This document shows, one piece after another, positions 1 through 64,000 of a stretch of DNA of 64,000 bases. Each line of letters begins with the position of its first letter. Position 1 is the first letter of the stretch. Made by a program: the position numbers and the translations under genes. The notes beneath the pieces were generated by a model that saw only the letters and a list, made by a program, of their open reading frames with translations, searched no databases and was not told the DNA's origin. This stretch comes from Acutalibacteraceae bacterium (lineage in GTDB: Bacteria; Bacillota; Clostridia; Oscillospirales; Acutalibacteraceae), in contig JAZRVH010000005.1 of assembly GCA_045598965.1 (NCBI GenBank), positions 1,289 through 65,288 of the forward strand, in the 5' to 3' direction.

Positions 1-272
1 AGAGCGGTACGTTTCCATTTGGCAAGAGATTGCACAATTTCCATTTGACCGCCGAACTCCGCCAAATCAAAGGTGACTTTGCGTTCGACACCGTTAAGGT
101 CATCGTTGAGACCGCTGTCCGACCGGACAATCAGCGGAGCGGATATGCGTTCCAAATGGAGACGGTTTGCCAATTCTTTTTGGAACGTGTCTTTGATAAA
201 TTTGATGGCACGCTGGGTTTCACGTACCGACAAAGGAGTTTTGTAGTCCTTTGCCACGATAAATTCACTCAT
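1..272 (-). CDS. asnA: Aspartate--ammonia ligase (asparagine synthetase A). N-terminal part only; the gene runs off the left edge.
   Basis: Absent from the ORF track because it is truncated. Hand translation of the minus strand from the ATG at 272..270 gives MSEFIVAKDYKTPLSVRETQRAIKFIKDTFQKELANRLHLERISAPLIVRSDSGLNDDLNGVERKVTFDL..EIVQSLAKWKR. This matches the AsnA N-terminus as I recall it, including SLAKWKR. The gene starts 17 nt after the asnS stop. Confidence 0.8.
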   Translation of the reverse strand, partial: MSEFIVAKDYKTPLSVRETQRAIKFIKDTFQKELANRLHLERISAPLIVRSDSGLNDDLNGVERKVTFDLAEFGGQMEIVQSLAKWKRTA

Positions 273-289
273 GGTTACTCCGTCCTTTT

Positions 290-1663
290 TTATCGAATGG
301 AACCAACAGTACGGGGATACAGCTGGACGTCACGGATGTTTTGTACACCGGTAACGTACATGATAATGCGTTCAAGTCCCAAGCCAAAGCCGCTGTGCGG
401 CACAGAACCAAAACGACGCAGGTCAAGGTAATCTTGATACTCTTGCTCGGAGAGACCTTTGTCTTCCATGGCGGCACGAAGCATCGTAAGATCAGCCTCA
501 CGCTCACTGCAACCGATGATTTCGCCCACGCCGGGCACAAGCAAGTCGGTGGCGGCAACGGTTTTGCCGTCGGGGTTTTGTTTCATATAGAACGATTTAA
601 TGGCTTTCGGATAGTTGGTAATAAACACCGGACGTTTGCACACCTCTTCCGAGATATAGCGTTCATGCTCGGTTTGCAAATCGCAACCCCATTCCACGGG
701 ATAGCTGAATTTTACATCCGCTTTTTTCAGCATTTCGATGGCGTCGGTGTAATCCACCACGGCGAAGTCGGAAGCCACCACACCACGGAGCTTTTCGATG
801 AGGCCATTTTCAAAGAATTTGTCAAAAAACGCCATTTCGTCCGGACAGCGGTCGAGCACGGCTTTGATAATGAACTTAATCATATCCTCGGCGATTTCGA
901 TGATATCCGGAAGCTCTGCAAACGCCACTTCCGGTTCTACGTGCCAGAACTCGGCAACGTGGCGAAGCGTGTTGCTTTTTTCGGCACGGAAACTCGGGCC
1001 GAAGGTGTAAATCTTTCCGAACGCCATAGCGGCGGTTTCGCCTTCTAATTGACCGGAAACGCTAAGTCCCGCTTTTTTGCCGAAAAAGTCGTGGGCATAA
1101 TAGTCGGCTTCGTTTTCGTAGTCGTTGGAATAGCCGATGGTGGTAACTTTAAACATCTCGCCGGCACCCTCACAGTCGCTGGCAGTAAGAATAGGGGTGT
1201 GAACATAGACGTAATGGTTTTGTTGAAAATATTCGTGAATAGCGGCGGACAGCACCGAACGTATACGGAAAATGGCATTAAAGGTGTTGGTACGCACTCG
1301 CAGATGGGGCATTGCCCGCATATATTCGAGCGTTTGGCGTTTCTTTTGCAGGGGGTAATCGCTGCCGCAAACGCCGAGAACCTCCACGTCTTTGGCGTTG
1401 ATTTCCACAGCGTTATTGACCATGCCCTTTACGGCGGTTCCCACCACTTTTAAAGAGGTGCCCAGCGGCATAAAGGGGGAGATGTCCGCAAATTGGGATT
1501 TGTCTAAAACAATTTGAAGATGTTTGAGCGACGTGCCGTCGTTCAGCTCCAAAAACGCCACGTTTTTGGAATCACGAGAGGTGCGTACCCAACCGCACAC
1601 CGTCACTTGTGTGTCGATGTAGGTAGTGTCGGTGAGAATGTCTTTGATGTCCGTGTGTTTCAT
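290..1663 (-). CDS. asnS: asparagine--tRNA ligase
   Basis: 457 aa. N-terminal OB fold (VTVCGWVRTSRDSKNVAFLELNDG). Class II motifs FRAEKSNTLRHVAEFWHVEPEVAF and GFGLGLERIIMYVTG. RBS AAGGAAG lies upstream. Confidence 0.93.
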   Translation of the reverse strand: MKHTDIKDILTDTTYIDTQVTVCGWVRTSRDSKNVAFLELNDGTSLKHLQIVLDKSQFADISPFMPLGTSLKVVGTAVKGMVNNAVEINAKDVEVLGVCGSDYPLQKKRQTLEYMRAMPHLRVRTNTFNAIFRIRSVLSAAIHEYFQQNHYVYVHTPILTASDCEGAGEMFKVTTIGYSNDYENEADYYAHDFFGKKAGLSVSGQLEGETAAMAFGKIYTFGPSFRAEKSNTLRHVAEFWHVEPEVAFAELPDIIEIAEDMIKFIIKAVLDRCPDEMAFFDKFFENGLIEKLRGVVASDFAVVDYTDAIEMLKKADVKFSYPVEWGCDLQTEHERYISEEVCKRPVFITNYPKAIKSFYMKQNPDGKTVAATDLLVPGVGEIIGCSEREADLTMLRAAMEDKGLSEQEYQDYLDLRRFGSVPHSGFGLGLERIIMYVTGVQNIRDVQLYPRTVGSIR

Positions 1664-1709
1664 ACAATCGCTTCCTTTTTTATGAAAAATGAATGGGAAT
1701 CATGACAAT

Positions 1710-1968
1710 AAAAAAAGCCACTCGTCCCACGAAAGGGACGAATAGCCAAAACTATCCGCGGTGCCACCCAGTTTGCTCTAATAGAGCCGCTTTTAGGTTC
1801 ATGATAAAACCGCTCCGTTTAACGCACGGCAACGACGCCCCTACTGCCTTTGAAGGGTTCGGTTTGCAACTCGGAAGTGTTATTCGCCCGACCGCCACTG
1901 CGGACATTCCAGCATCGCCCACTCTCTTTGAGTGCGTGTTCGGGTTACTTGTCTTCGTCAATGTTTTT
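1710..1968 (-). promoter_or_regulatory. T-box leader with Asn specifier AAC and an intrinsic terminator, controlling asnS-asnA
   Basis: All motifs read on the minus strand. K-turn and GAAG lower stem. AGAGAG bulge. Specifier loop GAAUAACA followed by CUUC, with AAC at 1881..1879. T-box sequence GGGTGGCACCGCGG at 1756..1776. Terminator hairpin TCGTCCC/GGGACGA at 1722..1741 followed by a U-run at 1716..1710. Confidence 0.85.
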
Positions 1969-1981
1969 CACATATGCATCT

Positions 1982-2009
1982 ATTGTACCACGTTTCCGGA
2001 AAAAGTCAA
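1982..2009 (-). promoter_or_regulatory. Sigma-A type promoter for the asnS leader
   Basis: Minus strand: TTGACT (2009..2004), 16-nt spacer, TGgTACAAT extended -10 (-10 hexamer at 1987..1982). Confidence 0.55.
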
Positions 2010-2078
2010 GTAATTTATAGGGATAATATATAAAATATAACTCAATTTTTCTTATGCCCGAAAGTGCAAACATTATTC

Positions 2079-2111
2079 AAAAAAGCCGTTGCTTTCGCAA
2101 CGGCTTTTTTT
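2079..2111. terminator. Bidirectional intrinsic terminator downstream of the tRNA pair
   Basis: GCCGTTGC (2085..2092), loop TTTC, GCAACGGC (2097..2104). An A-run precedes it and a T-run follows. Confidence 0.75.
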
Positions 2112-2113
2112 GT

Positions 2114-2189
2114 TGGTGACCCGTACGGGATTCGAACCCATGTTGCTGGCGTGAGAGGCCAGAGTCTTAGACCACTTGACCAACGGGCC
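2114..2189 (-). tRNA. tRNA-Glu (anticodon CUC), CCA encoded
   Basis: Reverse complement is GGCCCGTTGGTCAAGTGGTCTAAGACTCTGGCCTCTCACGCCAGCAACATGGGTTCGAATCCCGTACGGGTCACCA. Anticodon stem CTGGC/GCCAG, loop CUCUCAC. GTTCGAATC T-loop. Confidence 0.9.
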
Positions 2190-2193
2190 ATAT

Positions 2194-2270
2194 TGGTACA
2201 CCATCAGGGACTCGAACCCTGGACACCCTGATTAAGAGTCAGGTGCTCTAGCCAACTGAGCTAATGGTGC
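2194..2270 (-). tRNA. tRNA-Lys (anticodon CUU), CCA encoded
   Basis: Reverse complement is GCACCATTAGCTCAGTTGGCTAGAGCACCTGACTCTTAATCAGGGTGTCCAGGGTTCGAGTCCCTGATGGTGTACCA. Anticodon loop CUCUUAA. Confidence 0.9.
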
Positions 2271-2303
2271 GTGTTCGAGACGGTTTCTCAAAACCGCCTT
2301 GTT

Positions 2304-2332
2304 ATCATAGCGTATTCAACGCCAAATGTCAA
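2304..2332 (-). promoter_or_regulatory. Sigma-A promoter for the tRNA-Lys/tRNA-Glu unit
   Basis: Minus strand: TTGACA (2332..2327), 17-nt spacer, TATGAT (2309..2304). An A/T-rich UP-like tract lies upstream. Confidence 0.6.
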
Positions 2333-2349
2333 GAGAAATTTTAATTTTT

Positions 2350-2730
2350 TTATAAAATATTCTCGACAAGGGGTAATTCCAGTCGATAAAAGGCATATAA
2401 TCGTTCCTTACAACGCAATAAAATTGCCGCATAATCGAGGGGCTCGCCCTTTTCAAGCAACGCCGGAAGCGATACCAATTCACATTCCACATCGGTGAGG
2501 GTAGAGTGGCGGGAAAAGGTAGGGAAAATGGCGGTGCGACGGTCATACTCCTTTAAGAACTCCTTGGTTGGTTCTATGGCTGCTTGCGGATTTTCGGGGT
2601 CAAATGTCTCCACTAAAGTGTCAATTTCCGTCATAAGAATTTTGGTTTGTTCACGATGATACCGAAGCGAAAGTGTACAGGATAACACCAAAACCGCTAA
2701 AATGCCAAGTGCCACATAAATTCGTTTCAT
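2350..2730 (-). CDS. DUF4363-family small membrane-anchored protein
   Basis: Start chosen at MKRIYVALGILAVLVLS (ATG 2730..2728), which overlaps the stop of the upstream DUF421 gene. One N-terminal TM segment followed by a helical domain. DUF421 followed by DUF4363 is a typical pairing. Confidence 0.65.
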   Translation of the reverse strand: MKRIYVALGILAVLVLSCTLSLRYHREQTKILMTEIDTLVETFDPENPQAAIEPTKEFLKEYDRRTAIFPTFSRHSTLTDVECELVSLPALLEKGEPLDYAAILLRCKERLYAFYRLELPLVENIL

Positions 2731-3404
2731 TTTGTGTCCTCCTGCTTTTTCATGATTGAAAAATTCCCGTCGGCGTCGGCGGTCATTAACAGCACATCCT
2801 TGAGCTTTGTGCGGTTGCGAGCAAGTGCACGTCCGACCGATGCCTTGCTCCATCCTACCGCCTGCAAGGCCCACTGGCAAAACGCACCGTCCGATACTAC
2901 CGGAAGCGGCATTTTTTCGTAGCTTTTCACCGCCAAATCGCCCTTGCAGGCAGGCTGTTTATCCGGCTTCAAAAACACGCTGATTTTTCCGTTTGTTTCA
3001 ACGATAGCGGTGTCTACCTCTTGCAAATTGAATACACCTTGCGTGCGGAGCGTATCGGTCAAATCCTCGTTGGTCAAGCGTAGACGACGTAAGATGTTTT
3101 TTAGCGGTTTTCCGTTTTTAATGACCACCATCGGGGAGCCGGAAACCAATCGTCCGAAACCGGGGCTTTTCATTCGCAGTATCGAAAAAAGTATTTCCAG
3201 TGCCACCAAAACAAAAATGGCAACAATGCCGGTAACAAGCGGTGTTCCCGGCTCTTGCATCGGAATGGCGGCAAGGTCAGCTATCAGCAGGGTGACAACA
3301 AGCTCAATGGGTTGCATATCGCCCAACTGTCGTTTGCCCATCAGTCGCATAGCGACGACAAGAGTGATGTAGATAATAACGGTGCGAATTGCGGTGACGG
3401 TCAT
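2727..3404 (-). CDS. DUF421 (YetF/YdfS-like) membrane protein
   Basis: MTVTAIRTVIIYITLVVAMRLMGKRQLGDMQPIELVVTLLIADLAA is a typical DUF421 N-terminus. Start moved to the ATG at 3404, which is preceded by AAGGAG. Confidence 0.75.
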   Translation of the reverse strand: MTVTAIRTVIIYITLVVAMRLMGKRQLGDMQPIELVVTLLIADLAAIPMQEPGTPLVTGIVAIFVLVALEILFSILRMKSPGFGRLVSGSPMVVIKNGKPLKNILRRLRLTNEDLTDTLRTQGVFNLQEVDTAIVETNGKISVFLKPDKQPACKGDLAVKSYEKMPLPVVSDGAFCQWALQAVGWSKASVGRALARNRTKLKDVLLMTADADGNFSIMKKQEDTK

Positions 3405-3494
3405 AAAAACACTCCTTTTGCTCGCTATTTTTCCCATAAAACAGCGGTTCTATTCGGATGTGCCGTCACATAGGATGTGTGTGAGGTGACCGAG

Positions 3495-4397
3495 ATGGAC
3501 AAGGCGGTAACACGGGCAACAGCATTGCTTCCCGCCCATTTGACAGAGCCGTTTAAGAAAATGTCGGATTTGCAAAGTGAAACGGTACGGGAAATTCGGC
3601 TGCGAGTAGGAACGGCATTGACGCTCTCCACCGATGCCGGCGAGCGTTTTTTACTAAAAAACGGACAACTTTCCGCTGTGCGGATGCCGACGTGTCTGTG
3701 GGTGGAAAAGGAAGATGTGCAAGAGTGTGTAAAAAGATTATGTGACTTTGCACTTCACGTTCACCAGCAGGAATTGTCCCAGGGTTATTTAACGGTAAAC
3801 GGTTGTCGAGCGGGTCTTGGTGGCAGAATTGTGGAAACGACGGCGGGAGCCCCGCTCGCTATGCGGGATATTACCTCGGTATGTCTGCGGGTTGCCCGAG
3901 AACACAGAGGATATGCCGACAAGCTTTTGCAAGCGATAGAAAGAAGCGAATCCGGCGGTATTCTTTTGTGCGGCATTCCCGGAAGCGGCAAAACCAGCTT
4001 GTTGCGAGATGTGGCACAAGGGTTATCGGTTGGCAGATTTGGGGGGCGTCGCCGTGTGGCGGTGGTAGATGAACGCTCTGAACTTATGCTGGGGGATGCT
4101 CTCTCCGATTGTGATGTGTTGTGCGGCGGCAATAAAGCGGAGGGGATAGAACGTGCCGTACGCTGTCTTTCTCCGGAATTTATCGTGTTCGATGAGTGGA
4201 CAAGCACCCGCCAAACGCAAGCGGTTTTATATGCTCTTTCCAGTGGGGTTCGTGTGGTGACCGGTGTTCATGCTCCGTCGTTTTCGTCCGTGAAATGTAA
4301 AGAATACGGGGCTTTGTTGACGAGAGAAAATTTTTCTGTTGTAGCGGAGCTTTCAAACAACCATACCTATACCATTTTAGAGGAGGAAGCAGGGTGA
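3495..4397 (+). CDS. spoIIIAA: stage III sporulation protein AA (ATPase)
   Basis: Walker A motif GIPGSGKTSLLRD. First gene of an eight-gene spoIIIA array. ATG at 3495 is preceded by GAGGTG; the ORF track starts at a GTG at 3477. Confidence 0.88.
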   Translation: MDKAVTRATALLPAHLTEPFKKMSDLQSETVREIRLRVGTALTLSTDAGERFLLKNGQLSAVRMPTCLWVEKEDVQECVKRLCDFALHVHQQELSQGYLTVNGCRAGLGGRIVETTAGAPLAMRDITSVCLRVAREHRGYADKLLQAIERSESGGILLCGIPGSGKTSLLRDVAQGLSVGRFGGRRRVAVVDERSELMLGDALSDCDVLCGGNKAEGIERAVRCLSPEFIVFDEWTSTRQTQAVLYALSSGVRVVTGVHAPSFSSVKCKEYGALLTRENFSVVAELSNNHTYTILEEEAG

Positions 4398-4897
4398 GAG
4401 TGGTTGCAATCGGGTTGTTGGCGTTGTGTGTTGCGGTGTTCGGATGGCTAAAAAGAACAACGCTCAAGCGACGAGTGGTGTTGCTCGAATCGGTGGAAAT
4501 CCTCTGTCGGCGAGTGGGAGAAGAACTTTTCTATTCAGCGTCTCCGCCACCGGAATTGTTGGCGATGCTTTCCAAGTCATCGGCATTGCGTGAGCTCACG
4601 TTTTTAACTAAATTTCAATCGGTAGAGCCCGCCGAGTTTCATATGGTATGGCGGCAGGAAATTGCCGCATTTTCTGCCGAAAACGGCTTGGATAAAGAAA
4701 CGACCGCCTTGCTCTCGGACTTTGGCGAAGGGCTTGGCACCACCGATTTGCAAGGACAAAAGGCTCACTGTGAGGCGTATGCCGCCCGATTTTCGAGACA
4801 AAAGGACGAAGCCGATGTCGCCTATGCGGAAAAGGGACGACTCTATGTGTCTCTTGGCGGCATTGGAGCGGCGGCGGTGGCGTTGATTTTGATATAA
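4394..4897 (+). CDS. spoIIIAB: stage III sporulation protein AB
   Basis: 167 aa, with N-terminal and C-terminal TM segments. GTGA overlap with spoIIIAA. Call rests on position and size. Confidence 0.8.
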   Translation: MRVVAIGLLALCVAVFGWLKRTTLKRRVVLLESVEILCRRVGEELFYSASPPPELLAMLSKSSALRELTFLTKFQSVEPAEFHMVWRQEIAAFSAENGLDKETTALLSDFGEGLGTTDLQGQKAHCEAYAARFSRQKDEADVAYAEKGRLYVSLGGIGAAAVALILI

Positions 4898-4917
4898 ACC
4901 GGCGAGGAGGCAGAAAG

Positions 4918-5115
4918 ATGGACGTGGATTTAATTTTTAAGGTGGCGGCAGTGGGCATTATTGTGGCTGTTCTCAATTTGGTGTTGACCCGTGCCGGTAG
5001 GGAGGAGCAGGCGATGCTTACCACGCTTGCGGGGCTTATTGTGGTGTTGACAATGATGGTGAAAGAAATCGCTGCATTATTTTCGGTTATAAAAGAGGTG
5101 TTTCAGCTGGGATGA
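4918..5115 (+). CDS. spoIIIAC: stage III sporulation protein AC
   Basis: 65-aa two-TM protein (VAAVGIIVAVLNLVLTRAGREEQA). Position in the operon supports the call. Confidence 0.85.
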   Translation: MDVDLIFKVAAVGIIVAVLNLVLTRAGREEQAMLTTLAGLIVVLTMMVKEIAALFSVIKEVFQLG

Positions 5116-5513
5116 CAACGGCGGCAATCGTAGGGGTCCTTTTGGCGGCCGCAATGGTCAGCCTACTTTTGAAAAGTCAGCGACCGGAGTTGGGAATGGC
5201 GGTGACGGTTTTAACCTCCATCCTCGTGCTTCGAGAGCTGTTTTTGCGATTATCGCCTCTGCTTTCCACGGCGAAAACGCTGTTTGACGGACTTCCGCTT
5301 TCTTGGGAATACGGAAGTATCCTATTGAAAGGGCTCGGCGTTTGTTTGTTGACGCAAACGGCGGCGGATTCTTGCCGGGATGCCGGAGAAACCGCCCTTG
5401 CCGGCAAAGCGGAGCTGACAGGTAAAATCACTTTACTCGCTATGTCTGTGCCGTTGTTTGAAAAAGTGGCAATGTTGGCGGCCGTTATGATAAACGGAGA
5501 GGGAATTGGTTAA
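5112..5513 (+). CDS. spoIIIAD: stage III sporulation protein AD
   Basis: 133-aa polytopic protein. ATGA overlap with spoIIIAC. Contains the AADSCRDAGETALAGK motif region. Confidence 0.85.
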   Translation: MTTAAIVGVLLAAAMVSLLLKSQRPELGMAVTVLTSILVLRELFLRLSPLLSTAKTLFDGLPLSWEYGSILLKGLGVCLLTQTAADSCRDAGETALAGKAELTGKITLLAMSVPLFEKVAMLAAVMINGEGIG

Positions 5514-5516
5514 AAA

Positions 5517-6677
5517 ATGACAGAAAAGACCCGACACACGGTTTGGATTCGCCTCGGATATATTTTGCTTGTATCGTTGATATTATGCCGTTTTCTGATA
5601 TTATTCTCGGTGGCAGAGGAGAGGGATATATACGACGAACAGTGGCAGGCAAGCGGAGCAAAAGAACTGATAGATTCCCTGCCGGACGAAACGAAAGAGT
5701 TTCTTTCAGATTTGGGGATAGAGGAATTTGAACTGTCAAGCATATCGACTTTACAGCCGAATTCTGCCGCCCGATTTGTTTTATCGGTTGCCGATCGTCA
5801 AAAATCGGTTCCACTTTCGGTTTTGGGTGTGCTTTTAGGGACACTTTTGCTGTGTTGTATTCTAAACGGAATGCAAAAATTACCTCATGAGGAGATGCTT
5901 TCCTCCACCTATAAAACGGTGGGGGTGTTGGCGGTTTGTACAGCGTTATTTTTACCGCTGTGTAATTGTATCAAAAACGCACAAGAAGCGATGGAAAGTG
6001 TTTTTGTATTTATGGGGAGCTTTGTGCCGGTGTATGGTGCGGCGTTAATATCCTCCGGAAATCCTACGGTGGCTTTATCTTTTCAGTCGGTTGTGTTGTT
6101 TGTGGCAGAAGGGATGACAGCGGTGTTATCCAATGCGGTCACACCGCTTTTAACGGTATCGCTGGGACTGTGTGCGGCGGGCGGTATAGACGATACCTTT
6201 CCGCTGTGGTCTATCAGCCGCTTTCTCAACAGAATTTGCACGTGGACGCTCGGCTTTTTTTGTACGGTGTTTGTGGGTATGTTGTCCTTGCAAACCCTTG
6301 TAGGAACACGGGCGGACGGGGTTGCTATTCGTGCGGTTCGGTTTTCGCTTGCCAACCTGGTTCCGGTTATCGGTAATGCAGTCAGCGAGGCGTTCGGAAC
6401 AGTACAAAACTGCCTTTTATTGTTGCGTACAACGCTGGGCGGTGTAGGCGTGATGGTTACCGGAATTATGTTGTTACCGCCGCTTTTGCAATGCGGATGG
6501 TGGGCGTTGCTCTTAACTCTCTGTGCCGCCGTGGCGGAAACTTTGTCTTTTTCGTCGCTTTCGGGTCTGTTGAAATTGTCGGCAGATGTGGTCAAAACGC
6601 TGGCGGGGATTTTGGTGTGCAGTGGATTGTTTCTCATTCTTTCTTTGACAGTGGTGGCACTGGCAGTAAACGGGTAA
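5517..6677 (+). CDS. spoIIIAE: stage III sporulation protein AE
   Basis: 386-aa polytopic membrane protein in the fifth position of the operon. Confidence 0.85.
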   Translation: MTEKTRHTVWIRLGYILLVSLILCRFLILFSVAEERDIYDEQWQASGAKELIDSLPDETKEFLSDLGIEEFELSSISTLQPNSAARFVLSVADRQKSVPLSVLGVLLGTLLLCCILNGMQKLPHEEMLSSTYKTVGVLAVCTALFLPLCNCIKNAQEAMESVFVFMGSFVPVYGAALISSGNPTVALSFQSVVLFVAEGMTAVLSNAVTPLLTVSLGLCAAGGIDDTFPLWSISRFLNRICTWTLGFFCTVFVGMLSLQTLVGTRADGVAIRAVRFSLANLVPVIGNAVSEAFGTVQNCLLLLRTTLGGVGVMVTGIMLLPPLLQCGWWALLLTLCAAVAETLSFSSLSGLLKLSADVVKTLAGILVCSGLFLILSLTVVALAVNG

Positions 6678-6692
6678 AGAAGGTGGAAGAAA

Positions 6693-7172
6693 ATGGATGT
6701 CATTCGTCGTTGGGCGGTTGGGCTTTGCTTTGCTGCCCTCGGGGGAACGATTTTACGTCGTATGGCACCGGAAAAGGGAACCGGTACCGTGTTTCGTGTG
6801 TTGTTGTCGGCGTTTTTCATTCTGTTGTTTTTCACACCGTTTCTCACGCCGTTTTCCCTCTCGCAATGGTCATTTTCGGAGTGGGGACTTCCCGAGCTGT
6901 CCACCTCATTGCTCGAAGAAACGGTTGAACGGCGTCTTGCCGAATCTGTGAAATCCGCCGCCTCGGATGTGGTAAATACTACCCTATCGGCTCAGGGAAT
7001 TACAGCACAAAAAATTGAGGTTACGACGGATACCACACAAGACGGAAGCATATACATAGAGCGAATTGACGTGTGGTTGTCCTCACGATACAGCGGAAAA
7101 AAAGCACGGGCGAGAGAAATTCTTGAAAAACGACTTGAAACAACGGTTTCCATAAAGGAGGTGGGGGAATGA
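6693..7172 (+). CDS. spoIIIAF: stage III sporulation protein AF
   Basis: 159 aa, two N-terminal TM segments plus a soluble domain. Call rests on operon position. Confidence 0.78.
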   Translation: MDVIRRWAVGLCFAALGGTILRRMAPEKGTGTVFRVLLSAFFILLFFTPFLTPFSLSQWSFSEWGLPELSTSLLEETVERRLAESVKSAASDVVNTTLSAQGITAQKIEVTTDTTQDGSIYIERIDVWLSSRYSGKKARAREILEKRLETTVSIKEVGE

Positions 7173-7648
7173 CGCTATCGGATTCCAATTCGCCGAAAGA
7201 GGCAACGCCATCCACACGACCGACGTTTGCGGCGTGGATTTGTTCGGATAAGGCCCGTAAACTGATTGTGCTTGCGGGACTACTCGGAATGGTGCTTTTG
7301 CTGTTATCTGTGCTGTTTGACAATTCCTCTGCGGCACCGTTGGATGCCGACGTCTCGTCCGAGGATTATGCGACGGAAATGGAGACAAAACTGCACGATT
7401 TGCTTCTTTGCGTTGACGGTGTAACCGACTGTCGGGTGCTCATTACACTTGAAAACGGAAATCGTGTTGTGTATGCGAACGGGGGAAAAGAACCGCTGAC
7501 CGAATGCGAGCCAACCGTGCGTGGCGTGGTGGTGGTTGTCAACGGTGCTGTGGATGAGACGGTGGAAAATGAGGTCAAACATGTGGTAAAGACGGCACTT
7601 CACTTAGCGGAAAAGCGGGTGTGTGTTGTGGCAAATACAACAAACTAA
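7169..7648 (+). CDS. spoIIIAG: stage III sporulation protein AG
   Basis: 159 aa, one TM segment plus a ring-building domain (VRGVVVVVNGAVDETVENEVKHVV). ATGA overlap with spoIIIAF. Confidence 0.82.
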   Translation: MTLSDSNSPKEATPSTRPTFAAWICSDKARKLIVLAGLLGMVLLLLSVLFDNSSAAPLDADVSSEDYATEMETKLHDLLLCVDGVTDCRVLITLENGNRVVYANGGKEPLTECEPTVRGVVVVVNGAVDETVENEVKHVVKTALHLAEKRVCVVANTTN

Positions 7649-7669
7649 ATCGAGAAAGGGCGAGCAAGT

Positions 7670-8233
7670 ATGAAACATTGGTTGGGCAAAAAACAGGTGA
7701 TTTTCGGGGTGTTGGTGGTGGCACTCGGATTGGCGGTGTATCTGAACTATCATTTTGCGACACAAGCACCGCTTCCGACGGCCGGAAAAACGACAACAAC
7801 GACCACTGCTAAAAATTTGGGGGATTCCAAGTTCGTGGGGGCAACTCTTGCCGCCGACAAAACCAAATTGACAACAAAGACGACGGCGGAATACTTTTCC
7901 TCTGCCCGCAAAAATCGCACAGCGGCACGAGACGAAGCGGTGGAGATTATTGAGGATATCCTCGCACAACCCACCGTTACGGATGAGCTGTCAAAGCAGG
8001 CATCCGCAAAGCTTGCAGAGTTGACCGATGCCATCAAACAAGAAAGCGATATCGAAACTCTGCTTGCCGCAAAAGGATTTTCGGAGAGTCTCGTTTTTAT
8101 TGATGGAGATACGGCTCACGTGACGGTGCGTTCTCCAAAATTGACCGCCGAGCAAACAGTTCAAATTTTGGATGTTGTCACGTCTCATACGTCTGTTTTG
8201 GCGGAAAAAGTGAATATTGTGGCAATAAAGTGA
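7670..8233 (+). CDS. spoIIIAH: stage III sporulation protein AH
   Basis: 187 aa, N-terminal TM segment plus a YscJ/FliF-like C-terminal domain. Last gene of the operon. Confidence 0.8.
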   Translation: MKHWLGKKQVIFGVLVVALGLAVYLNYHFATQAPLPTAGKTTTTTTAKNLGDSKFVGATLAADKTKLTTKTTAEYFSSARKNRTAARDEAVEIIEDILAQPTVTDELSKQASAKLAELTDAIKQESDIETLLAAKGFSESLVFIDGDTAHVTVRSPKLTAEQTVQILDVVTSHTSVLAEKVNIVAIK

Positions 8234-8264
8234 AAAAAATATGCAAAAAAATAGTAAAAATGGG

Positions 8265-8292
8265 TTGCTCTACGCAAAGTTTGTGCTATAAT
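8265..8292 (+). promoter_or_regulatory. Sigma-A promoter with extended -10, upstream of the asp23-family gene
   Basis: TTGCTC (8265..8270), 16-nt spacer, TGcTATAAT (TATAAT at 8287..8292). Confidence 0.55.
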
Positions 8293-8358
8293 ATAAGAAA
8301 ATGATTACGTGCGTAATCATATTCCCGCCGGTATCGGCGATTATGGAGGTATTTTGCA

Positions 8359-8736
8359 ATGAGCGAATTGTTTAACGTACCGCAAAGCGGTGACTGCATT
8401 ATTTCGGACGATGTGATTATCACCATCACCATTTCCGCTGCGTTAGAGGTGGCGGGCGTGGCGTCGATGGCACCTCGTGGCGTGAAGCTCGGAAACGGCA
8501 AGCCCGAAAAAGCGGTGAAAGTCACTACCGAAAACGACGAAATCACACTGGATGTTCACTTGAACCTCTATGCTCACTGCCGCATTCCGGATGTGTGCTC
8601 TCAGGTCCAAAAATGCGTGAAAAACGAAGTGCAGGATATGACCGGAAAACCGGTTACGAAAATCAACGTCCACGTGGACGGTGTTGTGTTCGAAGACGGT
8701 GCAAAGGAAGAAGCCCCGGCTCAGGACGCAGAATAA
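8359..8736 (+). CDS. Asp23/Gls24-family envelope stress protein
   Basis: 125 aa. ISDDVIITITISAALEVAGVASM is typical of the Asp23 family. It occupies the same position as yqhY in the Bacillus spoIIIA-nusB region. Confidence 0.85.
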   Translation: MSELFNVPQSGDCIISDDVIITITISAALEVAGVASMAPRGVKLGNGKPEKAVKVTTENDEITLDVHLNLYAHCRIPDVCSQVQKCVKNEVQDMTGKPVTKINVHVDGVVFEDGAKEEAPAQDAE

Positions 8737-8816
8737 TTAAGAACGGATGCCCTCCCTGTTTTTTGGCGGAGGGTTTTTCCGCGTAGTTTCAAAAACGATG
8801 CGGAGGAGGAAAAGCG

Positions 8817-9230
8817 ATGACTCGACATGAGGAAAGAGAACAGGCCTTTTTGCTGTTGTTTGAAATGACATTCGGCAATGAGACAGCTGAAGAACGCATG
8901 GAGTGTGCTGTTGAAGCCCGTGCGGCCCAATTTTCTGATTTTTCCAAAAAATTGGTGGACGGCGTTACCGCCTATCGTATTCAGCTGGATGATTGCTTGG
9001 CAACGTATTCAAAAAACTGGCATCTCGACCGAATTTCCCGTGTGGCACTGACGGCGTTGCGGTTGGCGGCATACGAGATGAAATACTGTGACGATATCCC
9101 GAACAGTGTCGCCATCAACGAAGCAGTTGAGCTTGTGAAAGCCTATGGCGGCGAGGAGGACGGTTCGTTCGTAAACGGCGTGTTGGGCGGTCTTGCCCGT
9201 GCCGACGAAACGGAGACGACTCCCGTATGA
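8817..9230 (+). CDS. nusB: transcription antitermination factor NusB
   Basis: 137 aa. RISRVALTALRLAAYEMKYCDDIPNSVAINEAVELVKAYGGEEDGSFVNGVLG. Confidence 0.92.
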   Translation: MTRHEEREQAFLLLFEMTFGNETAEERMECAVEARAAQFSDFSKKLVDGVTAYRIQLDDCLATYSKNWHLDRISRVALTALRLAAYEMKYCDDIPNSVAINEAVELVKAYGGEEDGSFVNGVLGGLARADETETTPV

Positions 9231-10186
9231 TTGCACTCGGACTGGATACCAGCAACTACACGACGTCGGCGGCACTGTTTGACAGTGTCACCGGCGTTTT
9301 GGTGCAAAAAAAGCGTCTGTTGCCGGTGAAAGAGGGAGAGCTCGGGCTTCGTCAAAGCGATGCGGTGTTTCACCACACCCGTCAACTGCCGGAGATGGTG
9401 GAGGAGCTGTTTGCCGAAGCGGACAAGCAGGGAATTTCCTCCCGCTTTTCGGCAGTGGGAGCGTCGGCTCGCCCGTGTGAGACGGAAGGCTCGTATATGC
9501 CGTGTTTTCTTGTAGGAAACGGACTGGCTCGCTCGTTTTCCGCCGCCAATCAGGTGCCACGGTTTGAGTGGTCTCATCAGCAAGGCCACGTTGCCGCCGC
9601 CGCTTTCGGTGCGGGACAACCGGATTTACTTAACCATCCGCTGTTGGCGTTTCATGTTTCCGGCGGCACAACAGAGATATTGCACGTCACGCCGAATGAA
9701 AACGGCGTGCCCCATTGTGAAAAAATCGGCGGTTCATTAGACCTGAAAGCCGGTCAACTGATTGATCGGGTTGGCGGGATGTTGGGGCTTGCGTTTCCCG
9801 CAGGGCCGGCACTGGAACAGCTGGCATTGACGATCCCGGAACTGAAAAAAGCCGATTGTCCGCACATCAAGACGGATGTCACCGGCTGTCATCTGTCCGG
9901 CGTGGAAAATCAGTGTCGAAAACTGCTTGCCGACGGAAAAGAACCTGCGTTCGTGGCACGGTATTGCCTGGTTGCCGTCTATCGAGCGGTGAGGGAGTTG
10001 ACCGCCACCGCCCTCCAAAGAACGGGAGAATTGCCGGTGCTTTATGCCGGCGGCGTGATGTCCAACGGCATCATTCGTGAAAAATTAGAGGCAGACTTCG
10101 GCGGGATATTTGCCCCGCCCGTTTACTCCTCTGATAATGCCTGCGGCATTGCGGTGTTGACCGCAAGAGCGGCATCGAATTTGTAA
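9227..10186 (+). CDS. Kae1/TsaD (peptidase M22) family protein, a TsaD-like paralogue
   Basis: 319 aa. ASKHA-fold N-terminus MIALGLDTSNYTTSAAL. HQQGH metal motif (HxxGH). FHVSGGTTEIL. C-terminal SSDNACGIAV. ATGA overlap with nusB. Confidence 0.65.
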   Translation: MIALGLDTSNYTTSAALFDSVTGVLVQKKRLLPVKEGELGLRQSDAVFHHTRQLPEMVEELFAEADKQGISSRFSAVGASARPCETEGSYMPCFLVGNGLARSFSAANQVPRFEWSHQQGHVAAAAFGAGQPDLLNHPLLAFHVSGGTTEILHVTPNENGVPHCEKIGGSLDLKAGQLIDRVGGMLGLAFPAGPALEQLALTIPELKKADCPHIKTDVTGCHLSGVENQCRKLLADGKEPAFVARYCLVAVYRAVRELTATALQRTGELPVLYAGGVMSNGIIREKLEADFGGIFAPPVYSSDNACGIAVLTARAASNL

Positions 10187-10204
10187 GAAAGCGAGGCGAA
10201 GGAC

Positions 10205-11389
10205 GTGGGTGTTGTTACCGTTAGCCAGTTGAACCAGTATGTGAAATCCTTGTTGGATTCCAACCCGCTTCTTTCGTCTGTGTATATCAGCGGCGAAATC
10301 AGCAATTTTACCAATCACTACAAATCCGGCCACCTGTATTTCACGCTGAAAGATGAAAATGCCGCCGTAAAAGCGGTGATGTTTAAGGGACAAGCTTCGA
10401 AGTTGACCTTTACTCCCGAAAGCGGAATGAAAGTGATTGTCCGTGCTCGTGTGTCGTTGTATGACCGAGACGGTGCGTATCAAATTTATGTGGATGCGAT
10501 GCAACCGGACGGCGTCGGGGCTTTACAGCTGGCGTTTGAACAGCTGAAAGCCAAGCTTGAAAAAGAGGGGCTTTTTGATAAATCCCGCAAACGCCCACTT
10601 CCTCGGTTTCCGCAAAAGGTCGGTGTGATTACCGCCGAGACCGGTGCGGCGGTTCGAGATATTATCAATGTCCTCGGTCGCCGGTATCCGCTGGCGGAAA
10701 TTGTGCTTTGTCCCGTGCTGGTGCAAGGCGAGGGTTCGCCGCCTCAGCTGATTGACGCACTGAAACGTTTTAACGATGAAAAAGCCGCTGACGTGATTAT
10801 TATCGGACGTGGCGGCGGTTCTATTGAAGATTTGTGGGCATTTAATGACGAGGGAGTGGCACGTGCGGTTGCCGCCTCGGCCATTCCCGTGATTTCTGCC
10901 GTGGGACACGAAACGGATTTCACCATTTGCGATTTTGTTGCCGATTTGCGTGCTCCGACACCGTCGGCGGCGGCGGAGCTTGCCGTTCCCGATGAGCGGG
11001 AGCTTTTCGTGCGGCTCGACCATTTGATGCAGCGTTCGTCTGCGGCACTGGATTTTCGCTTGAAACGGGAGCATCAACGATTGGAGACATTGTCTAAAAG
11101 TCGTGTGATGAAAGAACCGCTCACCTTGATTGAGGAACAGCAAATGCGTCTTGACTATGCGGTCAAAGGACTGGGCGTCGGTTTCGGAAGCAAGCTTTCC
11201 GAGGAACAAAAGCGTCTGTCTGCCGGTGCCGCCAAGTTGGATGCGTTAAGTCCGCTTAAGGTGTTAGGGCGTGGCTATGCCATTGCCCGCAAAGGCGATG
11301 TTGTTTTGCGTTCGGTTAAGGATGTTTCGTCCGGCGACCGTTTTTCCGTCCGTCTTGCGGACGGCGATTTGCCCGTTGTGGCAGAATGA
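10205..11389 (+). CDS. xseA: exodeoxyribonuclease VII large subunit
   Basis: 394 aa. N-terminal OB fold (VSQLNQYVKSLLDSNPLLSSVYISGEISNF) plus GRGGGSIEDLWAFNDE. Confidence 0.92.
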   Translation: MGVVTVSQLNQYVKSLLDSNPLLSSVYISGEISNFTNHYKSGHLYFTLKDENAAVKAVMFKGQASKLTFTPESGMKVIVRARVSLYDRDGAYQIYVDAMQPDGVGALQLAFEQLKAKLEKEGLFDKSRKRPLPRFPQKVGVITAETGAAVRDIINVLGRRYPLAEIVLCPVLVQGEGSPPQLIDALKRFNDEKAADVIIIGRGGGSIEDLWAFNDEGVARAVAASAIPVISAVGHETDFTICDFVADLRAPTPSAAAELAVPDERELFVRLDHLMQRSSAALDFRLKREHQRLETLSKSRVMKEPLTLIEEQQMRLDYAVKGLGVGFGSKLSEEQKRLSAGAAKLDALSPLKVLGRGYAIARKGDVVLRSVKDVSSGDRFSVRLADGDLPVVAE

Positions 11390-11402
11390 GGAGGAATTCC
11401 CT

Positions 11403-11615
11403 ATGGCTAAAGATTTGACCTATGAACAAGCGATGACCCGTTTGGAGGAAATCGTTGCCCAACTGGAGGGTGGCAAATGCACCCTTGACGATTCGATGAA
11501 ATTGTTCGAGGAAGGGGCAAAAATGACGGAGTTTTGTCGCAAAGCTCTGGCTGATGCCGAACAAAAAATCCAGAAATTACAGACAAAGAATGCAGAAAAC
11601 TCTGCCGAGGAATAA
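11403..11615 (+). CDS. xseB: exodeoxyribonuclease VII small subunit
   Basis: 70 aa from the ATG at 11403 (MAKDLTYEQAMTRLEEIVAQLEGGKCTLDDSMKLFEEG). The longer track ORF from 11271 overlaps xseA. Confidence 0.9.
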   Translation: MAKDLTYEQAMTRLEEIVAQLEGGKCTLDDSMKLFEEGAKMTEFCRKALADAEQKIQKLQTKNAENSAEE

Positions 11616-11618
11616 ACC

Positions 11619-12509
11619 ATGAAACTCTATTCACAGACATTTGAGGGGTATCGTACGCTTGTGGAAGCAGCGTTGCCCACTTATTTACCCACTCCGAAAG
11701 ACGGAGAGGAAACGGTCTGCCGTGCAATGGCGTATGCTTGCGAAGCCGGCGGAAAGCGTCTTCGCCCCGTGCTTCTTACCGCTTTTGCGGTGTTGGCGGG
11801 GGGCAAAGCCGATAAGGTTATGCCGTTTGCTTGTGCTATCGAGATGCTCCACAATTACTCACTGGTGCACGATGACCTGCCCTGCATGGACAATAGCCCG
11901 TTGCGTCACGGCAAACCGTCGGTGCATACCGCCTACGGAGAGGATATGGCGGTGCTTTGCGGGGATGCGTTGCTCAACCGTGTGTTTGAGGTTGTCCTTT
12001 GTGCAGATGTGATGCAGGATACAGAGGCTTCTTGCCGCCTGCGTGCCTCTTACGTGTTGGCACGTGCCGCCGGAATTCGTGGAATGATCGGCGGGCAGAC
12101 CATTGACCTTGAAAACGAGGGGAAACCCATTTCCCTTGACCTGCTGGAAGAACTTCACCGCAAAAAAACGGGTGCTTTGTTGACTGCCGCCTGCGAGATG
12201 GGAGCGATTCTCGGCGGCGGAGATGAACGCTTTATCGCCGCCGCAAGAGAATACGGCCAATGTGTGGGGCTTTGTTTCCAGCTGGTGGATGATATTTTAG
12301 ATGTGACGGCTACGGCCGCCGAGCTGGGTAAACCCGTGGGCGGTGACGCTCAAAACGAGAAGAACACCTATGTCTCCTTGTTGGGCCTTGAAGAAACCCG
12401 CCGCCTTGCTGCAAAGCAAACCGAAAAAGCGATTGCTGCCCTTGACGGTATTGACGGTGCTGAGGATTTGAAAGCACTTGCTACGGCGTTATTATCCCGA
12501 ACCACGTAA
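11619..12509 (+). CDS. ispA: polyprenyl (farnesyl/geranylgeranyl) diphosphate synthase
   Basis: 296 aa. First DDxxD motif region LVHDDLPCMDNSPLRHGKP and second motif FQLVDDILD. Confidence 0.9.
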   Translation: MKLYSQTFEGYRTLVEAALPTYLPTPKDGEETVCRAMAYACEAGGKRLRPVLLTAFAVLAGGKADKVMPFACAIEMLHNYSLVHDDLPCMDNSPLRHGKPSVHTAYGEDMAVLCGDALLNRVFEVVLCADVMQDTEASCRLRASYVLARAAGIRGMIGGQTIDLENEGKPISLDLLEELHRKKTGALLTAACEMGAILGGGDERFIAAAREYGQCVGLCFQLVDDILDVTATAAELGKPVGGDAQNEKNTYVSLLGLEETRRLAAKQTEKAIAALDGIDGAEDLKALATALLSRTT

Positions 12510-12522
12510 AAGAGGCATTCTT

Positions 12523-14409
12523 ATGGACGTTCAATTTCTTAACAATATACATAGCCCTGCCGATTTGCGTGCACTTGACAAAGAGCAATTACCGGCTTTG
12601 TGCGACGAAATTCGGTCGGTGATTATAGATCGGGTCTCCCAAAACGGCGGACACTTAGCTCCGAACCTCGGTGTTGTGGAGCTGACGGTGGCACTTCACC
12701 GCACCTTTGATTGCCCGCAAGACTCTATTGTGTGGGATGTGGGGCATCAATGCTATACCCACAAATTGCTCACCGGACGATACGATAAGTTTGAGACTCT
12801 TCGCAAGCAAGGGGGAATTACCGGATTTCCAGACCCTCGGGAGAGCGAGTACGATGCGTTTGTTGCCGGCCACAGCAGTACAGCGGTGTCGGTGGCGGCG
12901 GGTCTTGCCCGTGCCAACACCCTGAAAGGGGATAACCATACCGTGGTGGCGGTTATCGGCGACGGTGCTCTTACCGGCGGTCTTGCGTATGAGGGGCTGT
13001 CGAACGCCGGCCAAAGCCATGACCGACTGATTGTGGTTCTTAACGATAATCACATGTCTATCAACAAAAACGTGGGGTTTGTGGCACGTCACCTCGCCAA
13101 TCTTCGGGCACGAGGCGGCTACGTCCGCTTTAAGCACGGGCTGACAAAGGTGCTGCACAAAATCCCGCTTATCGGTAAACCGATTTATCGCTTTTTACTG
13201 CGTGCCAAACAGCGTATGAAATACGCTTTGTACGACAGCAGTACGATGTTTGAGGATATGGGCTTTTACTATATCGGGCCGATTGACGGTCATAGCTTGC
13301 GTGACTTGACGACCGCTATGGAGTCGGCAAAACAGATTGAACAACCGGTGCTGTTGCACGTGGATACGGTAAAGGGAAAAGGGTATGCTCCGGCGGTACA
13401 AAATCCCGATACGTTCCACGGGATCGGAAAATTTGATGTGGAAACGGGAAAAACGGCTCCGTCCGGCAACTCGTTTTCCAAAACCTTTGGCGAAACTATG
13501 GTGGAGCTTGCAAGCGAGCACGAGGACATTGTTGCTATTACTGCCGCTATGAAAGGCGGTACGGGGCTTTCTGCCTTTGCGGAAAAATTCCCCGACCGGT
13601 TTATGGATGTGGGCATTGCGGAGGAACATGCCGTTACGACGGCTTCGGCAATGGCAACAAAAGGGCTTGTGCCGGTATTTGCGGTATATTCCACCTTCTT
13701 ACAACGGTGCTTTGACCAGTTGATTAACGACACCGCCATTCTCAATAACCATATTGTTTTAGCCATTGACCGTGCCGGTATTGTTCCGGATGACGGAATC
13801 ACACACCAAGGGATTTTTGATGTGTCTATGCTCAATGCTGTGCCGCAGATGACGGTGTATGCTCCGTCCACTCGGGGAGAACTGTCGCTTTGCTTAAAAC
13901 AAGCCATTTACAGCACGTCCGGCCCGGTGGCTGTCCGTTACCCGAAAGGGGACGAACTGCCCTGCGAGGTGGAGTATGCACCGGACGGGCATCTGTATAC
14001 GCTGTTTACTCCTGACGACAAAAAGGCGGAGAATTTGCTTGTTACCTACGGGCGGATTTTCCCGTCGGTGATGAATGCCGCCAAACGCTTAAACGAAAAC
14101 GGTATACCGACGGCGGTGTTAAAGCTTACCCGCATTAAACCGTTACCCAAAGGGGTTATTTCTACGGCACTGTCTTACAATCGAGTGCTGTTTTTTGAGG
14201 AATCGGAGTTGTCCGGCGGTGTCGGTGAATTTTACGGAAATCGCCTTATGCACCGTGGATTTAAGGGCTCTTATGAAATTCACGCCATTAAAGGCTTTGT
14301 GCCAACCTGCAAAACCGAGTGGGGACTTGCTCAAAGCGGACTGGATACGAACGGAATATGCCGCACCGTAGCCGGTGACACGTTTTCGCCGGAGGATGCC
14401 GATGAGTGA
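12523..14409 (+). CDS. dxs: 1-deoxy-D-xylulose-5-phosphate synthase
   Basis: Start at the ATG at 12523 (MDVQFLNNIHSPADLR). GHLAPNLGVVELTVALH, ThDP motif GDGALTGG, and a transketolase-like C-terminus. Confidence 0.93.
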   Translation: MDVQFLNNIHSPADLRALDKEQLPALCDEIRSVIIDRVSQNGGHLAPNLGVVELTVALHRTFDCPQDSIVWDVGHQCYTHKLLTGRYDKFETLRKQGGITGFPDPRESEYDAFVAGHSSTAVSVAAGLARANTLKGDNHTVVAVIGDGALTGGLAYEGLSNAGQSHDRLIVVLNDNHMSINKNVGFVARHLANLRARGGYVRFKHGLTKVLHKIPLIGKPIYRFLLRAKQRMKYALYDSSTMFEDMGFYYIGPIDGHSLRDLTTAMESAKQIEQPVLLHVDTVKGKGYAPAVQNPDTFHGIGKFDVETGKTAPSGNSFSKTFGETMVELASEHEDIVAITAAMKGGTGLSAFAEKFPDRFMDVGIAEEHAVTTASAMATKGLVPVFAVYSTFLQRCFDQLINDTAILNNHIVLAIDRAGIVPDDGITHQGIFDVSMLNAVPQMTVYAPSTRGELSLCLKQAIYSTSGPVAVRYPKGDELPCEVEYAPDGHLYTLFTPDDKKAENLLVTYGRIFPSVMNAAKRLNENGIPTAVLKLTRIKPLPKGVISTALSYNRVLFFEESELSGGVGEFYGNRLMHRGFKGSYEIHAIKGFVPTCKTEWGLAQSGLDTNGICRTVAGDTFSPEDADE

Positions 14410-15208
14410 AATGCGATTAGATGCCGCTTTGGTGGCAAAAGGATTGGCCCCCTCTCGGGAACGGGCAAAGGAATTCATAAAAAACGGATGTGTTACCGTT
14501 TCGGGTAAAGTGACGAAAAAACCGGCACAGCCCGTTTCGGATACGGACGAAATCTCTTGTTCGGCTACCGACGATTTTGTGGGGCGTGGGGGATATAAGC
14601 TGGAAAAAGCATTAACCGAAAAGGAATATAACCTTTACGGAAAAACCGCTTTGGACGTCGGTGCTTCCACCGGCGGATTTACCGAACGCTTACTGCTTGG
14701 CGGTGCCACTGTCGTGTATGCCCTTGACGTCGGGCACGGACAACTGCACGAACGCCTGCGAAAAGACCCCCGTGTGGTGAATTTGGAGGGGACGGACATT
14801 CGTTCAGATAAGGCGAAAACCGCCGTTGCTTCGCATTCGGTGGATTTTTGCAGTGTGGACGTGTCGTTTATCAGCCTAAAACAGGTGCTTCCCGCTTTGC
14901 CTGCATTTCTCAAAAACAAAGCAGATGTGGTTTGCCTTATTAAACCCCAATTTGAGGCGGGTCGTTCCGCTTTGGGAAAAGGCGGCATTGTCAAGGATAA
15001 ACGAGTGCGGGAAAAGGTGCTGTGTGACCTGATGCCCGCTTTTGCCGCTGAACATTTGAAAGTGACCGATTTGTTTTTGTCGCCCATTACCGGCGGCGAC
15101 GGAAACATAGAATATTTAGCTGTTTGTATGTATCTTCCCGATGAAGCGGTTTCTTCCCTTGGCAAGGAATCGGTAAAACTGCTTTTGGAGAAAGAACAAA
15201 ATGTATAA
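14402..15208 (+). CDS. tlyA: TlyA-family rRNA (cytidine-2'-O)-methyltransferase
   Basis: S4 domain (MRLDAALVAKGLAPSRERAKEFIKNG) plus FtsJ-type SAM motif LDVGASTGGFT. The ATG overlaps the dxs stop region. Confidence 0.88.
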   Translation: MSEMRLDAALVAKGLAPSRERAKEFIKNGCVTVSGKVTKKPAQPVSDTDEISCSATDDFVGRGGYKLEKALTEKEYNLYGKTALDVGASTGGFTERLLLGGATVVYALDVGHGQLHERLRKDPRVVNLEGTDIRSDKAKTAVASHSVDFCSVDVSFISLKQVLPALPAFLKNKADVVCLIKPQFEAGRSALGKGGIVKDKRVREKVLCDLMPAFAAEHLKVTDLFLSPITGGDGNIEYLAVCMYLPDEAVSSLGKESVKLLLEKEQNV

Positions 15209-15216
15209 GGAGGGTC

Positions 15217-16059
15217 GTGTTGCGTATGCGTGTTGCCATCATAAATCATCCGCATATCGAACAGTCGCAAGAGCTTGCCGCTCATGTTGCGGACGTTCTT
15301 CGTGGCTATGGAGCAATAACGGAAAATGCGTTATTTGATGAAGCGGAGAAAGCCATAGCCGACGCTGACGTTGCCGTCGCCTTAGGCGGTGACGGAACGA
15401 TACTGCACGTGGCGAAAATCGCCGCCGAAGTGAATGTGCCCGTTCTCGGCATCAACTGCGGTCATCTCGGCTTTATGGCGGGAATGGAAGCGGACGATTT
15501 GTCCGACTTAAAACGCTTGGCGGATGGCTCCTTTACGGTGGAGGAACGACAGTTGCTCGATGTGCATATTGACAATGACGAAAATGGAGAAATCGCCCAT
15601 TTTTCCGCCTTAAACGAAGTGGCCATCTCCCGTGGCGTGACAACCCATATTGCCTCGTTTGATTTGTATGAAAACGATAAAAAGTTTGCCACCTTTGCGG
15701 CCGATGGATTGCTGGTGGCAACGCCGACCGGTTCTACCGCCTATTCGCTGTCTGCGGGTGGACCGATTGTGGACCCCCGAGTGGCGTGCTTTTTGGCAAC
15801 GCCCATTTGTCCCAGTGCTTTAACAGCACGTCCGCTGGTAATCAGCGTAGATGCGGATTTAACGGTTCGCATTTCTCCCCGTTACGATACCGACCGTTTG
15901 TACCTTTCGGCAGACGGAAAACCGGGCATTGAGGTGGGGGCAAACGATCGCATCCATATTCGCCGCCATAAAAAGACGGCAAAACTTATTCGCTTCACGC
16001 CGAATGCGTTTTATGATACCCTTAGAAACAAAATTATCGGGCAGCTTGAGCGTGCCTGA
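15217..16059 (+). CDS. nadK: NAD kinase
   Basis: GGDGT motif (VALGGDGTILH) and TPTGSTAYSLSAGGP. The start is ambiguous: GTG 15217, TTG 15220 or ATG 15226, all downstream of AAGGAGG at 15207..15213. Confidence 0.9.
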   Translation: MLRMRVAIINHPHIEQSQELAAHVADVLRGYGAITENALFDEAEKAIADADVAVALGGDGTILHVAKIAAEVNVPVLGINCGHLGFMAGMEADDLSDLKRLADGSFTVEERQLLDVHIDNDENGEIAHFSALNEVAISRGVTTHIASFDLYENDKKFATFAADGLLVATPTGSTAYSLSAGGPIVDPRVACFLATPICPSALTARPLVISVDADLTVRISPRYDTDRLYLSADGKPGIEVGANDRIHIRRHKKTAKLIRFTPNAFYDTLRNKIIGQLERA

Positions 16060-16078
16060 AGAATGAGAGGAACAAAAA

Positions 16079-16522
16079 ATGAAAGACAATCGCAGAAACG
16101 CTATTTTGGAAATCATCCAACAGATGCCCGTTGAGACACAGGACGAACTGCAACATCAGTTATCTTTGCGTGGATTTGAGGTAACCCAAGCCACCGTGTC
16201 CCGAGACATTCGTGCTTTGCGTCTTGTGAAACGTCATACTCAAAGCGGACGCAGCTGTTACACGACCTCCGACCCGAGCGTTGGAGGAAATTCCCGCTTT
16301 TATGCGGTGTTTTCCGGTGCTGTGGAGGTGATTGATTACGCCAACAACATCGTTGTGTTTAAGTGCGGTGCCGGTATGGCAAACGCTGTTTGTGCGTCGA
16401 TTGACGACGAAAAATGGGACGATTTGGTGGGTACTCTTGCCGGCGACGACACCATTTTCTGCTTGATGCGTAATGAGACCGCCGCAAAAAATTTGGCAGA
16501 CCGTCTCAACACCTTACGATAA
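16079..16522 (+). CDS. argR: arginine repressor
   Basis: 147 aa. Winged HTH (QDELQHQLSLRGFEVTQATVSRDIRAL) and C-terminal GTLAGDDTIF. Confidence 0.9.
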   Translation: MKDNRRNAILEIIQQMPVETQDELQHQLSLRGFEVTQATVSRDIRALRLVKRHTQSGRSCYTTSDPSVGGNSRFYAVFSGAVEVIDYANNIVVFKCGAGMANAVCASIDDEKWDDLVGTLAGDDTIFCLMRNETAAKNLADRLNTLR

Positions 16523-16543
16523 TCTGGATAAAGGAGAACTGGA

Positions 16544-18247
16544 ATGCTTTCGCACGTCAGCATTGAAAATATTGCTATCATTGAGCAGGCTGAGCTTACT
16601 TTTGAGCCCGGCTTTAATGTGTTGACCGGCGAAACGGGTGCAGGTAAATCCATTATCATTGATGCTTTGTCTGCGGTGCTTGGAGAACGTACCAGCCGTG
16701 ACCTTGTGCGTACCGGTACGGAAAAAGGTGTGGTTACTGCTGTGTTTGAGGAATTGTCCGACTTGGCGGTTGCCACCGTTTCGGCACTCGGATTTTCTGA
16801 AGTGGCGGAGGAAAACACCCTTATGCTTTCCCGTGAAATCGGTGCAGACGGTAAAACCGTTTGCCGCATTGACGGAAAAGTTGTGACGGCGGCAATGTTG
16901 CGTGACGTTGGTCGACTTTTGGTCAACACACACGGCCAGCATGAAAACCAAACGCTTTTGCAGCCGGAAAACCATTTGCAAACGTTAGATGTAATGGGAA
17001 ATCTTCTTCCTATCCGCAGCACGTATGAGTCGGCATATCATCGGTACTGTACGCTCCGCCGTGAGTGGAACACGTTAACCCGGTCAGCGGAGGAACGTGA
17101 AAAACGACGTGACCTGTTTGCGTTCCAGCTTGCGGAAATTGACGCCGCCGCCCTAAAGCCGGGCGAGGAGGAGGAGCTTCTCGAAACCTGCCGTCTGTTC
17201 CGTGACAAAGAAAAAATTGCCGGCGAACTGACCCGTGCGGAAAAAGCCCTTTGCGGTGAGACGGACGAACTTTCCGGCAAGGATGTGCTTGGTGCGGTGG
17301 AGCTTTTAACCGCTACCGCCGAAAGCCTTCGTCGAGCAAGTGCCCATTTAGACAGCGTTTCTCCTCTGTTTGAAAGAGTGGAGACGTTGCTTTGTGAACT
17401 TACCGATTGCCGAGATGAGGTTATCGCCGCATCCGAACGGTTTGCGGTCGATGAACAGATGCGTGATTTTGCCGAAACCCGACTGGCGGAAATTCGTAAA
17501 TTAACGGCAAAATACGGTGCCACCTCCGCCGACGTATTGGCGTACGGAGAAAAATGCCGTGCGGAGCTTTCGGCAGACGAGCATGCGGATGAACGTCTTG
17601 TCTCGTTGGAAGGTGAGCTGGAACAAGCCGAGGCAGAAGTCGTTTCTGCTTCGGAATCTCTGCATAATGCCCGAGTGAAAGCCGGCGAAGCGTTTTCACG
17701 TTCGGTGGAAAAAGAGCTGTGTTATTTGGATATGCCAAACGTCAAGCTGACGGTTGCGATTGCTCCCACGTCGTTGACCGTCACCGGCGGTGATTCCGTG
17801 GAATTTTTGCTTTCCGCAAACGCCGGTGAACCCCCGAAGCCGCTTGTAAAGGTGGCGTCCGGCGGCGAATTGTCTCGCATTATGCTTGCAATTAAAGCGG
17901 TAATGGCGGATAAGGATTCTATTGATACGCTGATATTTGATGAGATTGATACCGGAATCAGCGGTCGTGCCGCCCAAAAAGTGGGGGACAAGCTTCGCCA
18001 AATCGCTACATCGGATCAACGGGCAAGGCAGATTCTCTGCGTGACCCATTTGGCACAGATTGCGTCGAAAGGACACACCCATCTGCTTATTGAAAAAAAT
18101 GTTCGCAATGGACGGACGTTTACCGATGTGTTGCCACTGTCCACCGAGGGACGTGAGCGAGAGCTTGCCCGTATTATCAGTGGCGTGGAAAACGAGACGT
18201 CGCTTTTGGCGGCAAAGGAAATGCTTGCGGCAAATGCCGCCTATTAA
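16544..18247 (+). CDS. recN: DNA repair protein RecN
   Basis: 567 aa. Walker A LTGETGAGKSIIIDAL, coiled-coil middle, signature SGGELSRIMLAIK, Walker B LIFDEIDTGISG. Confidence 0.93.
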   Translation: MLSHVSIENIAIIEQAELTFEPGFNVLTGETGAGKSIIIDALSAVLGERTSRDLVRTGTEKGVVTAVFEELSDLAVATVSALGFSEVAEENTLMLSREIGADGKTVCRIDGKVVTAAMLRDVGRLLVNTHGQHENQTLLQPENHLQTLDVMGNLLPIRSTYESAYHRYCTLRREWNTLTRSAEEREKRRDLFAFQLAEIDAAALKPGEEEELLETCRLFRDKEKIAGELTRAEKALCGETDELSGKDVLGAVELLTATAESLRRASAHLDSVSPLFERVETLLCELTDCRDEVIAASERFAVDEQMRDFAETRLAEIRKLTAKYGATSADVLAYGEKCRAELSADEHADERLVSLEGELEQAEAEVVSASESLHNARVKAGEAFSRSVEKELCYLDMPNVKLTVAIAPTSLTVTGGDSVEFLLSANAGEPPKPLVKVASGGELSRIMLAIKAVMADKDSIDTLIFDEIDTGISGRAAQKVGDKLRQIATSDQRARQILCVTHLAQIASKGHTHLLIEKNVRNGRTFTDVLPLSTEGRERELARIISGVENETSLLAAKEMLAANAAY

Positions 18248-18357
18248 CCTGGCACATAACGCAAAAAAAGACGGTTTTTGTATAAACCACTTGCCGTTTT
18301 TTTTCGTGTTTTGTATAATAATATTGTTATTATTTTAATTCATAGGAGGAAACAACA

Positions 18358-19500
18358 ATGATTCTCAAAAATGGTATGGTGTATGGTGCCGACTTTGAGC
18401 CGGCGAAACAGAACATTGCGGTGGAGGGCGAAAAAATCACCGCTGTCGGTAATGTGGAGGGCTCGGGCGAGGAGTTTGACCTCACCGGTCTTACCGTTAT
18501 TCCCGGTATGATTGATATGCACATTCACGGTTGTGCCGGTTTTGATACCGGTGACGCTACTCCCGAAGCTTTGGAAGCGATGTCCGCACTTCTCGTGACT
18601 CGTGGTGTTACCTCGTTCTGCCCGACGTCGATGACTCTCGGCTTTGACGAGCTGACCAAAATCTTTGCCAACGTCGTCGAGATGAAATCCAAAGTCTCCG
18701 GTGCGTATATCCAGGGAATCAATATGGAAGGTCCCTACATTGCGATGTCCAAGAAAGGTGCCCAAAACGCCGACTATGTTCGCAACCCCGATAAAGAGGA
18801 GTTCAAAAAACTGTTTGACGGTTGCAACGGTGCGGTGAAAGTGGTGGATATTGCTCCGGAATGTGACGGTGCCGAAGCGTTTATCAAAGAGGTTCAGCCC
18901 TATTGCCCGGTTTCCGTGGCACATACTGCCGCCGATTATGATGAGGTGTGCAAAGCCTTTGAGTGGGGTGCCCGTCATATTACGCACTTGTATAATGCCC
19001 AAAGCGGTTTGACCCACCGTAAACCCGGTGTGGTTGGTGCCGCCTTTGATATGGGTAGCCGTGTGGGTGCTCGTGCCGAGCTTATTTGCGACGGTTTCCA
19101 CATTCATCCCGCCGCTTTGCGTATCGCTTTCAACCAAATGGGCGAGGACGGCACCGTTATCGTCAGCGACTCCATGAAAGCCGCCGGCAGTGTGGACGGT
19201 GTGTACGATTTGGGCGGTCAGCCGGTGTATGTGAAAGACGGAAAAGCTCTGTTGGAGGATGGCACGATTGCCGCTTCTACCTCCAATCTGCACGAGGAAT
19301 TCAAAAACGTGGTTTCTTTCGGCATTCCGCTGAAACAAGCCATTAAATCCGTGACCATCAACCCGGCAAAAGCTATTCGTGTTGACGATGTTACCGGTTC
19401 CATCGAGGCGGGCAAAAATGCCGACTTGTTGGTGATGGATGATGAATGGAACATCAAACTAGTTGTGGTTAAAGGCGTCGTGAAAGTCAACAATCTGTAA
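18358..19500 (+). CDS. nagA: N-acetylglucosamine-6-phosphate deacetylase
   Basis: 380 aa. Amidohydrolase motif PGMIDMHIHGCAGFD. The H..Y/HLYNA region is conserved. Confidence 0.88.
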   Translation: MILKNGMVYGADFEPAKQNIAVEGEKITAVGNVEGSGEEFDLTGLTVIPGMIDMHIHGCAGFDTGDATPEALEAMSALLVTRGVTSFCPTSMTLGFDELTKIFANVVEMKSKVSGAYIQGINMEGPYIAMSKKGAQNADYVRNPDKEEFKKLFDGCNGAVKVVDIAPECDGAEAFIKEVQPYCPVSVAHTAADYDEVCKAFEWGARHITHLYNAQSGLTHRKPGVVGAAFDMGSRVGARAELICDGFHIHPAALRIAFNQMGEDGTVIVSDSMKAAGSVDGVYDLGGQPVYVKDGKALLEDGTIAASTSNLHEEFKNVVSFGIPLKQAIKSVTINPAKAIRVDDVTGSIEAGKNADLLVMDDEWNIKLVVVKGVVKVNNL

Positions 19501-19523
19501 GAATAATCAGGGAGGTTACGGCT

Positions 19524-19775
19524 ATGTCTGAGAACAAATGTGTAAACAAACAAACATTACTTTGGATTGGCGTGGCGATTGTGTCCGCTTTAGTGGCGGT
19601 TGCAACCGTTTTGGTTGTGCTTCGTCGCTATTTCAAAAAAGAGGAGCTTTGCGGTGACGTGGAGTGTATCTCCTATGAGTTTGAGCCGGAGGAACTGGCG
19701 TTTGATGATGAATTCGGTGCCGATAATGTGATTGATGTAACCGAAGTTATTGAGGAAGCCGACGCAGAAGAATAA
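19524..19775 (+). CDS. Hypothetical small protein with one TM segment and an acidic C-terminal tail
   Basis: 83 aa. TM segment LLWIGVAIVSALVAVATVLVVL followed by an E/D-rich tail. A terminator follows. No family recognised. Confidence 0.5.
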   Translation: MSENKCVNKQTLLWIGVAIVSALVAVATVLVVLRRYFKKEELCGDVECISYEFEPEELAFDDEFGADNVIDVTEVIEEADAEE

Positions 19776-19781
19776 GAAAAT

Positions 19782-19820
19782 CACCCGTCAGCACGGTGGC
19801 GTGCCGGCGGGTGTTCTTAT
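19782..19820 (+). terminator. Intrinsic terminator after the nagA / small ORF unit
   Basis: 13-bp arms CACCCGTCAGCAC / GTGCCGGCGGGTG with 2 mismatches, a 6-nt loop, and a T-rich tail. Confidence 0.55.
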
Positions 19821-19859
19821 GATTATTTTGGGTGAATGCGTTGAAAGGGAGTGGGAGAA

Positions 19860-21236
19860 ATGCACAAAAATGACCTGTTTTCAGTGTCCATTGACGGCGT
19901 GACATCTCTCGGCTCCGGCATTGCCCGTATCAAAGAGGCAGATTCGCCTGACGGAATGGTGACGTTTGTGCCGTTCACGGCTCCGGGAGACGAAATTTCC
20001 TGCCGTATCCTTAAAGTGGACAAGCGTCACGCTTTCGGCAAAATGGAAGCGTTGCTCACTCCGTCGTCCGCCCGTGTGGACGATACCGGTTGTGCGGCGT
20101 TTGGCAAATGCGGCGGCTGTGCTTGGCGTCACGTGAGGTACGAGGAAGAACTGAAATTCAAAGAACAGCACGTGTTCGATTGCCTTACCCGTATCGGCGG
20201 GGCAAATCCGGAATTCTTGCCGATTTGCGGATGCGATAACCCGGACGGCTATCGCAACAAGGCCCAGTATCCCATTGCCGCCGACAAAGAGGGAAAGCCG
20301 GTGCTTGGCTACTACGCCACTCACAGTCACCGTGTTATTTCCGCCGAAACTTGTGCTTTGGAACCGGCGAGCTTTTACGACATCAAACGCCGTGTGCTTT
20401 TGTGGATGAACGAAAACAACATTGCGGCATATAATGAGGTGACCAAACGAGGTCTTTTGCGTCATTTGTATATCCGCACCGCAGAGCAGACGGGGGAAAC
20501 CATGGTCTGCTTAGTGGCAACCTCGGGAAAAATCCCCGCCGCAACGGCGTTGATTGCCTCATTGCGTGAGGTGGACGGCGTTTGCTCTGTGCTTGTGAAC
20601 GTCAACAAAAAAGATACCAATGTGATTCTCGGTGACCGGGAATTTACCCTTTGGGGCAAAGAGACGATTACCGATATCCTCTGCGGCGTGAAAGTGCGGT
20701 TGTCTGCACGGTCGTTTTATCAAGTGAACCGCCGTCAAGCAGAACACCTTTACACGATTGCCGCCGATTTTGCCGGCTTAAATGGGAATGAAACCCTGTT
20801 GGATTTATACTGCGGTGCCGGTACGATTGGTTTGTCAATGGCGAGCCGGGTGCAGTCGCTTATTGGGGTGGAAATTGTTCCCGAAGCGGTGGAGGATGCC
20901 AAACGCAATGCCGCCGAAAACGGAGTTGAAAATGCCCGTTTTCTTTGTGCGGATGCGTCTAAAGCCGCCAAAACCTTAGAGGCCGAGGGAATTTGTCCCG
21001 ACGTGGTGGTGCTTGACCCGCCACGAAAAGGCTGTGACGAAAGCCTTATTGAAACGGTGGCAAACATGAACCCCGACCGGGTGGTGTATGTTTCCTGCGA
21101 CCCGGCAACCCTGGCAAGGGATGTAAAGCGTTTTGCCTTGTCAGGCTATGTTTGCAAAAAAGCCCAGGCGGTGGATATGTTCCCGAGAACAGCCCACGTG
21201 GAATCGGTTGTGCTTCTTGAACGTGGGATACTTTAA
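19860..21236 (+). CDS. rlmD: 23S rRNA (uracil-5-)-methyltransferase, RlmD/RumA family
   Basis: TRAM domain, Fe-S cysteines CAAFGKCGGCAWRH, SAM motif LDLYCGAGTIG, and catalytic VYVSCDPATLARD. ATG at 19860 follows AAGGGAG. Confidence 0.88.
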   Translation: MHKNDLFSVSIDGVTSLGSGIARIKEADSPDGMVTFVPFTAPGDEISCRILKVDKRHAFGKMEALLTPSSARVDDTGCAAFGKCGGCAWRHVRYEEELKFKEQHVFDCLTRIGGANPEFLPICGCDNPDGYRNKAQYPIAADKEGKPVLGYYATHSHRVISAETCALEPASFYDIKRRVLLWMNENNIAAYNEVTKRGLLRHLYIRTAEQTGETMVCLVATSGKIPAATALIASLREVDGVCSVLVNVNKKDTNVILGDREFTLWGKETITDILCGVKVRLSARSFYQVNRRQAEHLYTIAADFAGLNGNETLLDLYCGAGTIGLSMASRVQSLIGVEIVPEAVEDAKRNAAENGVENARFLCADASKAAKTLEAEGICPDVVVLDPPRKGCDESLIETVANMNPDRVVYVSCDPATLARDVKRFALSGYVCKKAQAVDMFPRTAHVESVVLLERGIL

Positions 21237-21280
21237 CAACCATTTTAACTGATATTTCGAATTTGATAGTGCAAGAAGGT

Positions 21281-21652
21281 ATGTTGATGACAGCGTGTTT
21301 GTGTGTGGCGTTAGGCGGGGCAGTCGGCTCGGTTTTACGCTATCTTGTGAGTCTTGTCGATTTGGGCGAGACCACGGCGTTTCCTTATAAAACCTTGTTT
21401 GTCAACGTGGTGGGAGCGTTTATTATCGGTCTTTTGGTGGCATTTGCCGCTAAAAATGCCGCTTTGTCCGGCAACTGGATGTTATTCCTTAAAGTCGGGT
21501 TATGCGGCGGATTTACCACATTTTCCACCTTTGCATTAGAGACAGTAACCCTTACCGGTGACGGCAAATGGGGGTTGGCTGCGTGTTACGTGTTACTTAG
21601 TGTATTTCTGTCGCTGGCGGCGGTGTGGTCTGCCGAGGCGATAGTAAAATAA
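21281..21652 (+). CDS. crcB: fluoride channel CrcB/FluC
   Basis: ~123 aa, four TM segments. GGAVGSVLRY and GLCGGFTTFSTF motifs. The start is uncertain (track TTG 21263; ATG 21281 after AAGAAGG). Confidence 0.88.
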   Translation: MLMTACLCVALGGAVGSVLRYLVSLVDLGETTAFPYKTLFVNVVGAFIIGLLVAFAAKNAALSGNWMLFLKVGLCGGFTTFSTFALETVTLTGDGKWGLAACYVLLSVFLSLAAVWSAEAIVK

Positions 21653-21701
21653 ATTGGATACTTCTGCCGAATCGTCGGTGTTTTGATTAGGAGGACTACA
21701 T

Positions 21702-22634
21702 ATGATTTATGATAACGTCTTACAGGCCATTGGGCACACGCCCATTATCCGCTTAAACCGTTTGAGTGAGCCGGATGCGGCGGAAATTCTTGTAAAATTC
21801 GAGGGACTCAATGTGGGCGGCTCGATTAAAACCCGCACCGCCTACAATATGATTTGCGAGGCGGAAAAACAAGGACTTCTTAACGAAAATTCGATTATTG
21901 TTGAGCCGACCTCCGGCAACCAGGGCATCGGTTTAGCCCTTGTTGGTGCCGTGCGTGGCTATAAGACCGTTATCATTATGCCCGATTCGGTCAGCGTGGA
22001 ACGTCGCTTGCTTGTTATGCACTACGGTGCAGAAGTGATTACCGTTCACGATGACGGGGATATCGGAGCGTGTATTGATGAATGCTTGCGGTTGGCACTC
22101 GAAATGCGGGATAATAACAAAAACGTGTTTGTACCCCAGCAGTTTGAAAATATCCACAACACTTTGACCCACAAAAAACACACCGCTCTTGAAATTATGG
22201 AGCAGGTGGCAGGCCCGATTGACGGATTTTGCTCCGGCATCGGCACCGGCGGCACCATTACCGGTATTGGCGAAGTGTTGAAAGCTCAATATCCCGAAAT
22301 GGAAATTTGGGCTGTTGAACCGGAAAACGCCGCCATTTTGGCAGGCGGTAATATCGGTACTCACCTGCAAATGGGTATCGGAGACGGGCTTATTCCCGCC
22401 ATTCTTAACACCGAGATTTATGACGATATTTGTATCGTGTCCGACGAAGAAGCATTGAAAACCGCCCAAGATCTTGCCAAATACGAGGGGATTATGTGCG
22501 GTATTTCCAGCGGCACAAATGTTGCCGCCGCCCGTCGGCTGGCACGAAAACTTGGAAAAGGAAAAACGGTGGTAACCGTTCTTCCCGACACAGCCGAGCG
22601 GTATTTCTCTACACCGCTGTTTGAGGATCAATAA
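21702..22634 (+). CDS. cysK: Cysteine synthase family PLP enzyme (CysK/CysM-like)
   Basis: 310 aa. PLP-lysine region NVGGSIKTRTAYNMI, TSGNQGIGLA, and GIGTGGTITG. Confidence 0.8.
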   Translation: MIYDNVLQAIGHTPIIRLNRLSEPDAAEILVKFEGLNVGGSIKTRTAYNMICEAEKQGLLNENSIIVEPTSGNQGIGLALVGAVRGYKTVIIMPDSVSVERRLLVMHYGAEVITVHDDGDIGACIDECLRLALEMRDNNKNVFVPQQFENIHNTLTHKKHTALEIMEQVAGPIDGFCSGIGTGGTITGIGEVLKAQYPEMEIWAVEPENAAILAGGNIGTHLQMGIGDGLIPAILNTEIYDDICIVSDEEALKTAQDLAKYEGIMCGISSGTNVAAARRLARKLGKGKTVVTVLPDTAERYFSTPLFEDQ

Positions 22635-22705
22635 AAAAGTCAGCGACAATTTCTTTTAAGGACAATTTCACCGTAATCATGAATGAAAAATAAGGAGAAC
22701 GCAAA

Positions 22706-24223
22706 ATGAAACGATTTCAACTTGGAAACCTACATTTGAAGCAAAGACACAAGCTGAAAAATACCCCGGAGAATTATGCCTATTTATACTATGGCGTATT
22801 TCTGCTCTTTGTTTTTATCTATATTCTTATTGGAATGTTGACGAGAGGCGACTCGGTGCGTTATTCGTTCTTTTATTCGTCATCGTTTGACTATTTGCTC
22901 AGCACGGATATGTTTATGGACTTTTTTAACTCTGTGCGAGATGCCTCACATAACGGCGGTTACGAGAAAAACGTCATTTATCCGCCGCTTGCCAACCTGC
23001 TGTATTACTTCCTCGGCAAGATGTTTAAGGCGGATTTGGTAGCGGACAAGTTTAAGGACCGTTTTGAATTGCGTAATACCGACCCCATTGCGTTGTTTGT
23101 GTACTTTATTTCCGTTTTGCTGTGCGTGTTTGCGGTGTATCTTATCATCGACCGGTATTTACAACGGTGCAATTTTAAGGCAGCACCGGCGGCTCTCGCT
23201 ATTACGTCGGCACTGTCTTTTCCGATGCTGTATGCCATCCAGCGGGGTAATATCATCATTTTGGCGATTCCGCTTACCATGTTTTTTGTCTTTTTCCGCA
23301 ACCATGAGCGTAAACTTGTACGAGAGCTGTCGTACATTGCTCTTGCCTTGGCGGCAGGCCTTAAAATCTATCCCGCCGTGTTCGGCATTTTGTTGATTAC
23401 CGACAAGAAATACAAAGAGGCGGCTCGCCTTGTGCTATATGGTGTGGTGGCATTTGCGGTGCCGATTTTTGCCTTCGGCGGGCCGGAGCTGTTGGTGCGA
23501 CTTGTCAAAAACATCTTTTCTTTCAACTCCAACCGATCGTCGGTATCCCGTGCGTATCGTACGGGCTATTCGTTCCAGGAGTTAATCTCGGTGTATATGC
23601 CGAAGGGCGTTCCGAGAACCTGCGGCAAGGTGGTGTTCTGGTGCTTGGAACTGATGGCGGGTCTTATGGTGTTTTTGCTTCCGAAGGATTGGCAAAAAAT
23701 CACCGCCCTTTGCTATATGGTCTTTAACATCCGTTCGCTTTCCTCGTCGTATGCATTGGCGTTTTTCCTGGTTCCGTTTGTGATGTTCTTGACCGACAAA
23801 CGGACGTTCAAATGGAACGATTATCTGTATTTGTTGTGTTTGGCTCTGATGTTTATTCCTTTGCCATGTATCTGGTACGGATTCCTCGGAAATATGGCAG
23901 AAAACACCGGGTTGCTTGTCAAGTTGAAAGGGGACAGCTTAGACCACATGCGTTGGTCGCTGATTGCTCACTATGGCGGCGTCAACAAATTGCTCTCTGT
24001 TTTTGCGTTCCAGGGAATTTTCATCTTATTGACGATTGACGCCTTGTTTACGCCCGGCGACGGACTGTTTATTGATAAAGCGTTGATAAAATCGCAAACG
24101 GCGGAAACACTTTCAAAAATCAAGTCAGTGTTTTCGAAGAAAAAAGAAAACAGTGAATCGGTTTCGGAGAATACCGAAGACGTCGCTTTGGACGACGCTA
24201 AAAACGAGGAGGCTCTTTCGTGA
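22706..24223 (+). CDS. Polytopic membrane protein, GT-C fold glycosyltransferase-like (DUF2029/GT87-like)
   Basis: 505 aa, about 11 or more TM segments. First-loop acidic motif DMFMDFFNSVRDA followed by YPPLANLLYY. LAAGLKIYPAVFGILLI. Polar S/E-rich C-terminal tail. Confidence 0.55.
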   Translation: MKRFQLGNLHLKQRHKLKNTPENYAYLYYGVFLLFVFIYILIGMLTRGDSVRYSFFYSSSFDYLLSTDMFMDFFNSVRDASHNGGYEKNVIYPPLANLLYYFLGKMFKADLVADKFKDRFELRNTDPIALFVYFISVLLCVFAVYLIIDRYLQRCNFKAAPAALAITSALSFPMLYAIQRGNIIILAIPLTMFFVFFRNHERKLVRELSYIALALAAGLKIYPAVFGILLITDKKYKEAARLVLYGVVAFAVPIFAFGGPELLVRLVKNIFSFNSNRSSVSRAYRTGYSFQELISVYMPKGVPRTCGKVVFWCLELMAGLMVFLLPKDWQKITALCYMVFNIRSLSSSYALAFFLVPFVMFLTDKRTFKWNDYLYLLCLALMFIPLPCIWYGFLGNMAENTGLLVKLKGDSLDHMRWSLIAHYGGVNKLLSVFAFQGIFILLTIDALFTPGDGLFIDKALIKSQTAETLSKIKSVFSKKKENSESVSENTEDVALDDAKNEEALS

Positions 24224-25875
24224 AAGATAATCGTTTGATTTCTTTTTTCGGCACGTCCTGCACTTTGACATATAAACACGTGCGTATCGCCGCCTTTTGC
24301 TATATGGGGTTGCCATTCCTCATTTTTTCGTTGACATGGCTGTCGATTTTGCCTGCCCTCGTCAGTGCGGCTGTAACACTGTTTATTTTGACAATGGTGA
24401 TAAAACCCGATTTTTTGAAGAAAAAGGAAGCCCCTGCCGATATTGTGCTTAATCGTGACGCTGTGGAAGAAATTCGAATTCCGATTTTTGCGTTAGCGAT
24501 TGTGCTGCTTTTGGCCGGCGTATGGGTTTGGTGGTCGGGCATCGGCGGCGGATTCTACCAGTCGGGCGATTTTCCTTATCGCAATGCGGTATTCCGTGAT
24601 TTGCTTACTTACAAATGGCCGGTAATCTATAACGGTGAAAAAGGAATGCTTGCCTACTATATCGGCTTTTGGCTTCCTGCCGCCATTATCGGCAAAACGG
24701 TCGGCTTGTTCTGTCACAATGCCGACGTCACCTGGAGTGTCGGCAACACCGCTTTGTATGTATGGACGCTTGCCGGCGTGTTGTTGGTACTTTTGATGTT
24801 GTATTTCAACGTGAAAGCCATTAACGCCAAAAAGGTGCTTGTTGCCACCTTCGTCTTTCTCTTTTTCAGCGGTATGGATATTATTGGCTGGCTTGCTGCC
24901 GGTACAGACGGTTTTTTTGACCGCATGGTAACGGAGAATATCCACATCGAGTGGTGGGCGAAAAAAATCAGTTTCCCGTCCGGCCATTTATTGCAGTTTA
25001 GCTCCTTTACCACCCAACTCTTTTGGGTGTTTAACCAAGCGATTGTTACGTGGCTTGCCACGTTAACGCTGTTTCGTGAGCAAACCCCGCAAAACTTTGT
25101 GTTTATCGGAATGATGTCCCTGTTTTGCGGTCCTATTCCGTTTTACGGCTTCTTTGTGCTGGCGTTGGTGTTGGGCGTTCTCTTCTTCTGGCGTGCACGC
25201 CGTCACCCGAAATACACGATTTGCTCGTTTTTCTCGCCGTCTAATATTCTCGCCGTTGCGGGGATTTTCCCGGTTTGTTTTACCTATTTCACCGGCAACT
25301 CTGCCGCAACATTAAAAAGCGGCTCAAAGTTGTTACGCTTTGTGCCTCGCTTGATTTTTAATTTGAACGGAAAAGCCGGTGCCGGTATTTCCAAAACAAG
25401 GCTGTTGTTATTTATTGCATTTTTGTTGTTGGAATTCTTGCTGATTGCGATGTTAATGTGGTGGCATAACCGCAAAGAGTTGCCGTTTTGGGCGTGTATT
25501 GGGATGCTTTGTGTTTTCCCGATGATTTTCACCGGGGCGGCGGCAGACTTTTGTATGCGTGCAACCATTCCGGCACTTGTCGTATTTTGTGTGTATGTCA
25601 TTCGCTTTTTGTTTGAAAAAATCAACAGTCCACGCAAATCGTTAGACCGACTTTTATGTTTGCTCGTGGCGTTGTTTGTCCTCATCGGGTCAATAACGCC
25701 GGTTGTGGAGATGTCACGTGGTATCTATAAAAGTGTAGAAGCGGGGCATCTTGTTACCTATAACGACACGTTTAAGTCGCTGGGAAGCGACGAAAAAGAG
25801 GCGGGAAGTATCAAAAACTTTACCGCTCAAAAATACGAGAATTCCAAATTCTATAAATACTTTGCCCGGCATTGA
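24220..25875 (+). CDS. Large polytopic membrane protein of unknown function (possible glycan polymerase or GT-C partner)
   Basis: 551 aa, many TM segments. GTG start overlaps the upstream stop (GTGA). Conserved-looking loop HIEWWAKKISFPSGHLLQFSSFTTQLFWVFNQ. No family recognised with confidence. Confidence 0.45.
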   Translation: MKDNRLISFFGTSCTLTYKHVRIAAFCYMGLPFLIFSLTWLSILPALVSAAVTLFILTMVIKPDFLKKKEAPADIVLNRDAVEEIRIPIFALAIVLLLAGVWVWWSGIGGGFYQSGDFPYRNAVFRDLLTYKWPVIYNGEKGMLAYYIGFWLPAAIIGKTVGLFCHNADVTWSVGNTALYVWTLAGVLLVLLMLYFNVKAINAKKVLVATFVFLFFSGMDIIGWLAAGTDGFFDRMVTENIHIEWWAKKISFPSGHLLQFSSFTTQLFWVFNQAIVTWLATLTLFREQTPQNFVFIGMMSLFCGPIPFYGFFVLALVLGVLFFWRARRHPKYTICSFFSPSNILAVAGIFPVCFTYFTGNSAATLKSGSKLLRFVPRLIFNLNGKAGAGISKTRLLLFIAFLLLEFLLIAMLMWWHNRKELPFWACIGMLCVFPMIFTGAAADFCMRATIPALVVFCVYVIRFLFEKINSPRKSLDRLLCLLVALFVLIGSITPVVEMSRGIYKSVEAGHLVTYNDTFKSLGSDEKEAGSIKNFTAQKYENSKFYKYFARH

Positions 25876-25897
25876 TGTCGCAAAAGGAGGGGAGTGT

Positions 25898-26428
25898 ATG
25901 GCACATCCCATCAAACATTTTCGCACGATTACCCGTCATCGCCATGCGGTTATTCGGCATTGTTTTAAGGCGGGAATCGGCTTTCAGGGGCTCTTTCACG
26001 ATTTATCAAAATATACGCTGACGGAGTTTGTCCCCGGTGCTAAATATTACTTGGGAACCCGCAGTCCCAACGAGGAAGAACGGCGGCTGTTTGGGTTTTC
26101 CAAAGCGTGGCTTCATCATAAGGGCCGTAATCGCCATCACTTCGAATATTGGACAGATTATAACCCCAAAACCCGTACTATGTCGCCAGTGCCGATGCCG
26201 AGACGCTATGTGGTAGAGATGTTCTGTGACCGGGTGGCGGCAAGCAAGATTTATAAAGGCAAGGAATATACAAACGCTTCTGCCTACGAATATTTTTTGC
26301 CGGGAAAGGCGACCCGTTTTATTCATCCCGAAACCTCCGACCAAATTGAGCATTTTCTAAAACTTCTGGCGGATGAGGGAGAGGATGCCGCTTTTTCGGC
26401 GGTGAAAGCGTGGCTTAAAGAAGAATAA
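25898..26428 (+). CDS. DUF5662-family protein
   Basis: 176 aa from the ATG at 25898, preceded by AAAGGAGGGG. HFRTITRHRHAVIRHCFKAGIGFQGLFHDLSKYTLTEF matches my recollection of this family. Confidence 0.6.
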   Translation: MAHPIKHFRTITRHRHAVIRHCFKAGIGFQGLFHDLSKYTLTEFVPGAKYYLGTRSPNEEERRLFGFSKAWLHHKGRNRHHFEYWTDYNPKTRTMSPVPMPRRYVVEMFCDRVAASKIYKGKEYTNASAYEYFLPGKATRFIHPETSDQIEHFLKLLADEGEDAAFSAVKAWLKEE

Positions 26429-26460
26429 CTACCCGTTTTCGTTACGAATGAGGAATTTGT

Positions 26461-27648
26461 ATGGAACATAAAAACTACGGAAAAACACTTCTTGCCGGCT
26501 ATTTGGGCTCGGTAACCCAGGCCATTTCGGCGAACTTTTTGCCGCTACTTTATGTCACGTTCCAAACAGCCTACCGCTTTTCACTTACCCAAATTGCACT
26601 GATTTCCGCCGTGTTCTTTTTTGCCCAGTTGGTGGTGGACTATCTCTGTGCAAAAGTGGTGGACAGCATCGGCTACCGTCCCTGCGTGATAACGGCACAA
26701 GTTACCTCAGCACTCGGCATCATAGGGCTGACCTTTTTGCCGGACGTGTTGCCGAATGCCTTTGTCGGAACGCTGCTTTGCGTCATTGTGTATGCCGTCG
26801 GAAGCGGACTTATCGAGGTGTTAAGTAGTCCGATTATTGAAGCGTGCCCGTTCGAGAACAAAGAGGGGCACATGAGCTTGCTTCACTCGTTTTACTGTTG
26901 GGGATTTGCGGCGGTGGTGATATTTTCCACGCTTTTTTTCCACTTCTTCGGTATTGAAAACTGGCGAATTTTAGCCCTACTTTGGGCGATTATCCCGATA
27001 TACAACATCTATAACTTTGCCACGTGTCCTATTGAAACACTGGTGGACGAAGGGGAGAGTATACCCCCGAAAGACCTGCTTAAAAACAAGGTGTTTTGGC
27101 TCTTTATATTGTTAATGGTGGGGGCAGGTGCATCGGAAATATCGATGTCCCAGTGGGCATCCACCTTTGCGGAATCGGCACTCCACTTGTCAAAATCCAC
27201 CGGCGATTTAATTGGGCCGTGCGGCTTTGCGGTGTGTATGGGATTAAGCCGTGTGCTGTTTAGCAAATTCAGCGAGAAAATCAACCTCGTTACGTATATG
27301 ACGGTGTCCGGTCTGATGGCGGTTGTCTGCTATCTTCTGGCGGGCTTTGCAAAATTGCCGCTTCTCGGTCTGCTCGGATGCACGGTGTGCGGCTTTGCGG
27401 TAGGCATTCTGTGGCCGGGTTCCATTAGTCTGTCGGCAGGTATTTTGCCAAAAGGCGGCACCGCCCTGTTTGCGTTTTTGGCACTCGCAGGTGATTTGGG
27501 CGGCTCGGTTGGACCGATGCTCATCGGTGCCGTGTCTCAAGCCGCCGAAAACAATCTGCAAGTCGGCGTTGTTGCGGGCATGGCATTTCCGCTATTACTT
27601 CTCGTTTGCATAGGATTATTACGAAAATATCATAAAAGCGACAAATAA
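26461..27648 (+). CDS. MFS transporter
   Basis: 395 aa with a 12-TM pattern and a central loop. Substrate not inferable. Confidence 0.75.
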   Translation: MEHKNYGKTLLAGYLGSVTQAISANFLPLLYVTFQTAYRFSLTQIALISAVFFFAQLVVDYLCAKVVDSIGYRPCVITAQVTSALGIIGLTFLPDVLPNAFVGTLLCVIVYAVGSGLIEVLSSPIIEACPFENKEGHMSLLHSFYCWGFAAVVIFSTLFFHFFGIENWRILALLWAIIPIYNIYNFATCPIETLVDEGESIPPKDLLKNKVFWLFILLMVGAGASEISMSQWASTFAESALHLSKSTGDLIGPCGFAVCMGLSRVLFSKFSEKINLVTYMTVSGLMAVVCYLLAGFAKLPLLGLLGCTVCGFAVGILWPGSISLSAGILPKGGTALFAFLALAGDLGGSVGPMLIGAVSQAAENNLQVGVVAGMAFPLLLLVCIGLLRKYHKSDK

Positions 27649-27663
27649 AACAACATAAAACGA

Positions 27664-27705
27664 AAAAAAGACTGACCGATTGTATCACAATCGGTCAGTC
27701 TTTTT
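27664..27705. terminator. Bidirectional intrinsic terminator between the MFS gene and murC
   Basis: Perfect 13-bp stem GACTGACCGATTG / CAATCGGTCAGTC with a 5-nt loop. An A-run precedes it and a T-run follows. Confidence 0.85.
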
Positions 27706-27716
27706 ATGTTGAATAA

Positions 27717-29084
27717 TCAGCCGGCGAGCATTTTGGCGATGAGACGAGCACACTTATACACATCGCCGCCGCCCATCGTGATGACTAAATCGCCCTCTTG
27801 TGCGGTTTCGAGTACGTAGTTGGCGACAGCGGGGAAGTCGGGAAGATAGATGCCGTTTTCCATTTTAGCGGTAATCTGGTCAGAGTGCACGTTCCATTCG
27901 TTGGTCTCACGGGAGCCTAAAATGTCGCTGACAATGGCGATATCCGCAATGGACAACGCTTTTGCAAAATCATCCAGATGGCGGGCAGTGCGAGAGAACG
28001 TAAAAGGCTGGAAAATTGCAATTACCCGTTTATACGGCATTGCCATTGCGGTTGTCAACGTAGCGGTGATTTCGGTAGGATGGTGGGCGTAATCGTCCGC
28101 AATGGTGATGCCGGAGAACGTGCCGAGGAATTCAAAACGACGTCCGGCACCTTGGAAATGTTTAATTCCGGAGGAAATTTGCACAGCGGAAAGCCCGTGA
28201 GCCTCGGCAGCGGCAAGAACCGATAAGGCGTTTTGAACATTATGCATTCCCGGCACGCCTAACTCAATGTCGGCAAAAAACGTTCCGTTGTGCCACGCTT
28301 CAAAAGTGGCATACGAGCCGTCATGGATTTTCACATTTTTTGCTGTCCAATCGCAGTCATCGGTCAAACCGAAAGAGATAAGCGGGGCGTTTTCAAGTCC
28401 CTCAACCGCCTTGCAGGAATTTTTGTCTGACTTGTTATAGATGATATAACCGGTGGCCTTTGAGGCAAAAGTATGGAACGATTTAATAACGTTTTCGAGA
28501 TTGCCGAAATAATCCAGGTGATCGGCATCCACATTTAAGATGATAGCGGTTTCGGGAGTCATTTCAAGGTAATGGTCCATAAACTCGCACGCTTCACACA
28601 CCATAACATCACCGGCACCGGATTTGCCAAAAGCATCAATCAACGGCAACCGTCCGCCGATAAACAAAGCGGGGTCGGTATCTGCCTCTAAAAATACCTG
28701 CGACAGCATCGAGGTGGTGGTGGTTTTTCCGTGTGTTCCTGCAACCGCAATGGTTTGCGGGTAGGTAGCGGTCAACTGACCAAGCAGTTTTGCACGCTCC
28801 AAAATCGGAATGTTTTGTTCACTGGCGGCCACCATTTCCGGGTTATCGGCGTGAACGGCGGCGGTATAAACAATCAAATCCGCACCGTTGATGTTTTCCG
28901 CCGTTTGGGGGATTTTCACATCCACACCCAGTCGACGTAACCGGTCCACGTTGTCAGACTCACTGCGGTCAGAACCGGTAATGGTATATCCTTTTCCGTA
29001 GAGGATTTCGGCAAGAGGGCTCATTCCGCTTCCGCCGATTCCCACAAAGTGAATATGTTTGGCATCCTGAAATTGATAATCCAA
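27717..29084 (-). CDS. murC: UDP-N-acetylmuramate--L-alanine ligase
   Basis: 455 aa. IHFVGIGGSGMSPLAEIL and AVAGTHGKTTTTSM. TTG start preceded by GAGGTG. Confidence 0.93.
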   Translation of the reverse strand: MDYQFQDAKHIHFVGIGGSGMSPLAEILYGKGYTITGSDRSESDNVDRLRRLGVDVKIPQTAENINGADLIVYTAAVHADNPEMVAASEQNIPILERAKLLGQLTATYPQTIAVAGTHGKTTTTSMLSQVFLEADTDPALFIGGRLPLIDAFGKSGAGDVMVCEACEFMDHYLEMTPETAIILNVDADHLDYFGNLENVIKSFHTFASKATGYIIYNKSDKNSCKAVEGLENAPLISFGLTDDCDWTAKNVKIHDGSYATFEAWHNGTFFADIELGVPGMHNVQNALSVLAAAEAHGLSAVQISSGIKHFQGAGRRFEFLGTFSGITIADDYAHHPTEITATLTTAMAMPYKRVIAIFQPFTFSRTARHLDDFAKALSIADIAIVSDILGSRETNEWNVHSDQITAKMENGIYLPDFPAVANYVLETAQEGDLVITMGGGDVYKCARLIAKMLAG

Positions 29085-29292
29085 GACTTGTCCACCTCAA
29101 CTTTCGTATTTCCGCTTACTATTATAAGACAAAACTGCAAAAAAGAAAACCTTTTTTTGTGCTTTTTTTCGTTTTTTTCAAAATCTCCCTGTTTTTTCTC
29201 GAAAACGAGAAAATCGGACATCTTAGACGACCTTGTTTCGACCGAAAAATCACGCATAACCCTCTATACTTATCTTCAAGAATATAGGGAAG

Positions 29293-31635
29293 GTGAGGAC
29301 GTTGAAAGAAAAAACAGCTTTGGGCGAGAGAGAATTGCCTACGATGGAAACAAGGGAGGGAACCTGGCGAAAAACCGGGTTGATTGTCAGCGGTGCGTTG
29401 CTCGGTCTGTTATGTGGCGGAAGCACCGTTTATGGGGACGTTGCCCCTTTTGCTGTCGGTGTAGCGGCGGCGTTTTCCGGAAGTGGGGCACTGCTGGTCT
29501 ATGCAGCGTGTGCGGTGGGATATTTGTTCGGTCAATCCTCCGACGTGGTGCTTCGCTATCTCTCCGCTATTGCCGCTGTTGGCGGTCTTAGGTGGTTATT
29601 ATCCGGCTTTCCGTTTTCCGAGGACCGACGGTTGCCGCCGGCATTGGCGTTTACCGCCACGCTCGGCACAGGGCTTGCTATCGAAGCCGCATCGGGATAT
29701 ACGTTTTATCGGGTGTGGATTTTAATATGCGAATCGCTGTTGGCGGCAGGCTTTTGTACCTTTGTTCAAATCGGGCTAAACGCCTTATGGTCACCTCGAG
29801 AGCGGGCAACCACCTTGTCCGAACAAGCGGCAGTCGTGGTAATGCCGGCGGTGGTTTTAATGGCGTTGACGCCGCTTGAGGTGGGCAGTATTTCCTTTGG
29901 CCGCATCCTCTCCATTTGGCTCATTTTGCTGTGTGCCCATACCGGCAAAGAGAACGGCGGCACGATTGCCGGAATAACGCTTGGAGTTGCGGCGGCATTT
30001 TCCATGCCGGAACGGCCGTTTACGGCGGTGGCGTTTGCGTTTGGCGGATTGCTTGCCGGAATGTTTTCCCGCTACGGTAAGCTTGCGTGTGCCGGAACGT
30101 TTTTTGCGGCATTTTGTGTGCTGTTGTTAGGCGAGGGGGAGGGTATTGCTCTTTTAACCGGCATATACGAAACGATTACCGCTACCGTGTTCTTTTTAAT
30201 TCTTCCACCAAAAGCGGAACGGGTGCTCAACGGCTTTTTTAACAAAGCGGAGGAAAAGCCGGCAGTAGAGGGGTTGCGGCGTTCAGTGGTGTTGCGGTTA
30301 AACGTTGCCTCAAAAGCGATGGACGAAGTAGCGGGAACGGTTGATCTGGTTTCAAAAAAACTGGCAGGCGTTAGTGCTCCGGACCTTGGAAGCGTGTATT
30401 ACGGGGTTTCCGATACCGTGTGTTCCACGTGTGCCATGCGTCTAAACTGTTGGGAAAAGGACTTAAATGACACGATGGATAGCTTTAATCATCTTACCCC
30501 CATTTTACGGGAGGAGGGAAAGGTGGTACGCCGTGATTTTGGCGGAATACTTAAAACACGCTGTCGACGGTTGGATGAAGTGGCTTACGAAATCAATCGA
30601 GGATACGGCGACCATTGTTTGCGTGAGGGAGCGTTTCGTCGGTTATCCGAAATTCGATCCGTGGTAACCGACCAGTTTTCCGGAATGGCGGAACTGCTCG
30701 GAGAGTTTTCCCGGGATTTCAAGAATACCGACCGAGTAGATGTGGATGCCGCCGCACGGGTGCGGGCGGTTTGCGAGGAATACAATATGGATGTTCACGA
30801 AACGCTATGTACCATCGGTCGGGGAAATCGGATGCAAGTGGAAATAGTGGCGGTGGATATGGCAGCGAAAATTCGCCGAAAAGAATGGCTGTCTCGCATC
30901 GGAGATGCTTGCGGACGTGAATTTGCTCCGCCGGTGGTTTCCCGAGTGGGAGCTCTTGCCAAAATAACGATAACCGAACAGCCCCGCTATCGAATTCAAG
31001 TGGGAACGGCACAACTTTGTGCCGGAGGAGAACGCTTGTGCGGTGATGCTTTTGAACTGTTTCGTGACAGTGGCGGACGCTTTTTTTCGGTGTTATCCGA
31101 CGGAATGGGAAGCGGCGGACGTGCCGCTGTTGACGGAGCCATGGCGGCAGGGCTTTGTGCCCGTTTGTTGAAAGCCGGTTTCGGGGAGGATAGCGTTCTT
31201 CGTATGGTCAATTCGGCACTGATGGTGAAATCGGGTGACGAAAGTCTTGCCACGTTGGATGTCCTGTCTGTGGACTTGTTTTCAGGAAAAATGCGGTCGC
31301 TCAAAGCCGGAGCCGCCACGTCACTGCTGCTCAGTCACGGCCGAGTGTCACGCTTGGAACGCTCATCGCTTCCCATAGGGATTTTGCGGGATATTCGGTT
31401 TGAAAAACAACAGGATACCCTGACAGCCGGCGACGTAGTTTTGCTGGTTTCCGACGGTGTCTATGCGAGCGGAATCGGATGGGTTGAACAGACGCTGAAA
31501 TCGTTTGAGCCCGCCAAAATGTCGTTACAATCGCTGGCGGAGGAAATCGCCAGCACCGCCCGTCGCTTGCAAAAAGACGGGCATTCGGACGATGTGACCG
31601 TGGTAGCATTGCGAGTGGAAAAAGCAGAGCTATAA
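29293..31635 (+). CDS. spoIIE: stage II sporulation protein E (PP2C phosphatase)
   Basis: 780 aa. About 10 N-terminal TM segments and a C-terminal PP2C domain (CGDAFELF, SDGMGSGGRAA, LVSDGV, DDVTVVAL). Start uncertain (29293, 29302 or 29344). Confidence 0.9.
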   Translation: MRTLKEKTALGERELPTMETREGTWRKTGLIVSGALLGLLCGGSTVYGDVAPFAVGVAAAFSGSGALLVYAACAVGYLFGQSSDVVLRYLSAIAAVGGLRWLLSGFPFSEDRRLPPALAFTATLGTGLAIEAASGYTFYRVWILICESLLAAGFCTFVQIGLNALWSPRERATTLSEQAAVVVMPAVVLMALTPLEVGSISFGRILSIWLILLCAHTGKENGGTIAGITLGVAAAFSMPERPFTAVAFAFGGLLAGMFSRYGKLACAGTFFAAFCVLLLGEGEGIALLTGIYETITATVFFLILPPKAERVLNGFFNKAEEKPAVEGLRRSVVLRLNVASKAMDEVAGTVDLVSKKLAGVSAPDLGSVYYGVSDTVCSTCAMRLNCWEKDLNDTMDSFNHLTPILREEGKVVRRDFGGILKTRCRRLDEVAYEINRGYGDHCLREGAFRRLSEIRSVVTDQFSGMAELLGEFSRDFKNTDRVDVDAAARVRAVCEEYNMDVHETLCTIGRGNRMQVEIVAVDMAAKIRRKEWLSRIGDACGREFAPPVVSRVGALAKITITEQPRYRIQVGTAQLCAGGERLCGDAFELFRDSGGRFFSVLSDGMGSGGRAAVDGAMAAGLCARLLKAGFGEDSVLRMVNSALMVKSGDESLATLDVLSVDLFSGKMRSLKAGAATSLLLSHGRVSRLERSSLPIGILRDIRFEKQQDTLTAGDVVLLVSDGVYASGIGWVEQTLKSFEPAKMSLQSLAEEIASTARRLQKDGHSDDVTVVALRVEKAEL

Positions 31636-31649
31636 CGAGTAAAACAAGC

Positions 31650-31681
31650 AAAAAGCCGGTAGCTTTGCTACCGGCTTTTTT
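31650..31681. terminator. Bidirectional intrinsic terminator between spoIIE and ireB
   Basis: GCCGGTAGC / GCTACCGGC stem with loop TTT, flanked by an A-run and a T-run. Confidence 0.85.
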
Positions 31682-31693
31682 AGATTTAGCTGA

Positions 31694-31939
31694 TTAGTTG
31701 TTGAGATACGATTTAACCAAAATTCGCAACAGCTCGTCACGGTCGATTTTACGCACAAGGTTGCGGGCATTGTTGTGGGTTGTGATATAGGTCGGATCCT
31801 CAGAAAGGATGTAGCCGACGATTTGGTTAATGGGGTTATAGCCCTTCTCACGCAGTGCATCGTACACGGTGGTGAGCACTTCTTTCATTTCATGTTCTTT
31901 GTCGTCGTGCAACGAAAAAGTTTGGGTTCTGTCTAACAT
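31694..31939 (-). CDS. IreB-family regulatory phosphoprotein (UPF0297)
   Basis: 81 aa from the ATG at 31939, preceded by [53 protein letters not shown]. Confidence 0.85.
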
Positions 31940-32015
31940 AATTCTACCTCCCATACGTTGGTTACAGACCTATTATATCGCAATTATCCTGAAAGTGCAA
32001 GAGAAATTTGTAAAT

Positions 32016-34406
32016 TTATGCTCGCAAACTGCATCCTATTTTTTCAAGCAAGCGGAAAATTTTATCCAATACCGGTTCAAGCTCCTCATCGGTCAACGTG
32101 CCGTCGGCTTTGCGGAACATCAAATTGTAGGCAACGCTCTTTTTGCCGTTTTCAATCTGTTTGCCTTGATATACGTCAAAGAGAGCAACGCTTTCCAGTA
32201 ATTTTCCGCCGCCTTTTTTGATGGCTTCCTCAATCGTCGCCACCGGCAATTCAGCATCACACAGCAACGCCAAATCCCGTTCAACTGCCGGATGACGGGG
32301 GAGCGGTTTATAGAGCACAATCGGTTGTTTTGCGGCGAAAAGCGATTCCAGTTTAATTTCCGCAACGTAAACACGTCCGTCAAAACCATACGTTTTTGCT
32401 GTGTCAGGATGCAATTCGCCGAAAGTGGCAACCGTTTCACCGTTGAGAATGGCATTAGCGGAACGACCGGGATGGAGGAACGGCTCGCAAGCACGCTCAT
32501 AGTTGGGACAGCAGGAGAACAGCTCAAACACGCTTTCCACCACGCCTTTCAGCGTAAAGAAATCCTCATTTTCACCGTAAAGACCGATGGAAAGAAGCGG
32601 CAATTCATCCGGCTGCTCGGTCAGCGGCAACGCTTTCGGAACAAACCGTTTAGAAAGCTCAAAGAATCGTGCCGCCGGAATTTTACGGTTGTAGTTGGTG
32701 GACAGCACGGAAAGCATCGAGGTAATCAACTGCGTACGCATGGTGGAATACTCTTCGCCGAGAGGATTGAGCAGGTGAATTTCGTTTCGACGAGCATCGT
32801 CGGCGGGCAACCCCAGCGTATCCAACGCTTTGGAGCTAATAAACGAATAGGTGGAAATCTCGGACAAGCCCTGCTCGCACAGACGGCGTTTGATGGCATC
32901 ACTCTTTTTGCGTTCGGGAAGCAGCGTGCCACGAACAACCGCACCACGCATCGGAGTACCGATAATGTGGTTATAGCCGTAAACACGCATCACCTCTTCG
33001 GCGAGGTCGGCACGACCCTCTACATCGTCACGGAAGCTCGGAACAGTACAAGTAAGCTCATCACCGTTGGCGACCGTTTCGATTTCCAAACGATTGAGGA
33101 TATCCACCATCTTTTCAACCGGAATTTCTACGCCGAGAAGAGCACAAATGTCGGTAGCGGTGGTTTTAATCACTCGTTTTTCTGTCAAGGTGTTTGCCTT
33201 GTCAATCGTTCCGTCCACGATATCGCCACAGTCTAACTCGGCAATCAGAGAAAGTGCCCGATCAAGAACATAGGGGATAGAGCCGGCATCCACGCCGTGC
33301 TCGAAACGAGCGGAGGATTCTGTCCGCATACCAAGGGCTCGTGCGGTTTTGCGAACACTGTCACGACGGAATTTTGCCGCCTCAAAGAACAGCTCGGTCG
33401 TGTCGTCTTTAATGCCGCTTCCGGCAGAACCCATAATACCCGCCAAGCAGGAAGGGGCTTCGCCGTCGGCAATCACCAGCATATTGTCTGTCAAGGCGTG
33501 TGCCTTGTCATCCAATGTGACGATTTCTTCGCCGTTTTTGGCACGGCGAACGATGATTTCGTTCTTTTTCACGTCACGCAGGTCGAAAGCGTGCATCGGT
33601 TGACCGGTTTCAAGCATCACGAAGTTGGTGATATCCACGATGTTGTTGATAGAACGCATTCCCGCCGCACGCAGGCAATCGACCATCCAGTCGGGGGACG
33701 GGCCAATCCGCAGGTTTTTCACCACACGACCCATATAGCGGGGGCAAATGTCCGGCTCGTCCACAGTGACTTTGATATAATCGGCAATATTGCCGCCTAC
33801 GGTTGTATACGCAATTTCCGGTTTGCGGAATTCGGTTTTCAGTGCCACGGCAATCTCACGGGCAACACCGAGAACGCTTTGACAATCGGGACGGTTAGCG
33901 GTGATTTTGAAGTCAATCACGATATCGTTTAGGTGGAGCACGTCACGCATATCGGTGCCAACCTTCACATCATCCTTTAAGATGAGGATACCGTAAACCT
34001 CCGCACCGGGATAATCGCCCTCTTTAAGGCACAATTCTTCGCCGGAGCAAAGCATACCGTTCGATTCCACGCCACGGAGCTTTCCTTTTTTGATATGAAC
34101 ACCGTTGGGCAGGTGGGAATCGTGTAAAGCGGCGGGAACGATAGCTCCCTCAAACACGTTTTGGGCACCGGTAACGATTTGTACCGGCTCGTCGCCACCC
34201 ACATCCATTTGGCAAATTTGCAATTTGTCGGCGTCGGGGTGTTTTTCGAGTTTGATAATCTTGGCAGCAACCACATTGCTCATAGTGGCAGAGAGGTCTT
34301 CAAGTCCCTCAATTTCGAAGCCACTCATAATCATTTTATCGCACAGGGTTTCTACAGGAACGTCAATGTCCACGTAACGTTTAAGCCAGCTCAGCGAAAT
34401 TTTCAT
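32016..34406 (-). CDS. pheT: phenylalanine--tRNA ligase beta subunit
   Basis: 796 aa. N-terminal tRNA-binding domain ([14 protein letters not shown]), B3/4 and B5 domains, and a FDX-ACB C-terminus. Confidence 0.93.
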
Positions 34407-35440
34407 TTTACGTTCCCTCCTTTGAATTGTTGCAAGAAGCGTAAATCGTTTTCAAACAGCAGACGGATGTCGCTGATTTTGTAACGAGTGGTCGTTAAGC
34501 GGTCAAGACCGATACCAAAGGCAAAACCGGAATATTCCTCGGGGTCGATGCCGCAACCGGACAACACACGGGGATGCACCATACCGGCACCGAGGATTTC
34601 AATCCATCCTTCGCCTTTACAAACTCGACAGCCCTTACCGCCGCACTCGGGGCAGGAGACGTCCACTTCGACGCTGGGCTCGGTAAAGGGGAAAAACGAG
34701 GGGCGGAAACGCACTTTGGTATCTTTGCCGTAAATTTCGTGGGCGAATTGCTCCAGCACGCCTTTCAAATCGCACATGGTAATGCCCTTGTCCACTACCA
34801 GTCCCTCCACTTGATGGAATACCGGGGAGTGGGTGGCGTCCACCTCGTCCGCACGGTACACACGACCGGGGCAAATGATACGAATGGGGGGCTTGCGGGT
34901 TTCCATAGTACGAATTTGTGCCGCCGACGTCTGGGTACGCAGCAACAAATTGTCTGCCAGATAGAAGGTATCCTGCATATCTCTTGCCGGGTGATCGGCG
35001 GGAACGTTCAACGCCTCAAAATTATAGTGGTCGGTTTCGATTTCGGGGCCGTCCACCACATCAAATCCCATGGATTGGAAAATGTCAATCATATCCGCAA
35101 GCGTTTGGTTTAGCGGATGAAGCGAGCCGCCTTTGTTCGTCTTACCGGGCATGGTGATGTCGACCGTCTCGGCGGCAAGACGTGTGTTTTTGGCGGCGTT
35201 TTTCAGCGTATCGGATTTGTCCGAAAACGCTTGCTCAAATGTTGCACGCACCTCGTTGACTAACTGACCCATTTTCGGGCGTTCTTCGGCGGGGAGTGCA
35301 CCCATACCACGCAAAAGCTCTGTTAATGCACCTTTTTTGCCGAGATACTTGACACGCCAAGCATCCAGCGTTTGTTCATCCTGCACAGCGGCGATTTCGT
35401 TCATCGCTTCCGTACGAAGGGCGTCCAATTTTTCTTTCAT
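34403..35440 (-). CDS. pheS: phenylalanine--tRNA ligase alpha subunit
   Basis: 345 aa from the ATG at 35440 ([13 protein letters not shown]). [23 protein letters not shown] and [10 protein letters not shown]. The longer track ORF (to 35569) runs into the leader terminator. Confidence 0.93.
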
Positions 35441-35485
35441 ACTATCGTCCTTTCCGTTTTGGAATTGTAACCTGAATTTTGACAT

Positions 35486-35742
35486 AAAAAAAGCCCTCGA
35501 CCCCAAAAATGGGGACGAAGGTCGAAACTCCGTGGTACCACCCCGATTTTTGTGCCGAAAAAGGCACAAACACTCGATAACGATAACGGGGTCACCGTCG
35601 CAGCCTACTTGCCGAAGATGGGTTCAGCCACGCCGCTCCAAAGTGAACTTCAGCACAGAAGCCCTCAAATCGCTTTCAGCCGGTGACGATTCTCTCTTTC
35701 GGGGGCGGGATTGTGCGTACTCTCTTTTTCTCAGCGTTTACA
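35486..35742 (-). promoter_or_regulatory. T-box leader with Phe specifier UUC and a terminator, controlling pheST
   Basis: All motifs read on the minus strand. K-turn CGCTGAGAAAAG, AGTA, and AGAGAG bulge. Specifier loop GAAGUUCA followed by CUUU, with UUC at 35647..35645. T-box sequence GGGGTGGTACCACGG at 35530..35544. Terminator hairpin and U-run at 35526..35486. Confidence 0.85.
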
Positions 35743-35749
35743 AACAAAT

Positions 35750-35778
35750 ATTTTATCACACCGTTTTTCAATTGTCAA
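35750..35778 (-). promoter_or_regulatory. Sigma-A promoter for the pheST leader
   Basis: Minus strand: TTGACA (35778..35773), 17-nt spacer, TAAAAT (35755..35750). Confidence 0.6.
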
Positions 35779-35873
35779 GACACAAAAATTTCACAGAATT
35801 TTTGGCGGAAAAACTTTACAATTCGTGGTTTCTATTGTAAAATAGTAAAGATAAATCCAAAGGAGAGATGTAT

Positions 35874-36581
35874 ATGACACCGAAGTATAAACGTGTCTTG
35901 CTGAAACTCAGCGGCGAGGCACTGGCAGGCGAAAAAGGAATGGGTCTTGATTTTGAGACGCTTCTCCGGTTTTGTGCTCCTATTAAAGAATGTGTAGATG
36001 CCGGTGTTCAAATCGGCATTGTTGTGGGCGGCGGCAACTTCTGGCGTGGACGTCAAAGCGGTCAAATGGACCGTACCCGTGCTGACCACATGGGAATGCT
36101 CGCCACCATTATCAACGGATTGGGCTTGTGCGATGCTCTTGAGCAGTTAGGCTGTGACGTGCGTGTGCAGTCGGCTGTTCAGGCAAATCAGATTTGCGAA
36201 CCGTATATTCGCAGTCGAGCTGTTCGCCATTTGGAAAAAGGTCGTGTGGTTGTGTTCTCCGGCGGAACGGGCAACCCGTTCTTCTCCACCGACACGGCGG
36301 CGGCCCTTCGTGCGGCGGAAATTGATGCGGATATTTTGTTTAAGGCCAGCATGGTCGACGGCGTATATGATTCCGACCCGAAAACTAATCCGAATGCAAA
36401 GAAATTTGATACGCTTTCGTTCTCGGAAGTGCTTTCGAAGGATTTGAAGGTGATGGACGGCACCGCCGCCACTCTTTGCCGTGACAACAAAATCCCGCTG
36501 TTGGTCTTTAACCTCAACGACCCGCAAAACATTGTGCGTGCCATCGCCGGGGACGAATCTATCGGCACCCGTGTGGAATAA
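35874..36581 (+). CDS. pyrH: UMP kinase
   Basis: [14 protein letters not shown] and [15 protein letters not shown] at 35874 has better spacing from AAGGAGAG than the track start at 35868. Confidence 0.92.
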
Positions 36582-36620
36582 ATCGACATTCTAATCCAAG
36601 AATATAAGGAGGATTTTATT

Positions 36621-37175
36621 ATGCAAGCTGTTTTCGAAAAAGCTGAAACCAAAATGGGAAAAACTATCAACGCTCTCAACGAGCAATATGCCGGTATTCG
36701 TGCCGGCCGTGCGTCTGCCTCGTTGCTCAACCGTGTTATGGTGGAGTATTATGGCACACCGACGCCCGTGACCCAGCTCGCCAACGTGTCCTCTCCGGAG
36801 CCTCGTTTGCTTAAAATTGTGCCGTATGACAAAACCGCACTCAAAGATATCGAGCGTGCGATTTTGACTTCGGATATCGGCATTAACCCGCAAAACGACG
36901 GTTCTATCATTCGTCTTAATTTCCCGCCGCTTACGGAGGAACACCGCAAAGAGCTTTGCAAGAACATCTCCAAATATGCGGAGGAGGCAAAAGTGGCGGT
37001 GCGTTCCATTCGCCGTGATGCGATTGAATCGCTGAAAACTATGAAAAAGAACGCCGAAATCACCGAGGACGACCAGGCGAACGGCGAAAAGAAAGTCCAG
37101 ACTATCACCGACGATTTCTGCAAACAGATTGATGAGCTGGCAAAAGCAAAGGAAAAGGATATTCTGGAACTGTGA
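36621..37175 (+). CDS. frr: ribosome recycling factor
   Basis: 184 aa. RAGRASASLLNRVMVEYYGTPTPVTQLANVS and IRRDA. Confidence 0.93.
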   Translation: MQAVFEKAETKMGKTINALNEQYAGIRAGRASASLLNRVMVEYYGTPTPVTQLANVSSPEPRLLKIVPYDKTALKDIERAILTSDIGINPQNDGSIIRLNFPPLTEEHRKELCKNISKYAEEAKVAVRSIRRDAIESLKTMKKNAEITEDDQANGEKKVQTITDDFCKQIDELAKAKEKDILEL

Positions 37176-37915
37176 GTACCGGAAAAAGTAAAACTCCTTC
37201 GTTCGATCTTCGGGCGGAGGAGTTGCCCGCTAATATCGGGATTATTATGGACGGCAACGGTCGTTGGGCGAAAAAAAGAGGACTTCCTCGACAATTCGGT
37301 CATCGTGCCGGTGCCAAAACGTTTCGAAAAATCGTGAAGCATTGTGAAGCACGGGGAATTAAAGTGGTTACCGTGTATGCGTTTTCCACCGAAAACTGGC
37401 GACGTCCCGCCGCTGAGGTGGATGCGATTATGGATTTGTTGCGTTCTTACCTAAAAGAATCCCTTCTCGATTTCAAAAGCGAAAATATTCGCACTCGTTT
37501 TATCGGCGATCGCACACCGCTGTCAAAGGATATCCGAGAGTTGATGGCAGAGGCGGAGGCCTCTACTGCCGACCGCACGGGAATGATTCTCAATATCGCC
37601 GTCAACTACGGCGGTCAGGATGAGCTTGTCCATGCGGCAAAAGCTCTTGTCGCCGAAGTGAGTGCGGGAAATTTGTCGCCGGATGACATTGATGCGGCGA
37701 CACTTTCGTCGCATCTGTATACGGAAGACCAACCGCCGGTGGATTTGATTTTACGTCCCAGCGGCGAATACCGTTTGTCCAATTTTCTTATCTGGCAGGC
37801 GGCGTATGCGGAGTACGTGTTCATGGATGTTCTGTGGCCGGATTTTACGGAGGAGGACATGGACCGTGCTTTGATGGAATATGCCGGACGAAATCGGCGG
37901 TTTGGAGGAGTGTAA
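37172..37915 (+). CDS. uppS: Isoprenyl transferase (undecaprenyl-diphosphate synthase)
   Basis: 247 aa. IGIIMDGNGRWA, YAFSTENWRRP and RLSNFLIWQAAYAE. GTGA overlap with frr. Confidence 0.92.
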   Translation: MSTGKSKTPSFDLRAEELPANIGIIMDGNGRWAKKRGLPRQFGHRAGAKTFRKIVKHCEARGIKVVTVYAFSTENWRRPAAEVDAIMDLLRSYLKESLLDFKSENIRTRFIGDRTPLSKDIRELMAEAEASTADRTGMILNIAVNYGGQDELVHAAKALVAEVSAGNLSPDDIDAATLSSHLYTEDQPPVDLILRPSGEYRLSNFLIWQAAYAEYVFMDVLWPDFTEEDMDRALMEYAGRNRRFGGV

Positions 37916-37919
37916 GCCT

Positions 37920-38747
37920 ATGAAAACCCGTGTTATCAGCGGTCTTGTCGGTGCGGCACTTCTTATTGCCGTATTGGTACAGCCCTTTATTTTGATTGTA
38001 GAAATCGGCGTGGCGGCACTTTGTGTTATTGCAGTATATGAGCTCCTTATTGCCACCAAACTGGCTTTGTCGAAGCCCGTGTGTGCGGTGTGTATGCTGT
38101 TTGCCGCTTCGGTACCTTTTTGGCGATATTTGCCGCAAAACGCTCTTTTGTGGGTGCTTTACGCCTTTGTGGCGTTGCTTGTGGTGTCGCAGGTGGTATG
38201 GCATAAAAAACAGCCGGTCACCGCCACCTTATATGCGGCAACAGCAACGGTTATTTCGTCGCTTTCGTTGTCGTCGATTGCGTTTTTGCGTGCCGATAAA
38301 GACTTTGGCTTGTTCCTCGTGGTGTGGATGCTTTTGATCCCGTGGATGAGCGATACCGGTGCGTATTTCACCGGTGTGTTGTGCGGTAAAACCAAGCTTT
38401 GCCCGGAAATCAGTCCTAAAAAGACGGTGGAGGGGTTAATCGGCGGTCTGTTTACATCGGTTATTATCTGCCTTGCGGCGGCATACGTTTATGAGACGTG
38501 GATTTCGCCGGAAGTGATAGTGAATTATTATGCTATGGCGGCGGTAACGCTGCTCGGGGCGACGCTGTCCGTATTCGGCGACTTGTTGGCGTCGCTTATC
38601 AAGCGTCACGCCGGTATTAAAGATTTCGGCAACCTGATGCCCGGACACGGCGGTGTTATGGACCGCTTTGACAGTCTGCTTTTGACCGCACCGCTTGTGG
38701 TGCTGTCACTCATGCAGTGGCCGATTATTTACACCATCAACTCATAA
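37920..38747 (+). CDS. cdsA: phosphatidate cytidylyltransferase
   Basis: Start at the ATG at 37920, after GGAGGAG. Polytopic. CDS signature SDTGAYFTG..GK.KL.P.ISPKKT.EG and C-terminal GHGGVMDRFDS. Confidence 0.9.
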   Translation: MKTRVISGLVGAALLIAVLVQPFILIVEIGVAALCVIAVYELLIATKLALSKPVCAVCMLFAASVPFWRYLPQNALLWVLYAFVALLVVSQVVWHKKQPVTATLYAATATVISSLSLSSIAFLRADKDFGLFLVVWMLLIPWMSDTGAYFTGVLCGKTKLCPEISPKKTVEGLIGGLFTSVIICLAAAYVYETWISPEVIVNYYAMAAVTLLGATLSVFGDLLASLIKRHAGIKDFGNLMPGHGGVMDRFDSLLLTAPLVVLSLMQWPIIYTINS

Positions 38748-38787
38748 CAACCTGCCAATTTTGATACACTAAAAGGGGAGACCTCTT

Positions 38788-39930
38788 TTGACAGAAAATC
38801 TCGTTTTACTCGGAGCTACCGGTTCTATCGGAACCCAAGCACTGGACGTGGCTGAAAAACTGAATATTCGTGTAACGGCAATGGCGGCGGGAAGTCGTGT
38901 AAAACCTTTTGAGCCGTTGTGCCGTAAATTTAAGCCCTCCGCCGTTGCTATGATGGATGAAACGGCGGCAAAGGATTTGAAAGTGCGTCTTGCCGATACC
39001 GATATCCGTGTGTTATCCGGACTTTCCGGTGTCTGTGAGCTGGCATCCGATCCCTCTGCCGATACGGTGCTCAACTCCGTTACCGGCGTTGCGGGGTTAC
39101 AGCCTACTCTTGCGGCGGTGGAAGCGGGACACGACGTGGCACTCGCCAACAAAGAGACGTTGGTCGCCGGCGGCGAGCTGGTAACCAAAGCGGTTGCCGA
39201 AAAGGGCGTGCAGCTGCTTCCCGTTGACAGTGAACACTCCGCAATTTTTCAATGCTTGCAGGGCAAGCCTCGGAACGGAGGGGCATCACGACTCATTTTA
39301 ACCGCTTCCGGCGGCCCGTTTTTCGGTAAAACAAAAGCCGAACTTGAGACTATGAAAAAAGAAGATGCTCTCAAGCATCCCAACTGGTCTATGGGTGCCA
39401 AAATCACCATTGATTCCGCCACGATGATGAACAAGGGTCTCGAGCTGATTGAAGCCAAATGGTTATTTTCCATGCCGGCGGATACAATTGATATCGTGGT
39501 TCACCGGGAAAGCGTTGTGCATTCGCTGATTGAATTTGAGGATAACTCGGTGCTGGCACAGTGCGGAGTGCCGGATATGCGGATTCCGATTCAGTATGCG
39601 TTGACATATCCCGACCGTTTTCCGTCTCCCGTTAAATCGCTGTCGCTTACCGATTTCGGTAAATTGACCTTTTTTGAGCCGGATAACGATACTTTCCCGC
39701 TGATGGAGGTTTGTCGCCGGGCGATTACAATCGGCGGGGCGGCACCTGCCGCCGTCAACGGTGCAAACGAACAGGCGGTGGCTCTGTTTTTGGAGGATAA
39801 AATCGGCTTTTGTGATATTTCTCGCCTTGTTGCCGGTGTCCTTGACAGAGAGTGGGGTTCTGCCGATTCGGTGGAGGCTGTGCTGGCCGCCGACCGTGCG
39901 GCACGGAATTTCGTGTTGTCAGAGGTCTGA
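38788..39930 (+). CDS. dxr: 1-deoxy-D-xylulose-5-phosphate reductoisomerase
   Basis: 380 aa. LGATGSIGTQAL, LANKETLV, PVDSEHSAIFQC and HPNWSMG. Confidence 0.93.
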   Translation: MTENLVLLGATGSIGTQALDVAEKLNIRVTAMAAGSRVKPFEPLCRKFKPSAVAMMDETAAKDLKVRLADTDIRVLSGLSGVCELASDPSADTVLNSVTGVAGLQPTLAAVEAGHDVALANKETLVAGGELVTKAVAEKGVQLLPVDSEHSAIFQCLQGKPRNGGASRLILTASGGPFFGKTKAELETMKKEDALKHPNWSMGAKITIDSATMMNKGLELIEAKWLFSMPADTIDIVVHRESVVHSLIEFEDNSVLAQCGVPDMRIPIQYALTYPDRFPSPVKSLSLTDFGKLTFFEPDNDTFPLMEVCRRAITIGGAAPAAVNGANEQAVALFLEDKIGFCDISRLVAGVLDREWGSADSVEAVLAADRAARNFVLSEV

Positions 39931-39932
39931 TT

Positions 39933-40016
39933 ATGGGATTTTTGTTTTTAATCGGAATTTTGTTTATTATCGCTATTGTGATATATGCCTTAAACGGCAA
40001 CGATCGTCAAGAGTAA
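39933..40016 (+). CDS. Candidate 27-aa hydrophobic micro-protein (unannotated small ORF)
   Basis: Hand-found ORF: ATG 39933 to TAA 40014..40016, encoding MGFLFLIGILFIIAIVIYALNGNDRQE. One TM segment plus a polar tail. AGAGG lies 6 nt upstream. It fills the dxr-rseP gap. Confidence 0.35.
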   Translation: MGFLFLIGILFIIAIVIYALNGNDRQE

Positions 40017-40032
40017 TTGTGAGGTTGGATTT

Positions 40033-41154
40033 TTGGTAAATGCACTGATTTTTATTTTGGAAATTCTTGCCGCCATTTTGGTGTTCGGCATCATCATCGT
40101 TGTTCACGAAGCAGGGCATTTTGCCGTTGCAAAATGGATGGGCGTTCGGGTAAATGAATTTTCTGTGGGCATGGGCCCCAAAATCGTCCAAAAGCAAAAA
40201 GGGGAGACGATGTACTCGCTCCGCTGGCTTCCCATTGGCGGCTATTGTGCCATGGAGGGGGAGGACGAGGACAGCGAGGATCCCCGAGCGTTTTCAAGCA
40301 AGCCTTGCTGGCGGCGAATTTTAGTGGTCGTCGCAGGGGCGACGATGAACTTTGTGATGGCATTTTTGCTGTTAGTCGTTGCACTTTCGTGCTGTTTGTC
40401 GCCTCAAGGCGACGAGGAAAAGCCGGCATTTTCCAGCGTAACGCTCTCCTCGATTGATGAGACATCACCTGCATATAAATGCGGCCTGCGTACGGGCGAT
40501 ACCGTTTTACGAGTGGACGGAAAACGCATCGCCACCGATATTGACCTTGTGATGATTCTCCAAAGTGATGAGGACGGCAAATTTGATTTTGTTGTTCGAC
40601 GCACCGTGGACGGCAAAGCGGTAAAACAGAACTTAAACGACGTTCAGTTTCGCCTGAAAACCGCCGAGGACGGAACACGGTTCTTGTCTTATGATTTTAC
40701 GGTTAGGCCCATAAAACGCACCGTGGTATCCACGCTTACGCAAGCCGTCAAAACGGAGTACAGTTATACGGTGCTTGTGTGGCGAAGCCTTGGCAGCATT
40801 CTCAAAGGGGAATATGGCTTAAATGAACTGTCCGGCCCCGTGGGAACCACCGAAATTATTGCCGATGCCGTGGGGGAAGCCGTGGAGGATGCAGTGCAAA
40901 ACGACAGCACCCAAGGCGTTTACGCCTTTATTATGTTGGTGGTACTCATCTCGGTCAACGTAGGATTGTTTAACCTGCTTCCGCTTCCCGCCTTAGACGG
41001 AGGGCGGCTGTTGTTCCTCCTCATTGAACTGGTCATACGCAAGCCGGTGCCACAAAAATACGAAGCCATTGTCCATACTATCGGCTTTGTTCTGCTTATT
41101 TTGCTGTCTATTGTGATCACCTTTTCCGACGTGTTCAAAATAATTAAGCGATAG
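40033..41154 (+). CDS. rseP: RIP metalloprotease RseP/RasP (site-2 protease, M50)
   Basis: 373 aa. HEAGHF zinc motif in TM1, a PDZ domain in the middle, and NLLPLPALDGG. Confidence 0.9.
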   Translation: MVNALIFILEILAAILVFGIIIVVHEAGHFAVAKWMGVRVNEFSVGMGPKIVQKQKGETMYSLRWLPIGGYCAMEGEDEDSEDPRAFSSKPCWRRILVVVAGATMNFVMAFLLLVVALSCCLSPQGDEEKPAFSSVTLSSIDETSPAYKCGLRTGDTVLRVDGKRIATDIDLVMILQSDEDGKFDFVVRRTVDGKAVKQNLNDVQFRLKTAEDGTRFLSYDFTVRPIKRTVVSTLTQAVKTEYSYTVLVWRSLGSILKGEYGLNELSGPVGTTEIIADAVGEAVEDAVQNDSTQGVYAFIMLVVLISVNVGLFNLLPLPALDGGRLLFLLIELVIRKPVPQKYEAIVHTIGFVLLILLSIVITFSDVFKIIKR

Positions 41155-41167
41155 ATTCGAAAGAAAA

Positions 41168-41196
41168 CACCCGAAAACACTTTTTCGGGTGTTTTT
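41168..41196 (+). terminator. Intrinsic terminator after rseP
   Basis: CACCCGAAAA / TTTTCGGGTG 10-bp stem with a 4-nt loop, followed by a T-run. Confidence 0.8.
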
Positions 41197-41229
41197 ACTG
41201 TTTTTTGACGGTTTTTCGGAACATTTTTG

Positions 41230-41258
41230 TTGACAATTCACTAAAAAAACAGTAAAAT
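41230..41258 (+). promoter_or_regulatory. Sigma-A promoter for the GGDEF/EAL gene pair
   Basis: TTGACA (41230..41235), 17-nt spacer, TAAAAT (41253..41258). Confidence 0.6.
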
Positions 41259-41284
41259 ATTATAATATTCAAGTATTAAGAGAG

Positions 41285-43144
41285 GTGTTTGCGGTGCTTA
41301 ACTCATTTTATTTGAAAAAAAGCGGTCAAAAGATTCTTTTGATCGTTCTTTTAGTGATGCTTCTTGTATTTTTGCTCATCACTTGTGTGGATTCCTCCAA
41401 CGAGCAAGTGGCTGTTTCGGGCAGCCACGAAACGTGGAATAAAGGCTGGTTGCTGGTGGATTCCACCGGAAACAGCCGACAGGTGGACTTGCCCCAAACG
41501 CAATCTTTCGGAAACGGAAGTGCCACGTTGTCCCGTGTGGTGGACAGCCGTGTGCAAAACACCGATGCAGTTTTGTATATTTGCTCAAAATATGAGGATA
41601 TCACCGTCACCTTGGGGAATACAGTCATTTATTCTTTCCCCAACGAGCACTCTGCCTTATCGGACGTCACCGGCATTACGAACCATATCGTTGATTTGCC
41701 GGAGGATGCAGTGGGGAAAGAACTTGCCATTCGTTACGATTTCCAATGCCATTCGGCAATGACGTATGAATTGCGTGCACCGGAATATGCCCAACGTGAA
41801 GTCATTTTGAATCGCACCGTTAAAGCCGCCATTCCGTTTTTCGTTATTTCTGTCGTGGTTGCCTTGGCGGGTCTTGTGGTCTTTTTAATGACCTTGCGTG
41901 TGCAAAACAACCAAACGCTCTCGAATACTTTTTGGAACATCGGCGTGTTTGCTTTGCTGTTTGCCGTGTTCCTCTGTATCCGTTCGCCCTTTGCACCGTA
42001 CCTGTTTGGTAATCCGCTCGGGCGGCATTTCCTCACTTATGCCATGGTGCTGTTAATGCCCATTCCGTTCATCAGTATGTTTTACGGAAGCACCGACGAG
42101 AAATACCGCAAATATCAGATTATTGCCGTGATTCTCAATTTCATAAACGCCGCTTTGCAAACGCTGCTTGCGTTGTTCGGTTTGGTGGATTTCCGCACCC
42201 TTTTACCGCTCACCTTGGCACTTTGCGTGTTTTCCATGGGCACCGTGCTGTGCGGCATTTATCGTTCGAAAAACCGTGGGGATGACGCCACCTGGATTGA
42301 TGACGCCGCCTTTTTGGTGGCTCTCGGTGCGGTGGTGGATTTGTTCCTTACCATCATCGGTCACCCGAGCTATTGCAGTTGCTTGCTGTATACCATTGGT
42401 GTATTGATTTTCCTTATTGCTCAATTCTCCTATTTTATGTATGCGTATTTCGGGCAATTCCGTACCAACGTGGAAACGATGTTGCTCAAAGAAATGGCGT
42501 ATAAAGATATGCTTACCGGTATCGGCAACCGTAACGCCTACGAGCTGTATCTTACGGATATTACCGCTCGTCCTCCCGGCGACCGGATGTATGGCTTGAT
42601 TGCAGATATCAACGATTTGAAACGCACTAACGACACCTACGGCCACGAGATGGGCGACACCATAATTGTGGAAGTGGGGGATATCCTCTTTAAGATTTTC
42701 GGCAAAAACGGCTCCTGCTTCCGTGTGGGCGGCGACGAGTTTGTTGCGTTCATCCGTGGTATGTCCTCGGAACAGATGGAACAGCATATTACGGAGTTTA
42801 AGGCGGAACTGGAGAAATACAACGAAGACCATACGCCACGTATCCGTGTTGCCTTGGGCTATGCGGAAACCGAACCGGATGATTATCGCAATATGAAGGC
42901 GTTTTTGCGTCGTATTGATAAGATGATGTATGAGGACAAACGTACCGGAAAAGCACTGGATAAGCTTCATGCGATGGAAAAAGAGTTAGATGATGAAGCG
43001 TTAAATGTGCAAGTGGAGTCCTCTTTTGCGGTTAGTTCGATTCCCGATACCCTCAATCAGCCGGTGGAGGAGATTAACGAATTTTCCGAGAATACCGAAC
43101 AATCCGACTCTTTATCCGAGGCCGACGCTTCGGATAAAGAATAA
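41285..43144 (+). CDS. Diguanylate cyclase: N-terminal extracytoplasmic domain, ~7 TM segments, then GGDEF
   Basis: Signal-anchor, a ~150-aa outside domain, and multiple TM segments (7TMR-DISM-like architecture, which is inferred). GGDEF domain: GIGNRNAY, GHEMGD, and an intact FRVGGDEFVAF. No RxxD I-site 5 aa upstream. The likely true start is the GVG at 41294. Confidence 0.8.
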   Translation: MFAVLNSFYLKKSGQKILLIVLLVMLLVFLLITCVDSSNEQVAVSGSHETWNKGWLLVDSTGNSRQVDLPQTQSFGNGSATLSRVVDSRVQNTDAVLYICSKYEDITVTLGNTVIYSFPNEHSALSDVTGITNHIVDLPEDAVGKELAIRYDFQCHSAMTYELRAPEYAQREVILNRTVKAAIPFFVISVVVALAGLVVFLMTLRVQNNQTLSNTFWNIGVFALLFAVFLCIRSPFAPYLFGNPLGRHFLTYAMVLLMPIPFISMFYGSTDEKYRKYQIIAVILNFINAALQTLLALFGLVDFRTLLPLTLALCVFSMGTVLCGIYRSKNRGDDATWIDDAAFLVALGAVVDLFLTIIGHPSYCSCLLYTIGVLIFLIAQFSYFMYAYFGQFRTNVETMLLKEMAYKDMLTGIGNRNAYELYLTDITARPPGDRMYGLIADINDLKRTNDTYGHEMGDTIIVEVGDILFKIFGKNGSCFRVGGDEFVAFIRGMSSEQMEQHITEFKAELEKYNEDHTPRIRVALGYAETEPDDYRNMKAFLRRIDKMMYEDKRTGKALDKLHAMEKELDDEALNVQVESSFAVSSIPDTLNQPVEEINEFSENTEQSDSLSEADASDKE

Positions 43145-43171
43145 GCGGGGCACGAGAAGGAGGCTACGCTT

Positions 43172-45289
43172 ATGTGGATGAAAGTATTGGAAAAGCTGGA
43201 TAATAACCGGCTTGCACGCATCATTCAAAACGCTTTGATGCTGGCATCACCGTTCCTTATTATCGGTACACTGGCAAAAATCATTTGTGATTTTCCCGTG
43301 GCGGCGTATACCGATTTTTTAACCTCGCTTTGGGGCGGTGCCATTTATGATGCGTTTCATTTGGTATATTCGTATACCTTTGGCAGTTTTTCGCTGATTT
43401 TGGCCATTACAATCGCCATCTCGTTCCGCAACATTATGGACCACGAGCGTTACGGTGTCTATCTGTTGACGGTTATGACGGCGTATATGTTGCTTCTATA
43501 CCAGGGGAAAGAAGGCTTTACCGCCGAGATGTTCCAGCCACTTTATGCGTTGGCGGCGGTGGTCATTTCGCTGCTCATCTGTATTGGGCTATATTACGTT
43601 ATTCGTTTTAGCGACCGTTATACGCTTGCTCCCTCGGAAATTTCCGGCGACAAACGGTTCCACAGCTCTTTTGTGATGTGGCTGGCGGTTGGCTTGTTCT
43701 TAGCCATGGTGGCGGGTATTCGTATTGCTCTCAATGCGTTATTCGGTGATACCGGCACGTTTTTGAACCTTGTGAAAACCTTTATCCGTGCCGTGTTTCC
43801 GCAGGGAACTACCGCTTCCTACGGCAACGCTTTGTTGTTTGTATTTCTGTCGGGAATACTTTGGTATATCGGTATTCCGGCGGATGAGGTGTTGGCGGAT
43901 GTACGGGAACGGGTGTTTGATTTGAATCCAAACGGCGTCAACCTGCTGGATATCAGCGGGGCAGACGGCTTCACCGATACGTTCTTCAATGTCTTTGTTC
44001 AGTTGGGCGGTTGCGGAAGTGCCATTTGTTTGGTTTTGGCTTTGCTGATTGCATCCAAAGAGCAATACACTCGCCGACAAGGCGGCATACTGTTTGTTCC
44101 TACATTTTTCAACTTCGGTCAAACGGCATTGTTTTCGGTTCCGGTGTTTTTCAGCCCGATTTTGCTTATCCCGTTTATCTGCACACCCATCATTTTGTTT
44201 ATTTCCTCAACATTCTTTACGCTTTTGGGGTTTGTGCCGCCGGTTATAAACGAAATCAACCCGATGATGCCGATTGGTCTCTCCGCATTTTTTGCCACGG
44301 AATCGTGGCGTGGCGTGGTGTTGCAGATTTTCAACCTTGCTTTGGGCACCGTGATTTACATCCCGTTTGTACGGTTGCTTGGAAAACCGCGGCACTATCT
44401 GTTGCAATCCCGTGTCAAGGAATTGACCGAAATCGTCAAAGAGGGAGAGCGAGTCGGTGCGGTGCCGGAGCTTCTTAAAGGCGATAAGGAAATTAACCGT
44501 GCCGCCAAACGACTGCTCGCTGATATGTATGATGCGGTGACTCGTGACGAGGTGACTTTGTACTATCAGCCCCAGGTCAATATTGATGAAGAAATCATCG
44601 GTGCGGAAGGTCTTTTCCGCTTTAACCATCCCACGTGCGGATTTATTTATCCGCCGCTTGCCATTCATTTGGCAAAAGAGGACGGCTATGTCAATCAGTT
44701 AACCTTGCGGCTGATTGACCGTGCCTGCGAGGATTTGGAGACGCTCGCCGCCGAGGGCTGCGAAAACTTCAAATTATCGGTCAACATTCTGCCCATGCAG
44801 TTGGAGGACGAAAACTTCGCCAAAAAAATCAAAGACCGCATTGATGCCCACGATTTCGGCAGCTGTTCTCTTGCATTGGAGGTCACCGAGCAGGATGCGT
44901 TGGTTGCCATGCCGTTTGTGGAATCCTCTATGAATGACTTGAAACAAATCGGTGTCGATCTTATTATGGACGACTTTGGTATGGGACATAGTTCGATGAC
45001 CACGATGCAGAAAAACAAGTTCAATTTTGTGAAATTGGACGGCAACTTGGTGAAAGACTTGCTCAGTAACGAACGTTCTGCGGATATCGTACAGGCTGTT
45101 TGCCGTCTTGCCGACAAACTGGAATTCCAGATTATTGCGGAATACGTGGAAACCGAGGAACAACGAGAGCGGTTAAACGAGTTGGGGTGCGAAATTTATC
45201 AGGGATACTTGTATAGTAAAGCACTTCCGTTTAATGAATTTCTTGATTTTTGGCGGGAAAACACCCGCAAAAAACGAAAAAAATCCTAA
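43172..45289 (+). CDS. PTS EIIC-like membrane domain fused to an EAL c-di-GMP phosphodiesterase domain
   Basis: The N-terminal ~420 aa are polytopic, with a lactose/cellobiose-EIIC-like signature FNFGQTALFSVPVFFSPILLIPFICTPII. The C-terminal EAL domain carries YYQPQ, EGLFR, SVNILP, EVTE, DDFGMGHSS, KLDG, EYVETEE and YQGY. Confidence 0.75.
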   Translation: MWMKVLEKLDNNRLARIIQNALMLASPFLIIGTLAKIICDFPVAAYTDFLTSLWGGAIYDAFHLVYSYTFGSFSLILAITIAISFRNIMDHERYGVYLLTVMTAYMLLLYQGKEGFTAEMFQPLYALAAVVISLLICIGLYYVIRFSDRYTLAPSEISGDKRFHSSFVMWLAVGLFLAMVAGIRIALNALFGDTGTFLNLVKTFIRAVFPQGTTASYGNALLFVFLSGILWYIGIPADEVLADVRERVFDLNPNGVNLLDISGADGFTDTFFNVFVQLGGCGSAICLVLALLIASKEQYTRRQGGILFVPTFFNFGQTALFSVPVFFSPILLIPFICTPIILFISSTFFTLLGFVPPVINEINPMMPIGLSAFFATESWRGVVLQIFNLALGTVIYIPFVRLLGKPRHYLLQSRVKELTEIVKEGERVGAVPELLKGDKEINRAAKRLLADMYDAVTRDEVTLYYQPQVNIDEEIIGAEGLFRFNHPTCGFIYPPLAIHLAKEDGYVNQLTLRLIDRACEDLETLAAEGCENFKLSVNILPMQLEDENFAKKIKDRIDAHDFGSCSLALEVTEQDALVAMPFVESSMNDLKQIGVDLIMDDFGMGHSSMTTMQKNKFNFVKLDGNLVKDLLSNERSADIVQAVCRLADKLEFQIIAEYVETEEQRERLNELGCEIYQGYLYSKALPFNEFLDFWRENTRKKRKKS

Positions 45290-45296
45290 AAACCCG

Positions 45297-45325
45297 TTGA
45301 CAAACGAAAAAGAAAGTGCTATTCT
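45297..45325 (+). promoter_or_regulatory. Sigma-A promoter for the third T-box leader
   Basis: TTGACA (45297..45302), 17-nt spacer, TGcTATTCT (-10 hexamer at 45320..45325). Confidence 0.5.
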
Positions 45326-45354
45326 TTCTCTTGTTAAGAATAGAATACCTATAT

Positions 45355-45619
45355 AAAGGCGATGACGAAGACGGTTAAAACGTCCACGTTTTCAGAGAGT
45401 CGGCGGTTGCTGTGAGCCGACAACAGTACGCTTTAACAATCCCTTCCGAGCCGAAGTCCCGAACGTGGGTTTTCCCATCAGTAGACGGCTTCCGTATTTG
45501 CTGCGTGAAGGCAACGGGCTTGTTGGAGCCTATTGAGGTGGCGTCGTTTGACGCAATTTGAGTGGTATCGCGGGATTTACATCTCGTCTCAAAGGAAACT
45601 TTGAGACGAGATTTTTTTA
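45355..45619 (+). promoter_or_regulatory. T-box leader (probable Ile specifier AUC) with an intrinsic terminator
   Basis: - K-turn: GGCGATGACGAAG pairs with CTTCCGAGCC.
- Mid stem: GTTAAAACG / CGCTTTAAC.
- AGAGAG bulge and distal loop GGTTGCTGTGA.
- The triplet immediately 5' of the closing CUUC is AUC (45439..45441).
- T-box sequence AATTTGAGTGGTATCGCGGGA at 45556..45576.
- Terminator: ATCTCGTCTCAAAG / CTTTGAGACGAGAT (45581..45612) plus T7. Confidence 0.8.
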
Positions 45620-45647
45620 TGAGTATTTTTACAAAGGAGGTCTTTTT

Positions 45648-47948
45648 ATGTCCGCAGAAACGTTTGTTGTTGCCGAAAAATTGAAAGAGGTGGCACAGCG
45701 AATTCGTGCCGTGCGTGAGGACGTGGGTATCGCCATTGATGATATGGCGGAACGCACCGGTGTTTCGGTTGAGGAATATCGACAGATCGAAGCGGGCGAG
45801 ACCGACTTCGGGTTTACCTTTGTATACAAATTCTCCCAGGTTTGCGGCATTGAAATTACCGATATCATGGAGGGCAACAGCCCGATTTTAACAAACTATA
45901 CGGTTACCCGTCGTGGCGGTGGATTGCATTTCACTCGTATGGAAGGCTACACGTATCACCACTTGGCTCCTATGTTCAAGCACAAGATTGCCGAGCCGTT
46001 TTACGTGGAAATTCCGTATTCTGCCGAAGCGTTGATGGCACCCGCTCACCTCTGTGTCCACAAGGGGCAGGAGTTTGATGTGGTGGTTAAGGGAACGGTT
46101 AAAATTCAAATCGGCGACCATCACGAAATCCTCCACGAGGGCGACAGCATCTATTATGACAGCTCCACGCCGCACGACTTGGTGGCAATGAACGGAGAAG
46201 ACGCCACCATTTACGCCGTAGTTATGAGCCCCAACACCGCCGATGTGGGACAGTATGAAAAAGCGGTGTCGATGCCGTCGGTCACCAATGTGGAAAAAGC
46301 CAATCTCACAAACCCGATTTACGCCCGTTTCATTGACGAAAAAGTGGAAAACGGTCATTTAACTTCCATTGCCTTCAAGAATGTGGATTCTTTCAACTTT
46401 GCCTTTGACGTGGTGGACGAATTGGCAAAAAAATGTCCCCAAAAAACGGCCATGCTCCACGTTTCTGCGGACAAAACCGCCCGCACCTTTACGTTCAAAG
46501 ATATGAGCGAGATGTCGGCGAAAACCGCCAACTATTTCCGTTCTCTGGGCATCAAAAAAGGCGATCGTGTGATGCTCGTTTTACGCCGAAATTATCAGTT
46601 CTGGTTTTGTATGCTGGCACTTCATAAATTGGGTGCCATCGTCATTCCCGCTACCGACCTTTTAACCGAACACGATTTCACCTATCGTTTTGATGCGGCG
46701 GGAGTATCCGCTATCGTATGCAGTGGTGACAGTGCGGTTTCTGAGCAGGTGGATTTAGCCGCCAAAAACAGTAAAGCCTTGCGACTTAAAGTGTTGACCA
46801 ACGGCAAACGAGAAGGCTGGCACGATTTCGATGCCGAAATGCCGGCGTTTTCCGATGTCTTCCCCCGCACAGAGGATTCCTGCGGCGGCAAAGACCCGCT
46901 TCTTATGTTCTTTACGTCCGGTACAACCGGCTATCCCAAAATCGCCATGCACAACCATCTGTATCCGTTAGGCCATTTTATTACTGCCAAATACTGGCAT
47001 AACGTTGACCCCAACGGATTGCACTTTACCGTTGCCGATACCGGTTGGGGAAAAGCTCTTTGGGGTAAACTGTATGGGCAATGGCTGTGTGAAGCGGGCG
47101 TTTTCACCTACGACTTTGCCAAATTTGATGCGTCCGACGTTTTGCCGATGCTTGCCAAGTACAATATTACCACCTTCTGTGCTCCGCCTACCATTTATCG
47201 TTTCTTTATCAAAGAAAACTTACAAGCCTACGATTTGACTTCGGTGAAATACGCCACCGTTGCCGGCGAAGCCCTCAACCCCGAGGTGTTTAATCAATTC
47301 TTAAAAGGCACCGGTGTGCCGCTGATGGAGGGCTTTGGACAAACGGAAACCACCCTTACCGTCGGAAACTTCGTGGGTCAACCGATTAAATCCGGTTCTA
47401 TGGGAAAACCGAGTCCGCTGTATAACGTGGACATTTTGCTTCCCGACGGAACTCCCGCCAAGGTGGGTGAGGTCGGTGAGATTGTGGTTCGTACCGAAAA
47501 CGGAGCTCCGTGCGGTCTGTTTGCCGGTTACTACAACGATGAACAAAACACCAACGCCGTCTGGCACGACGGTTGCTATCACACCGGCGACACGGCATGG
47601 AGAGACCAGGACGGTTTCTTCTTCTATGTCGGACGGGTGGATGATTTGATTAAATCGTCCGGCTACCGTATCGGGCCGTTTGAGATTGAAAGCGTGCTGA
47701 TGCAGCTGCCTTATGTGCTGGAGTGTGCCGTTACTGCCGCACCGGACGAAATTCGTGGTCAAGTGGTTAAAGCCACGATTGTGTTGACCAAAGACCGTCT
47801 TCCCAGCGAGGAGCTGAAGAAAGAAATCCAAACCTACGTGAAAAAGAATACCGCACCGTACAAGTATCCACGTATTGTGGAGTTCCGCCAAGAGCTTCCG
47901 AAAACCATCAGCGGTAAAATCCGCCGTGTGGAGCTACGGGAAGAATAA
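45648..47948 (+). CDS. Fusion protein: XRE-type HTH plus cupin (PuuR-like module) fused to an AMP-forming acyl-CoA ligase (ACSM/MACS-like)
   Basis: 766 aa from the ATG at 45648, after AAAGGAGG.
- HTH: IAIDDMAERTGVSVEEYRQIEAGE.
- Cupin: HKGQEFDVVVKGTVKIQIGDHHEILHEGDSIYYDSSTPH.
- Adenylation motifs: FFTSGTTGYPK, GYGQTE-like GFGQTET, YHTGDTAWRDQDGFFFYVGRVDD, SSGYRIGPFEIE, and PKTISGKIRR. Confidence 0.8.
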   Translation: MSAETFVVAEKLKEVAQRIRAVREDVGIAIDDMAERTGVSVEEYRQIEAGETDFGFTFVYKFSQVCGIEITDIMEGNSPILTNYTVTRRGGGLHFTRMEGYTYHHLAPMFKHKIAEPFYVEIPYSAEALMAPAHLCVHKGQEFDVVVKGTVKIQIGDHHEILHEGDSIYYDSSTPHDLVAMNGEDATIYAVVMSPNTADVGQYEKAVSMPSVTNVEKANLTNPIYARFIDEKVENGHLTSIAFKNVDSFNFAFDVVDELAKKCPQKTAMLHVSADKTARTFTFKDMSEMSAKTANYFRSLGIKKGDRVMLVLRRNYQFWFCMLALHKLGAIVIPATDLLTEHDFTYRFDAAGVSAIVCSGDSAVSEQVDLAAKNSKALRLKVLTNGKREGWHDFDAEMPAFSDVFPRTEDSCGGKDPLLMFFTSGTTGYPKIAMHNHLYPLGHFITAKYWHNVDPNGLHFTVADTGWGKALWGKLYGQWLCEAGVFTYDFAKFDASDVLPMLAKYNITTFCAPPTIYRFFIKENLQAYDLTSVKYATVAGEALNPEVFNQFLKGTGVPLMEGFGQTETTLTVGNFVGQPIKSGSMGKPSPLYNVDILLPDGTPAKVGEVGEIVVRTENGAPCGLFAGYYNDEQNTNAVWHDGCYHTGDTAWRDQDGFFFYVGRVDDLIKSSGYRIGPFEIESVLMQLPYVLECAVTAAPDEIRGQVVKATIVLTKDRLPSEELKKEIQTYVKKNTAPYKYPRIVEFRQELPKTISGKIRRVELREE

Positions 47949-47965
47949 GAGAAGGGGAGAGAGCT

Positions 47966-49441
47966 ATGCGTAAAAGCGGAATGTTGTTGCCGATATTCTC
48001 GTTGCCGTCAAACTACGGTATCGGAACATTCGGAAACGCCGCCTATACGTTTGTGGATTTTTTGGCCGCCGCCGGACAAAGCCTTTGGCAAATTTTGCCT
48101 TTAGGCCCTACCGGCTACGGTCATTCGCCCTATCAATCCGATTCCACCTTTGCCGGAAACCCTCTTTTTATTGATTTGGATTTGCTCATTAAGGACGGTT
48201 TGTTGACCGAGCGAGAATGCAACGCCTTTACGTGGGGAGAAACCCCGCATTTCGTGGATTATGAGCGGGTGAAGGCTTACCGCCCTCTTTTATTCAAAAC
48301 CGCATTTTCCCGTTTTTTTGAGGCTTTACCGCCCGATTATGCCGCCTTTTGTGAGGCGGAGAGTGAATGGCTTTCCGATTACGCCTTATTCTGTACGCTT
48401 AAAGATGCCCACAACGGTCAAAGCTGGCAAGAGTGGGAACCCCCGTATCGTGACCGCCACGAAGAAGCTATGGCGTCTTTTGCTTTGGCACACAAAACGG
48501 AATTGGACTATTACAAAATGCTCCAGTATCTTTTCTTCAGACAATGGCGAGCCTTAAAAGCCCGTGCCAACGCCAAAGGAATTGATATTTTAGGGGATTT
48601 ACCCATTTATGTAGCTATGGACTCCGCCGACGTATGGAGCCATCGGGAATTGTTTGCCTTAAACGCCGAGGGACATCCCACCGAGGTCTCTGGTTGTCCT
48701 CCGGATGCGTTTTCCGAGGATGGTCAAAAGTGGGGAAATCCCGTCTATCACTGGACAGCACTAAAGGATACCGATTATGCTTGGTGGAAAGCCCGTGTCC
48801 GTCACGCCTGCACACTGTTTGATCTGATACGCATTGACCATTTCCGTGGATTTGAGTCTTACTATTGCATTCCGGCAGACGCCGAAAACGCCAAAATCGG
48901 CGTTTGGCGAAAAGGCCCCGGAATGGATTTATTCCGCTCTTTAGAAGAGGAAATGGGAAAACTGCCCTTCATTGCCGAAGATTTGGGATTTTTAACTCCG
49001 GCTGTGTATGAGCTTCTCGCCGAAAGCGGATATCCCGGTATGCGGGTGATGCAATTCGCCTTTGCGGATGTGTACGGCGACAGCAGTTATTTGCCCCATA
49101 ACTTTATCGTAAACTGCGTGGCGTATACCGGCACCCACGATAACGACACCATTTTAGGGTGGGCACGCACAGCACGGCAGGACGAATGGGATTTTGCCGC
49201 CCATTATTTAGACATTCAATCCCGTGAGGAAGCCCCGCAGGGAATGCTGAAAGCCCTGCTTTCGTCCCGGGCGGATACGGTGATATCCCAAGGGCAGGAT
49301 TGGCTCGAAAAAGGAAGCGAAGCCCGCATTAACACCCCCGGCACCACCGAGGGAAACTGGTGCTTTAGAGTCGTTGACGGCGACTTTTCCGACGACATTG
49401 CCGTAAAGGCACTTGACCTTACACGCTTGTATCGCCGCTAA
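47966..49441 (+). CDS. malQ: 4-alpha-glucanotransferase (amylomaltase, GH77)
   Basis: 491 aa. MRKSGMLLPIFSLPSNYGIGTFG, LGPTGYGHSPYQS, IRIDHFRGF and GTHDNDT. It starts 17 nt after the ligase stop. Confidence 0.9.
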   Translation: MRKSGMLLPIFSLPSNYGIGTFGNAAYTFVDFLAAAGQSLWQILPLGPTGYGHSPYQSDSTFAGNPLFIDLDLLIKDGLLTERECNAFTWGETPHFVDYERVKAYRPLLFKTAFSRFFEALPPDYAAFCEAESEWLSDYALFCTLKDAHNGQSWQEWEPPYRDRHEEAMASFALAHKTELDYYKMLQYLFFRQWRALKARANAKGIDILGDLPIYVAMDSADVWSHRELFALNAEGHPTEVSGCPPDAFSEDGQKWGNPVYHWTALKDTDYAWWKARVRHACTLFDLIRIDHFRGFESYYCIPADAENAKIGVWRKGPGMDLFRSLEEEMGKLPFIAEDLGFLTPAVYELLAESGYPGMRVMQFAFADVYGDSSYLPHNFIVNCVAYTGTHDNDTILGWARTARQDEWDFAAHYLDIQSREEAPQGMLKALLSSRADTVISQGQDWLEKGSEARINTPGTTEGNWCFRVVDGDFSDDIAVKALDLTRLYRR

Positions 49442-49502
49442 ACGGCGTACGATAAATTATGCTTCAAAAAACCAACGGATAAGAAACGGAGGATTTTACT
49501 TT

Positions 49503-52500
49503 ATGGCGTTGTACAACAAGGTTTCCACAGATATGAACTTCGTGGAACGAGAAAAGAAAATCGAGGCATTTTGGAAAGAGAAGGATATCTTCCAAAAGAG
49601 CATTGAAGAGCGTAAAGGGGCAGACCCTTACGTGTTTTTTGATGGTCCGCCGACGGCAAACGGCAAGCCTCACATCGGTCACGTGCTGACCCGTGTTATC
49701 AAGGATATGATTCCTCGCTATCGCACGATGAAAGGCTATGAGGTTCCCCGTAAAGCCGGCTGGGATACGCACGGTCTTCCGGTTGAGCTGGAGGTGGAAA
49801 AGCTTCTCGGTCTTGATGGAAAAGAGCAAATCGAGGAATACGGTCTCGAACCGTTCATCGAAAAATGTAAAGAGTGCGTTTGGAAATATAAGGGAATGTG
49901 GGAGGATTTCTCCTCGTCGGTCGGCTTTTGGGCCGATATGGACAACCCGTATATTACTTACGACAACAACTTTATTGAGTCCGAGTGGTGGGCATTAAAA
50001 CAGATTTGGGAAAAGGGTCTTTTGTACAAAGGCTATAAGATTGTCCCGTATTGCCCCCGCTGCGGAACCCCGCTGTCTTCTCACGAAGTGGCTCAGGGCT
50101 ACAAGGATGTGAAAGAGCGTTCGGCGGTGGTTCGCTTTAAGGTCAAAGGGGAGGATGCCTACTTCCTTGCCTGGACAACAACCCCGTGGACGCTTCCGTC
50201 GAACGTGGCACTGTGCGTCAACCCGAATGAGACCTATGTGAAGGTGAAAAAGGACGAGTACACCTACTACATGGCGGAGGCATTGGTTGCCACCGTTCTC
50301 GGTGAGGGTGCAAAAATCCTCGAATCTTTCAAGGGAAAAGACCTCGAATACAAAGAGTATGAACCGCTGTTCGATTTTGTCAATCCCAACAAAAAATGCT
50401 ATTTTGTCACCTGCGACACCTATGTCACCTTGACCGACGGTACCGGCGTGGTACATATCGCTCCGGCGTTTGGTGAGGATGACTCGGTTGTCGGCAGAAA
50501 CTATGACCTGCCGTTTGTCCAACTGGTGGACGGCAAGGGCGAAATGACGAAAGAAACGCCGTGGGCGGGGATGTTCTGCAAAACAGCCGATAAAGAGGTG
50601 CTGATTGACCTCGAAAAACGTGGCTTATTGTTCTCTGCACCGGTGTTTGAACACAGCTATCCGCACTGCTGGCGTTGCGACACGCCGCTCATTTACTACG
50701 CCCGTGACTCGTGGTTTATCCGCATGACCGACGTTAAGGATGATCTCATTAAGAACAACAACACCGTCAACTGGATTCCGGAGAGCATCGGCAAGGGTCG
50801 TTTCGGCGACTGGCTGGAAAATGTGCAGGATTGGGGCATCAGCCGTAACCGTTATTGGGGCACACCGCTCAACATTTGGGAATGCGAGTGCGGCCATCGT
50901 CACGCCATCGGCAGCATTGAGGAACTGAAAGAAATGTCCGATAACTGCCCGGATGAAATCGAACTGCACCGTCCGTATATCGACGCCGTCACCATTAAAT
51001 GCCCGAAATGCAGCAAACCGATGAAACGTGTGCCGGAGGTTATTGATTGCTGGTTCGACTCCGGTTCTATGCCTTTTGCCCAACACCATTACCCGTTTGA
51101 AAACAAGGATTTGTTTGAGGCTCAATTCCCGGCAGATTTCATCTCGGAGGCGGTGGACCAAACCCGTGGCTGGTTCTATTCATTGCTCGCCATTTCCACG
51201 CTTCTCTTCAACAAAGCCCCGTATAAAAACGTTATCGTTCTTGGTCTTGTGCAAGATGAAAACGGTCAAAAGATGTCCAAATCAAAGGGCAACGCCGTTG
51301 ACCCGTTTGACGCCTTACAAAAATACGGTGCGGATGCCATTCGTTGGTATTTCTATATCAACTCCGCCCCGTGGCTTCCGAACCGCTTCCACGACAAGGC
51401 GGTAGTCGAGGGACAACGTAAATTCCTCGGAACGCTGTGGAACACGTATGCGTTCTACACGCTGTATGCGAACATCGACAACTTTGACCCGACGAAACAA
51501 AAGGCAGATAAAGCGAGCTTGTCCGTGATGGATAAATGGCTCAATTCCCGCCTCAACACCCTTATCCATGAGGTGGACGACTATCTTGGTAATTATTGTA
51601 TTCCCGAGGCCGCCAGAGCCCTTCAAAGCTTTGTGGATGATTTGAGCAACTGGTATGTTCGCCGTTGCCGTGAACGCTATTGGGTAGCAGGGATGCCGCA
51701 GGATAAAATCAATGCGTATGCCACCTTATATAACGCCCTTGTCACGGTATGCAAGTTGGCGGCTCCTATGATTCCGTTTATGAGCGAGGATATCTACCAA
51801 AATCTCGTGTGCAACCTCGATAAATCCGCTCCGGAAAGCATTCACCTTTGTGCCTATCCGGTAGCCGACGATACCGCCATTGATAAGGACTTGGAAGCAA
51901 ATATGCAACGTGTCCTTGACGTGGTGGTACTGGGTCGTGCCGCCCGTAACGGTGCCAACCTCAAAAACCGTCAGCCGCTGTCGAAAATGATTGTGTCTGC
52001 CGACGGCGAGATTCCGGAGCTGTTCTTAAACGTTATTGCCGAGGAACTGAACGTCAATGCGGTGGAACAAAAAGAGGATATGAGCGAGTTTATGAGCTAC
52101 AGCTTTAAGCCGCAGCTTAAAACCGTCGGCCCGAAATTCGGCCCGAAACTGGGCGAAATCCGCTCGGTTCTTCCGACGATTGACGGCAACGCCGCCAAAG
52201 CGGAGCTCGACAAAAATGGTGCCTTGAAGCTCAACCTGCCGTCCGGCGAAATCACGCTTCTTGAGGAGGATTTGCTGATTGACATCGCTTCGAAAGAAGG
52301 CTATTTCCCGCTTTCCGACAACGGCGTTACGGTGGCACTGTGCACCGAATTGACGCCGGAGCTGATTGAGCAAGGTCTTGTGCGTGAACTGGTCAGCAAA
52401 ATCCAAACGATGCGTAAAGAAGCCGGCTTTGAGGTGACTGACCACATTGCCGTGTCTTTTGCGGGCAGCGAAACGGCGTTGGCAATTGCCGAGAAATACA

Positions 52501-52619
52501 AAGATTCCCTCGCCGCCGACGTGCTGGCGGATGTCGTTTCTTTCGATGGGGCAGACGGCTTCACCAAAGAATGGGATGTCAACGGCGAAAACGTCACCAT
52601 CGGCGTGAAAAAGCAATAA
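49503..52619 (+). CDS. ileS: isoleucine--tRNA ligase (long, type-2-like form)
   Basis: 1038 aa from the ATG at 49503. HIGH motif PTANGKPHIGH, KMSKS motif QKMSKSKGN, and Zn-cysteines CPRCGT / CWRCDT. Only a 61-nt gap separates it from malQ, and it has no leader of its own. Confidence 0.93.
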   Translation: MALYNKVSTDMNFVEREKKIEAFWKEKDIFQKSIEERKGADPYVFFDGPPTANGKPHIGHVLTRVIKDMIPRYRTMKGYEVPRKAGWDTHGLPVELEVEKLLGLDGKEQIEEYGLEPFIEKCKECVWKYKGMWEDFSSSVGFWADMDNPYITYDNNFIESEWWALKQIWEKGLLYKGYKIVPYCPRCGTPLSSHEVAQGYKDVKERSAVVRFKVKGEDAYFLAWTTTPWTLPSNVALCVNPNETYVKVKKDEYTYYMAEALVATVLGEGAKILESFKGKDLEYKEYEPLFDFVNPNKKCYFVTCDTYVTLTDGTGVVHIAPAFGEDDSVVGRNYDLPFVQLVDGKGEMTKETPWAGMFCKTADKEVLIDLEKRGLLFSAPVFEHSYPHCWRCDTPLIYYARDSWFIRMTDVKDDLIKNNNTVNWIPESIGKGRFGDWLENVQDWGISRNRYWGTPLNIWECECGHRHAIGSIEELKEMSDNCPDEIELHRPYIDAVTIKCPKCSKPMKRVPEVIDCWFDSGSMPFAQHHYPFENKDLFEAQFPADFISEAVDQTRGWFYSLLAISTLLFNKAPYKNVIVLGLVQDENGQKMSKSKGNAVDPFDALQKYGADAIRWYFYINSAPWLPNRFHDKAVVEGQRKFLGTLWNTYAFYTLYANIDNFDPTKQKADKASLSVMDKWLNSRLNTLIHEVDDYLGNYCIPEAARALQSFVDDLSNWYVRRCRERYWVAGMPQDKINAYATLYNALVTVCKLAAPMIPFMSEDIYQNLVCNLDKSAPESIHLCAYPVADDTAIDKDLEANMQRVLDVVVLGRAARNGANLKNRQPLSKMIVSADGEIPELFLNVIAEELNVNAVEQKEDMSEFMSYSFKPQLKTVGPKFGPKLGEIRSVLPTIDGNAAKAELDKNGALKLNLPSGEITLLEEDLLIDIASKEGYFPLSDNGVTVALCTELTPELIEQGLVRELVSKIQTMRKEAGFEVTDHIAVSFAGSETALAIAEKYKDSLAADVLADVVSFDGADGFTKEWDVNGENVTIGVKKQ

Positions 52620-52641
52620 TGTAAACAAATCGTAAATCCAC

Positions 52642-52670
52642 TTGCCAAACGGATACTTTTCCGTTATAAT
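52642..52670 (+). promoter_or_regulatory. Sigma-A promoter for yajC
   Basis: TTGCCA (52642..52647), 17-nt spacer, TATAAT (52665..52670). Confidence 0.6.
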
Positions 52671-52699
52671 GGAACTAACGATTTTTTGGAGGTAACACT

Positions 52700-53098
52700 A
52701 TGCAATTTTCCAATTTGATTTTGGCGGCAACCACTGCCGCCGCTAAATCCGCCGCCAACGGTCAACAAGAGGTGCCGTGGTGGTATCAGTATTCGTCCAT
52801 TATCATGCTCATTTTCATCTTTGTAGTGATGTATTTTCTGCTGATTCGTCCGCAGAGAAAGCGTGAAAAAGAAGAGCAGAAAATGCGTAACGACCTGCGG
52901 GTTGGTGACGAGATTGTCACCATCGGCGGTATCATTTGCCGTGTGGTCAACGTCAAAGAAGACCTCATCATTGTGGAAACCGGTGCCGACCGTACGAAGC
53001 TGACTCTGAAAAAATGGGCAGTGCAGACAAACGAAACCGTCCACGATGCCCCGCTGGATGACGACGATGACGATTTCGACGACGATGACGATATCTAA
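52700..53098 (+). CDS. yajC: Preprotein translocase subunit YajC, with a poly-Asp C-terminal tail
   Basis: 132 aa. TM segment followed by YFLLIRPQRKREKEEQKMRNDLRVGDEIVTIGGIICRVV. Tail sequence DDDDDDFDDDDDI. Confidence 0.85.
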   Translation: MQFSNLILAATTAAAKSAANGQQEVPWWYQYSSIIMLIFIFVVMYFLLIRPQRKREKEEQKMRNDLRVGDEIVTIGGIICRVVNVKEDLIIVETGADRTKLTLKKWAVQTNETVHDAPLDDDDDDFDDDDDI

Positions 53099-53169
53099 CA
53101 TCTAAATGGTCTACTTTTCCTCCGCATCGCATAAGGTGTACTATCCTTATTTGATGCGGAGGAACTGCT

Positions 53170-53583
53170 ATGTTTAAGAAAATCGAACGTCCGTCCGATG
53201 CGATGGCCTTTATCGGCACACCGCTTTTATGGGGGACCGTTGTGGGAACGCTTTGCGTGTCGTTGCTGTTGTTTTTGGCGGCGGGCATTTGCGTTGCCGT
53301 GGATGTTCCCGACACCCTGCTGACGACTATGGCGTTGGGGGCTTGCGGCCTTGGTGCCTTTTTCGGTGGGCTTATTGCCGGAAAACTCACCAAACGAAAA
53401 GGCTGGCTCGTCGGACTTTTGTGCGGCGTTTGCTTGACTGTGCTTGTCACCGGCATCGGTGCCCTTTGCGTCGGTGTTCTTTTCAGCAGTCATTTCTTTA
53501 TCAGCCTGCTTATCGGCATTCTTTGTGCAACGTGTGGCGGAATGATTGGTGTGAACCTTAAACGCAACGATTTTTCGGTCTGA
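53170..53583 (+). CDS. Small four-TM membrane protein (TIGR04086/YrzE-like; family assignment tentative)
   Basis: 137 aa and hydrophobic throughout. Typical neighbour of yajC and spoIIM-like genes in sporeformers, from my recollection only. Confidence 0.5.
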   Translation: MFKKIERPSDAMAFIGTPLLWGTVVGTLCVSLLLFLAAGICVAVDVPDTLLTTMALGACGLGAFFGGLIAGKLTKRKGWLVGLLCGVCLTVLVTGIGALCVGVLFSSHFFISLLIGILCATCGGMIGVNLKRNDFSV

Positions 53584-53626
53584 ATTTCTCTTTTACCGCA
53601 TAGAGATAGGGTAGGGAGGAATGACT

Positions 53627-54220
53627 ATGGCAAGGACAAGCCGTTTTGTGAAGCAATTACACGCATTTTTAGGAACAAACAGCCGCCTGTTTTTGTTTTT
53701 ATCGCTTACGTTGGCGGGCGTTGCACTGGGATGTATTTGGTATCCGCACTTTCCCGACCGCTATATCCCGCTTTTGTCGCTGTTTACAACCGAAAGCGGG
53801 GAAATATCCGGTTTTTTGGGCGGAGTTTCGGCGTTTTTACGTCACAGCCTGCCGACACTGACATCTGTCGGTATATTGATGCTTTCGGGAATGTCTTTGT
53901 GTGGACTTCCCGCCGCCATTGCCGTACCGATTATTTACGGAACGGCAACCGGGCTTTGTGAGGCGTTTGTGCTGAAAACCGGGGGAGTTCTCGCTCTCGC
54001 CGTCTCACTGCCGGCGTCGCTTATATTTGTATGGACATTACTTATCGCCTGTGCCGAATCGCTCAGGCTCACACTGCGGCTTGTGTCGCAGGTTATGCCC
54101 GGTTCGCCGAAAAGCGGACTTTGGCGAGATTTTCGATTGTTTTTTTGGCGGTTTTTACTGTGCTTTTCGTTAGCACTGGCCGCATCGGCGATGGATATCG
54201 CTCTTGCCGCTCTTTGGTAA
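53627..54220 (+). CDS. Polytopic membrane protein, stage II sporulation protein M-like (tentative)
   Basis: ~197 aa with 5-6 TM segments. Size and topology resemble SpoIIM/DUF95. ATG at 53627 has proper spacing from AGGGAGG. Confidence 0.4.
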   Translation: MARTSRFVKQLHAFLGTNSRLFLFLSLTLAGVALGCIWYPHFPDRYIPLLSLFTTESGEISGFLGGVSAFLRHSLPTLTSVGILMLSGMSLCGLPAAIAVPIIYGTATGLCEAFVLKTGGVLALAVSLPASLIFVWTLLIACAESLRLTLRLVSQVMPGSPKSGLWRDFRLFFWRFLLCFSLALAASAMDIALAALW

Positions 54221-54254
54221 AAAACTTGCCGGATGTGAAAAAGGAGGAGACCCG

Positions 54255-55187
54255 ATGGCGAACGGATTTAAGATGTTTGATGTGACCCGTGCCGGTCGAG
54301 GTATCGACAAAAACCGTCAGGAAAAACGCAATATTTTTGAATTTTGGGCACTGACTTTCCGCAAATTTTGGAGTCTGTTAGAGCTGGGACTATTGTATGT
54401 GCTGTTGTCTTTGCCGCTCGTTACAAACGGACTTGCCTGTGCGGGAACAACGTTCATTACCCGCAATTTTGCCCGAGAAAAACCCGTTTTTTTGGTCTCT
54501 GACTATTTTTCGTGTATCAAAAAGAACTGGAAGCAGGCACTTCCCGTCGGCATTATCAACCTCGTAGTCGGCGGAATGATGGTGTTCAGTGCCCTGTTTT
54601 ATTTCTATGCCGGCTCCACGGCAAGCCTAATCTGTATGGCACTGGTGCTGGCACTTCTCATCGGATTTATCGTGATGCAGTTTTACATCTATGTGATGAT
54701 GGTCACGTTCAAATTCAACATTCGACAGCTGTATAAAAACGCCGTCTATATGATTTTCCTCGGCTGGAAAGAAAACCTGATTATCCTCGGCGTTTTGATT
54801 GCCGTTTATGGATTTTTGTTCTCGATTGCCATGTTGTTTGTGTTCTCGGGACTGGATCCTATTGCTCTTTTATTCGGCACGTTTTCGCTGTTTTTCTTGC
54901 CGCCGTTTCGGATGTTGCTCACCCAGTTTTATGTGTTTCCGGTGGTGAAAAAACATCTTATCGACCCCTATTACAGAGAGCATCCGGAGGAGTTCGAGGC
55001 GGCACGTCACCACTTAAATCTTGAAAACGAAGAAACACGCAAAGCGGACGAAGAACAGGCCATTTTCCATGATGTGGGTTCTGCAGAGGGAGCACCGGAG
55101 CCTCGTGAAACCGAGAACAAGCCGGGCAAATCCTTCCCGAAGCAATACGCAAGCCATCAAACCAACGACGAGGACGATACCATCTGA
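54255..55187 (+). CDS. YesL/DUF624-family membrane protein
   Basis: Start at the ATG at 54255, after AAGGAGGAG. N-terminus FEFWALTFRKFWSLLELGLLYVLLSLPLVT is typical of DUF624. Acidic C-terminal tail. Confidence 0.65.
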   Translation: MANGFKMFDVTRAGRGIDKNRQEKRNIFEFWALTFRKFWSLLELGLLYVLLSLPLVTNGLACAGTTFITRNFAREKPVFLVSDYFSCIKKNWKQALPVGIINLVVGGMMVFSALFYFYAGSTASLICMALVLALLIGFIVMQFYIYVMMVTFKFNIRQLYKNAVYMIFLGWKENLIILGVLIAVYGFLFSIAMLFVFSGLDPIALLFGTFSLFFLPPFRMLLTQFYVFPVVKKHLIDPYYREHPEEFEAARHHLNLENEETRKADEEQAIFHDVGSAEGAPEPRETENKPGKSFPKQYASHQTNDEDDTI

Positions 55188-55188
55188 T

Positions 55189-55749
55189 ATGAAACAGTTA
55201 ACAATTTTAGTGGATGCGGACGGCGTTTTGGAGAATTTTTCCGAAATATGGGTCGGCTATCTCAACAAAAAATACGGGGTAAACGTATCCCACGATGATG
55301 TAAAAGAATGGGATATGACGAAAGCGTATCCCATGCTCACGCCGGAGCAAGTCCTTTCTACCGAGTTGGATCCCGAGCTGTATCTTGATTTACAGCCGAT
55401 TCCCAAAGCGGCAGAGGTGTTACAGCGTCTGCTTTCCGATGGACACGAGATTTTTATCGTTACCAACACTCACTATAAAATCGCTATCGAAAAATTAGAG
55501 GGAACACTGTTTAAGTATTATCCGTTTTTGCCGTGGCGACAGTACATTTTCACCCATCGAAAACAGATGATAAAAGGGGATGTTTTGGTGGATGACGGGC
55601 TTCATAATTTGATTGGCGGCGACTATGAAAAAATTCTGTTTTCCGCACCGTATAACCGTGATTTTGATGCGAAAGCCAACGGAATGACCCGTGTGGAAAA
55701 CTGGGAGGAAGCGTATAACGCCATTACCGCCATCGCTAATAAGACATAA
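55189..55749 (+). CDS. 5'(3')-deoxyribonucleotidase (NT5C-type HAD phosphatase)
   Basis: 186 aa from the ATG at 55189. HAD motif I ILVDADGVLENF. FIVTN... and VLVDDGLHNL. Confidence 0.7.
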   Translation: MKQLTILVDADGVLENFSEIWVGYLNKKYGVNVSHDDVKEWDMTKAYPMLTPEQVLSTELDPELYLDLQPIPKAAEVLQRLLSDGHEIFIVTNTHYKIAIEKLEGTLFKYYPFLPWRQYIFTHRKQMIKGDVLVDDGLHNLIGGDYEKILFSAPYNRDFDAKANGMTRVENWEEAYNAITAIANKT

Positions 55750-55776
55750 AAAAAGACCGCCCTGCGGTCTTTTTTT
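55748..55776. terminator. Bidirectional intrinsic terminator
   Basis: AGACCGC / GCGGTCT stem with loop CCT, flanked by an A-run and a T-run. It lies between convergent genes. Confidence 0.8.
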
Positions 55777-55779
55777 AAT

Positions 55780-56769
55780 TTATTCTTCTTCATTTTTTGG
55801 GGCAACGTGGAGATTCGCAAGCGGGTTATTTTCTGTCGCTTCTTTAACCTGAGCGGTGGAAAGATGTGTATAAATTTCTGTTGTGCCGAGGTTTTCGTGA
55901 CCGAGAATATCTTTAAGCACCCGAATATCCGTACCGCCATGCTGATACATAAGCGTTGCCGCTGTGTGTCGCAGTTTATGCGTAGAGAGATTTTCGGCAC
56001 CCTCCACTTGTTTCAAATAGCCTTTAACCACGTAATGCACTCCTTGAACGGTAATACGGCTCTTTAATCGGCTCAAAAACAGGGCATCCTTATCCTTGAC
56101 ACCGTCAACCGGCCTCACCTTCAAATACTGCTGTATGGCGTCCCAGCAAGCGTCATTGAGATACAGCATACGTTCTTTGTTTCCTTTTCCTCGCACACGT
56201 AACGAACGGTCCGACCCAATATCCGATAGATTGAGTCCCGCCACCTCCGCACGACGCAATCCGCAGTTGAGGAGAATGGTCAGCATACAATAATCCCGTT
56301 CGGCAAATTCGCCGGAGACACTGCGAAGCAGGTCAATCGATTGCTCAACGGTCAGGTATTTCGGGAGAGCCTTTTTCTTTTTCGGCGTATCCAAATTTTG
56401 CACGGGATTTTTTTCAAGCTGATGGGTGACATCGGTCAGATAATGAAAAAACGTGCGTAACGCCGTTACTTTGCGGGCACGAGTGGCGTTCCCATTTCCA
56501 CGCTCGTTTTTTGCATAGTTCATAAACTCATACACGTCCAAAAGGGTTACCGTTTTCAAAAGCTCCACATCCACCGTTTTTATGGAGATTTCCTCCATGG
56601 GCAGGGTAGGGGGGACAAGCCCTTTTTGCTGTTGAAAATACCGTAAAAAGGTACGCAAATCCACAAAGTATTCGTCCACCGTTCCGGCAGAACGCCCTTT
56701 GATAACCTCAATATATCCGAAATATTCCCGCAAAAGCGGAGAGCACTCGTCAACGTATTCTTTTTTCAT
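55780..56769 (-). CDS. Tyrosine-type site-specific recombinase (XerC/XerD-like)
   Basis: 329 aa. SAM-like N-domain (GRSAGTVDEYFVDLRTFLRY). Catalytic domain with RRAEVAGL, HKLRHTAATLM, LGHENLGTTEIYTH (R..HxxR..H..Y). Confidence 0.85.
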   Translation of the reverse strand: MKKEYVDECSPLLREYFGYIEVIKGRSAGTVDEYFVDLRTFLRYFQQQKGLVPPTLPMEEISIKTVDVELLKTVTLLDVYEFMNYAKNERGNGNATRARKVTALRTFFHYLTDVTHQLEKNPVQNLDTPKKKKALPKYLTVEQSIDLLRSVSGEFAERDYCMLTILLNCGLRRAEVAGLNLSDIGSDRSLRVRGKGNKERMLYLNDACWDAIQQYLKVRPVDGVKDKDALFLSRLKSRITVQGVHYVVKGYLKQVEGAENLSTHKLRHTAATLMYQHGGTDIRVLKDILGHENLGTTEIYTHLSTAQVKEATENNPLANLHVAPKNEEE

Positions 56770-57426
56770 TTTGAAACGACTCCTTTCATTCGTGAAACAG
56801 TTTCACGCATAGGGGGTGTGAAACAAGGGGGAGTTTCCCGTCATTGGGGATACCATAAACGCCCCGAACGCATTCGACGGTATTCTTGCTATCCGGCAGG
56901 CTTCACACAAGCACAGCGGCAGATAAACGGATAAAACGCCCAAACGTTGCTACTGTCCGGCAAGAATTTTCACATTGCCGTTTTGTTCGATTCAGACCAA
57001 TTTTATTGCAATACAATTTATCTACGATTTATCGTTTGCACACATTTTTGATTTTTTGACAATAACGGCAAAAATCGAAAAAATGCCGTCGAATAGAACG
57101 AACCAAAATGACCTACGCATCGATCGGAGAATTTCTATCGGCTACAAACCAGAGGTGATTTTTCGCAAAATTTTTCATAGGTAAAAAATCGCAAAAACCG
57201 TCCAACAGAATATATGAAAACAAACAACATATCAAAACTGCAAACGCCGTTGGCTGTAAACAAGCGAATTAAAGTGCCGACGTTGCCAAAATACATTCTC
57301 GCAAAAGACGCTGCAAATGGCGTGAATAGTGCATCTTAGGAAATGGGAGTAAAACGATAAAAATAGCGGGAAATACCGAAAATCGACCCAAAAAACGGCT
57401 TATTTTCCTATTCCGCCTCCCCTCAA

Positions 57427-57452
57427 CTATACAAAATATTTATTTTGTATAG
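57427..57452. repeat. Perfect inverted repeat (12-bp arms, 2-bp centre) in the AT-rich non-coding tract
   Basis: CTATACAAAATA-TT-TATTTTGTATAG. I checked it base by base against its reverse complement. It can also be read as 10-6-10 (CTATACAAAA TATTTA TTTTGTATAG). Confidence 0.9.
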
Positions 57453-57645
57453 TACGGTGTCTATTTAGAGTATACACCACTTCTTCTCCGAATGCAAGCA
57501 TTTTTTTAATTTTGTTAAAAAAACATCACTACCACCTTCTTTCGGTTAATTTGAACAAATCGTTAAAAACGATAAAAACAGTTGAATTCTGTCAGGTTTT
57601 GCGGTACACTAACAAAAAGATATTATGTTTTAAGGAGGTTTGACG

Positions 57646-58380
57646 ATGAACACCGTTGACAACGACACACGAAAACTACGCCGACGCAAATGGATTTCTA
57701 CCGTTTCTTTGATTGTGCTGTTGGTGCTCACCGTCGGACTGACCGTGTTGTTTTGGAACTATTTTTCTTCCAACAACGAAACCGATTTTCGTGAGTATAT
57801 GGAACGATTCGGCGTGGCAGCTCCCTTAATTTTTCTATTAGCTCAAATGCTGCAAATATTCCTCCCCCTCCTCCCCGGCGAGGTCATGGAAATCAGTGCC
57901 GGATATCTGTTCGGAGCGGTAAAAGGCACCCTTTTGTGCCTTGTCGGCGTCGGATTGGCTTCGGCGGCAGTTTTTTGGCTTGTACGTAAATTCGGACGGA
58001 TTATTTTGGATTTATATTTTGACGTGGACAAGCTGTATGAGAAAAAACTGTTTTCCTCTGAAACACGGATAAAGCGGCTTATATTTTTGTTGTTTTTCTT
58101 GCCGGGAACACCCAAAGACCTATTGACATTCTTTGCTCCGTTGTCCCGCATCACCTTGCCGGAATTTTTGTGGATAAGTATGATTGCTCGCATTCCGTCG
58201 ATTGTTTCGTCCACCGTTGGCGGACACTTTTTGGTCGAGGGCAACTACGGATATGCCGCCGCCGTTTTTCTTATTACGGGCGTCGTTAGTCTTTGCGGCA
58301 TTGTTTTGTACAACCGTCTTATGAAGCGATACCGTTCTCGCAAAAGCGAAAAAGAAATAGTTGATCAAAACGCTGCATAA
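57646..58380 (+). CDS. TVP38/TMEM64 (DedA-related) family membrane protein
   Basis: ~244 aa. FLPLLPGEVMEISAGYLFG and FLPGTPKDLLTF motifs. ATG at 57646 lies 7 nt after AAGGAGG. Confidence 0.8.
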   Translation: MNTVDNDTRKLRRRKWISTVSLIVLLVLTVGLTVLFWNYFSSNNETDFREYMERFGVAAPLIFLLAQMLQIFLPLLPGEVMEISAGYLFGAVKGTLLCLVGVGLASAAVFWLVRKFGRIILDLYFDVDKLYEKKLFSSETRIKRLIFLLFFLPGTPKDLLTFFAPLSRITLPEFLWISMIARIPSIVSSTVGGHFLVEGNYGYAAAVFLITGVVSLCGIVLYNRLMKRYRSRKSEKEIVDQNAA

Positions 58381-58452
58381 ATCCTTTGCAAACGATACAC
58401 ACTAAGGGTGACGCATTTTGCGTTAATTCAACCAGTTGAGGTGTATCGACGT

Positions 58453-58779
58453 ATGACAAAATTAAAATGCGATGTAGCCCATTGTTCCAGTAACGAACAC
58501 GGCTTATGCTGTCGACCGGAAATCCGCATCAGCGGCAACCAGGCACAAGGTAGCGTTGACACTTGTTGTGCCTCATTCAGTGCCTATCTCGGTAGCGGTG
58601 CCCAAAACAGCTTTCGCACCTATACCACTCCCAACCGGCAAATGCCCATCGATTGTTCGGCCCAAACGTGCGTGTATAATCAAAGCGGAATCTGTCACGC
58701 CAAAGAGGTACAAATCGACGGCGATAACGCCACAAAGGCGGGACAAACCTCCTGCAAAACCTTTACGGCACACGGTTGA
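58453..58779 (+). CDS. DUF1540 domain protein (two Cys-rich repeats)
   Basis: 108 aa from the ATG at 58453. Repeats: KCDVAHCSSNEHGLCCRPEIRISG...CCASF and CSAQTCVYNQSGICHAKEVQIDG...SCKTF. Confidence 0.75.
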   Translation: MTKLKCDVAHCSSNEHGLCCRPEIRISGNQAQGSVDTCCASFSAYLGSGAQNSFRTYTTPNRQMPIDCSAQTCVYNQSGICHAKEVQIDGDNATKAGQTSCKTFTAHG

Positions 58780-58784
58780 TTTTT

Positions 58785-58822
58785 GAGCCTCAACCAAACT
58801 TTGGTTGAGGCTCTTTCTTTTT
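58785..58822 (+). terminator. Strong intrinsic terminator after the DUF1540 gene
   Basis: 13-bp perfect stem GAGCCTCAACCAA / TTGGTTGAGGCTC with a 3-nt loop, followed by TTTCTTTTT. Confidence 0.88.
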
Positions 58823-58890
58823 ATTACTTAAAAAGTGGTTAAATAATAGGTATATATAACAAATTTGTAATAAAAATTTACGTTTTCCCA

Positions 58891-58919
58891 TTGTATTTTT
58901 TTGTCGTATGTGGTAAAAT
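58891..58919 (+). promoter_or_regulatory. Candidate sigma-A promoter for the LicD operon
   Basis: TTGTAT (58891..58896), 17-nt spacer, TGgTAAAAT (-10 hexamer at 58914..58919). Confidence 0.4.
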
Positions 58920-58966
58920 TGCTGTAAGTGTGGATATCTATGTTTTTTTATGAGAGGTTAACACAA

Positions 58967-60610
58967 ATGAAATACACTCCGGAACGTAGAAAAAAATGCT
59001 TTGTTTATTACAATGACTCCATTTTGAACGAAGCCAAGACCAAGATTATTAAGACCATTGACACCATTTGCAAAGAAAACGGTCTTACCTATTTTGCATA
59101 CGGTCCCACCCTGGTGGGTGCTGTCCATTACGGCTCCTTTATCCCCAACCAAAACAAGGTGTTCGGCGACATCGGACTTTTGCGTGATGACTATGAAAAG
59201 CTGCTCTCCATTCTGCGAGAGCATTCCGAGGAATACGAGCTTCTGTTGGATGAATATATCGGTAAAACCGATATCCCCCAACGGCTCGTTCGTGTTGGCG
59301 TTCGTGCCCAAATCGGCGACTTGGAGTTCGGCGACGAGGTGGAGATGAAACACGATTTCTGGATTATTCTCGCCCCCTTTGACCGCCTGCCGGACAGCTT
59401 CGACCTTTACTGTGCCCATTTACGCCGCATGAAACGTGCCAACCGCCGGTATGCTCGTGTTTGCTCCTGCCACAGCTACAACTCCGAAAAACACAGCCTT
59501 ATCCGCTTTCTCGGAAAACAGCTGATTTACGGCTGGCGTTCCCCCAAAAAAGAGTTTGAGCGTGTTCAACGCTTGGCACAAAAATACAACCACTGCGAGG
59601 ATGCCCACCGTATTATGCGTTTGGTGTTCGCCAAAAGTGAGCTTGTGTGGGAGGATCAGCTCTTCCCGCTGAAATCGTTGCCTTTTAACGGTATGGAGCT
59701 CCCCTGCCCCAACGATTTTTCTCCGTGGACGGCAACCCTTACTCCGGAGCTGGACAAACAAATCAAATCCATTCAAAAAGTGGATTTACTGCTGCTTGAA
59801 GAATTTGACCGCATTTGCCGTAAACTGGATATCGGCTACTTTATCTGCGGCGGTTCTATGCTTGGTTACGTTCGCCACGGCGGCTTCATCCCGTGGGATG
59901 ACGATATCGACGTGGGAATGCTTCGTGCGGATTATGACCGTTTCCTTGCCGAGGGCGGCAAAGAGCTTTCCGACCGTTTCTTTTTACAAACCCGTGAAAG
60001 CGACCCCGAAATCCCCTATCTGTTCTCGAAAATTCGTATGAACGACACCGAATATATCACCGCTTACAACGAAAACCGCAACTTCCACAAGGGCATTTGC
60101 CTTGACCTCTTCCCCTTCGATTTCTTGCCGGAGGACGAGCAAGAGCAAAAAGCCTTTCTGGCAGAGGTTAAAAAGTGCGTAAAAGTCCACAACCGTGCCT
60201 GCAACAAACAGATTGCAGAGCCGCAATACGACAAAAAGCCCAAAACATTTGAAGATTGGTTCTGGCGTCATGTGGCTCACGCTCATCGCCAGCTGTGGCG
60301 TATGGTTTCCATCAAAAAAACCCAAAAGAACTATATCAAAGTCGCCACCCGCTATAACGATGTCGCAAAAGAGCGTGGTCTTCAAACGGTGGCAAGCTTC
60401 GTCCCCACCTACACCTTCGTCAATTTAGAAGATCTTTTGCCCTATCAGGATATTTCCTTTGAGGGCGTTACCGCAAAAATCCCCGCAAAACCCAAAGTGT
60501 TCCTTGAAATGCAGTATCACGATTTTATGAGTTTGCCGCCGCTTCACCAGCAGTTGGGACACGACTTGATTCGCTGGTCGGCGGATATTCCCGAGTTAAA
60601 AGAAAACTGA
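58967..60610 (+). CDS. Tandem LicD-family phosphotransferase (degenerate N-terminal LicD repeat plus intact C-terminal repeat)
   Basis: 547 aa from the ATG at 58967. The C-terminal repeat has CGGSMLGYVRHGGFIPWDDDIDVGMLRADYDRF and CLDLFPFD. The N-terminal repeat has the same fold signature (YFAYGPTLVGAVHYGSFIPNQNKVFGDIGLLRDDYEKL, WIILAPFD) but lacks the DDD metal motif. Confidence 0.8.
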   Translation: MKYTPERRKKCFVYYNDSILNEAKTKIIKTIDTICKENGLTYFAYGPTLVGAVHYGSFIPNQNKVFGDIGLLRDDYEKLLSILREHSEEYELLLDEYIGKTDIPQRLVRVGVRAQIGDLEFGDEVEMKHDFWIILAPFDRLPDSFDLYCAHLRRMKRANRRYARVCSCHSYNSEKHSLIRFLGKQLIYGWRSPKKEFERVQRLAQKYNHCEDAHRIMRLVFAKSELVWEDQLFPLKSLPFNGMELPCPNDFSPWTATLTPELDKQIKSIQKVDLLLLEEFDRICRKLDIGYFICGGSMLGYVRHGGFIPWDDDIDVGMLRADYDRFLAEGGKELSDRFFLQTRESDPEIPYLFSKIRMNDTEYITAYNENRNFHKGICLDLFPFDFLPEDEQEQKAFLAEVKKCVKVHNRACNKQIAEPQYDKKPKTFEDWFWRHVAHAHRQLWRMVSIKKTQKNYIKVATRYNDVAKERGLQTVASFVPTYTFVNLEDLLPYQDISFEGVTAKIPAKPKVFLEMQYHDFMSLPPLHQQLGHDLIRWSADIPELKEN

Positions 60611-60626
60611 GTATTCGGAGGAGCTT

Positions 60627-61334
60627 ATGAACATCCTGTTTTTGATGATGGGCGGCAGCGGAACCCGTTTTGGTGCTTCCCGCCCGAAGCAATACACCTT
60701 GATTGATGATATTCCGGTTTTTGCCTATATTTTGCGTGGCTACAACAAGATGGAAGAAATCGACAAAATCGTTGTTGTCTCCCACAAAGATTGGCTCGAC
60801 TATGTGGAGGAATGGAAAGAAAAATTCCACATCGACAAGCTTACTCACATTGTCAAAGGCGGTGACACCCGTTCGGAATCCGTGCTTAACGGCCTTTCGT
60901 CCGTGAAAGATATCGCCAAGCACGATGACGTGGTTTTGCTTTGCGACGCCACCCACCCCTATGTTGACGTTGAGGGTACAAAGGGCGTTATTGAGGGTGT
61001 AAAAAAGTACGGCGGTGCCACTCTCGGCCAGCGGCAGTACGATACGGTGTATCGTATGAACGCCGACACATGTATGCTGGAGCAGGTTGTTCCCCGACAG
61101 GAAATTGTGTCCGGTGCGTCGCCGGAGGCATTCCGCTTTGGCGATATCTATAAAATTTACAGTGAGGCATCCAAAGAAGAACTGGAAGCGATGACGTCTG
61201 CTGGTGCCATTGCTCTCGCCCACAACATTCCGATGGTGGTGGTTCCCGCCTCGGTCATCAACCTGAAAATCACCTACAAAAACGATATGGATGTCTTTAA
61301 GAAACTCGTACATACCTACTTTTTTGAAGAGTAA
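60627..61334 (+). CDS. IspD/TarI-family cytidylyltransferase (alditol-phosphate or sugar-phosphate cytidylyltransferase)
   Basis: 235 aa. GGSGTRFGASRPKQY, GGDTRSESVLNGL and LKITYKNDMDVF. Confidence 0.8.
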   Translation: MNILFLMMGGSGTRFGASRPKQYTLIDDIPVFAYILRGYNKMEEIDKIVVVSHKDWLDYVEEWKEKFHIDKLTHIVKGGDTRSESVLNGLSSVKDIAKHDDVVLLCDATHPYVDVEGTKGVIEGVKKYGGATLGQRQYDTVYRMNADTCMLEQVVPRQEIVSGASPEAFRFGDIYKIYSEASKEELEAMTSAGAIALAHNIPMVVVPASVINLKITYKNDMDVFKKLVHTYFFEE

Positions 61335-61348
61335 AGGAGTGTCCTTGT

Positions 61349-62686
61349 ATGCCCGAACAAAACCCGCTTCGTGAAATGGTTACAAAGCGTAAATTGGGAA
61401 TTCATTGCGGTATTCCCTCTTTCTGCTCGGCTAACAAACTCGTCATTGAGGCGATTTTGGAGCAAGCACAGCGTTTTGATGAGCGTGTCGTTATTGAAGC
61501 AACCTCTAACCAGGTCAACCAAAACGGCGGTTATATGCGGATGCAGCCGAAAGATTTTTGCGATTATGTGTATCAAATTGCGGATAAAATCGGCTTTTCC
61601 CGAGAAAAAATCCTCATCGGCGGCGACCATTTAGGGCCTCTGCCCTGGGCGGACAGACCCGCCGAAGAAGCGATGGACAATGCCGAAACTCTCGTGCGGC
61701 TGTCGGTGGCGGCGGGCTACAAAAAAATCCATTTGGATACCAGTATGAAATTGGGCGATGATCCGATTGACGAACGCCTTTCGGATGAGACGATCGCCGA
61801 GCGTGGTGCACGGCTGTATAAAGCGTGCGAGGAGGAGTATCAAAAACTCTTAGAACGTAACCCCGATGAGATGCATCCTGTGTTCGTTATCGGAAGCGAA
61901 GTGCCCATCCCCGGCGGCAATCAAAAGAAAGAGGATGACGTTGAGGTTACCCGCCCGAAAGACTTTGAGCGTACGCTTATCGCCTATCGCAAAGTCTTTT
62001 CGAAATACGGGCTTGCGGATGCGTTTGAGCATATCATCGCCATCGTCGTTCAGCCCGGCGTGGAGTTTGGCAATCTGTCTGTGCACGCCTATGACCGAGT
62101 GGAAGCGGCAAAACTGTGCCAAAGCCTCAAAAAATACCCCGACATCGTGTTTGAGGGACATTCCACCGACTATCAGTCCCCGAAAAAACTGAAGGAAATG
62201 GTGGAAGACGGTATCGCCATTATCAAAGTCGGCCCTGCCCTCACCTATGCCATGCGTGAGGCGTTGTTCTCCCTCGCAATGATTGAGGATGAGCTGATTA
62301 TCCGTGACGACCAACGCTCCCACTATCGTGAAATTTTGGAAGGCAAAATGTTGGAAGACCCCACCTACTGGAAAAAGTATTATAAAGGTGACGAAAACAG
62401 CGTCGCTATTCAACGCCGCTACGGGTTTTCTGACCGCAGTCGTTATTATACGGCTCTTCCCGACGTGGAAAATGCCATGAACAAGCTGTTTGCCAACCTT
62501 GACCAAGTGACCATTCCTATGGGAATTTTGCATCAGTATATGCCGATGCAGTATATTAAGGTTCGTGACGGTTCTCTGTCGCTTTCTGCCCGTGATCTTG
62601 CTAAATACAGCATCGTCGCCATGGTTGAGGATTATAACTACGCCGCCAAGGTCAACTATATGTTCGGCGGATTTTCGATTGGCTAA
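61349..62686 (+). CDS. GatZ/KbaZ-family protein (class II tagatose-bisphosphate aldolase accessory / ketohexose-6-phosphate 4-epimerase family)
   Basis: 445 aa. IEATSNQVNQNGGY, GGDHLGP, KIHLDTSM, IAIVVQPGVEF, EGHSTDYQ, IKVGPALTYAMREA and YWKKYY all parallel E. coli GatZ as I recall it. Confidence 0.85.
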   Translation: MPEQNPLREMVTKRKLGIHCGIPSFCSANKLVIEAILEQAQRFDERVVIEATSNQVNQNGGYMRMQPKDFCDYVYQIADKIGFSREKILIGGDHLGPLPWADRPAEEAMDNAETLVRLSVAAGYKKIHLDTSMKLGDDPIDERLSDETIAERGARLYKACEEEYQKLLERNPDEMHPVFVIGSEVPIPGGNQKKEDDVEVTRPKDFERTLIAYRKVFSKYGLADAFEHIIAIVVQPGVEFGNLSVHAYDRVEAAKLCQSLKKYPDIVFEGHSTDYQSPKKLKEMVEDGIAIIKVGPALTYAMREALFSLAMIEDELIIRDDQRSHYREILEGKMLEDPTYWKKYYKGDENSVAIQRRYGFSDRSRYYTALPDVENAMNKLFANLDQVTIPMGILHQYMPMQYIKVRDGSLSLSARDLAKYSIVAMVEDYNYAAKVNYMFGGFSIG

Positions 62687-62700
62687 AAGGAGACATTACG

Positions 62701-63750
62701 ATGAAAGCTGCGGTTTTACACGGAATTGACGATATTCGCTATGAGGAATACGATACGCCCGCCACGCTTCCCGGCACAATCAAAGTGCGTGTGATGGCGG
62801 CGGGAATTTGCGGGTCGGATATCCCCCGTGTTTTACAGGGAAAGGTCAAAAAATTTCCTCTCGTTCTCGGTCACGAATTCTCCGGATATGTTGTGGAAGT
62901 TGGCGAAGGAGTCAAAAACTTTGCCGTCGGTGATCACGTTGCCGGTGCTCCCCTTCTTCCGTGTATGAGTTGTCCCGATTGTGCTCACGGAAACTATTCC
63001 CAGTGCAAACAGTATAGTTTTGTGGGTTCCCGTGTACAAGGGGCTTTTGCCGACTACGTGGTCTTACCGGAGAAAAATGCCGTAAAAATCGACAGTGCCC
63101 TCTCATTTGAGCAAGGAGCCTTGTTTGAACCCTGCACCGTCGGATTGCACGGTGTTCGTCTTGCTGACTATACCGGCGGGAAACGGGTTGCGGTTATCGG
63201 TGGCGGAACCATCGGCTTCTTCACGATGCAGTGGGCTAAGATTTTCGGTGCACGTCAGCTGGTCGTTTTCGACATCAACAAAGACCGCCTCGATTTCTGT
63301 AAACGGTGCGGTGCCACCGACGGCATCTGCACGCTTGATGCGGATTATCGTGAACAAGCGATGGCACTTACCGAAGGTAACGGATTTGACTATGTATTTG
63401 AGACTTGCGGCGTTCCCGCCACCATCAAAATGGCGATGGATTTGGCGGCAAACAAGGCCCATGTGTGCTATATCGGCACTCCGTCTTCCCCCGTCACCTT
63501 TGAGCCGCTGGAATGGGAAAATCTCAACCGCAAAGAGCTTTCGGTGACCGGCTCGTGGATGTCCTATTCCGCTCCGTTCCCCGGCGAGGAATGGGTGCTG
63601 ACCGCTCATTACTTTGCGACCGGCGACCTTATTTATGACCCCGATGCCGTGTATGAAAAGTTCCCGATGAGCGACGCCGCCAAGGCATTTGAGCTTTATA
63701 AAACCCCCGGTCTCGTCAAAGGCCGTGTGCTTTTATATAACGAGGATTAA
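62701..63750 (+). CDS. Zn-dependent MDR dehydrogenase, galactitol-1-phosphate 5-dehydrogenase (GatD)-like. TarJ-like is the alternative.
   Basis: 349 aa. ICGSDIPRV, LGHEFSGYVVEVG, structural-Zn lobe PLLPCMSCPDCAHGNYSQC, VIGGGTIG and RKELSVTGSWMSYSAPFPGEEW. Confidence 0.75.
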   Translation: MKAAVLHGIDDIRYEEYDTPATLPGTIKVRVMAAGICGSDIPRVLQGKVKKFPLVLGHEFSGYVVEVGEGVKNFAVGDHVAGAPLLPCMSCPDCAHGNYSQCKQYSFVGSRVQGAFADYVVLPEKNAVKIDSALSFEQGALFEPCTVGLHGVRLADYTGGKRVAVIGGGTIGFFTMQWAKIFGARQLVVFDINKDRLDFCKRCGATDGICTLDADYREQAMALTEGNGFDYVFETCGVPATIKMAMDLAANKAHVCYIGTPSSPVTFEPLEWENLNRKELSVTGSWMSYSAPFPGEEWVLTAHYFATGDLIYDPDAVYEKFPMSDAAKAFELYKTPGLVKGRVLLYNED

Positions 63751-63753
63751 GAG

Positions 63754-63945
63754 ATGAGTAAAGACGGCTATATTATCGTCGGTATGCTGATTTACCTCGT
63801 TACGTCGATTGTCAACCGCTTTTTTGTGGCAATTCCGGATGCGGTGTACATTCCCCTTGCCGTTGTCGGCATCACGCTGATGATTACCGGCATCCGCCTC
63901 GGCAACAAACAAGCGAAAGCAGACAAAGAAAACAAAGAAGAATAA
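63754..63945 (+). CDS. Small two-TM membrane protein, last gene of the LicD operon
   Basis: 63 aa. It starts 3 nt after the dehydrogenase stop, has a lysine-rich tail, and is followed by a terminator. No family recognised. Confidence 0.5.
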   Translation: MSKDGYIIVGMLIYLVTSIVNRFFVAIPDAVYIPLAVVGITLMITGIRLGNKQAKADKENKEE

Positions 63946-63948
63946 CAT

Positions 63949-63980
63949 AAAAAAGACCGTCCAATGGACGGTCTTTTTTT
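63949..63980 (+). terminator. Intrinsic terminator closing the LicD operon
   Basis: GACCGTCC / GGACGGTC stem with loop AAT. An A-run precedes it and T7 follows. Confidence 0.85.
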
Positions 63981-64000
63981 ATCTTTTTAACGTTTTTTAG

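Follow-up and report, generated by a model that had tools for sequence, protein, structure and literature searches.

Within the analysed window, a 64,000 nt stretch of DNA from an Acutalibacteraceae bacterium, a T-box riboswitch is predicted to sense tRNA-Ile and to control an operon encoding an acyl-CoA synthetase fusion, a 4-alpha-glucanotransferase (MalQ) and an isoleucyl-tRNA synthetase (IleRS), where the ligase would activate 2-methylbutyrate for isoleucine synthesis. We assign this whole explanation a probability of roughly 0.7. What was obtained directly comprises the RNA elements with their conservation and covariation, the codon, the order of the genes and its phylogenetic distribution, and similarities of sequence; from these we infer the tRNA response, the read-through into malQ and ileS, the substrate preference and the metabolic direction. 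The locus contains the following features.

45297..45325 (+): sigma-70-type promoter, TTGACA, 17-nt spacer and extended -10 TGcTATTCT (promoter consensus scan, 10/12, TG before the -10 hexamer)
45353..45619 (+): complete T-box leader with Stem I, Stem II, IIA/B, Stem III and antiterminator/terminator (Rfam RF00230, ligase-leader profile and 73-leader alignment)
45359..45451 (+): Stem I (covariance-model alignment)
45439..45441 (+): predicted specifier codon AUC (Ile), then C45442 (covariance-model register, the same as in the asnS (AAC) and pheS (UUC) leaders)
45555..45594 (+): T-box sequence and antiterminator, with UUUGAG 45557..45562 pairing with CUCAAA 45588..45593
45581..45612 (+): hairpin of the intrinsic terminator, with a 14-bp stem, a GAAA loop and a U7 tract running to 45619 (terminator scan and folding)
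45648..47948 (+): fusion gene of XRE-HTH, cupin and medium-chain acyl-CoA synthetase, 766 aa, start ATG at 45648 (Pfam HTH_3, Cupin_2, AMP-binding and AMP-binding_C)
47966..49441 (+): malQ, 4-alpha-glucanotransferase, 491 aa (Glyco_hydro_77, TIGR00217, NF011080)
49442..49502 (+): malQ-ileS spacer, 61 nt, with the RBS GGAGG (promoter and terminator scans, Rfam)
49503..52619 (+): ileS, type-2 isoleucyl-tRNA synthetase, 1038 aa, with a DUF5915 C-terminus (TIGR00392, Pfam domains)

By its sequence elements, the leader is a canonical transcription-attenuating T-box riboswitch, from which tRNA-triggered read-through is predicted. The covariance-model scan proposed in a preliminary description of the window matched Rfam RF00230 at 45353..45594 (+) across all 219 model positions, with a score of 96.9 bits (E 4.8e-20) against a gathering score of 93 bits; a profile built for the ligase leaders scored the same element at 214 bits (nhmmer), and compensatory changes occur at 27 of the 42 RNAalifold consensus pairs in an alignment of 73 leaders. 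The promoter was found by a consensus search only, and its layout, TTGACA(A)-17-TGnTAnnnT, recurs upstream of nearly all 79 homologous leaders, including those of loci L086, L082 and L081. At the other end, the conserved T-box sequence carries its UGGN bulge within an antiterminator (predicted fold -10.1 kcal/mol) that competes with the intrinsic terminator (-22.5 kcal/mol, z = -7.3), the strand 45581..45594 being common to both structures as the terminator's 5′ strand. The bulge is the 7-nt UGGUAUC (45563..45569), and its UGGU (45563..45566) is the predicted partner of the tRNA 3′ end ACCA. AAUUUGAGUGGUACCGCG is nearly invariant across the 73 leaders, and the window's T-box sequence, AAUUUGAGUGGUAUCGCG, departs from the family by one substitution. 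Together, the full-length match, promoter, antiterminator and terminator uphold the leader that had been proposed at 45355..45619.

Stem I contains a base helix (G45359-C45360 with G45450-C45451), a K-turn GAUGA (45361..45365), a lower helix of GAAG (45367..45370) with CUUC (45443..45446), an AGAGAG bulge (45394..45399) and a distal hairpin (45400..45424). The K-turn GAUGA with CGA, the AGAGAG bulge and the GGUUGCUGUGA loop, which form the tRNA-elbow platform, were aligned with high posterior probability, and covariation also extends to the distal helix (UA 45 and CG 28 in the 73 leaders, for example). The lower helix is paired in 99.7% across the 73 leaders while both sides change at three of its four pairs, giving GAAG/CUUC, GAGG/CCUC, GAAA/UUUC and GGAG/CUCC variants; when the 3′ partners of ten Stem I pairs were slid by -3 to +3 columns, the paired cells fell from 91% to 29-61%. 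This covariation of the closing helix fixes the isoleucine register. Moreover, AUC occupies the specifier register in 65 of 80 homologous leaders with varying bases on either side, and no other triplet is conserved across these 65 orthologous leaders. The comparison thus sustains the earlier AUC assignment and supports a robust reading of the leader as specific for tRNA-Ile with the anticodon GAU.

The caveat attached to that assignment, the missing GAA S-turn and the C after the codon, also proved accurate, but both are, from the alignments, traits of the family and not defects. The window's specifier loop has neither the loop-E/S-turn (AGUA with GAA) nor a purine after the codon; instead, AAC replaces the GAA S-turn and pairs with GUUA as a helix, which covaries at all four pairs across the 73 leaders. 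A loop-E/S-turn in the specifier loop is absent throughout the ligase-leader family. Among the 65 AUC leaders, the base 3′ of the codon is A (38), C (23), G (3) or U (1), and the bona fide ileS leader of L089, which also reads AUC, has C there too. Compared with RF00230 members such as the Bacillus subtilis tyrS and ileS leaders, the window leader has the same K-turn, AG bulge, distal-loop platform, Stem II with S-turn, IIA/B, Stem III, UGGN-bulged T-box sequence and competing antiterminator and terminator, and likewise has its codon a single base ahead of the helix that closes Stem I. It differs in the covarying 4-bp helix that stands in for the specifier-loop S-turn, in the pyrimidine that often follows the codon in ligase leaders, and in the regulated family, which is an acyl-CoA synthetase fusion as opposed to a synthetase, a classical biosynthetic gene or a transporter. 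In tyrS and glyQS, functional importance is ascribed to the loop-E motif (PMC2879506).

These departures could indicate that the leader senses another tRNA, such as tRNA-Ser (UCC) or tRNA-Pro (CCC) read from the same AAUCCC stretch, or that it is a decaying, non-functional T-box. The short specifier loop, a score just 4 bits over the Rfam cut-off and a C-to-U change in the T-box bulge (U45568) that is unique to the window among the 73 leaders would all fit such a reading, but it is very improbable. Neither UCC nor CCC shows conservation, since in the same register most leaders read UAUCAC or CAUCAC; the 73 leaders display covariation in all helices, and the window's terminator is intact. A low Rfam score is typical of the family: most members of the ligase-leader family score under the gathering cut-off, including the leaders of L081, L082, L086 and L087, which nevertheless match the family profile. 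Further, a UGGU bulge implies the discriminator A73, whereas tRNA-Ser has G73, and tRNA-Ser is therefore excluded. Ser (UCC) and Pro (CCC) specifiers were rejected on these grounds.

Downstream of the leader, the HTH-cupin-ligase gene, malQ and ileS follow in the order given by the preliminary description, with its gaps of 17 nt (ligase-malQ) and 61 nt (malQ-ileS). MalQ matches PF02446 (Glyco_hydro_77) at 591 bits, NF011080 at 628 bits (cut-off 477) and TIGR00217 at 343 bits (cut-off 206), and IleRS matches TIGR00392 at 975 bits (cut-off 621.4). The IleRS also scores 1041 and 1011 bits against the MupA and MupB models, both below the cut-off of 1900, which identifies it by sequence as a chromosomal type-2, MupA/MupB-like form and not a named resistance gene; mupirocin is therefore unsuitable as a probe of this ileS locus. 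The terminator scan returned none in either gap, the promoter scan likewise gave no hit between the genes, and in 47800..49700 Rfam gave no credible RNA of any kind, T-box or otherwise, even with the threshold relaxed to E <= 10, in agreement with the earlier view that malQ and ileS have neither a terminator nor a second leader before them. We infer that the three genes are co-transcribed.

The distribution of the leader indicates to which gene it belongs. A T-box core lies upstream in 73 of 88 copies of the fusion gene from other Oscillospirales-type genomes, and neither ileS nor malQ lies beside the fusion gene in any of the 80 homologous loci (0/80). The ligase-(malQ)-ileS arrangement is limited to the window's own clade, where it recurs at four more loci drawn from no fewer than three other assemblies: one assembly contributed L086, another L081, and L082 and L087 lie in two ENA metagenome assemblies belonging to a single project. 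The order ligase-malQ-ileS occurs in L086, L082 and L087, and in L081 malQ is absent and ileS directly follows the ligase, 15 nt past its stop codon. The leaders of these four loci score 182 to 217 bits against the ligase-leader profile, compared with 31 bits for the L088 ileS leader and no score for that of L089. In sister lineages, ileS keeps its own Ile T-box; for example, each of two IleRS genes from beyond the clade (77% identical) has an AUC leader of its own. The family also occurs in Ruminococcus flavefaciens SAb67 (L008) and in numerous MAGs from rumen and gut, with a Ruminococcus clade carrying the same fusion gene without any T-box. Overall, on this comparative evidence, the T-box is primarily the leader of the ligase family, and ileS is a lineage-specific addition. 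The proposal of a single leader for ligase, malQ and ileS stands in that the arrangement recurs in four clade loci, and is amended in that the leader is primarily the ligase's and malQ, absent in L081, is probably an operon passenger.

Alternatively, T-box control may reach no further than the ligase or malQ, and ileS may be transcribed from an unrecognised promoter inside malQ or the 61-nt spacer, leaving IleRS outside tRNA-Ile regulation. As an essential gene, ileS needs basal expression, a consensus search is a limited way to find promoters, and in the window and L086 a small hairpin (CGCCG-CUAAA-CGGCG) covers the malQ stop codon; even so, we consider independent transcription unlikely. That hairpin lacks a U tract and does not occur in L082 or L087, and the consensus scan returned no promoter-like site within or near the spacer. 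The clade's intergenic gaps range from 15 to 67 nt, and the malQ-ileS spacer is unconserved against those of L082 (36 nt) and L087 (25 nt) except for the RBS; the 15-nt gap in L081 likewise speaks against it. Moreover, relatives of this ileS beyond the clade are preceded by an Ile T-box of their own, so that losing that leader goes together with capture by a different Ile T-box. A promoter within the ligase gene is a further conceivable driver of ileS.

The fusion enzyme is probably a 2-methylbutyrate--CoA ligase. Its ligase domain matches PF00501 (197.6 bits) and PF13193 (75 bits), and contains the ANL core motifs, with LPKTISGKIRR (bearing the catalytic Lys of PKTxSGKIxR) and SGYR/SGYK aligning with those of PDB 3ETC, the Methanosarcina acetivorans enzyme MacsMa (E 1.7e-198, 55% identity end to end over 523 columns). 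The equivalent of the MacsMa Trp259 is kept as well. The window protein differs from MacsMa in being bacterial, in its predicted T-box control and in having about 245 extra N-terminal residues (XRE-HTH and cupin). MacsMa prefers 2-methylbutyrate and also adenylates propionate to octanoate (PMC10455477). The top NCBIfam model is that of Staphylococcus aureus MbcS (NF047394), with 432.2 bits against an equivalog cut-off of 850, which places the ligase as a relative of MbcS and not as an MbcS equivalog. MbcS is a CoA synthetase for 2-methylbutyrate and isobutyrate (PMC10026030), with a documented role in fatty-acid primer supply (PMC10026030, PMC11167679). It differs from the window enzyme in this role and in its lack of an HTH-cupin module. 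To our knowledge, no T-box is known for MbcS.

The pathway context comes from paralogues of the ligase. Tandem ligase paralogues with GUA (Val) leaders form their own clade, and a single column of the ligase domain, close to the Trp of the substrate pocket, separates the Ile-linked enzymes (G468) from the Val-linked ones (Ala). In five loci (L025, L053, L058, L065 and L076), a Val-type ligase is followed by a P-loop gene and by the alpha, beta and gamma genes of a four-subunit 2-oxoacid:ferredoxin oxidoreductase (OFOR); in L053, L065 and L076, a ferredoxin-like delta ORF was also read in the P-loop-to-alpha spacer and a class-IV aminotransferase lies downstream. In L069, a ligase-type leader directly precedes the oxidoreductase operon. 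No OFOR or aminotransferase homologue lies within the window or loci L081 to L089. Because of the Val-leader paralogues, the OFOR and aminotransferase loci, the identity to MacsMa and the MbcS match, activation of 2-methylbutyrate for isoleucine synthesis, offered in the preliminary description as speculation, is now the best-supported function, with substrate preference and metabolic direction deduced from these comparisons.

The same ligase could instead make branched acyl-CoA primers for anteiso and iso fatty acids, or activate propionate for 2-oxobutyrate, so that isoleucine is spared or fed otherwise than by direct reductive carboxylation. The primer-supply role of MbcS, the breadth of MacsMa substrates and the lack of an oxidoreductase in the window are consistent with this, and ruminococci incorporate branched acids into lipids as well as into amino acids. 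We judge it improbable, as amino-acid-specific leaders, Ile on one paralogue and Val on the other, are hard to reconcile with lipids, and the Val-type leader heads an operon with the oxidoreductase, plus the aminotransferase in three loci. Inducing a valine-consuming direction during valine starvation would be counterproductive, and the propionate variant leaves the Val-linked paralogue unexplained.

With 2-methylbutyrate activation as the preferred function, the proposed mechanism runs as follows. Transcription would start from the promoter at 45297..45325 and, when tRNA-Ile is charged, the terminator would form and stop it ahead of the genes. When uncharged tRNA-Ile accumulates, its anticodon would pair with the AUC in Stem I and its free ACCA end with UGGU, stabilising the antiterminator and allowing RNA polymerase to continue into the three-gene operon. 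The first gene, the leader's presumed ancestral partner, would supply a MacsMa/MbcS-type synthetase fused to XRE-HTH-cupin that most likely converts exogenous 2-methylbutyrate to 2-methylbutyryl-CoA, which would be reductively carboxylated by a 2-oxoacid:ferredoxin oxidoreductase and transaminated to isoleucine. As ileS in the window's clade appears to have lost its own leader and come to lie behind the ligase gene, one isoleucine sensor would raise both the salvage enzyme and the synthetase, with malQ as an intervening passenger.

In the 1960s, Allison, Bryant and Robinson reportedly described how rumen anaerobes form Ile, Val and Leu by reductively carboxylating branched-chain volatile fatty acids. 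The predicted route shares its steps (acid to acyl-CoA, ferredoxin-dependent conversion to the 2-oxoacid, then amino acid), but that work was physiological and isotopic. A literature search found no gene or regulation assigned to the activation step. The ligase offers a candidate for a gene with which anaerobes of gut and rumen convert branched short-chain acids to amino acids. The arrangement itself resembles Bacillus subtilis cysE-cysS, where one T-box leader precedes an amino-acid supply gene and the downstream cognate aminoacyl-tRNA synthetase; it differs in the amino acid (Cys versus Ile), in its supply gene being a salvage ligase, in the intervening, unrelated malQ and in its limitation to one small clade.

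A further, rather doubtful extension is that the XRE-HTH-cupin module makes the ligase a BirA-like enzyme and transcription factor responsive to the branched acid, to the acyl-adenylate made from it or to the resulting amino acid, and that the set of Ile, Val and Leu T-boxes marks the genes of branched-chain volatile-fatty-acid assimilation in Oscillospirales. If so, candidate DNA targets would be the AAATTTGAATATCACAAA box, which is conserved and follows many of the leader promoters, or oxidoreductase, aminotransferase or transporter genes. Such a system would have two layers of control, sensing demand via tRNA charging through the S-turn-less T-box class and supply via the protein, and the Ile, Val and Leu T-boxes with their acyl-CoA ligases would constitute a previously unassigned gene set for this assimilation.

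Elsewhere in the window, Rfam recovered the two separate T-boxes described earlier, the asnS leader at 1731..1970 (AAC) and the pheST leader at 35508..35741 (UUC).

The Rfam T-box covariance model, a scan proposed in the preliminary description, matches the window at 45353..45594 (+) over its entire length, with a score of 96.9 bits (E = 4.8e-20) against a gathering score of 93 bits. The leader and the genes that follow it are:

45297..45325, + strand, promoter-like site TTGACA-17-TGcTATTCT (promoter scan)
45581..45619, + strand, terminator with a 14-bp stem and U tract (terminator scan; fold -22.5 kcal/mol, z = -7.3)
45648..47948, + strand, HTH_3, Cupin_2 and AMP-binding fusion gene (domain models)
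47966..49441, + strand, malQ, after a 17-nt gap
49503..52619, + strand, ileS, after a 61-nt gap

The terminator has an alternative fold, an antiterminator with the expected 7-nt bulge UGGUAUC (RNA folding). Judged from its sequence and predicted folds, the leader belongs to the T-box family, with each defining element tested and found except the specifier-loop S-turn. The gene models agree with the previously described order of T-box, ligase, malQ and ileS and with both gap lengths. Moreover, neither gap contains a promoter-like or terminator-like site (site scan) and a permissive Rfam scan of 47800..49700 returned no credible RNA match, so the earlier claim that no second leader or terminator precedes ileS also stands. 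The ileS product is a type-2 IleRS, for which the mupirocin exposure suggested in the preliminary description would be unsuitable.

Immediately 5′ of the T-box promoter are genes for a GGDEF protein and a 705-aa PTS_EIIC::EAL fusion (41285..45289); the EIIC::EAL gene is conserved in L086, the window's nearest relative, and in L081, another locus of its clade. At 45568, the T-box bulge carries U for C (UGGUAUC versus UGGUACC), the sole case among 73 aligned leaders, and L086 has C at the matching position. A small hairpin (CGCCG-CUAAA-CGGCG, 49431..49451) without a U tract spans the malQ stop codon; it is also present in L086 and absent from two other clade members, L082 and L087. No terminator was found 3′ of the window's ileS, and a strong promoter-like site (TTGCCA-17-TATAAT, 11/12; 52642..52670) separates it from the next gene (52702..53098). 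L081 has a similar site, and its counterpart of that gene has a YajC domain. The window's two other T-boxes lie ahead of asnS (specifier AAC) and pheST (UUC), with genes for tRNA-Lys(CUU) and tRNA-Glu(CUC) directly upstream of the asnS leader on the same strand (2114..2270, -).

The specifier codon was compared across 80 loci whose encoded proteins are 59-68% identical to the fusion protein, plus five closer loci. The T-box core GAGUGGUACCGCG occurs 80 to 280 nt upstream in 73 of 88 fusion-gene copies, and a profile made from the ligase-family leaders recovers all of those leaders (nhmmer). In the covariance-model alignment, the window's AUC (45439..45441) shares columns with the AAC and UUC of the asnS and pheST leaders. 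With the closing helix setting the register, 65 of 80 leaders have AUC as their triplet, 12 have GUA and one has CUC; two are unclear. This helix is 99.7% paired and shows compensatory variants (GAAG/CUUC, GAGG/CCUC, GAAA/UUUC and GGAG/CUCC). Run on the complete 73-leader alignment, RNAalifold missed the lower part of Stem I, and the single-sequence MFE fold of Stem I is non-canonical (z = -0.1); covariation was assessed by an explicit pair count in place of both. Across ten tested Stem I pairs, pairing drops from 91% to 29-61% when the 3′ partners are shifted by -3 to +3 columns. Further, in ligase-family leaders a helix with covariation at each of its four pairs takes the place of the loop-E/S-turn.

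The Ile/AUC reading of the preliminary description is upheld by this ortholog comparison, in which AUC is conserved and the flanking helix covaries. Readings as Ser (UCC) or Pro (CCC) from the same stretch are ruled out because AUC is the sole conserved triplet and neither of the other frames is maintained across leaders. The two oddities noted earlier, a missing S-turn and a C after the codon, are indeed present, but they are family-wide traits and not peculiar to the window: the nucleotide 3′ of AUC is A in 38 of the 65 AUC leaders, C in 23, G in three and U in one, and L089, an authentic ileS leader from outside the window's clade, likewise has AUC followed by C. The UGGU of the bulge predicts discriminator A73, which by established tRNA identity is compatible with Ile, Val and Leu.

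In one subclade of about 27 loci (for example, L043:7620-7660), the transcribed stretch from the -10 element to Stem I contains a conserved box, AAATTTGAATATCACAAA; its window counterpart (45326..45352) is weak. In almost every leader, TTGACAA-17-TGnTATAAT is preceded on its 5′ side by an A/T-rich tract. A Ruminococcus clade (L003, L006, L007, L009, L016, L017, L018, L022, L027, L032, L037 and L044) carries the HTH-cupin-ligase gene without an upstream T-box.

At the gathering threshold of 93 bits, Rfam reports no T-box in L081, L082 or L086 to L089, including two ileS leaders. Absence of a T-box from these loci was rejected, as the leaders are evident both by the nhmmer family profile and by direct reading. 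Because the threshold reports none of them, annotation pipelines would likely overlook this T-box subclass. For RNA biology, it is a large subclass whose specifier loop presumably functions without the loop-E motif, and one that Rfam's curated threshold largely overlooks.

Whether the leader belongs to the ligase or to ileS was addressed through gene order. Neither malQ nor ileS adjoins the fusion gene in any of the 80 loci, and in relatives at 68-69% identity the fusion gene is a monocistron behind its T-box. Departure from this layout is confined to the window's own clade. L086 (IleRS 93% identical) has the window's order of GGDEF, EIIC-EAL, T-box, ligase, malQ and ileS; L082 and L087 have T-box, ligase, malQ and ileS with gaps of 27 nt and then 36 or 25 nt; and L081 has T-box, ligase and, after 15 nt, ileS, with malQ absent. 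Within the clade, conservation extends to the promoter and not to the malQ-ileS spacer. Outside it, L088 and L089 (IleRS 77% identical) have a separate AUC T-box on each ileS. The ligase-leader profile scores 214 bits on the window and 182 to 217 bits within its clade, 31 bits on the L088 ileS leader and nothing on that of L089. The leader is assigned to the ligase family because the fusion gene occurs elsewhere without ileS, the L088 and L089 ileS genes have their own leaders, and the profile scores separate the two. In one lineage, ileS would have joined the ligase leader and lost its own, and malQ would be either a later passenger or a gene lost in L081. B. subtilis cysE-cysS likewise places a supply gene before the cognate synthetase. 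For operon evolution, an essential synthetase would here have traded its own leader for a neighbour's leader of equal specificity.

The leaders also act as built-in functional labels within one ligase family. Ile leaders occur on one ligase copy, and in tandem duplicates the second copy, which belongs to a separate clade, has a Val (GUA) leader. In five loci (L025, L053, L058, L065 and L076), a P-loop gene comes after the Val-type ligase, and behind it lie the alpha (POR_N/PFOR_II), beta (TPP_enzyme_C) and gamma (POR) subunits of a 2-oxoacid:ferredoxin oxidoreductase. Three of these (L053, L065 and L076) also have a 2x[4Fe-4S] delta ORF in the P-loop-to-alpha spacer and a class-IV aminotransferase downstream. 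In L069 (10322-10601), a ligase-type T-box directly heads an operon of P-loop, oxidoreductase, aminotransferase and LeuA-like genes. Such operons would run in the biosynthetic, reductive direction, since induction under Val starvation would otherwise be senseless.

The L069 specifier is ambiguous: UGCAUCUCC reads as GCA plus U, or as AUC without a spacer. The 220-aa P-loop protein (for example, L076:10265-10927) has weak CbiA/ParA-like matches and always follows a Val-type ligase; it is also found in L025, L035, L053, L055, L057, L058 and L065, and lies 5′ of the delta subunit where the oxidoreductase exists.

The closest structure to the ligase domain, at 55% identity along its entire length, is that of Methanosarcina acetivorans MacsMa (PDB 3ETC), whose preferred substrate is 2-methylbutyrate (PMC10455477). 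The domain's top NCBIfam model, scoring under the cut-off, is MbcS, a 2-methylbutyrate/isobutyrate CoA synthetase (PMC10026030). Ile-linked and Val-linked ligases are told apart by only three columns of the whole protein: T57/A and K61/R in the HTH region, and G468/A, the sole one in the ligase domain, in the DTGW-G-KALW segment by the substrate-pocket Trp. Gly468 is four residues N-terminal to the equivalent of MacsMa Trp259, and MacsMa also has Gly there (numbering by offset from the SGYK motif in the 3ETC alignment and PMC10455477). A change of Gly468 to Ala would be expected to favour isobutyrate. The HTH-cupin module weakly resembles stand-alone XRE-cupin regulators (1Y9Q, E = 3e-4); a k-mer search for an HTH operator returned nothing beyond promoter elements and a single conserved, non-palindromic box in the transcribed region, so no operator is proposed.

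These five lines (leaders, clusters, structure, family model and residue) agree, and the best-supported reading is that the ligase would activate 2-methylbutyrate for Ile synthesis. A catabolic role or an ATP-yielding reverse reaction was rejected as being at odds with the presumed induction under Ile starvation. Guilt by association rests on a subset of loci, because clustering of neighbours in 85 loci found none common to all, the largest family occurring in eight; where the fusion gene stands alone, it may supply fatty-acid primers. The 2-methylbutyrate-to-Ile route, raised speculatively in the preliminary description, gains from the leaders, the clusters and the likeness to MacsMa and MbcS, but the window itself offers it no partner enzymes: tblastn found no oxidoreductase, aminotransferase, P-loop or LeuA-like homologue there or in L081 to L089.

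Isobutyrate, 2-methylbutyrate and isovalerate are required or used by cellulolytic ruminococci and by many Clostridia of the gut; isotope studies of the 1960s reportedly traced these acids into valine, isoleucine and leucine. The proposed pathway matches this classical rumen physiology. The ligase family, which has more than 592 hits, is present in Ruminococcus flavefaciens SAb67 (L008), a carrier of the stand-alone form, as is Neglectibacter timonensis SN17. In the literature searched, neither genes for the activation of branched acids nor their regulation were found assigned, and no T-box was found tied to this ligase family. As far as searched, the regulated ligase family, the Ile and Val labels on its paralogues, the oxidoreductase-aminotransferase link, the S-turn-less T-box subclass mostly below the Rfam threshold and the capture of ileS appear new. 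The result is a concrete and testable candidate gene assignment, which could inform metabolic modelling of microbial communities in the rumen and gut.

Adjoining the Ile-T-box ligase, Leu (CUC) T-boxes, most with a canonical GAA S-turn, precede a LeuA-like gene (HMGL-like and LeuA_dimer, ~479 aa) in these operons:

L043:3410-7584
L061:241-5289
L050:2617-7573
L071
L075
L005, - strand
L074, - strand

After the LeuA-like gene, they encode a ~820-aa protein in which a xylose-isomerase-like TIM barrel is fused to an AMP-binding ligase, often with an Amidohydro_2 gene downstream.

Follow-up and report, generated by a model that had tools for sequence, protein, structure and literature searches.

In the TarJ/TarI and Bcs1 systems, an MDR reductase works before cytidylyl transfer. 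The opposite order has been described for two CDP-hexitols: in the CDP-mannitol pathway (Mnp1/Mnp2) and in the CDP-6-D-glucitol pathway (HS5.18/HS5.17), cytidylylation of fructose-6-phosphate (F6P) comes first and reduction second (PMC10918830). These known pairs use an SDR and need no GatZ, whereas the locus considered here, in a 64-kb window (the whole stretch of DNA analyzed) from a gut member of the Clostridia, combines a GatD-like MDR enzyme with a GatZ-family protein. The sequence-only reading of the window proposed a CDP-galactitol route and knew of no characterized pathway of this kind; the searchable literature yielded none either, but the CDP-mannitol and CDP-glucitol precedents were overlooked.

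Operon structure and boundaries

Five same-strand open reading frames (ORFs) occupy the plus strand, and the close packing reported earlier is fully reproduced by ORF calling, with gaps of 16, 14, 14, and 3 nt. The strong terminators said to bracket the block are borne out by their fold energies. The upstream one (58785..58822, plus strand) closes the DedA/VTT-DUF1540 unit and isolates the operon. Its 13-bp stem includes 7 GC pairs and leads into a T-run; the hairpin with its T-run at 58785-58813 folds at -22.5 kcal/mol (z = -6.9 versus shuffles). At the operon end lies a bidirectional intrinsic terminator (63949..63979) with a 14-bp stem between A- and T-runs, found on either strand (-19.4 kcal/mol, z = -6.6), to which Rfam gave sub-threshold, hairpin-driven matches only. 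Terminator-like matches inside the operon have stems of 5-7 bp, all at noise level. A candidate promoter (58891..58919, plus strand), TTGTAT and TAAAAT separated by 17 nt, with TG at -15/-14 as an extended -10, was read by eye; it is absent from the consensus scan output because its -35 box fits at just three of six positions, and it offers weak evidence for the operon promoter.

In agreement with the earlier statement that the window lacks gatY and gatABC, tblastn (E <= 1e-3) detected no homologues of GatY, GatABC, FGGY kinase, or PfkB in the 64 kb. Purifying selection acts on each of the five ORFs, with dN/dS of 0.006-0.19 relative to one congeneric genome at ~82% nucleotide identity. The last of them, a hydrophobic 63-aa ORF (63754..63945, plus strand; dN/dS = 0.19 over 62 codons), probably encodes a two-helix membrane protein; it matches no family in Pfam or NCBIfam, and its occurrence is confined to the nearest relatives (L007, L010, and L011). 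The previously listed membrane protein is lineage-specific.

Protein families and predicted functions

The first gene (58967..60610, plus strand) encodes a 547-aa LicD-family phosphotransferase matching PF04991 in two stretches (204.7 bits). Its ATG start is preceded by GAGAGG; a longer alternative starting from GTG at 58928 is less likely. The C-terminal domain (residues 276-547) is canonical, with GGFIPWDDDIDVG and DLFPFD; across 47 homologues there is no change in D311, D312, D313, D315, or the FPFD motif. Residues 1-275 make up an N-terminal, degenerate LicD repeat (22% identity between the halves, E = 4e-13) that lacks the acidic WDDDID motif and evolves faster, with 72-76% identity in close relatives versus 89-93% for the C-terminal domain. 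Thus the "tandem LicD" proposed before does consist of two repeats, but probably only the C-terminal one is catalytic. The sole strong structural likeness of the AF2 model (pLDDT 91) is to FKRP, the CDP-ribitol:ribitol-5-P transferase: FKRP structures, the CDP-ribitol complex included, were the only strong matches in PDB.

The 235-aa cytidylyltransferase (CT; 60627..61334, plus strand) belongs, as assigned earlier, to the IspD/TarI superfamily (PF01128, 102.9 bits), though its score is under the NCBIfam cut-offs of both IspD and TarI. It is at most ~30% identical to TarI, IspD, and HS5.18, and its signature HDATHPY has His at the position of Arg in all three. Only 34 of 1.84 billion cluster representatives match it at E <= 1e-30. 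By these comparisons the CT forms a compact, distinct subfamily of the superfamily; it is strongly conserved (dN/dS = 0.016), and its predicted product is a CDP-hexitol or CDP-tagatose.

The third gene (61349..62686, plus strand) encodes a 445-aa GatZ/KbaZ-family protein (PF08013, GatZ_KbaZ-like, 564.6 bits; dN/dS = 0.03), which shares 43% identity with E. coli GatZ and 60% with the catabolic GatZ of Blautia obeum. Its NCBIfam equivalog score is 502 versus a cut-off of 569, and the catabolic B. obeum protein also falls below this cut-off. In E. coli, both GatZ and KbaZ turn F6P into tagatose-6-phosphate (T6P) in vivo, and seven catalytic or metal-binding residues were proposed for this 4-epimerase activity of GatZ (PMC11907403). 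The corresponding residues of the window protein (C26, E50, D93, H94, E184, H271, and K293) are invariant in 68 sequences including it. With these residues kept and the GatY partner absent from the window, the earlier interpretation of an orphan GatZ as an epimerase gains support, and we predict that the protein is an F6P/T6P 4-epimerase.

The 349-aa Zn-dependent medium-chain dehydrogenase (Zn-ADH, with ADH_N and ADH_zinc_N domains; 62701..63750, plus strand; dN/dS = 0.006) was suggested to be closer to GatD than to a generic ADH, and two rankings agree: the best NCBIfam model is GatD NF007642 (287 bits, next family 184), and in PDB the E. coli GatD structure 4A2C comes first (245 bits, next 157). 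By score, the enzyme does not group with TarJ. It reaches 237 bits with E. coli GatD (38.5% identity) versus 38-43 bits with TarJ-like reductases that, in related loci, are encoded next to TarI-like CTs (23-30% identity, of which the 30% value comes from a partial match). The zinc ligands C37, H58, E59, and E143, as well as R43, R111, and W286, are near-invariant in 68 sequences including E. coli GatD, and GatD-specific motifs such as CGSDxPR, GSR, and GSWMxY...PG..W are common to E. coli GatD and all 68 sequences. The equivalog score of 287 is below the cut-off of 550, as is that of the catabolic B. obeum GatD. We predict that the Zn-ADH is a reductase of T6P or CDP-tagatose.

Relatives of both gat-type proteins occur in catabolic operons. 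The Zn-ADH is 61-63% identical to catabolic GatD-like enzymes of Lachnospiraceae gat operons, and 61-64% identical to enzymes whose operons contain a DeoR or LacI regulator, a GatY-type aldolase, an FGGY kinase, and the ADH, plus PfkB or GatZ; each of the four clade members sampled is catabolic. In the B. obeum operon (DeoR-gatZ-gatY-FGGY-gatD), GatZ and GatD are each ~60% identical to the window proteins, which supports the idea that catabolic gat enzymes were recruited to an anabolic route. D191 of the window Zn-ADH is an NAD-type cofactor signature, as typical of catabolic enzymes. This Asp is kept in 4/4 known catabolic enzymes and in 113 of 117 other top matches in the same alignment, whereas 22 of 61 module-linked ADHs have in its place Gly, Asn, or Ser with Arg next in sequence, an NADP-type signature. 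One protein falling among the module-linked ADHs in the tree, P0009, has confirmed module linkage.

Conservation and genomic context of the module

One genome per species was scanned with the CT alignment, yielding 127 relatives; the locus counts are based on the 80 that were retained. Within 10 kb of the CT gene, GatZ is found in 65/80 loci, a Zn-ADH in 61/80, and GatZ together with a reductase in 60/80. The genes (L, LicD; C, CT; Z, GatZ; A, Zn-ADH) occur in at least 10 contiguous orders, LCZA (19 loci) and CZA (10) as well as CAZ, ACZ, ZCA, ZAC, LCAZ, AZLC, and ZALC among them. More than 60 species of anaerobes from gut and rumen, methanogens among them, conserve the module; its hosts include Acutalibacteraceae, Ruminococcus, Lachnospiraceae, Oscillospiraceae, Anaerovoracaceae, Christensenellales, Erysipelotrichaceae, Parvibacter, and Methanobrevibacter.

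The setting is that of teichoic-acid or capsule loci. The most common neighbors are LicD (51 loci), Acyl_transf_3 (34), TagF-type Glyphos_transf (27), GT2 (22), the ABC-2 exporter permease (19) and its ATPase (16), and Wzz (13); a LicD or TagF-type CDP-alditol phosphotransferase is present in 55 of the 65 GatZ-containing loci, and in the nearest relatives the operon adjoins genes for RmlA, RmlB, GT2, and DegT. Two proteins are CT-LicD fusions (P0296, 756 aa; P0304, 769 aa), 60% identical to the window CT and 46% to its two-domain LicD in the respective parts. A few loci (L015, L017) have LicD and CT with GatZ and ADH absent within 10 kb. The conserved neighborhood in varied orders, the fusions, and the polysaccharide and teichoic-acid context strongly support a functional link among these genes, in line with the earlier view of a single surface-decoration system.

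In four Methanobrevibacter loci, CT and GatZ occur without a Zn-ADH and adjoin an SDR related to HS5.17, the characterized CDP-6-fructose reductase (PMC10918830), with 30-32% full-length identity. This SDR keeps the CDP-binding residues R164, D212, R233, and Y295; Gln196 of HS5.17, which touches the C3' and C4' hydroxyls of the hexitol, is replaced by His, a change that indicates no more than a hexitol other than glucitol. We interpret the replacement of the ADH by an SDR as independent convergence. Among CT columns at least 95% conserved in bacteria, 62 of 63 are identical in the archaeal proteins. Columns common to ADH- and SDR-linked modules suggest a single CT substrate, plausibly a ketose phosphate, which argues against a simple "reduce first" order.

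Candidate pathway and alternative explanations

We consider it rather probable that the operon is an anabolic module which draws on central metabolism to make a CDP-hexitol and attaches hexitol-phosphate to a glycan of the cell surface. The GatZ-like protein would epimerize F6P to T6P, the GatD-like Zn-ADH would reduce the C2 keto group with NADH, and the CT would use CTP to attach CMP to the C6 phosphate. This would most likely give CDP-galactitol (CDP-6-D-galactitol, equivalent to CDP-1-L-galactitol), from which the C-terminal LicD domain would move galactitol-phosphate to a glycan that is lipid-linked or part of the wall; the genes that determine this glycan lie beyond the window. Here we infer all substrates and products, the C2 stereochemistry, the order of the second and third steps, and the acceptor, the substrates by homology at 38-63% identity. 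Every part of the previously proposed route that could be tested in silico held; its order of reduction and then cytidylylation is made uncertain by the archaeal variant.

The data fit equally well with cytidylylation of T6P first and reduction of CDP-tagatose second. This reversal, in which the CT makes CDP-6-tagatose and the GatD-like enzyme reduces the CDP-linked ketose to the same product, is a tentative alternative. It is the order used by Mnp1/Mnp2 and HS5.18/HS5.17 (PMC10918830), and it would suit both the near-identity of conserved CT columns in bacteria and archaea and the pairing of this CT family in Methanobrevibacter with an HS5.17-like SDR that retains the CDP-binding residues. 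However, the Zn-ADH is 61-64% identical to catabolic enzymes that necessarily act on phosphate monoesters, the TarJ/TarI and Bcs1 precedent places MDR reduction ahead of cytidylyl transfer, and we know of no MDR enzyme that reduces a CDP-ketose. A product with the other C2 configuration, CDP-D-altritol (equivalent to D-talitol), or another tagatose-derived CDP-hexitol, seems unlikely. The stereochemistry of hydride delivery is unreadable from sequence, identity to the sole biochemically defined GatD (E. coli) is modest, the bridging Firmicute catabolic operons have a putative substrate only, and the archaeal His in place of HS5.17 Gln196 indicates no more than a hexitol other than glucitol; yet GatD leads other families by 100 bits and other solved structures by nearly 90 bits, and its specific motifs are kept throughout the 68 sequences.

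Direct synthesis of CDP-glucitol or CDP-mannitol from F6P by the CT and the dehydrogenase, with the GatZ-like protein as a non-catalytic accessory or chaperone subunit, is very unlikely, even though these are the only characterized CDP-hexitols and the original, long-standing annotation of GatZ was that of an aldolase chaperone with no catalytic role. GatZ accompanies this CT subfamily in most loci with no GatY to chaperone, its seven residues are invariant under strong purifying selection, and the known pairs use an SDR, not a GatD-like MDR enzyme, and need no GatZ. Already disfavored, and highly improbable, is chance juxtaposition, with GatZ and ADH a remnant of galactitol or tagatose catabolism and LicD and CT an unrelated CDP-ribitol- or phosphocholine-type pair, or with the CT a housekeeping IspD. 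The host does use the MEP pathway, as dxs, dxr, and ispA within the window show, several pipelines label these CTs IspD, and close catabolic relatives of GatZ and ADH exist. Against this, the genes are spaced by 14-16 nt between two strong terminators, the triad is kept across phyla in many orders, and a kinase, PTS, aldolase, and regulator are all absent from the window. The CT lacks the signature Arg as well as IspD- or TarI-level scores, and its family is present in Methanobrevibacter, where, as in archaea generally, the mevalonate and not the MEP pathway is expected. Moreover, three loci (L016, L023, and L031) carry separate TarI/TarJ-like pairs alongside the module.

No report of CDP-galactitol or of a galactitol-phosphate polymer was found in the searchable literature, a silence that fits novelty but also weighs against the preferred CDP-galactitol route. 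If true, this would be a nucleotide-alditol route new to the searchable literature and kin to the known CDP-alditol pathways.

The operon and its chromosomal setting

The five genes at 58967-63945 are read here as a possible route to an activated hexitol. The GatZ-like protein would turn fructose-6-phosphate (F6P) into tagatose-6-phosphate (T6P), reduction by the GatD-like dehydrogenase (ADH) and cytidylylation by the cytidylyltransferase (CT), in either order, would yield CDP-galactitol, and LicD would move galactitol-phosphate onto a surface glycan. We consider it likely that a CDP-hexitol is made via T6P and, with less assurance, favor galactitol as the hexitol; substrates, products, stereochemistry and acceptor are all deduced from sequence.

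The gene order and the spacers of 16, 14, 14 and 3 nt described in the sequence-only reading were recovered in the ORF calls. On the plus strand, the LicD gene (58967-60610) starts with an ATG preceded by GAGAGG (from an alternative GTG at 58928 the ORF would be 13 codons longer), and is followed by the genes for the CT (60627-61334), the GatZ-like protein (61349-62686) and the ADH (62701-63750), and by a 63-aa ORF (63754-63945) that has no Pfam or NCBIfam match. The flanking terminators are indeed strong, with hairpins of -22.5 and -19.4 kcal/mol (z = -6.9 and -6.6 versus shuffles), and the terminator-like matches inside the operon are 5-7 bp stems at the noise level. The downstream terminator, at 63949-63979, is bidirectional, a perfect hairpin lying between an upstream A-run and a downstream T-run; since a convergent RmlB-like gene follows the operon in L001 and L011, the loci of the closest relatives with longer contigs, it may also end a convergent gene past the end of the window, which lies 21 nt beyond it. 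A consensus scan for a promoter upstream of LicD gave no convincing site, and a candidate picked by eye is weak. No riboswitch was detected in an Rfam scan of 56500-64000, where the sub-threshold matches came from the terminator hairpin.

All five ORFs are under purifying selection in comparison with the congeneric genome L007 (about 82% nucleotide identity); dN/dS is lowest for the ADH (0.006) and highest for the small ORF (0.19), with the CT at 0.016, GatZ at 0.030 and the two LicD halves at 0.094 and 0.041. Over 62701-63945 the dS values are 0.42 for the ADH and 0.15 for the small ORF, compared with 1.1-1.8 for LicD, CT and GatZ; these low values suggest recent recombination or transfer at the 3' end of the operon.

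The DNA is chromosomal and comes from a spore former of the Acutalibacteraceae; the nearest genomes are metagenome-assembled ones (MAGs) of Acutalibacteraceae and from horse faeces. The upstream genes are housekeeping and sporulation genes (pyrH, frr, uppS, cdsA, dxr, rseP, ileS, dxs, ispA, spoIIIA, spoIIE), after which come a XerC-like integrase on the minus strand, a DedA/VTT-domain membrane protein and a DUF1540 protein (together 55780-58779, directly upstream of the operon), the last two forming a separate unit closed by the terminator at 58785. The upstream synteny of L001 and L011 is as in the window, the order of these three genes being kept in L001 and the integrase alone being confirmed in L011. 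Members of the DedA family have been linked to the recycling of undecaprenyl phosphate, a function of possible relevance to a neighboring glycan pathway. Downstream of the operon, both relatives carry a convergent nucleotide-sugar and glycosyltransferase cluster with RmlB, RmlA, GT2 and DegT, joined in L001 by TPP-enzyme and HMGL-like genes. The short-chain reductase (SDR) encoded in this cluster was considered as a substitute reductase and rejected, its Asp-Glu dehydratase pair and the neighboring RmlA-like gene identifying it as RmlB-like. Elsewhere in the window, a GT87-like polytopic membrane glycosyltransferase (505 aa) overlaps by 4 nt a 551-aa protein without a Pfam match (22706-25875), and 41285-47948 encodes three unusual proteins: a 619-aa GGDEF protein, a 705-aa EAL phosphodiesterase whose N-terminal membrane domain is PTS-EIIC-like, and an HTH-cupin-AMP-binding fusion protein of 796 aa.

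The cytidylyltransferase, LicD and their conserved neighbors

The assignment of the CT to the IspD/TarI type holds at the level of the superfamily (PF01128, 102.9 bits versus a cut-off of 27) and fails for IspD or TarI proper, as the protein falls under both NCBIfam cut-offs (124.5 bits versus 181.3 for the IspD equivalog TIGR00453; 121.9 versus 166 for the TarI subfamily NF001183). Its identity to TarI, to IspD and to the F6P cytidylyltransferase HS5.18 does not exceed about 30%, its signature HDATHPY has His in place of the Arg of the HDxxRP motif of all three, and its neighboring reductase is GatD-like, not TarJ-like. The subfamily is compact: among 1.84 billion cluster representatives there are only 34 matches at E <= 1e-30, about 20 of them at least 39% identical, below which the scores fall to the generic IspD/TarI level. 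The identification of the CT as the housekeeping IspD of a host whose dxs and dxr lie in the same window is rejected on three counts, namely the score under the cut-off, the His for Arg replacement, and the occurrence of the subfamily also in Methanobrevibacter.

LicD matches PF04991 in two stretches (204.7 bits versus a cut-off of 22.6), the best of which, residues 284-518, covers the whole profile. The tandem arrangement proposed earlier is thus real as regards two domains, and the possibility that both are active is rejected. Residues 276-547 form a canonical, highly conserved C-terminal domain, with D311, D312, D313, D315, D380 and D385 of the DxD and FPFD-type motifs invariant in 47 homologues, whereas residues 1-275 form a degenerate N-terminal copy, 22% identical to the C-terminal domain, with few conserved positions and with NQNKVFGDIG in place of the first acidic motif (WDDDID). 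A single active domain is therefore predicted. The N-terminal domain diverges more quickly in close relatives (72-76% identity versus 89-93%) and may have a role in acceptor recognition or a structural one. The AF2 model of LicD (pLDDT 91, pTM 0.84) has 13 matches at E <= 1e-3, all of them chains of the mammalian protein FKRP, including its CDP-ribitol complex 6KAM, and FKRP is the sole strong PDB match by both sequence and structure.

The CT served as the anchor for a comparison of genomes. An alignment of 19 CT homologues was used to scan one genome per species in GTDB, which yielded 127 relatives; 80 loci were kept, and neighbors within 10 kb of the CT were identified by tblastn and ORF clustering. 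A GatZ homologue is present in 65 of the 80 loci, a GatD-like ADH in 61, GatZ together with a reductase in 60, and LicD in 51, and many of the loci that miss module neighbors are contigs that break off. The contiguous order LicD-CT-GatZ-ADH occurs in 19 loci and CT-GatZ-ADH in 10; CT-ADH-GatZ, ADH-CT-GatZ, GatZ-CT-ADH, GatZ-ADH-CT and other orders are also found, and such shifting of the gene order points to functional coupling rather than inherited synteny. The hosts include Acutalibacteraceae, Ruminococcus, Lachnospiraceae, Oscillospiraceae, Anaerovoracaceae, Christensenellales, Erysipelotrichaceae, Parvibacter (Eggerthellaceae) and Methanobrevibacter. Frequent neighbors are Acyl_transf_3 proteins (34 loci), TagF-type CDP-alditol phosphotransferases (27), GT2 (22), ABC-2 exporter permeases (19) and ATPases (16), and Wzz (13). 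The 65 GatZ-containing loci divide into 32 with LicD only, 13 with a TagF-type enzyme only, 10 with both and 10 with neither.

Natural fusions add to this picture. In two public proteins, P0296 (756 aa) and P0304 (769 aa), an N-terminal CT, 60% identical to that of the window, is joined to a two-domain LicD that is 46% identical to the window LicD, which lends indirect support to the predicted transfer of a phospho-alcohol from a CDP donor to a glycan. Taken together, the neighborhoods, the gene orders and the fusions indicate that LicD or TagF-type phosphotransferases use the CT product as their donor, and that GatZ and the ADH take part in making this donor.

Locus L047 (10001-12256) encodes such a fusion in a single polypeptide, and in the protein P0360 another CT (21% identical) is fused to a similar LicD. 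In L015 and L017 (6858-11713), and in L012 and L024, all of Lachnospiraceae/Eubacterium, a LicD with three or four domains (700-1046 aa) accompanies the same CT subfamily and an acyltransferase, with no GatZ or ADH within 10 kb; L013, L021 and L026 share this LicD type, with GatZ and ADH upstream. Pairs of a TarI-like CT and a TarJ-like medium-chain dehydrogenase (MDR), putatively for CDP-ribitol synthesis, were observed in L016 (5393-7109), L023 (12603-14330) and L031 (10735-12455), and their presence beside CT-GatZ-ADH in one glycan locus suggests polymers with two different phospho-alditols.

Relation of GatZ and the dehydrogenase to galactitol catabolism

The GatZ-like protein matches PF08013 over profile positions 1-419 of 420 (564.6 bits) and falls under the cut-off of the aldolase-subunit equivalog TIGR02810 (502.4 versus 568.8 bits); its relatives in PDB are 3TXV (Sinorhizobium) and 2FIQ (E. 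coli GatZ). For many years GatZ and KbaZ of E. coli were annotated as chaperones of the aldolase; they were reported to turn F6P into T6P in vivo, and an aldol/retro-aldol mechanism involving C20, E44, D87, H88, E171, H257 and K279 of GatZ was proposed (PMC11907403); T6P 4-epimerases of the GatZ family from Agrobacterium and Sinorhizobium are cited in the same work (PMC11907403). The window protein has every one of the seven (C26, E50, D93, H94, E184, H271 and K293), and these catalytic and metal positions are invariant in 68 sequences. There is no GatY homologue as its partner in the window: in agreement with the sequence-only reading, tblastn with E. coli GatY, GatA, GatB and GatC found nothing else in the 64 kb, and neither did Firmicute GatY, FGGY-kinase and PfkB queries.

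The dehydrogenase was considered closer to GatD than to a generic alcohol dehydrogenase, and this is borne out by its best solved relative, 4A2C (E. coli GatD), at 245 bits versus 157 for the next. GatD is also its best family by about 100 bits (NF007642, 287.1 bits; next threonine dehydrogenase, 184). The score is under the NF007642 cut-off of 550, which mirrors the phylogenetic distance from Enterobacteria, since the GatD-like enzyme of the catabolic gat operon of Blautia obeum likewise stays below it with 318 bits. The ADH and GatD share the motifs CGSDxPR, GSR and GSWMxY...PG..W, almost invariant in 68 aligned sequences including E. coli GatD; in the same set the Zn ligands C37, H58, E59 and E143 and the four-Cys structural Zn site, as well as R43 (CGSDxPR), R111 (GSR) and W286 (GSWM), are all but invariant, with one deviating sequence each for R111 and E143. 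The ADH may interconvert galactitol-1-phosphate and T6P. It does not cluster with TarJ: its score is 237 bits with E. coli GatD as against 38-43 bits with the TarJ-like MDRs, and it is 23-30% identical to those beside the TarI-like CTs of L016 and L031 (the 30% match is partial). In a neighbor-joining tree of ADHs, the TarJ-like MDRs of L016, L023 and L031, assigned to TarJ by context, form the most basal and distant branch. The TarJ/CDP-ribitol interpretation of the operon is rejected on these grounds.

The ADH is 61-64% identical to a large Lachnospiraceae clade, and all four members of it that were sampled lie in catabolic operons with a DeoR or LacI regulator, a GatY-type aldolase, an FGGY kinase and the ADH, together with PfkB or GatZ. 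Gat-like operons of this sort, kinase-dependent and PTS-independent, were seen in the Lachnospiraceae loci L004 (7609-11989), L088 (2474-8050), L091 (2606-8010) and L092 (2312-7059), and to our knowledge the type is uncharacterised. In neighbor-joining trees without support values, the module-linked ADHs form a paraphyletic grade around the catabolic clade, with P0009, encoded in an ABC-LicD-LicD-CT-GatZ-ADH-acyltransferase-TagF locus, among the module-linked sequences, and the GatZ of the B. obeum catabolic operon, 60% identical to that of the window, nests within the module-linked GatZ radiation. The identity to the catabolic clade and the placement in the trees indicate that the window GatZ and ADH are the same kind of enzymes as the catabolic gat pair in another context, and the Lachnospiraceae operon is apparently the source or the sister of the biosynthetic pair. 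The idea of catabolic gat enzymes recruited into an anabolic route is supported by this identity of GatZ and ADH to the enzymes of the catabolic operons.

More distant counterparts are encoded by the E. coli operon gatYZABCD, whose GatZ and GatD are 43% and 38.5% identical to the window proteins and share their catalytic residues; for the Blautia/Extibacter operons the figures are 60% and 61-63%. Of the other components of such operons, the window has neither GatY nor a PTS, FGGY kinase, PfkB or DeoR/LacI regulator. As the module genes are coupled to the CT and phosphotransferases in glycan loci, the flux through them would be reductive and biosynthetic. At the cofactor-specificity position, 22 of the 61 module-linked ADHs (L025, L027, L034, L047, L049, L056, L061, L069, L074, L078, L085 and others) have Gly, Asn or Ser followed by Arg instead of Asp, an NADP-type signature in MDRs. 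Carried by a third of the module-linked enzymes, it is almost never found in the catabolic clade, the Asp being kept in 4/4 known catabolic enzymes and in 113/117 other top matches. The NADP-type signatures fit a reductive biosynthetic role for at least part of the family; the window ADH keeps the NAD-type Asp (D191/I192).

Archaeal loci, alternative products and known CDP-alditol systems

In four Methanobrevibacter loci, all from MAGs, the CT and GatZ are present, the Zn-dependent ADH is absent, and an SDR gene directly adjoins them (L035, 8817-12021; L038, 9965-13100; L045, 8858-12024; L054, 8871-12024); LicD, GT2 and an FkbM-type methyltransferase are also encoded there. Over its full length the SDR has 30-32% identity (E about 1e-33) to Campylobacter jejuni HS5.17, which reduces CDP-6-D-fructose in the CDP-6-D-glucitol pathway and whose structure has been characterised (PMC10918830). 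The SDR retains the Y/K catalytic pair along with E140 and R208, as well as the residues for CDP binding (R164, D212, R233 and Y295), and has His at the position of Gln196, which in HS5.17 bridges the C3' and C4' hydroxyls of glucitol. A CDP-ketohexose reductase beside CT-GatZ would be expected if the module makes a CDP-hexitol unlike glucitol near C4. The archaeal CT is 58-61% identical to that of the window, which suggests inter-domain transfer, and the archaeal CTs agree with the bacterial ones in 62 of the 63 alignment columns whose conservation across 70 bacterial CTs is at least 95%, so that the specificity is probably alike in both.

From this we infer that the CT either takes a ketose phosphate, the GatD-like enzyme then reducing CDP-tagatose, or ignores the oxidation state at C2. 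Cytidylylation before reduction, a mechanistic variant within the main model, has precedents in HS5.18 and Mnp1, which accept a ketose phosphate (PMC10918830); we put it forward tentatively, the GatD likeness of the bacterial reductase being in line with the opposite order. As to the sugar, the product expected from the T6P route is galacto or altro, and the GatD relationship favors the former; the altritol epimer is unlikely. CDP-glucitol or CDP-mannitol would be formed if GatZ were non-catalytic, as in the known pathways that proceed directly from F6P without an epimerase; given a GatZ with all seven residues of the proposed mechanism, we regard this as improbable. Least credible of all is that the genes stand together by chance or that the CT is IspD. 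The variety of gene orders, indicative of functional coupling, speaks against chance. The galactitol route via T6P is retained as the main model.

The proposed route follows the same three-part logic as the CDP-ribitol pathway TarJ/TarI (Bcs1 in Haemophilus) with LicD or TarK/TarL, which serves the ribitol-phosphate of wall teichoic acid and capsules: a Zn-dependent MDR that reduces a ketose phosphate, an IspD/TarI-type CT, for which TarI enzymes are the best PDB matches, and a LicD/TagF-type phosphotransferase, in both cases in teichoic-acid or capsule loci with ABC-2 exporters. It would differ in the use of a C6 ketose and an extra 4-epimerase, GatZ, instead of ribulose-5-phosphate, and TarIJ-like pairs are separate from the module in some of the same loci. 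Also comparable are the pathways for CDP-6-D-glucitol (HS5.18/HS5.17, C. jejuni HS:5) and CDP-D-mannitol (Mnp1/Mnp2, S. pneumoniae 35A) (PMC10918830), in which, as predicted for the module, a CDP-hexitol is formed from a ketohexose-6-phosphate by a PF01128 CT and a reductase, and whose products serve capsule or LPS phospho-hexitol. However, there the CDP-ketose is reduced by an SDR (PF01370), whereas the window encodes a GatD-related Zn-MDR and no such SDR; the pairing of a PF01128 CT with a PF01370 SDR recurs in the Methanobrevibacter variant, the window CT is 29% identical to HS5.18, and the known products are gluco or manno. The mammalian ISPD/fukutin/FKRP system, which builds tandem ribitol-5-phosphate on alpha-dystroglycan, also combines an IspD-type CT with LicD-superfamily enzymes that use a CDP-alditol. 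FKRP, the CDP-ribitol:ribitol-5-phosphate transferase, shares the motif G-G-S-x-L-G...PWD-x-D-x-D with the window LicD; the low TM-scores between the two (0.23-0.30) reflect that the catalytic core alone is shared, the bacterial protein having a degenerate second LicD domain where FKRP has its stem domain. That system belongs to eukaryotes and works with a pentitol.

The earlier statement that no characterised CDP-galactitol pathway is known stands for the literature searched, most subscription journals being outside its scope; within the same scope we found no galactitol-, altritol- or talitol-phosphate polymer, and nothing relevant on GatZ in a nucleotide-alditol context, GatZ with a cytidylyltransferase, or tagatose with LicD. 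NCBIfam (June 2026) has no model for the CT, the GatZ-like protein or the ADH in a CDP-hexitol role. The present names "IspD", "tagatose-bisphosphate aldolase subunit" and "galactitol-1-phosphate dehydrogenase" would be a systematic mis-annotation in genomes that carry the module.

CDP-alditol pathways, known for glycerol, ribitol, arabinitol, mannitol and glucitol, feed the phospho-alditols of teichoic acids and capsules, and such units govern phage adsorption, immune recognition and serotype. It is about as likely as not that galactitol-phosphate or another T6P-derived hexitol-phosphate is a widespread constituent, so far undescribed chemically, of capsules and teichoic-acid-like polymers in Firmicutes of the gut and rumen, Eggerthellaceae and Methanobrevibacter. 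It would be made by a dedicated CDP-hexitol module of recruited gat enzymes, with GatZ serving as the 4-epimerase and GatD as the reductase of a biosynthetic route; the module would have been shared horizontally between bacteria and archaea, and its reductase slot would have been taken on two independent occasions, in bacteria by a Zn-MDR and in methanogens by an SDR of the HS5.17 type. If the CDP-galactitol route is true, it would provide a new activated alditol, the first physiological biosynthetic role for the long-puzzling GatZ/KbaZ family, and a clear case of catabolic enzymes recruited into surface-glycan synthesis. Many uncultured anaerobes of the gut and rumen carry the module, as does Methanobrevibacter, and a new surface epitope is predicted for them.
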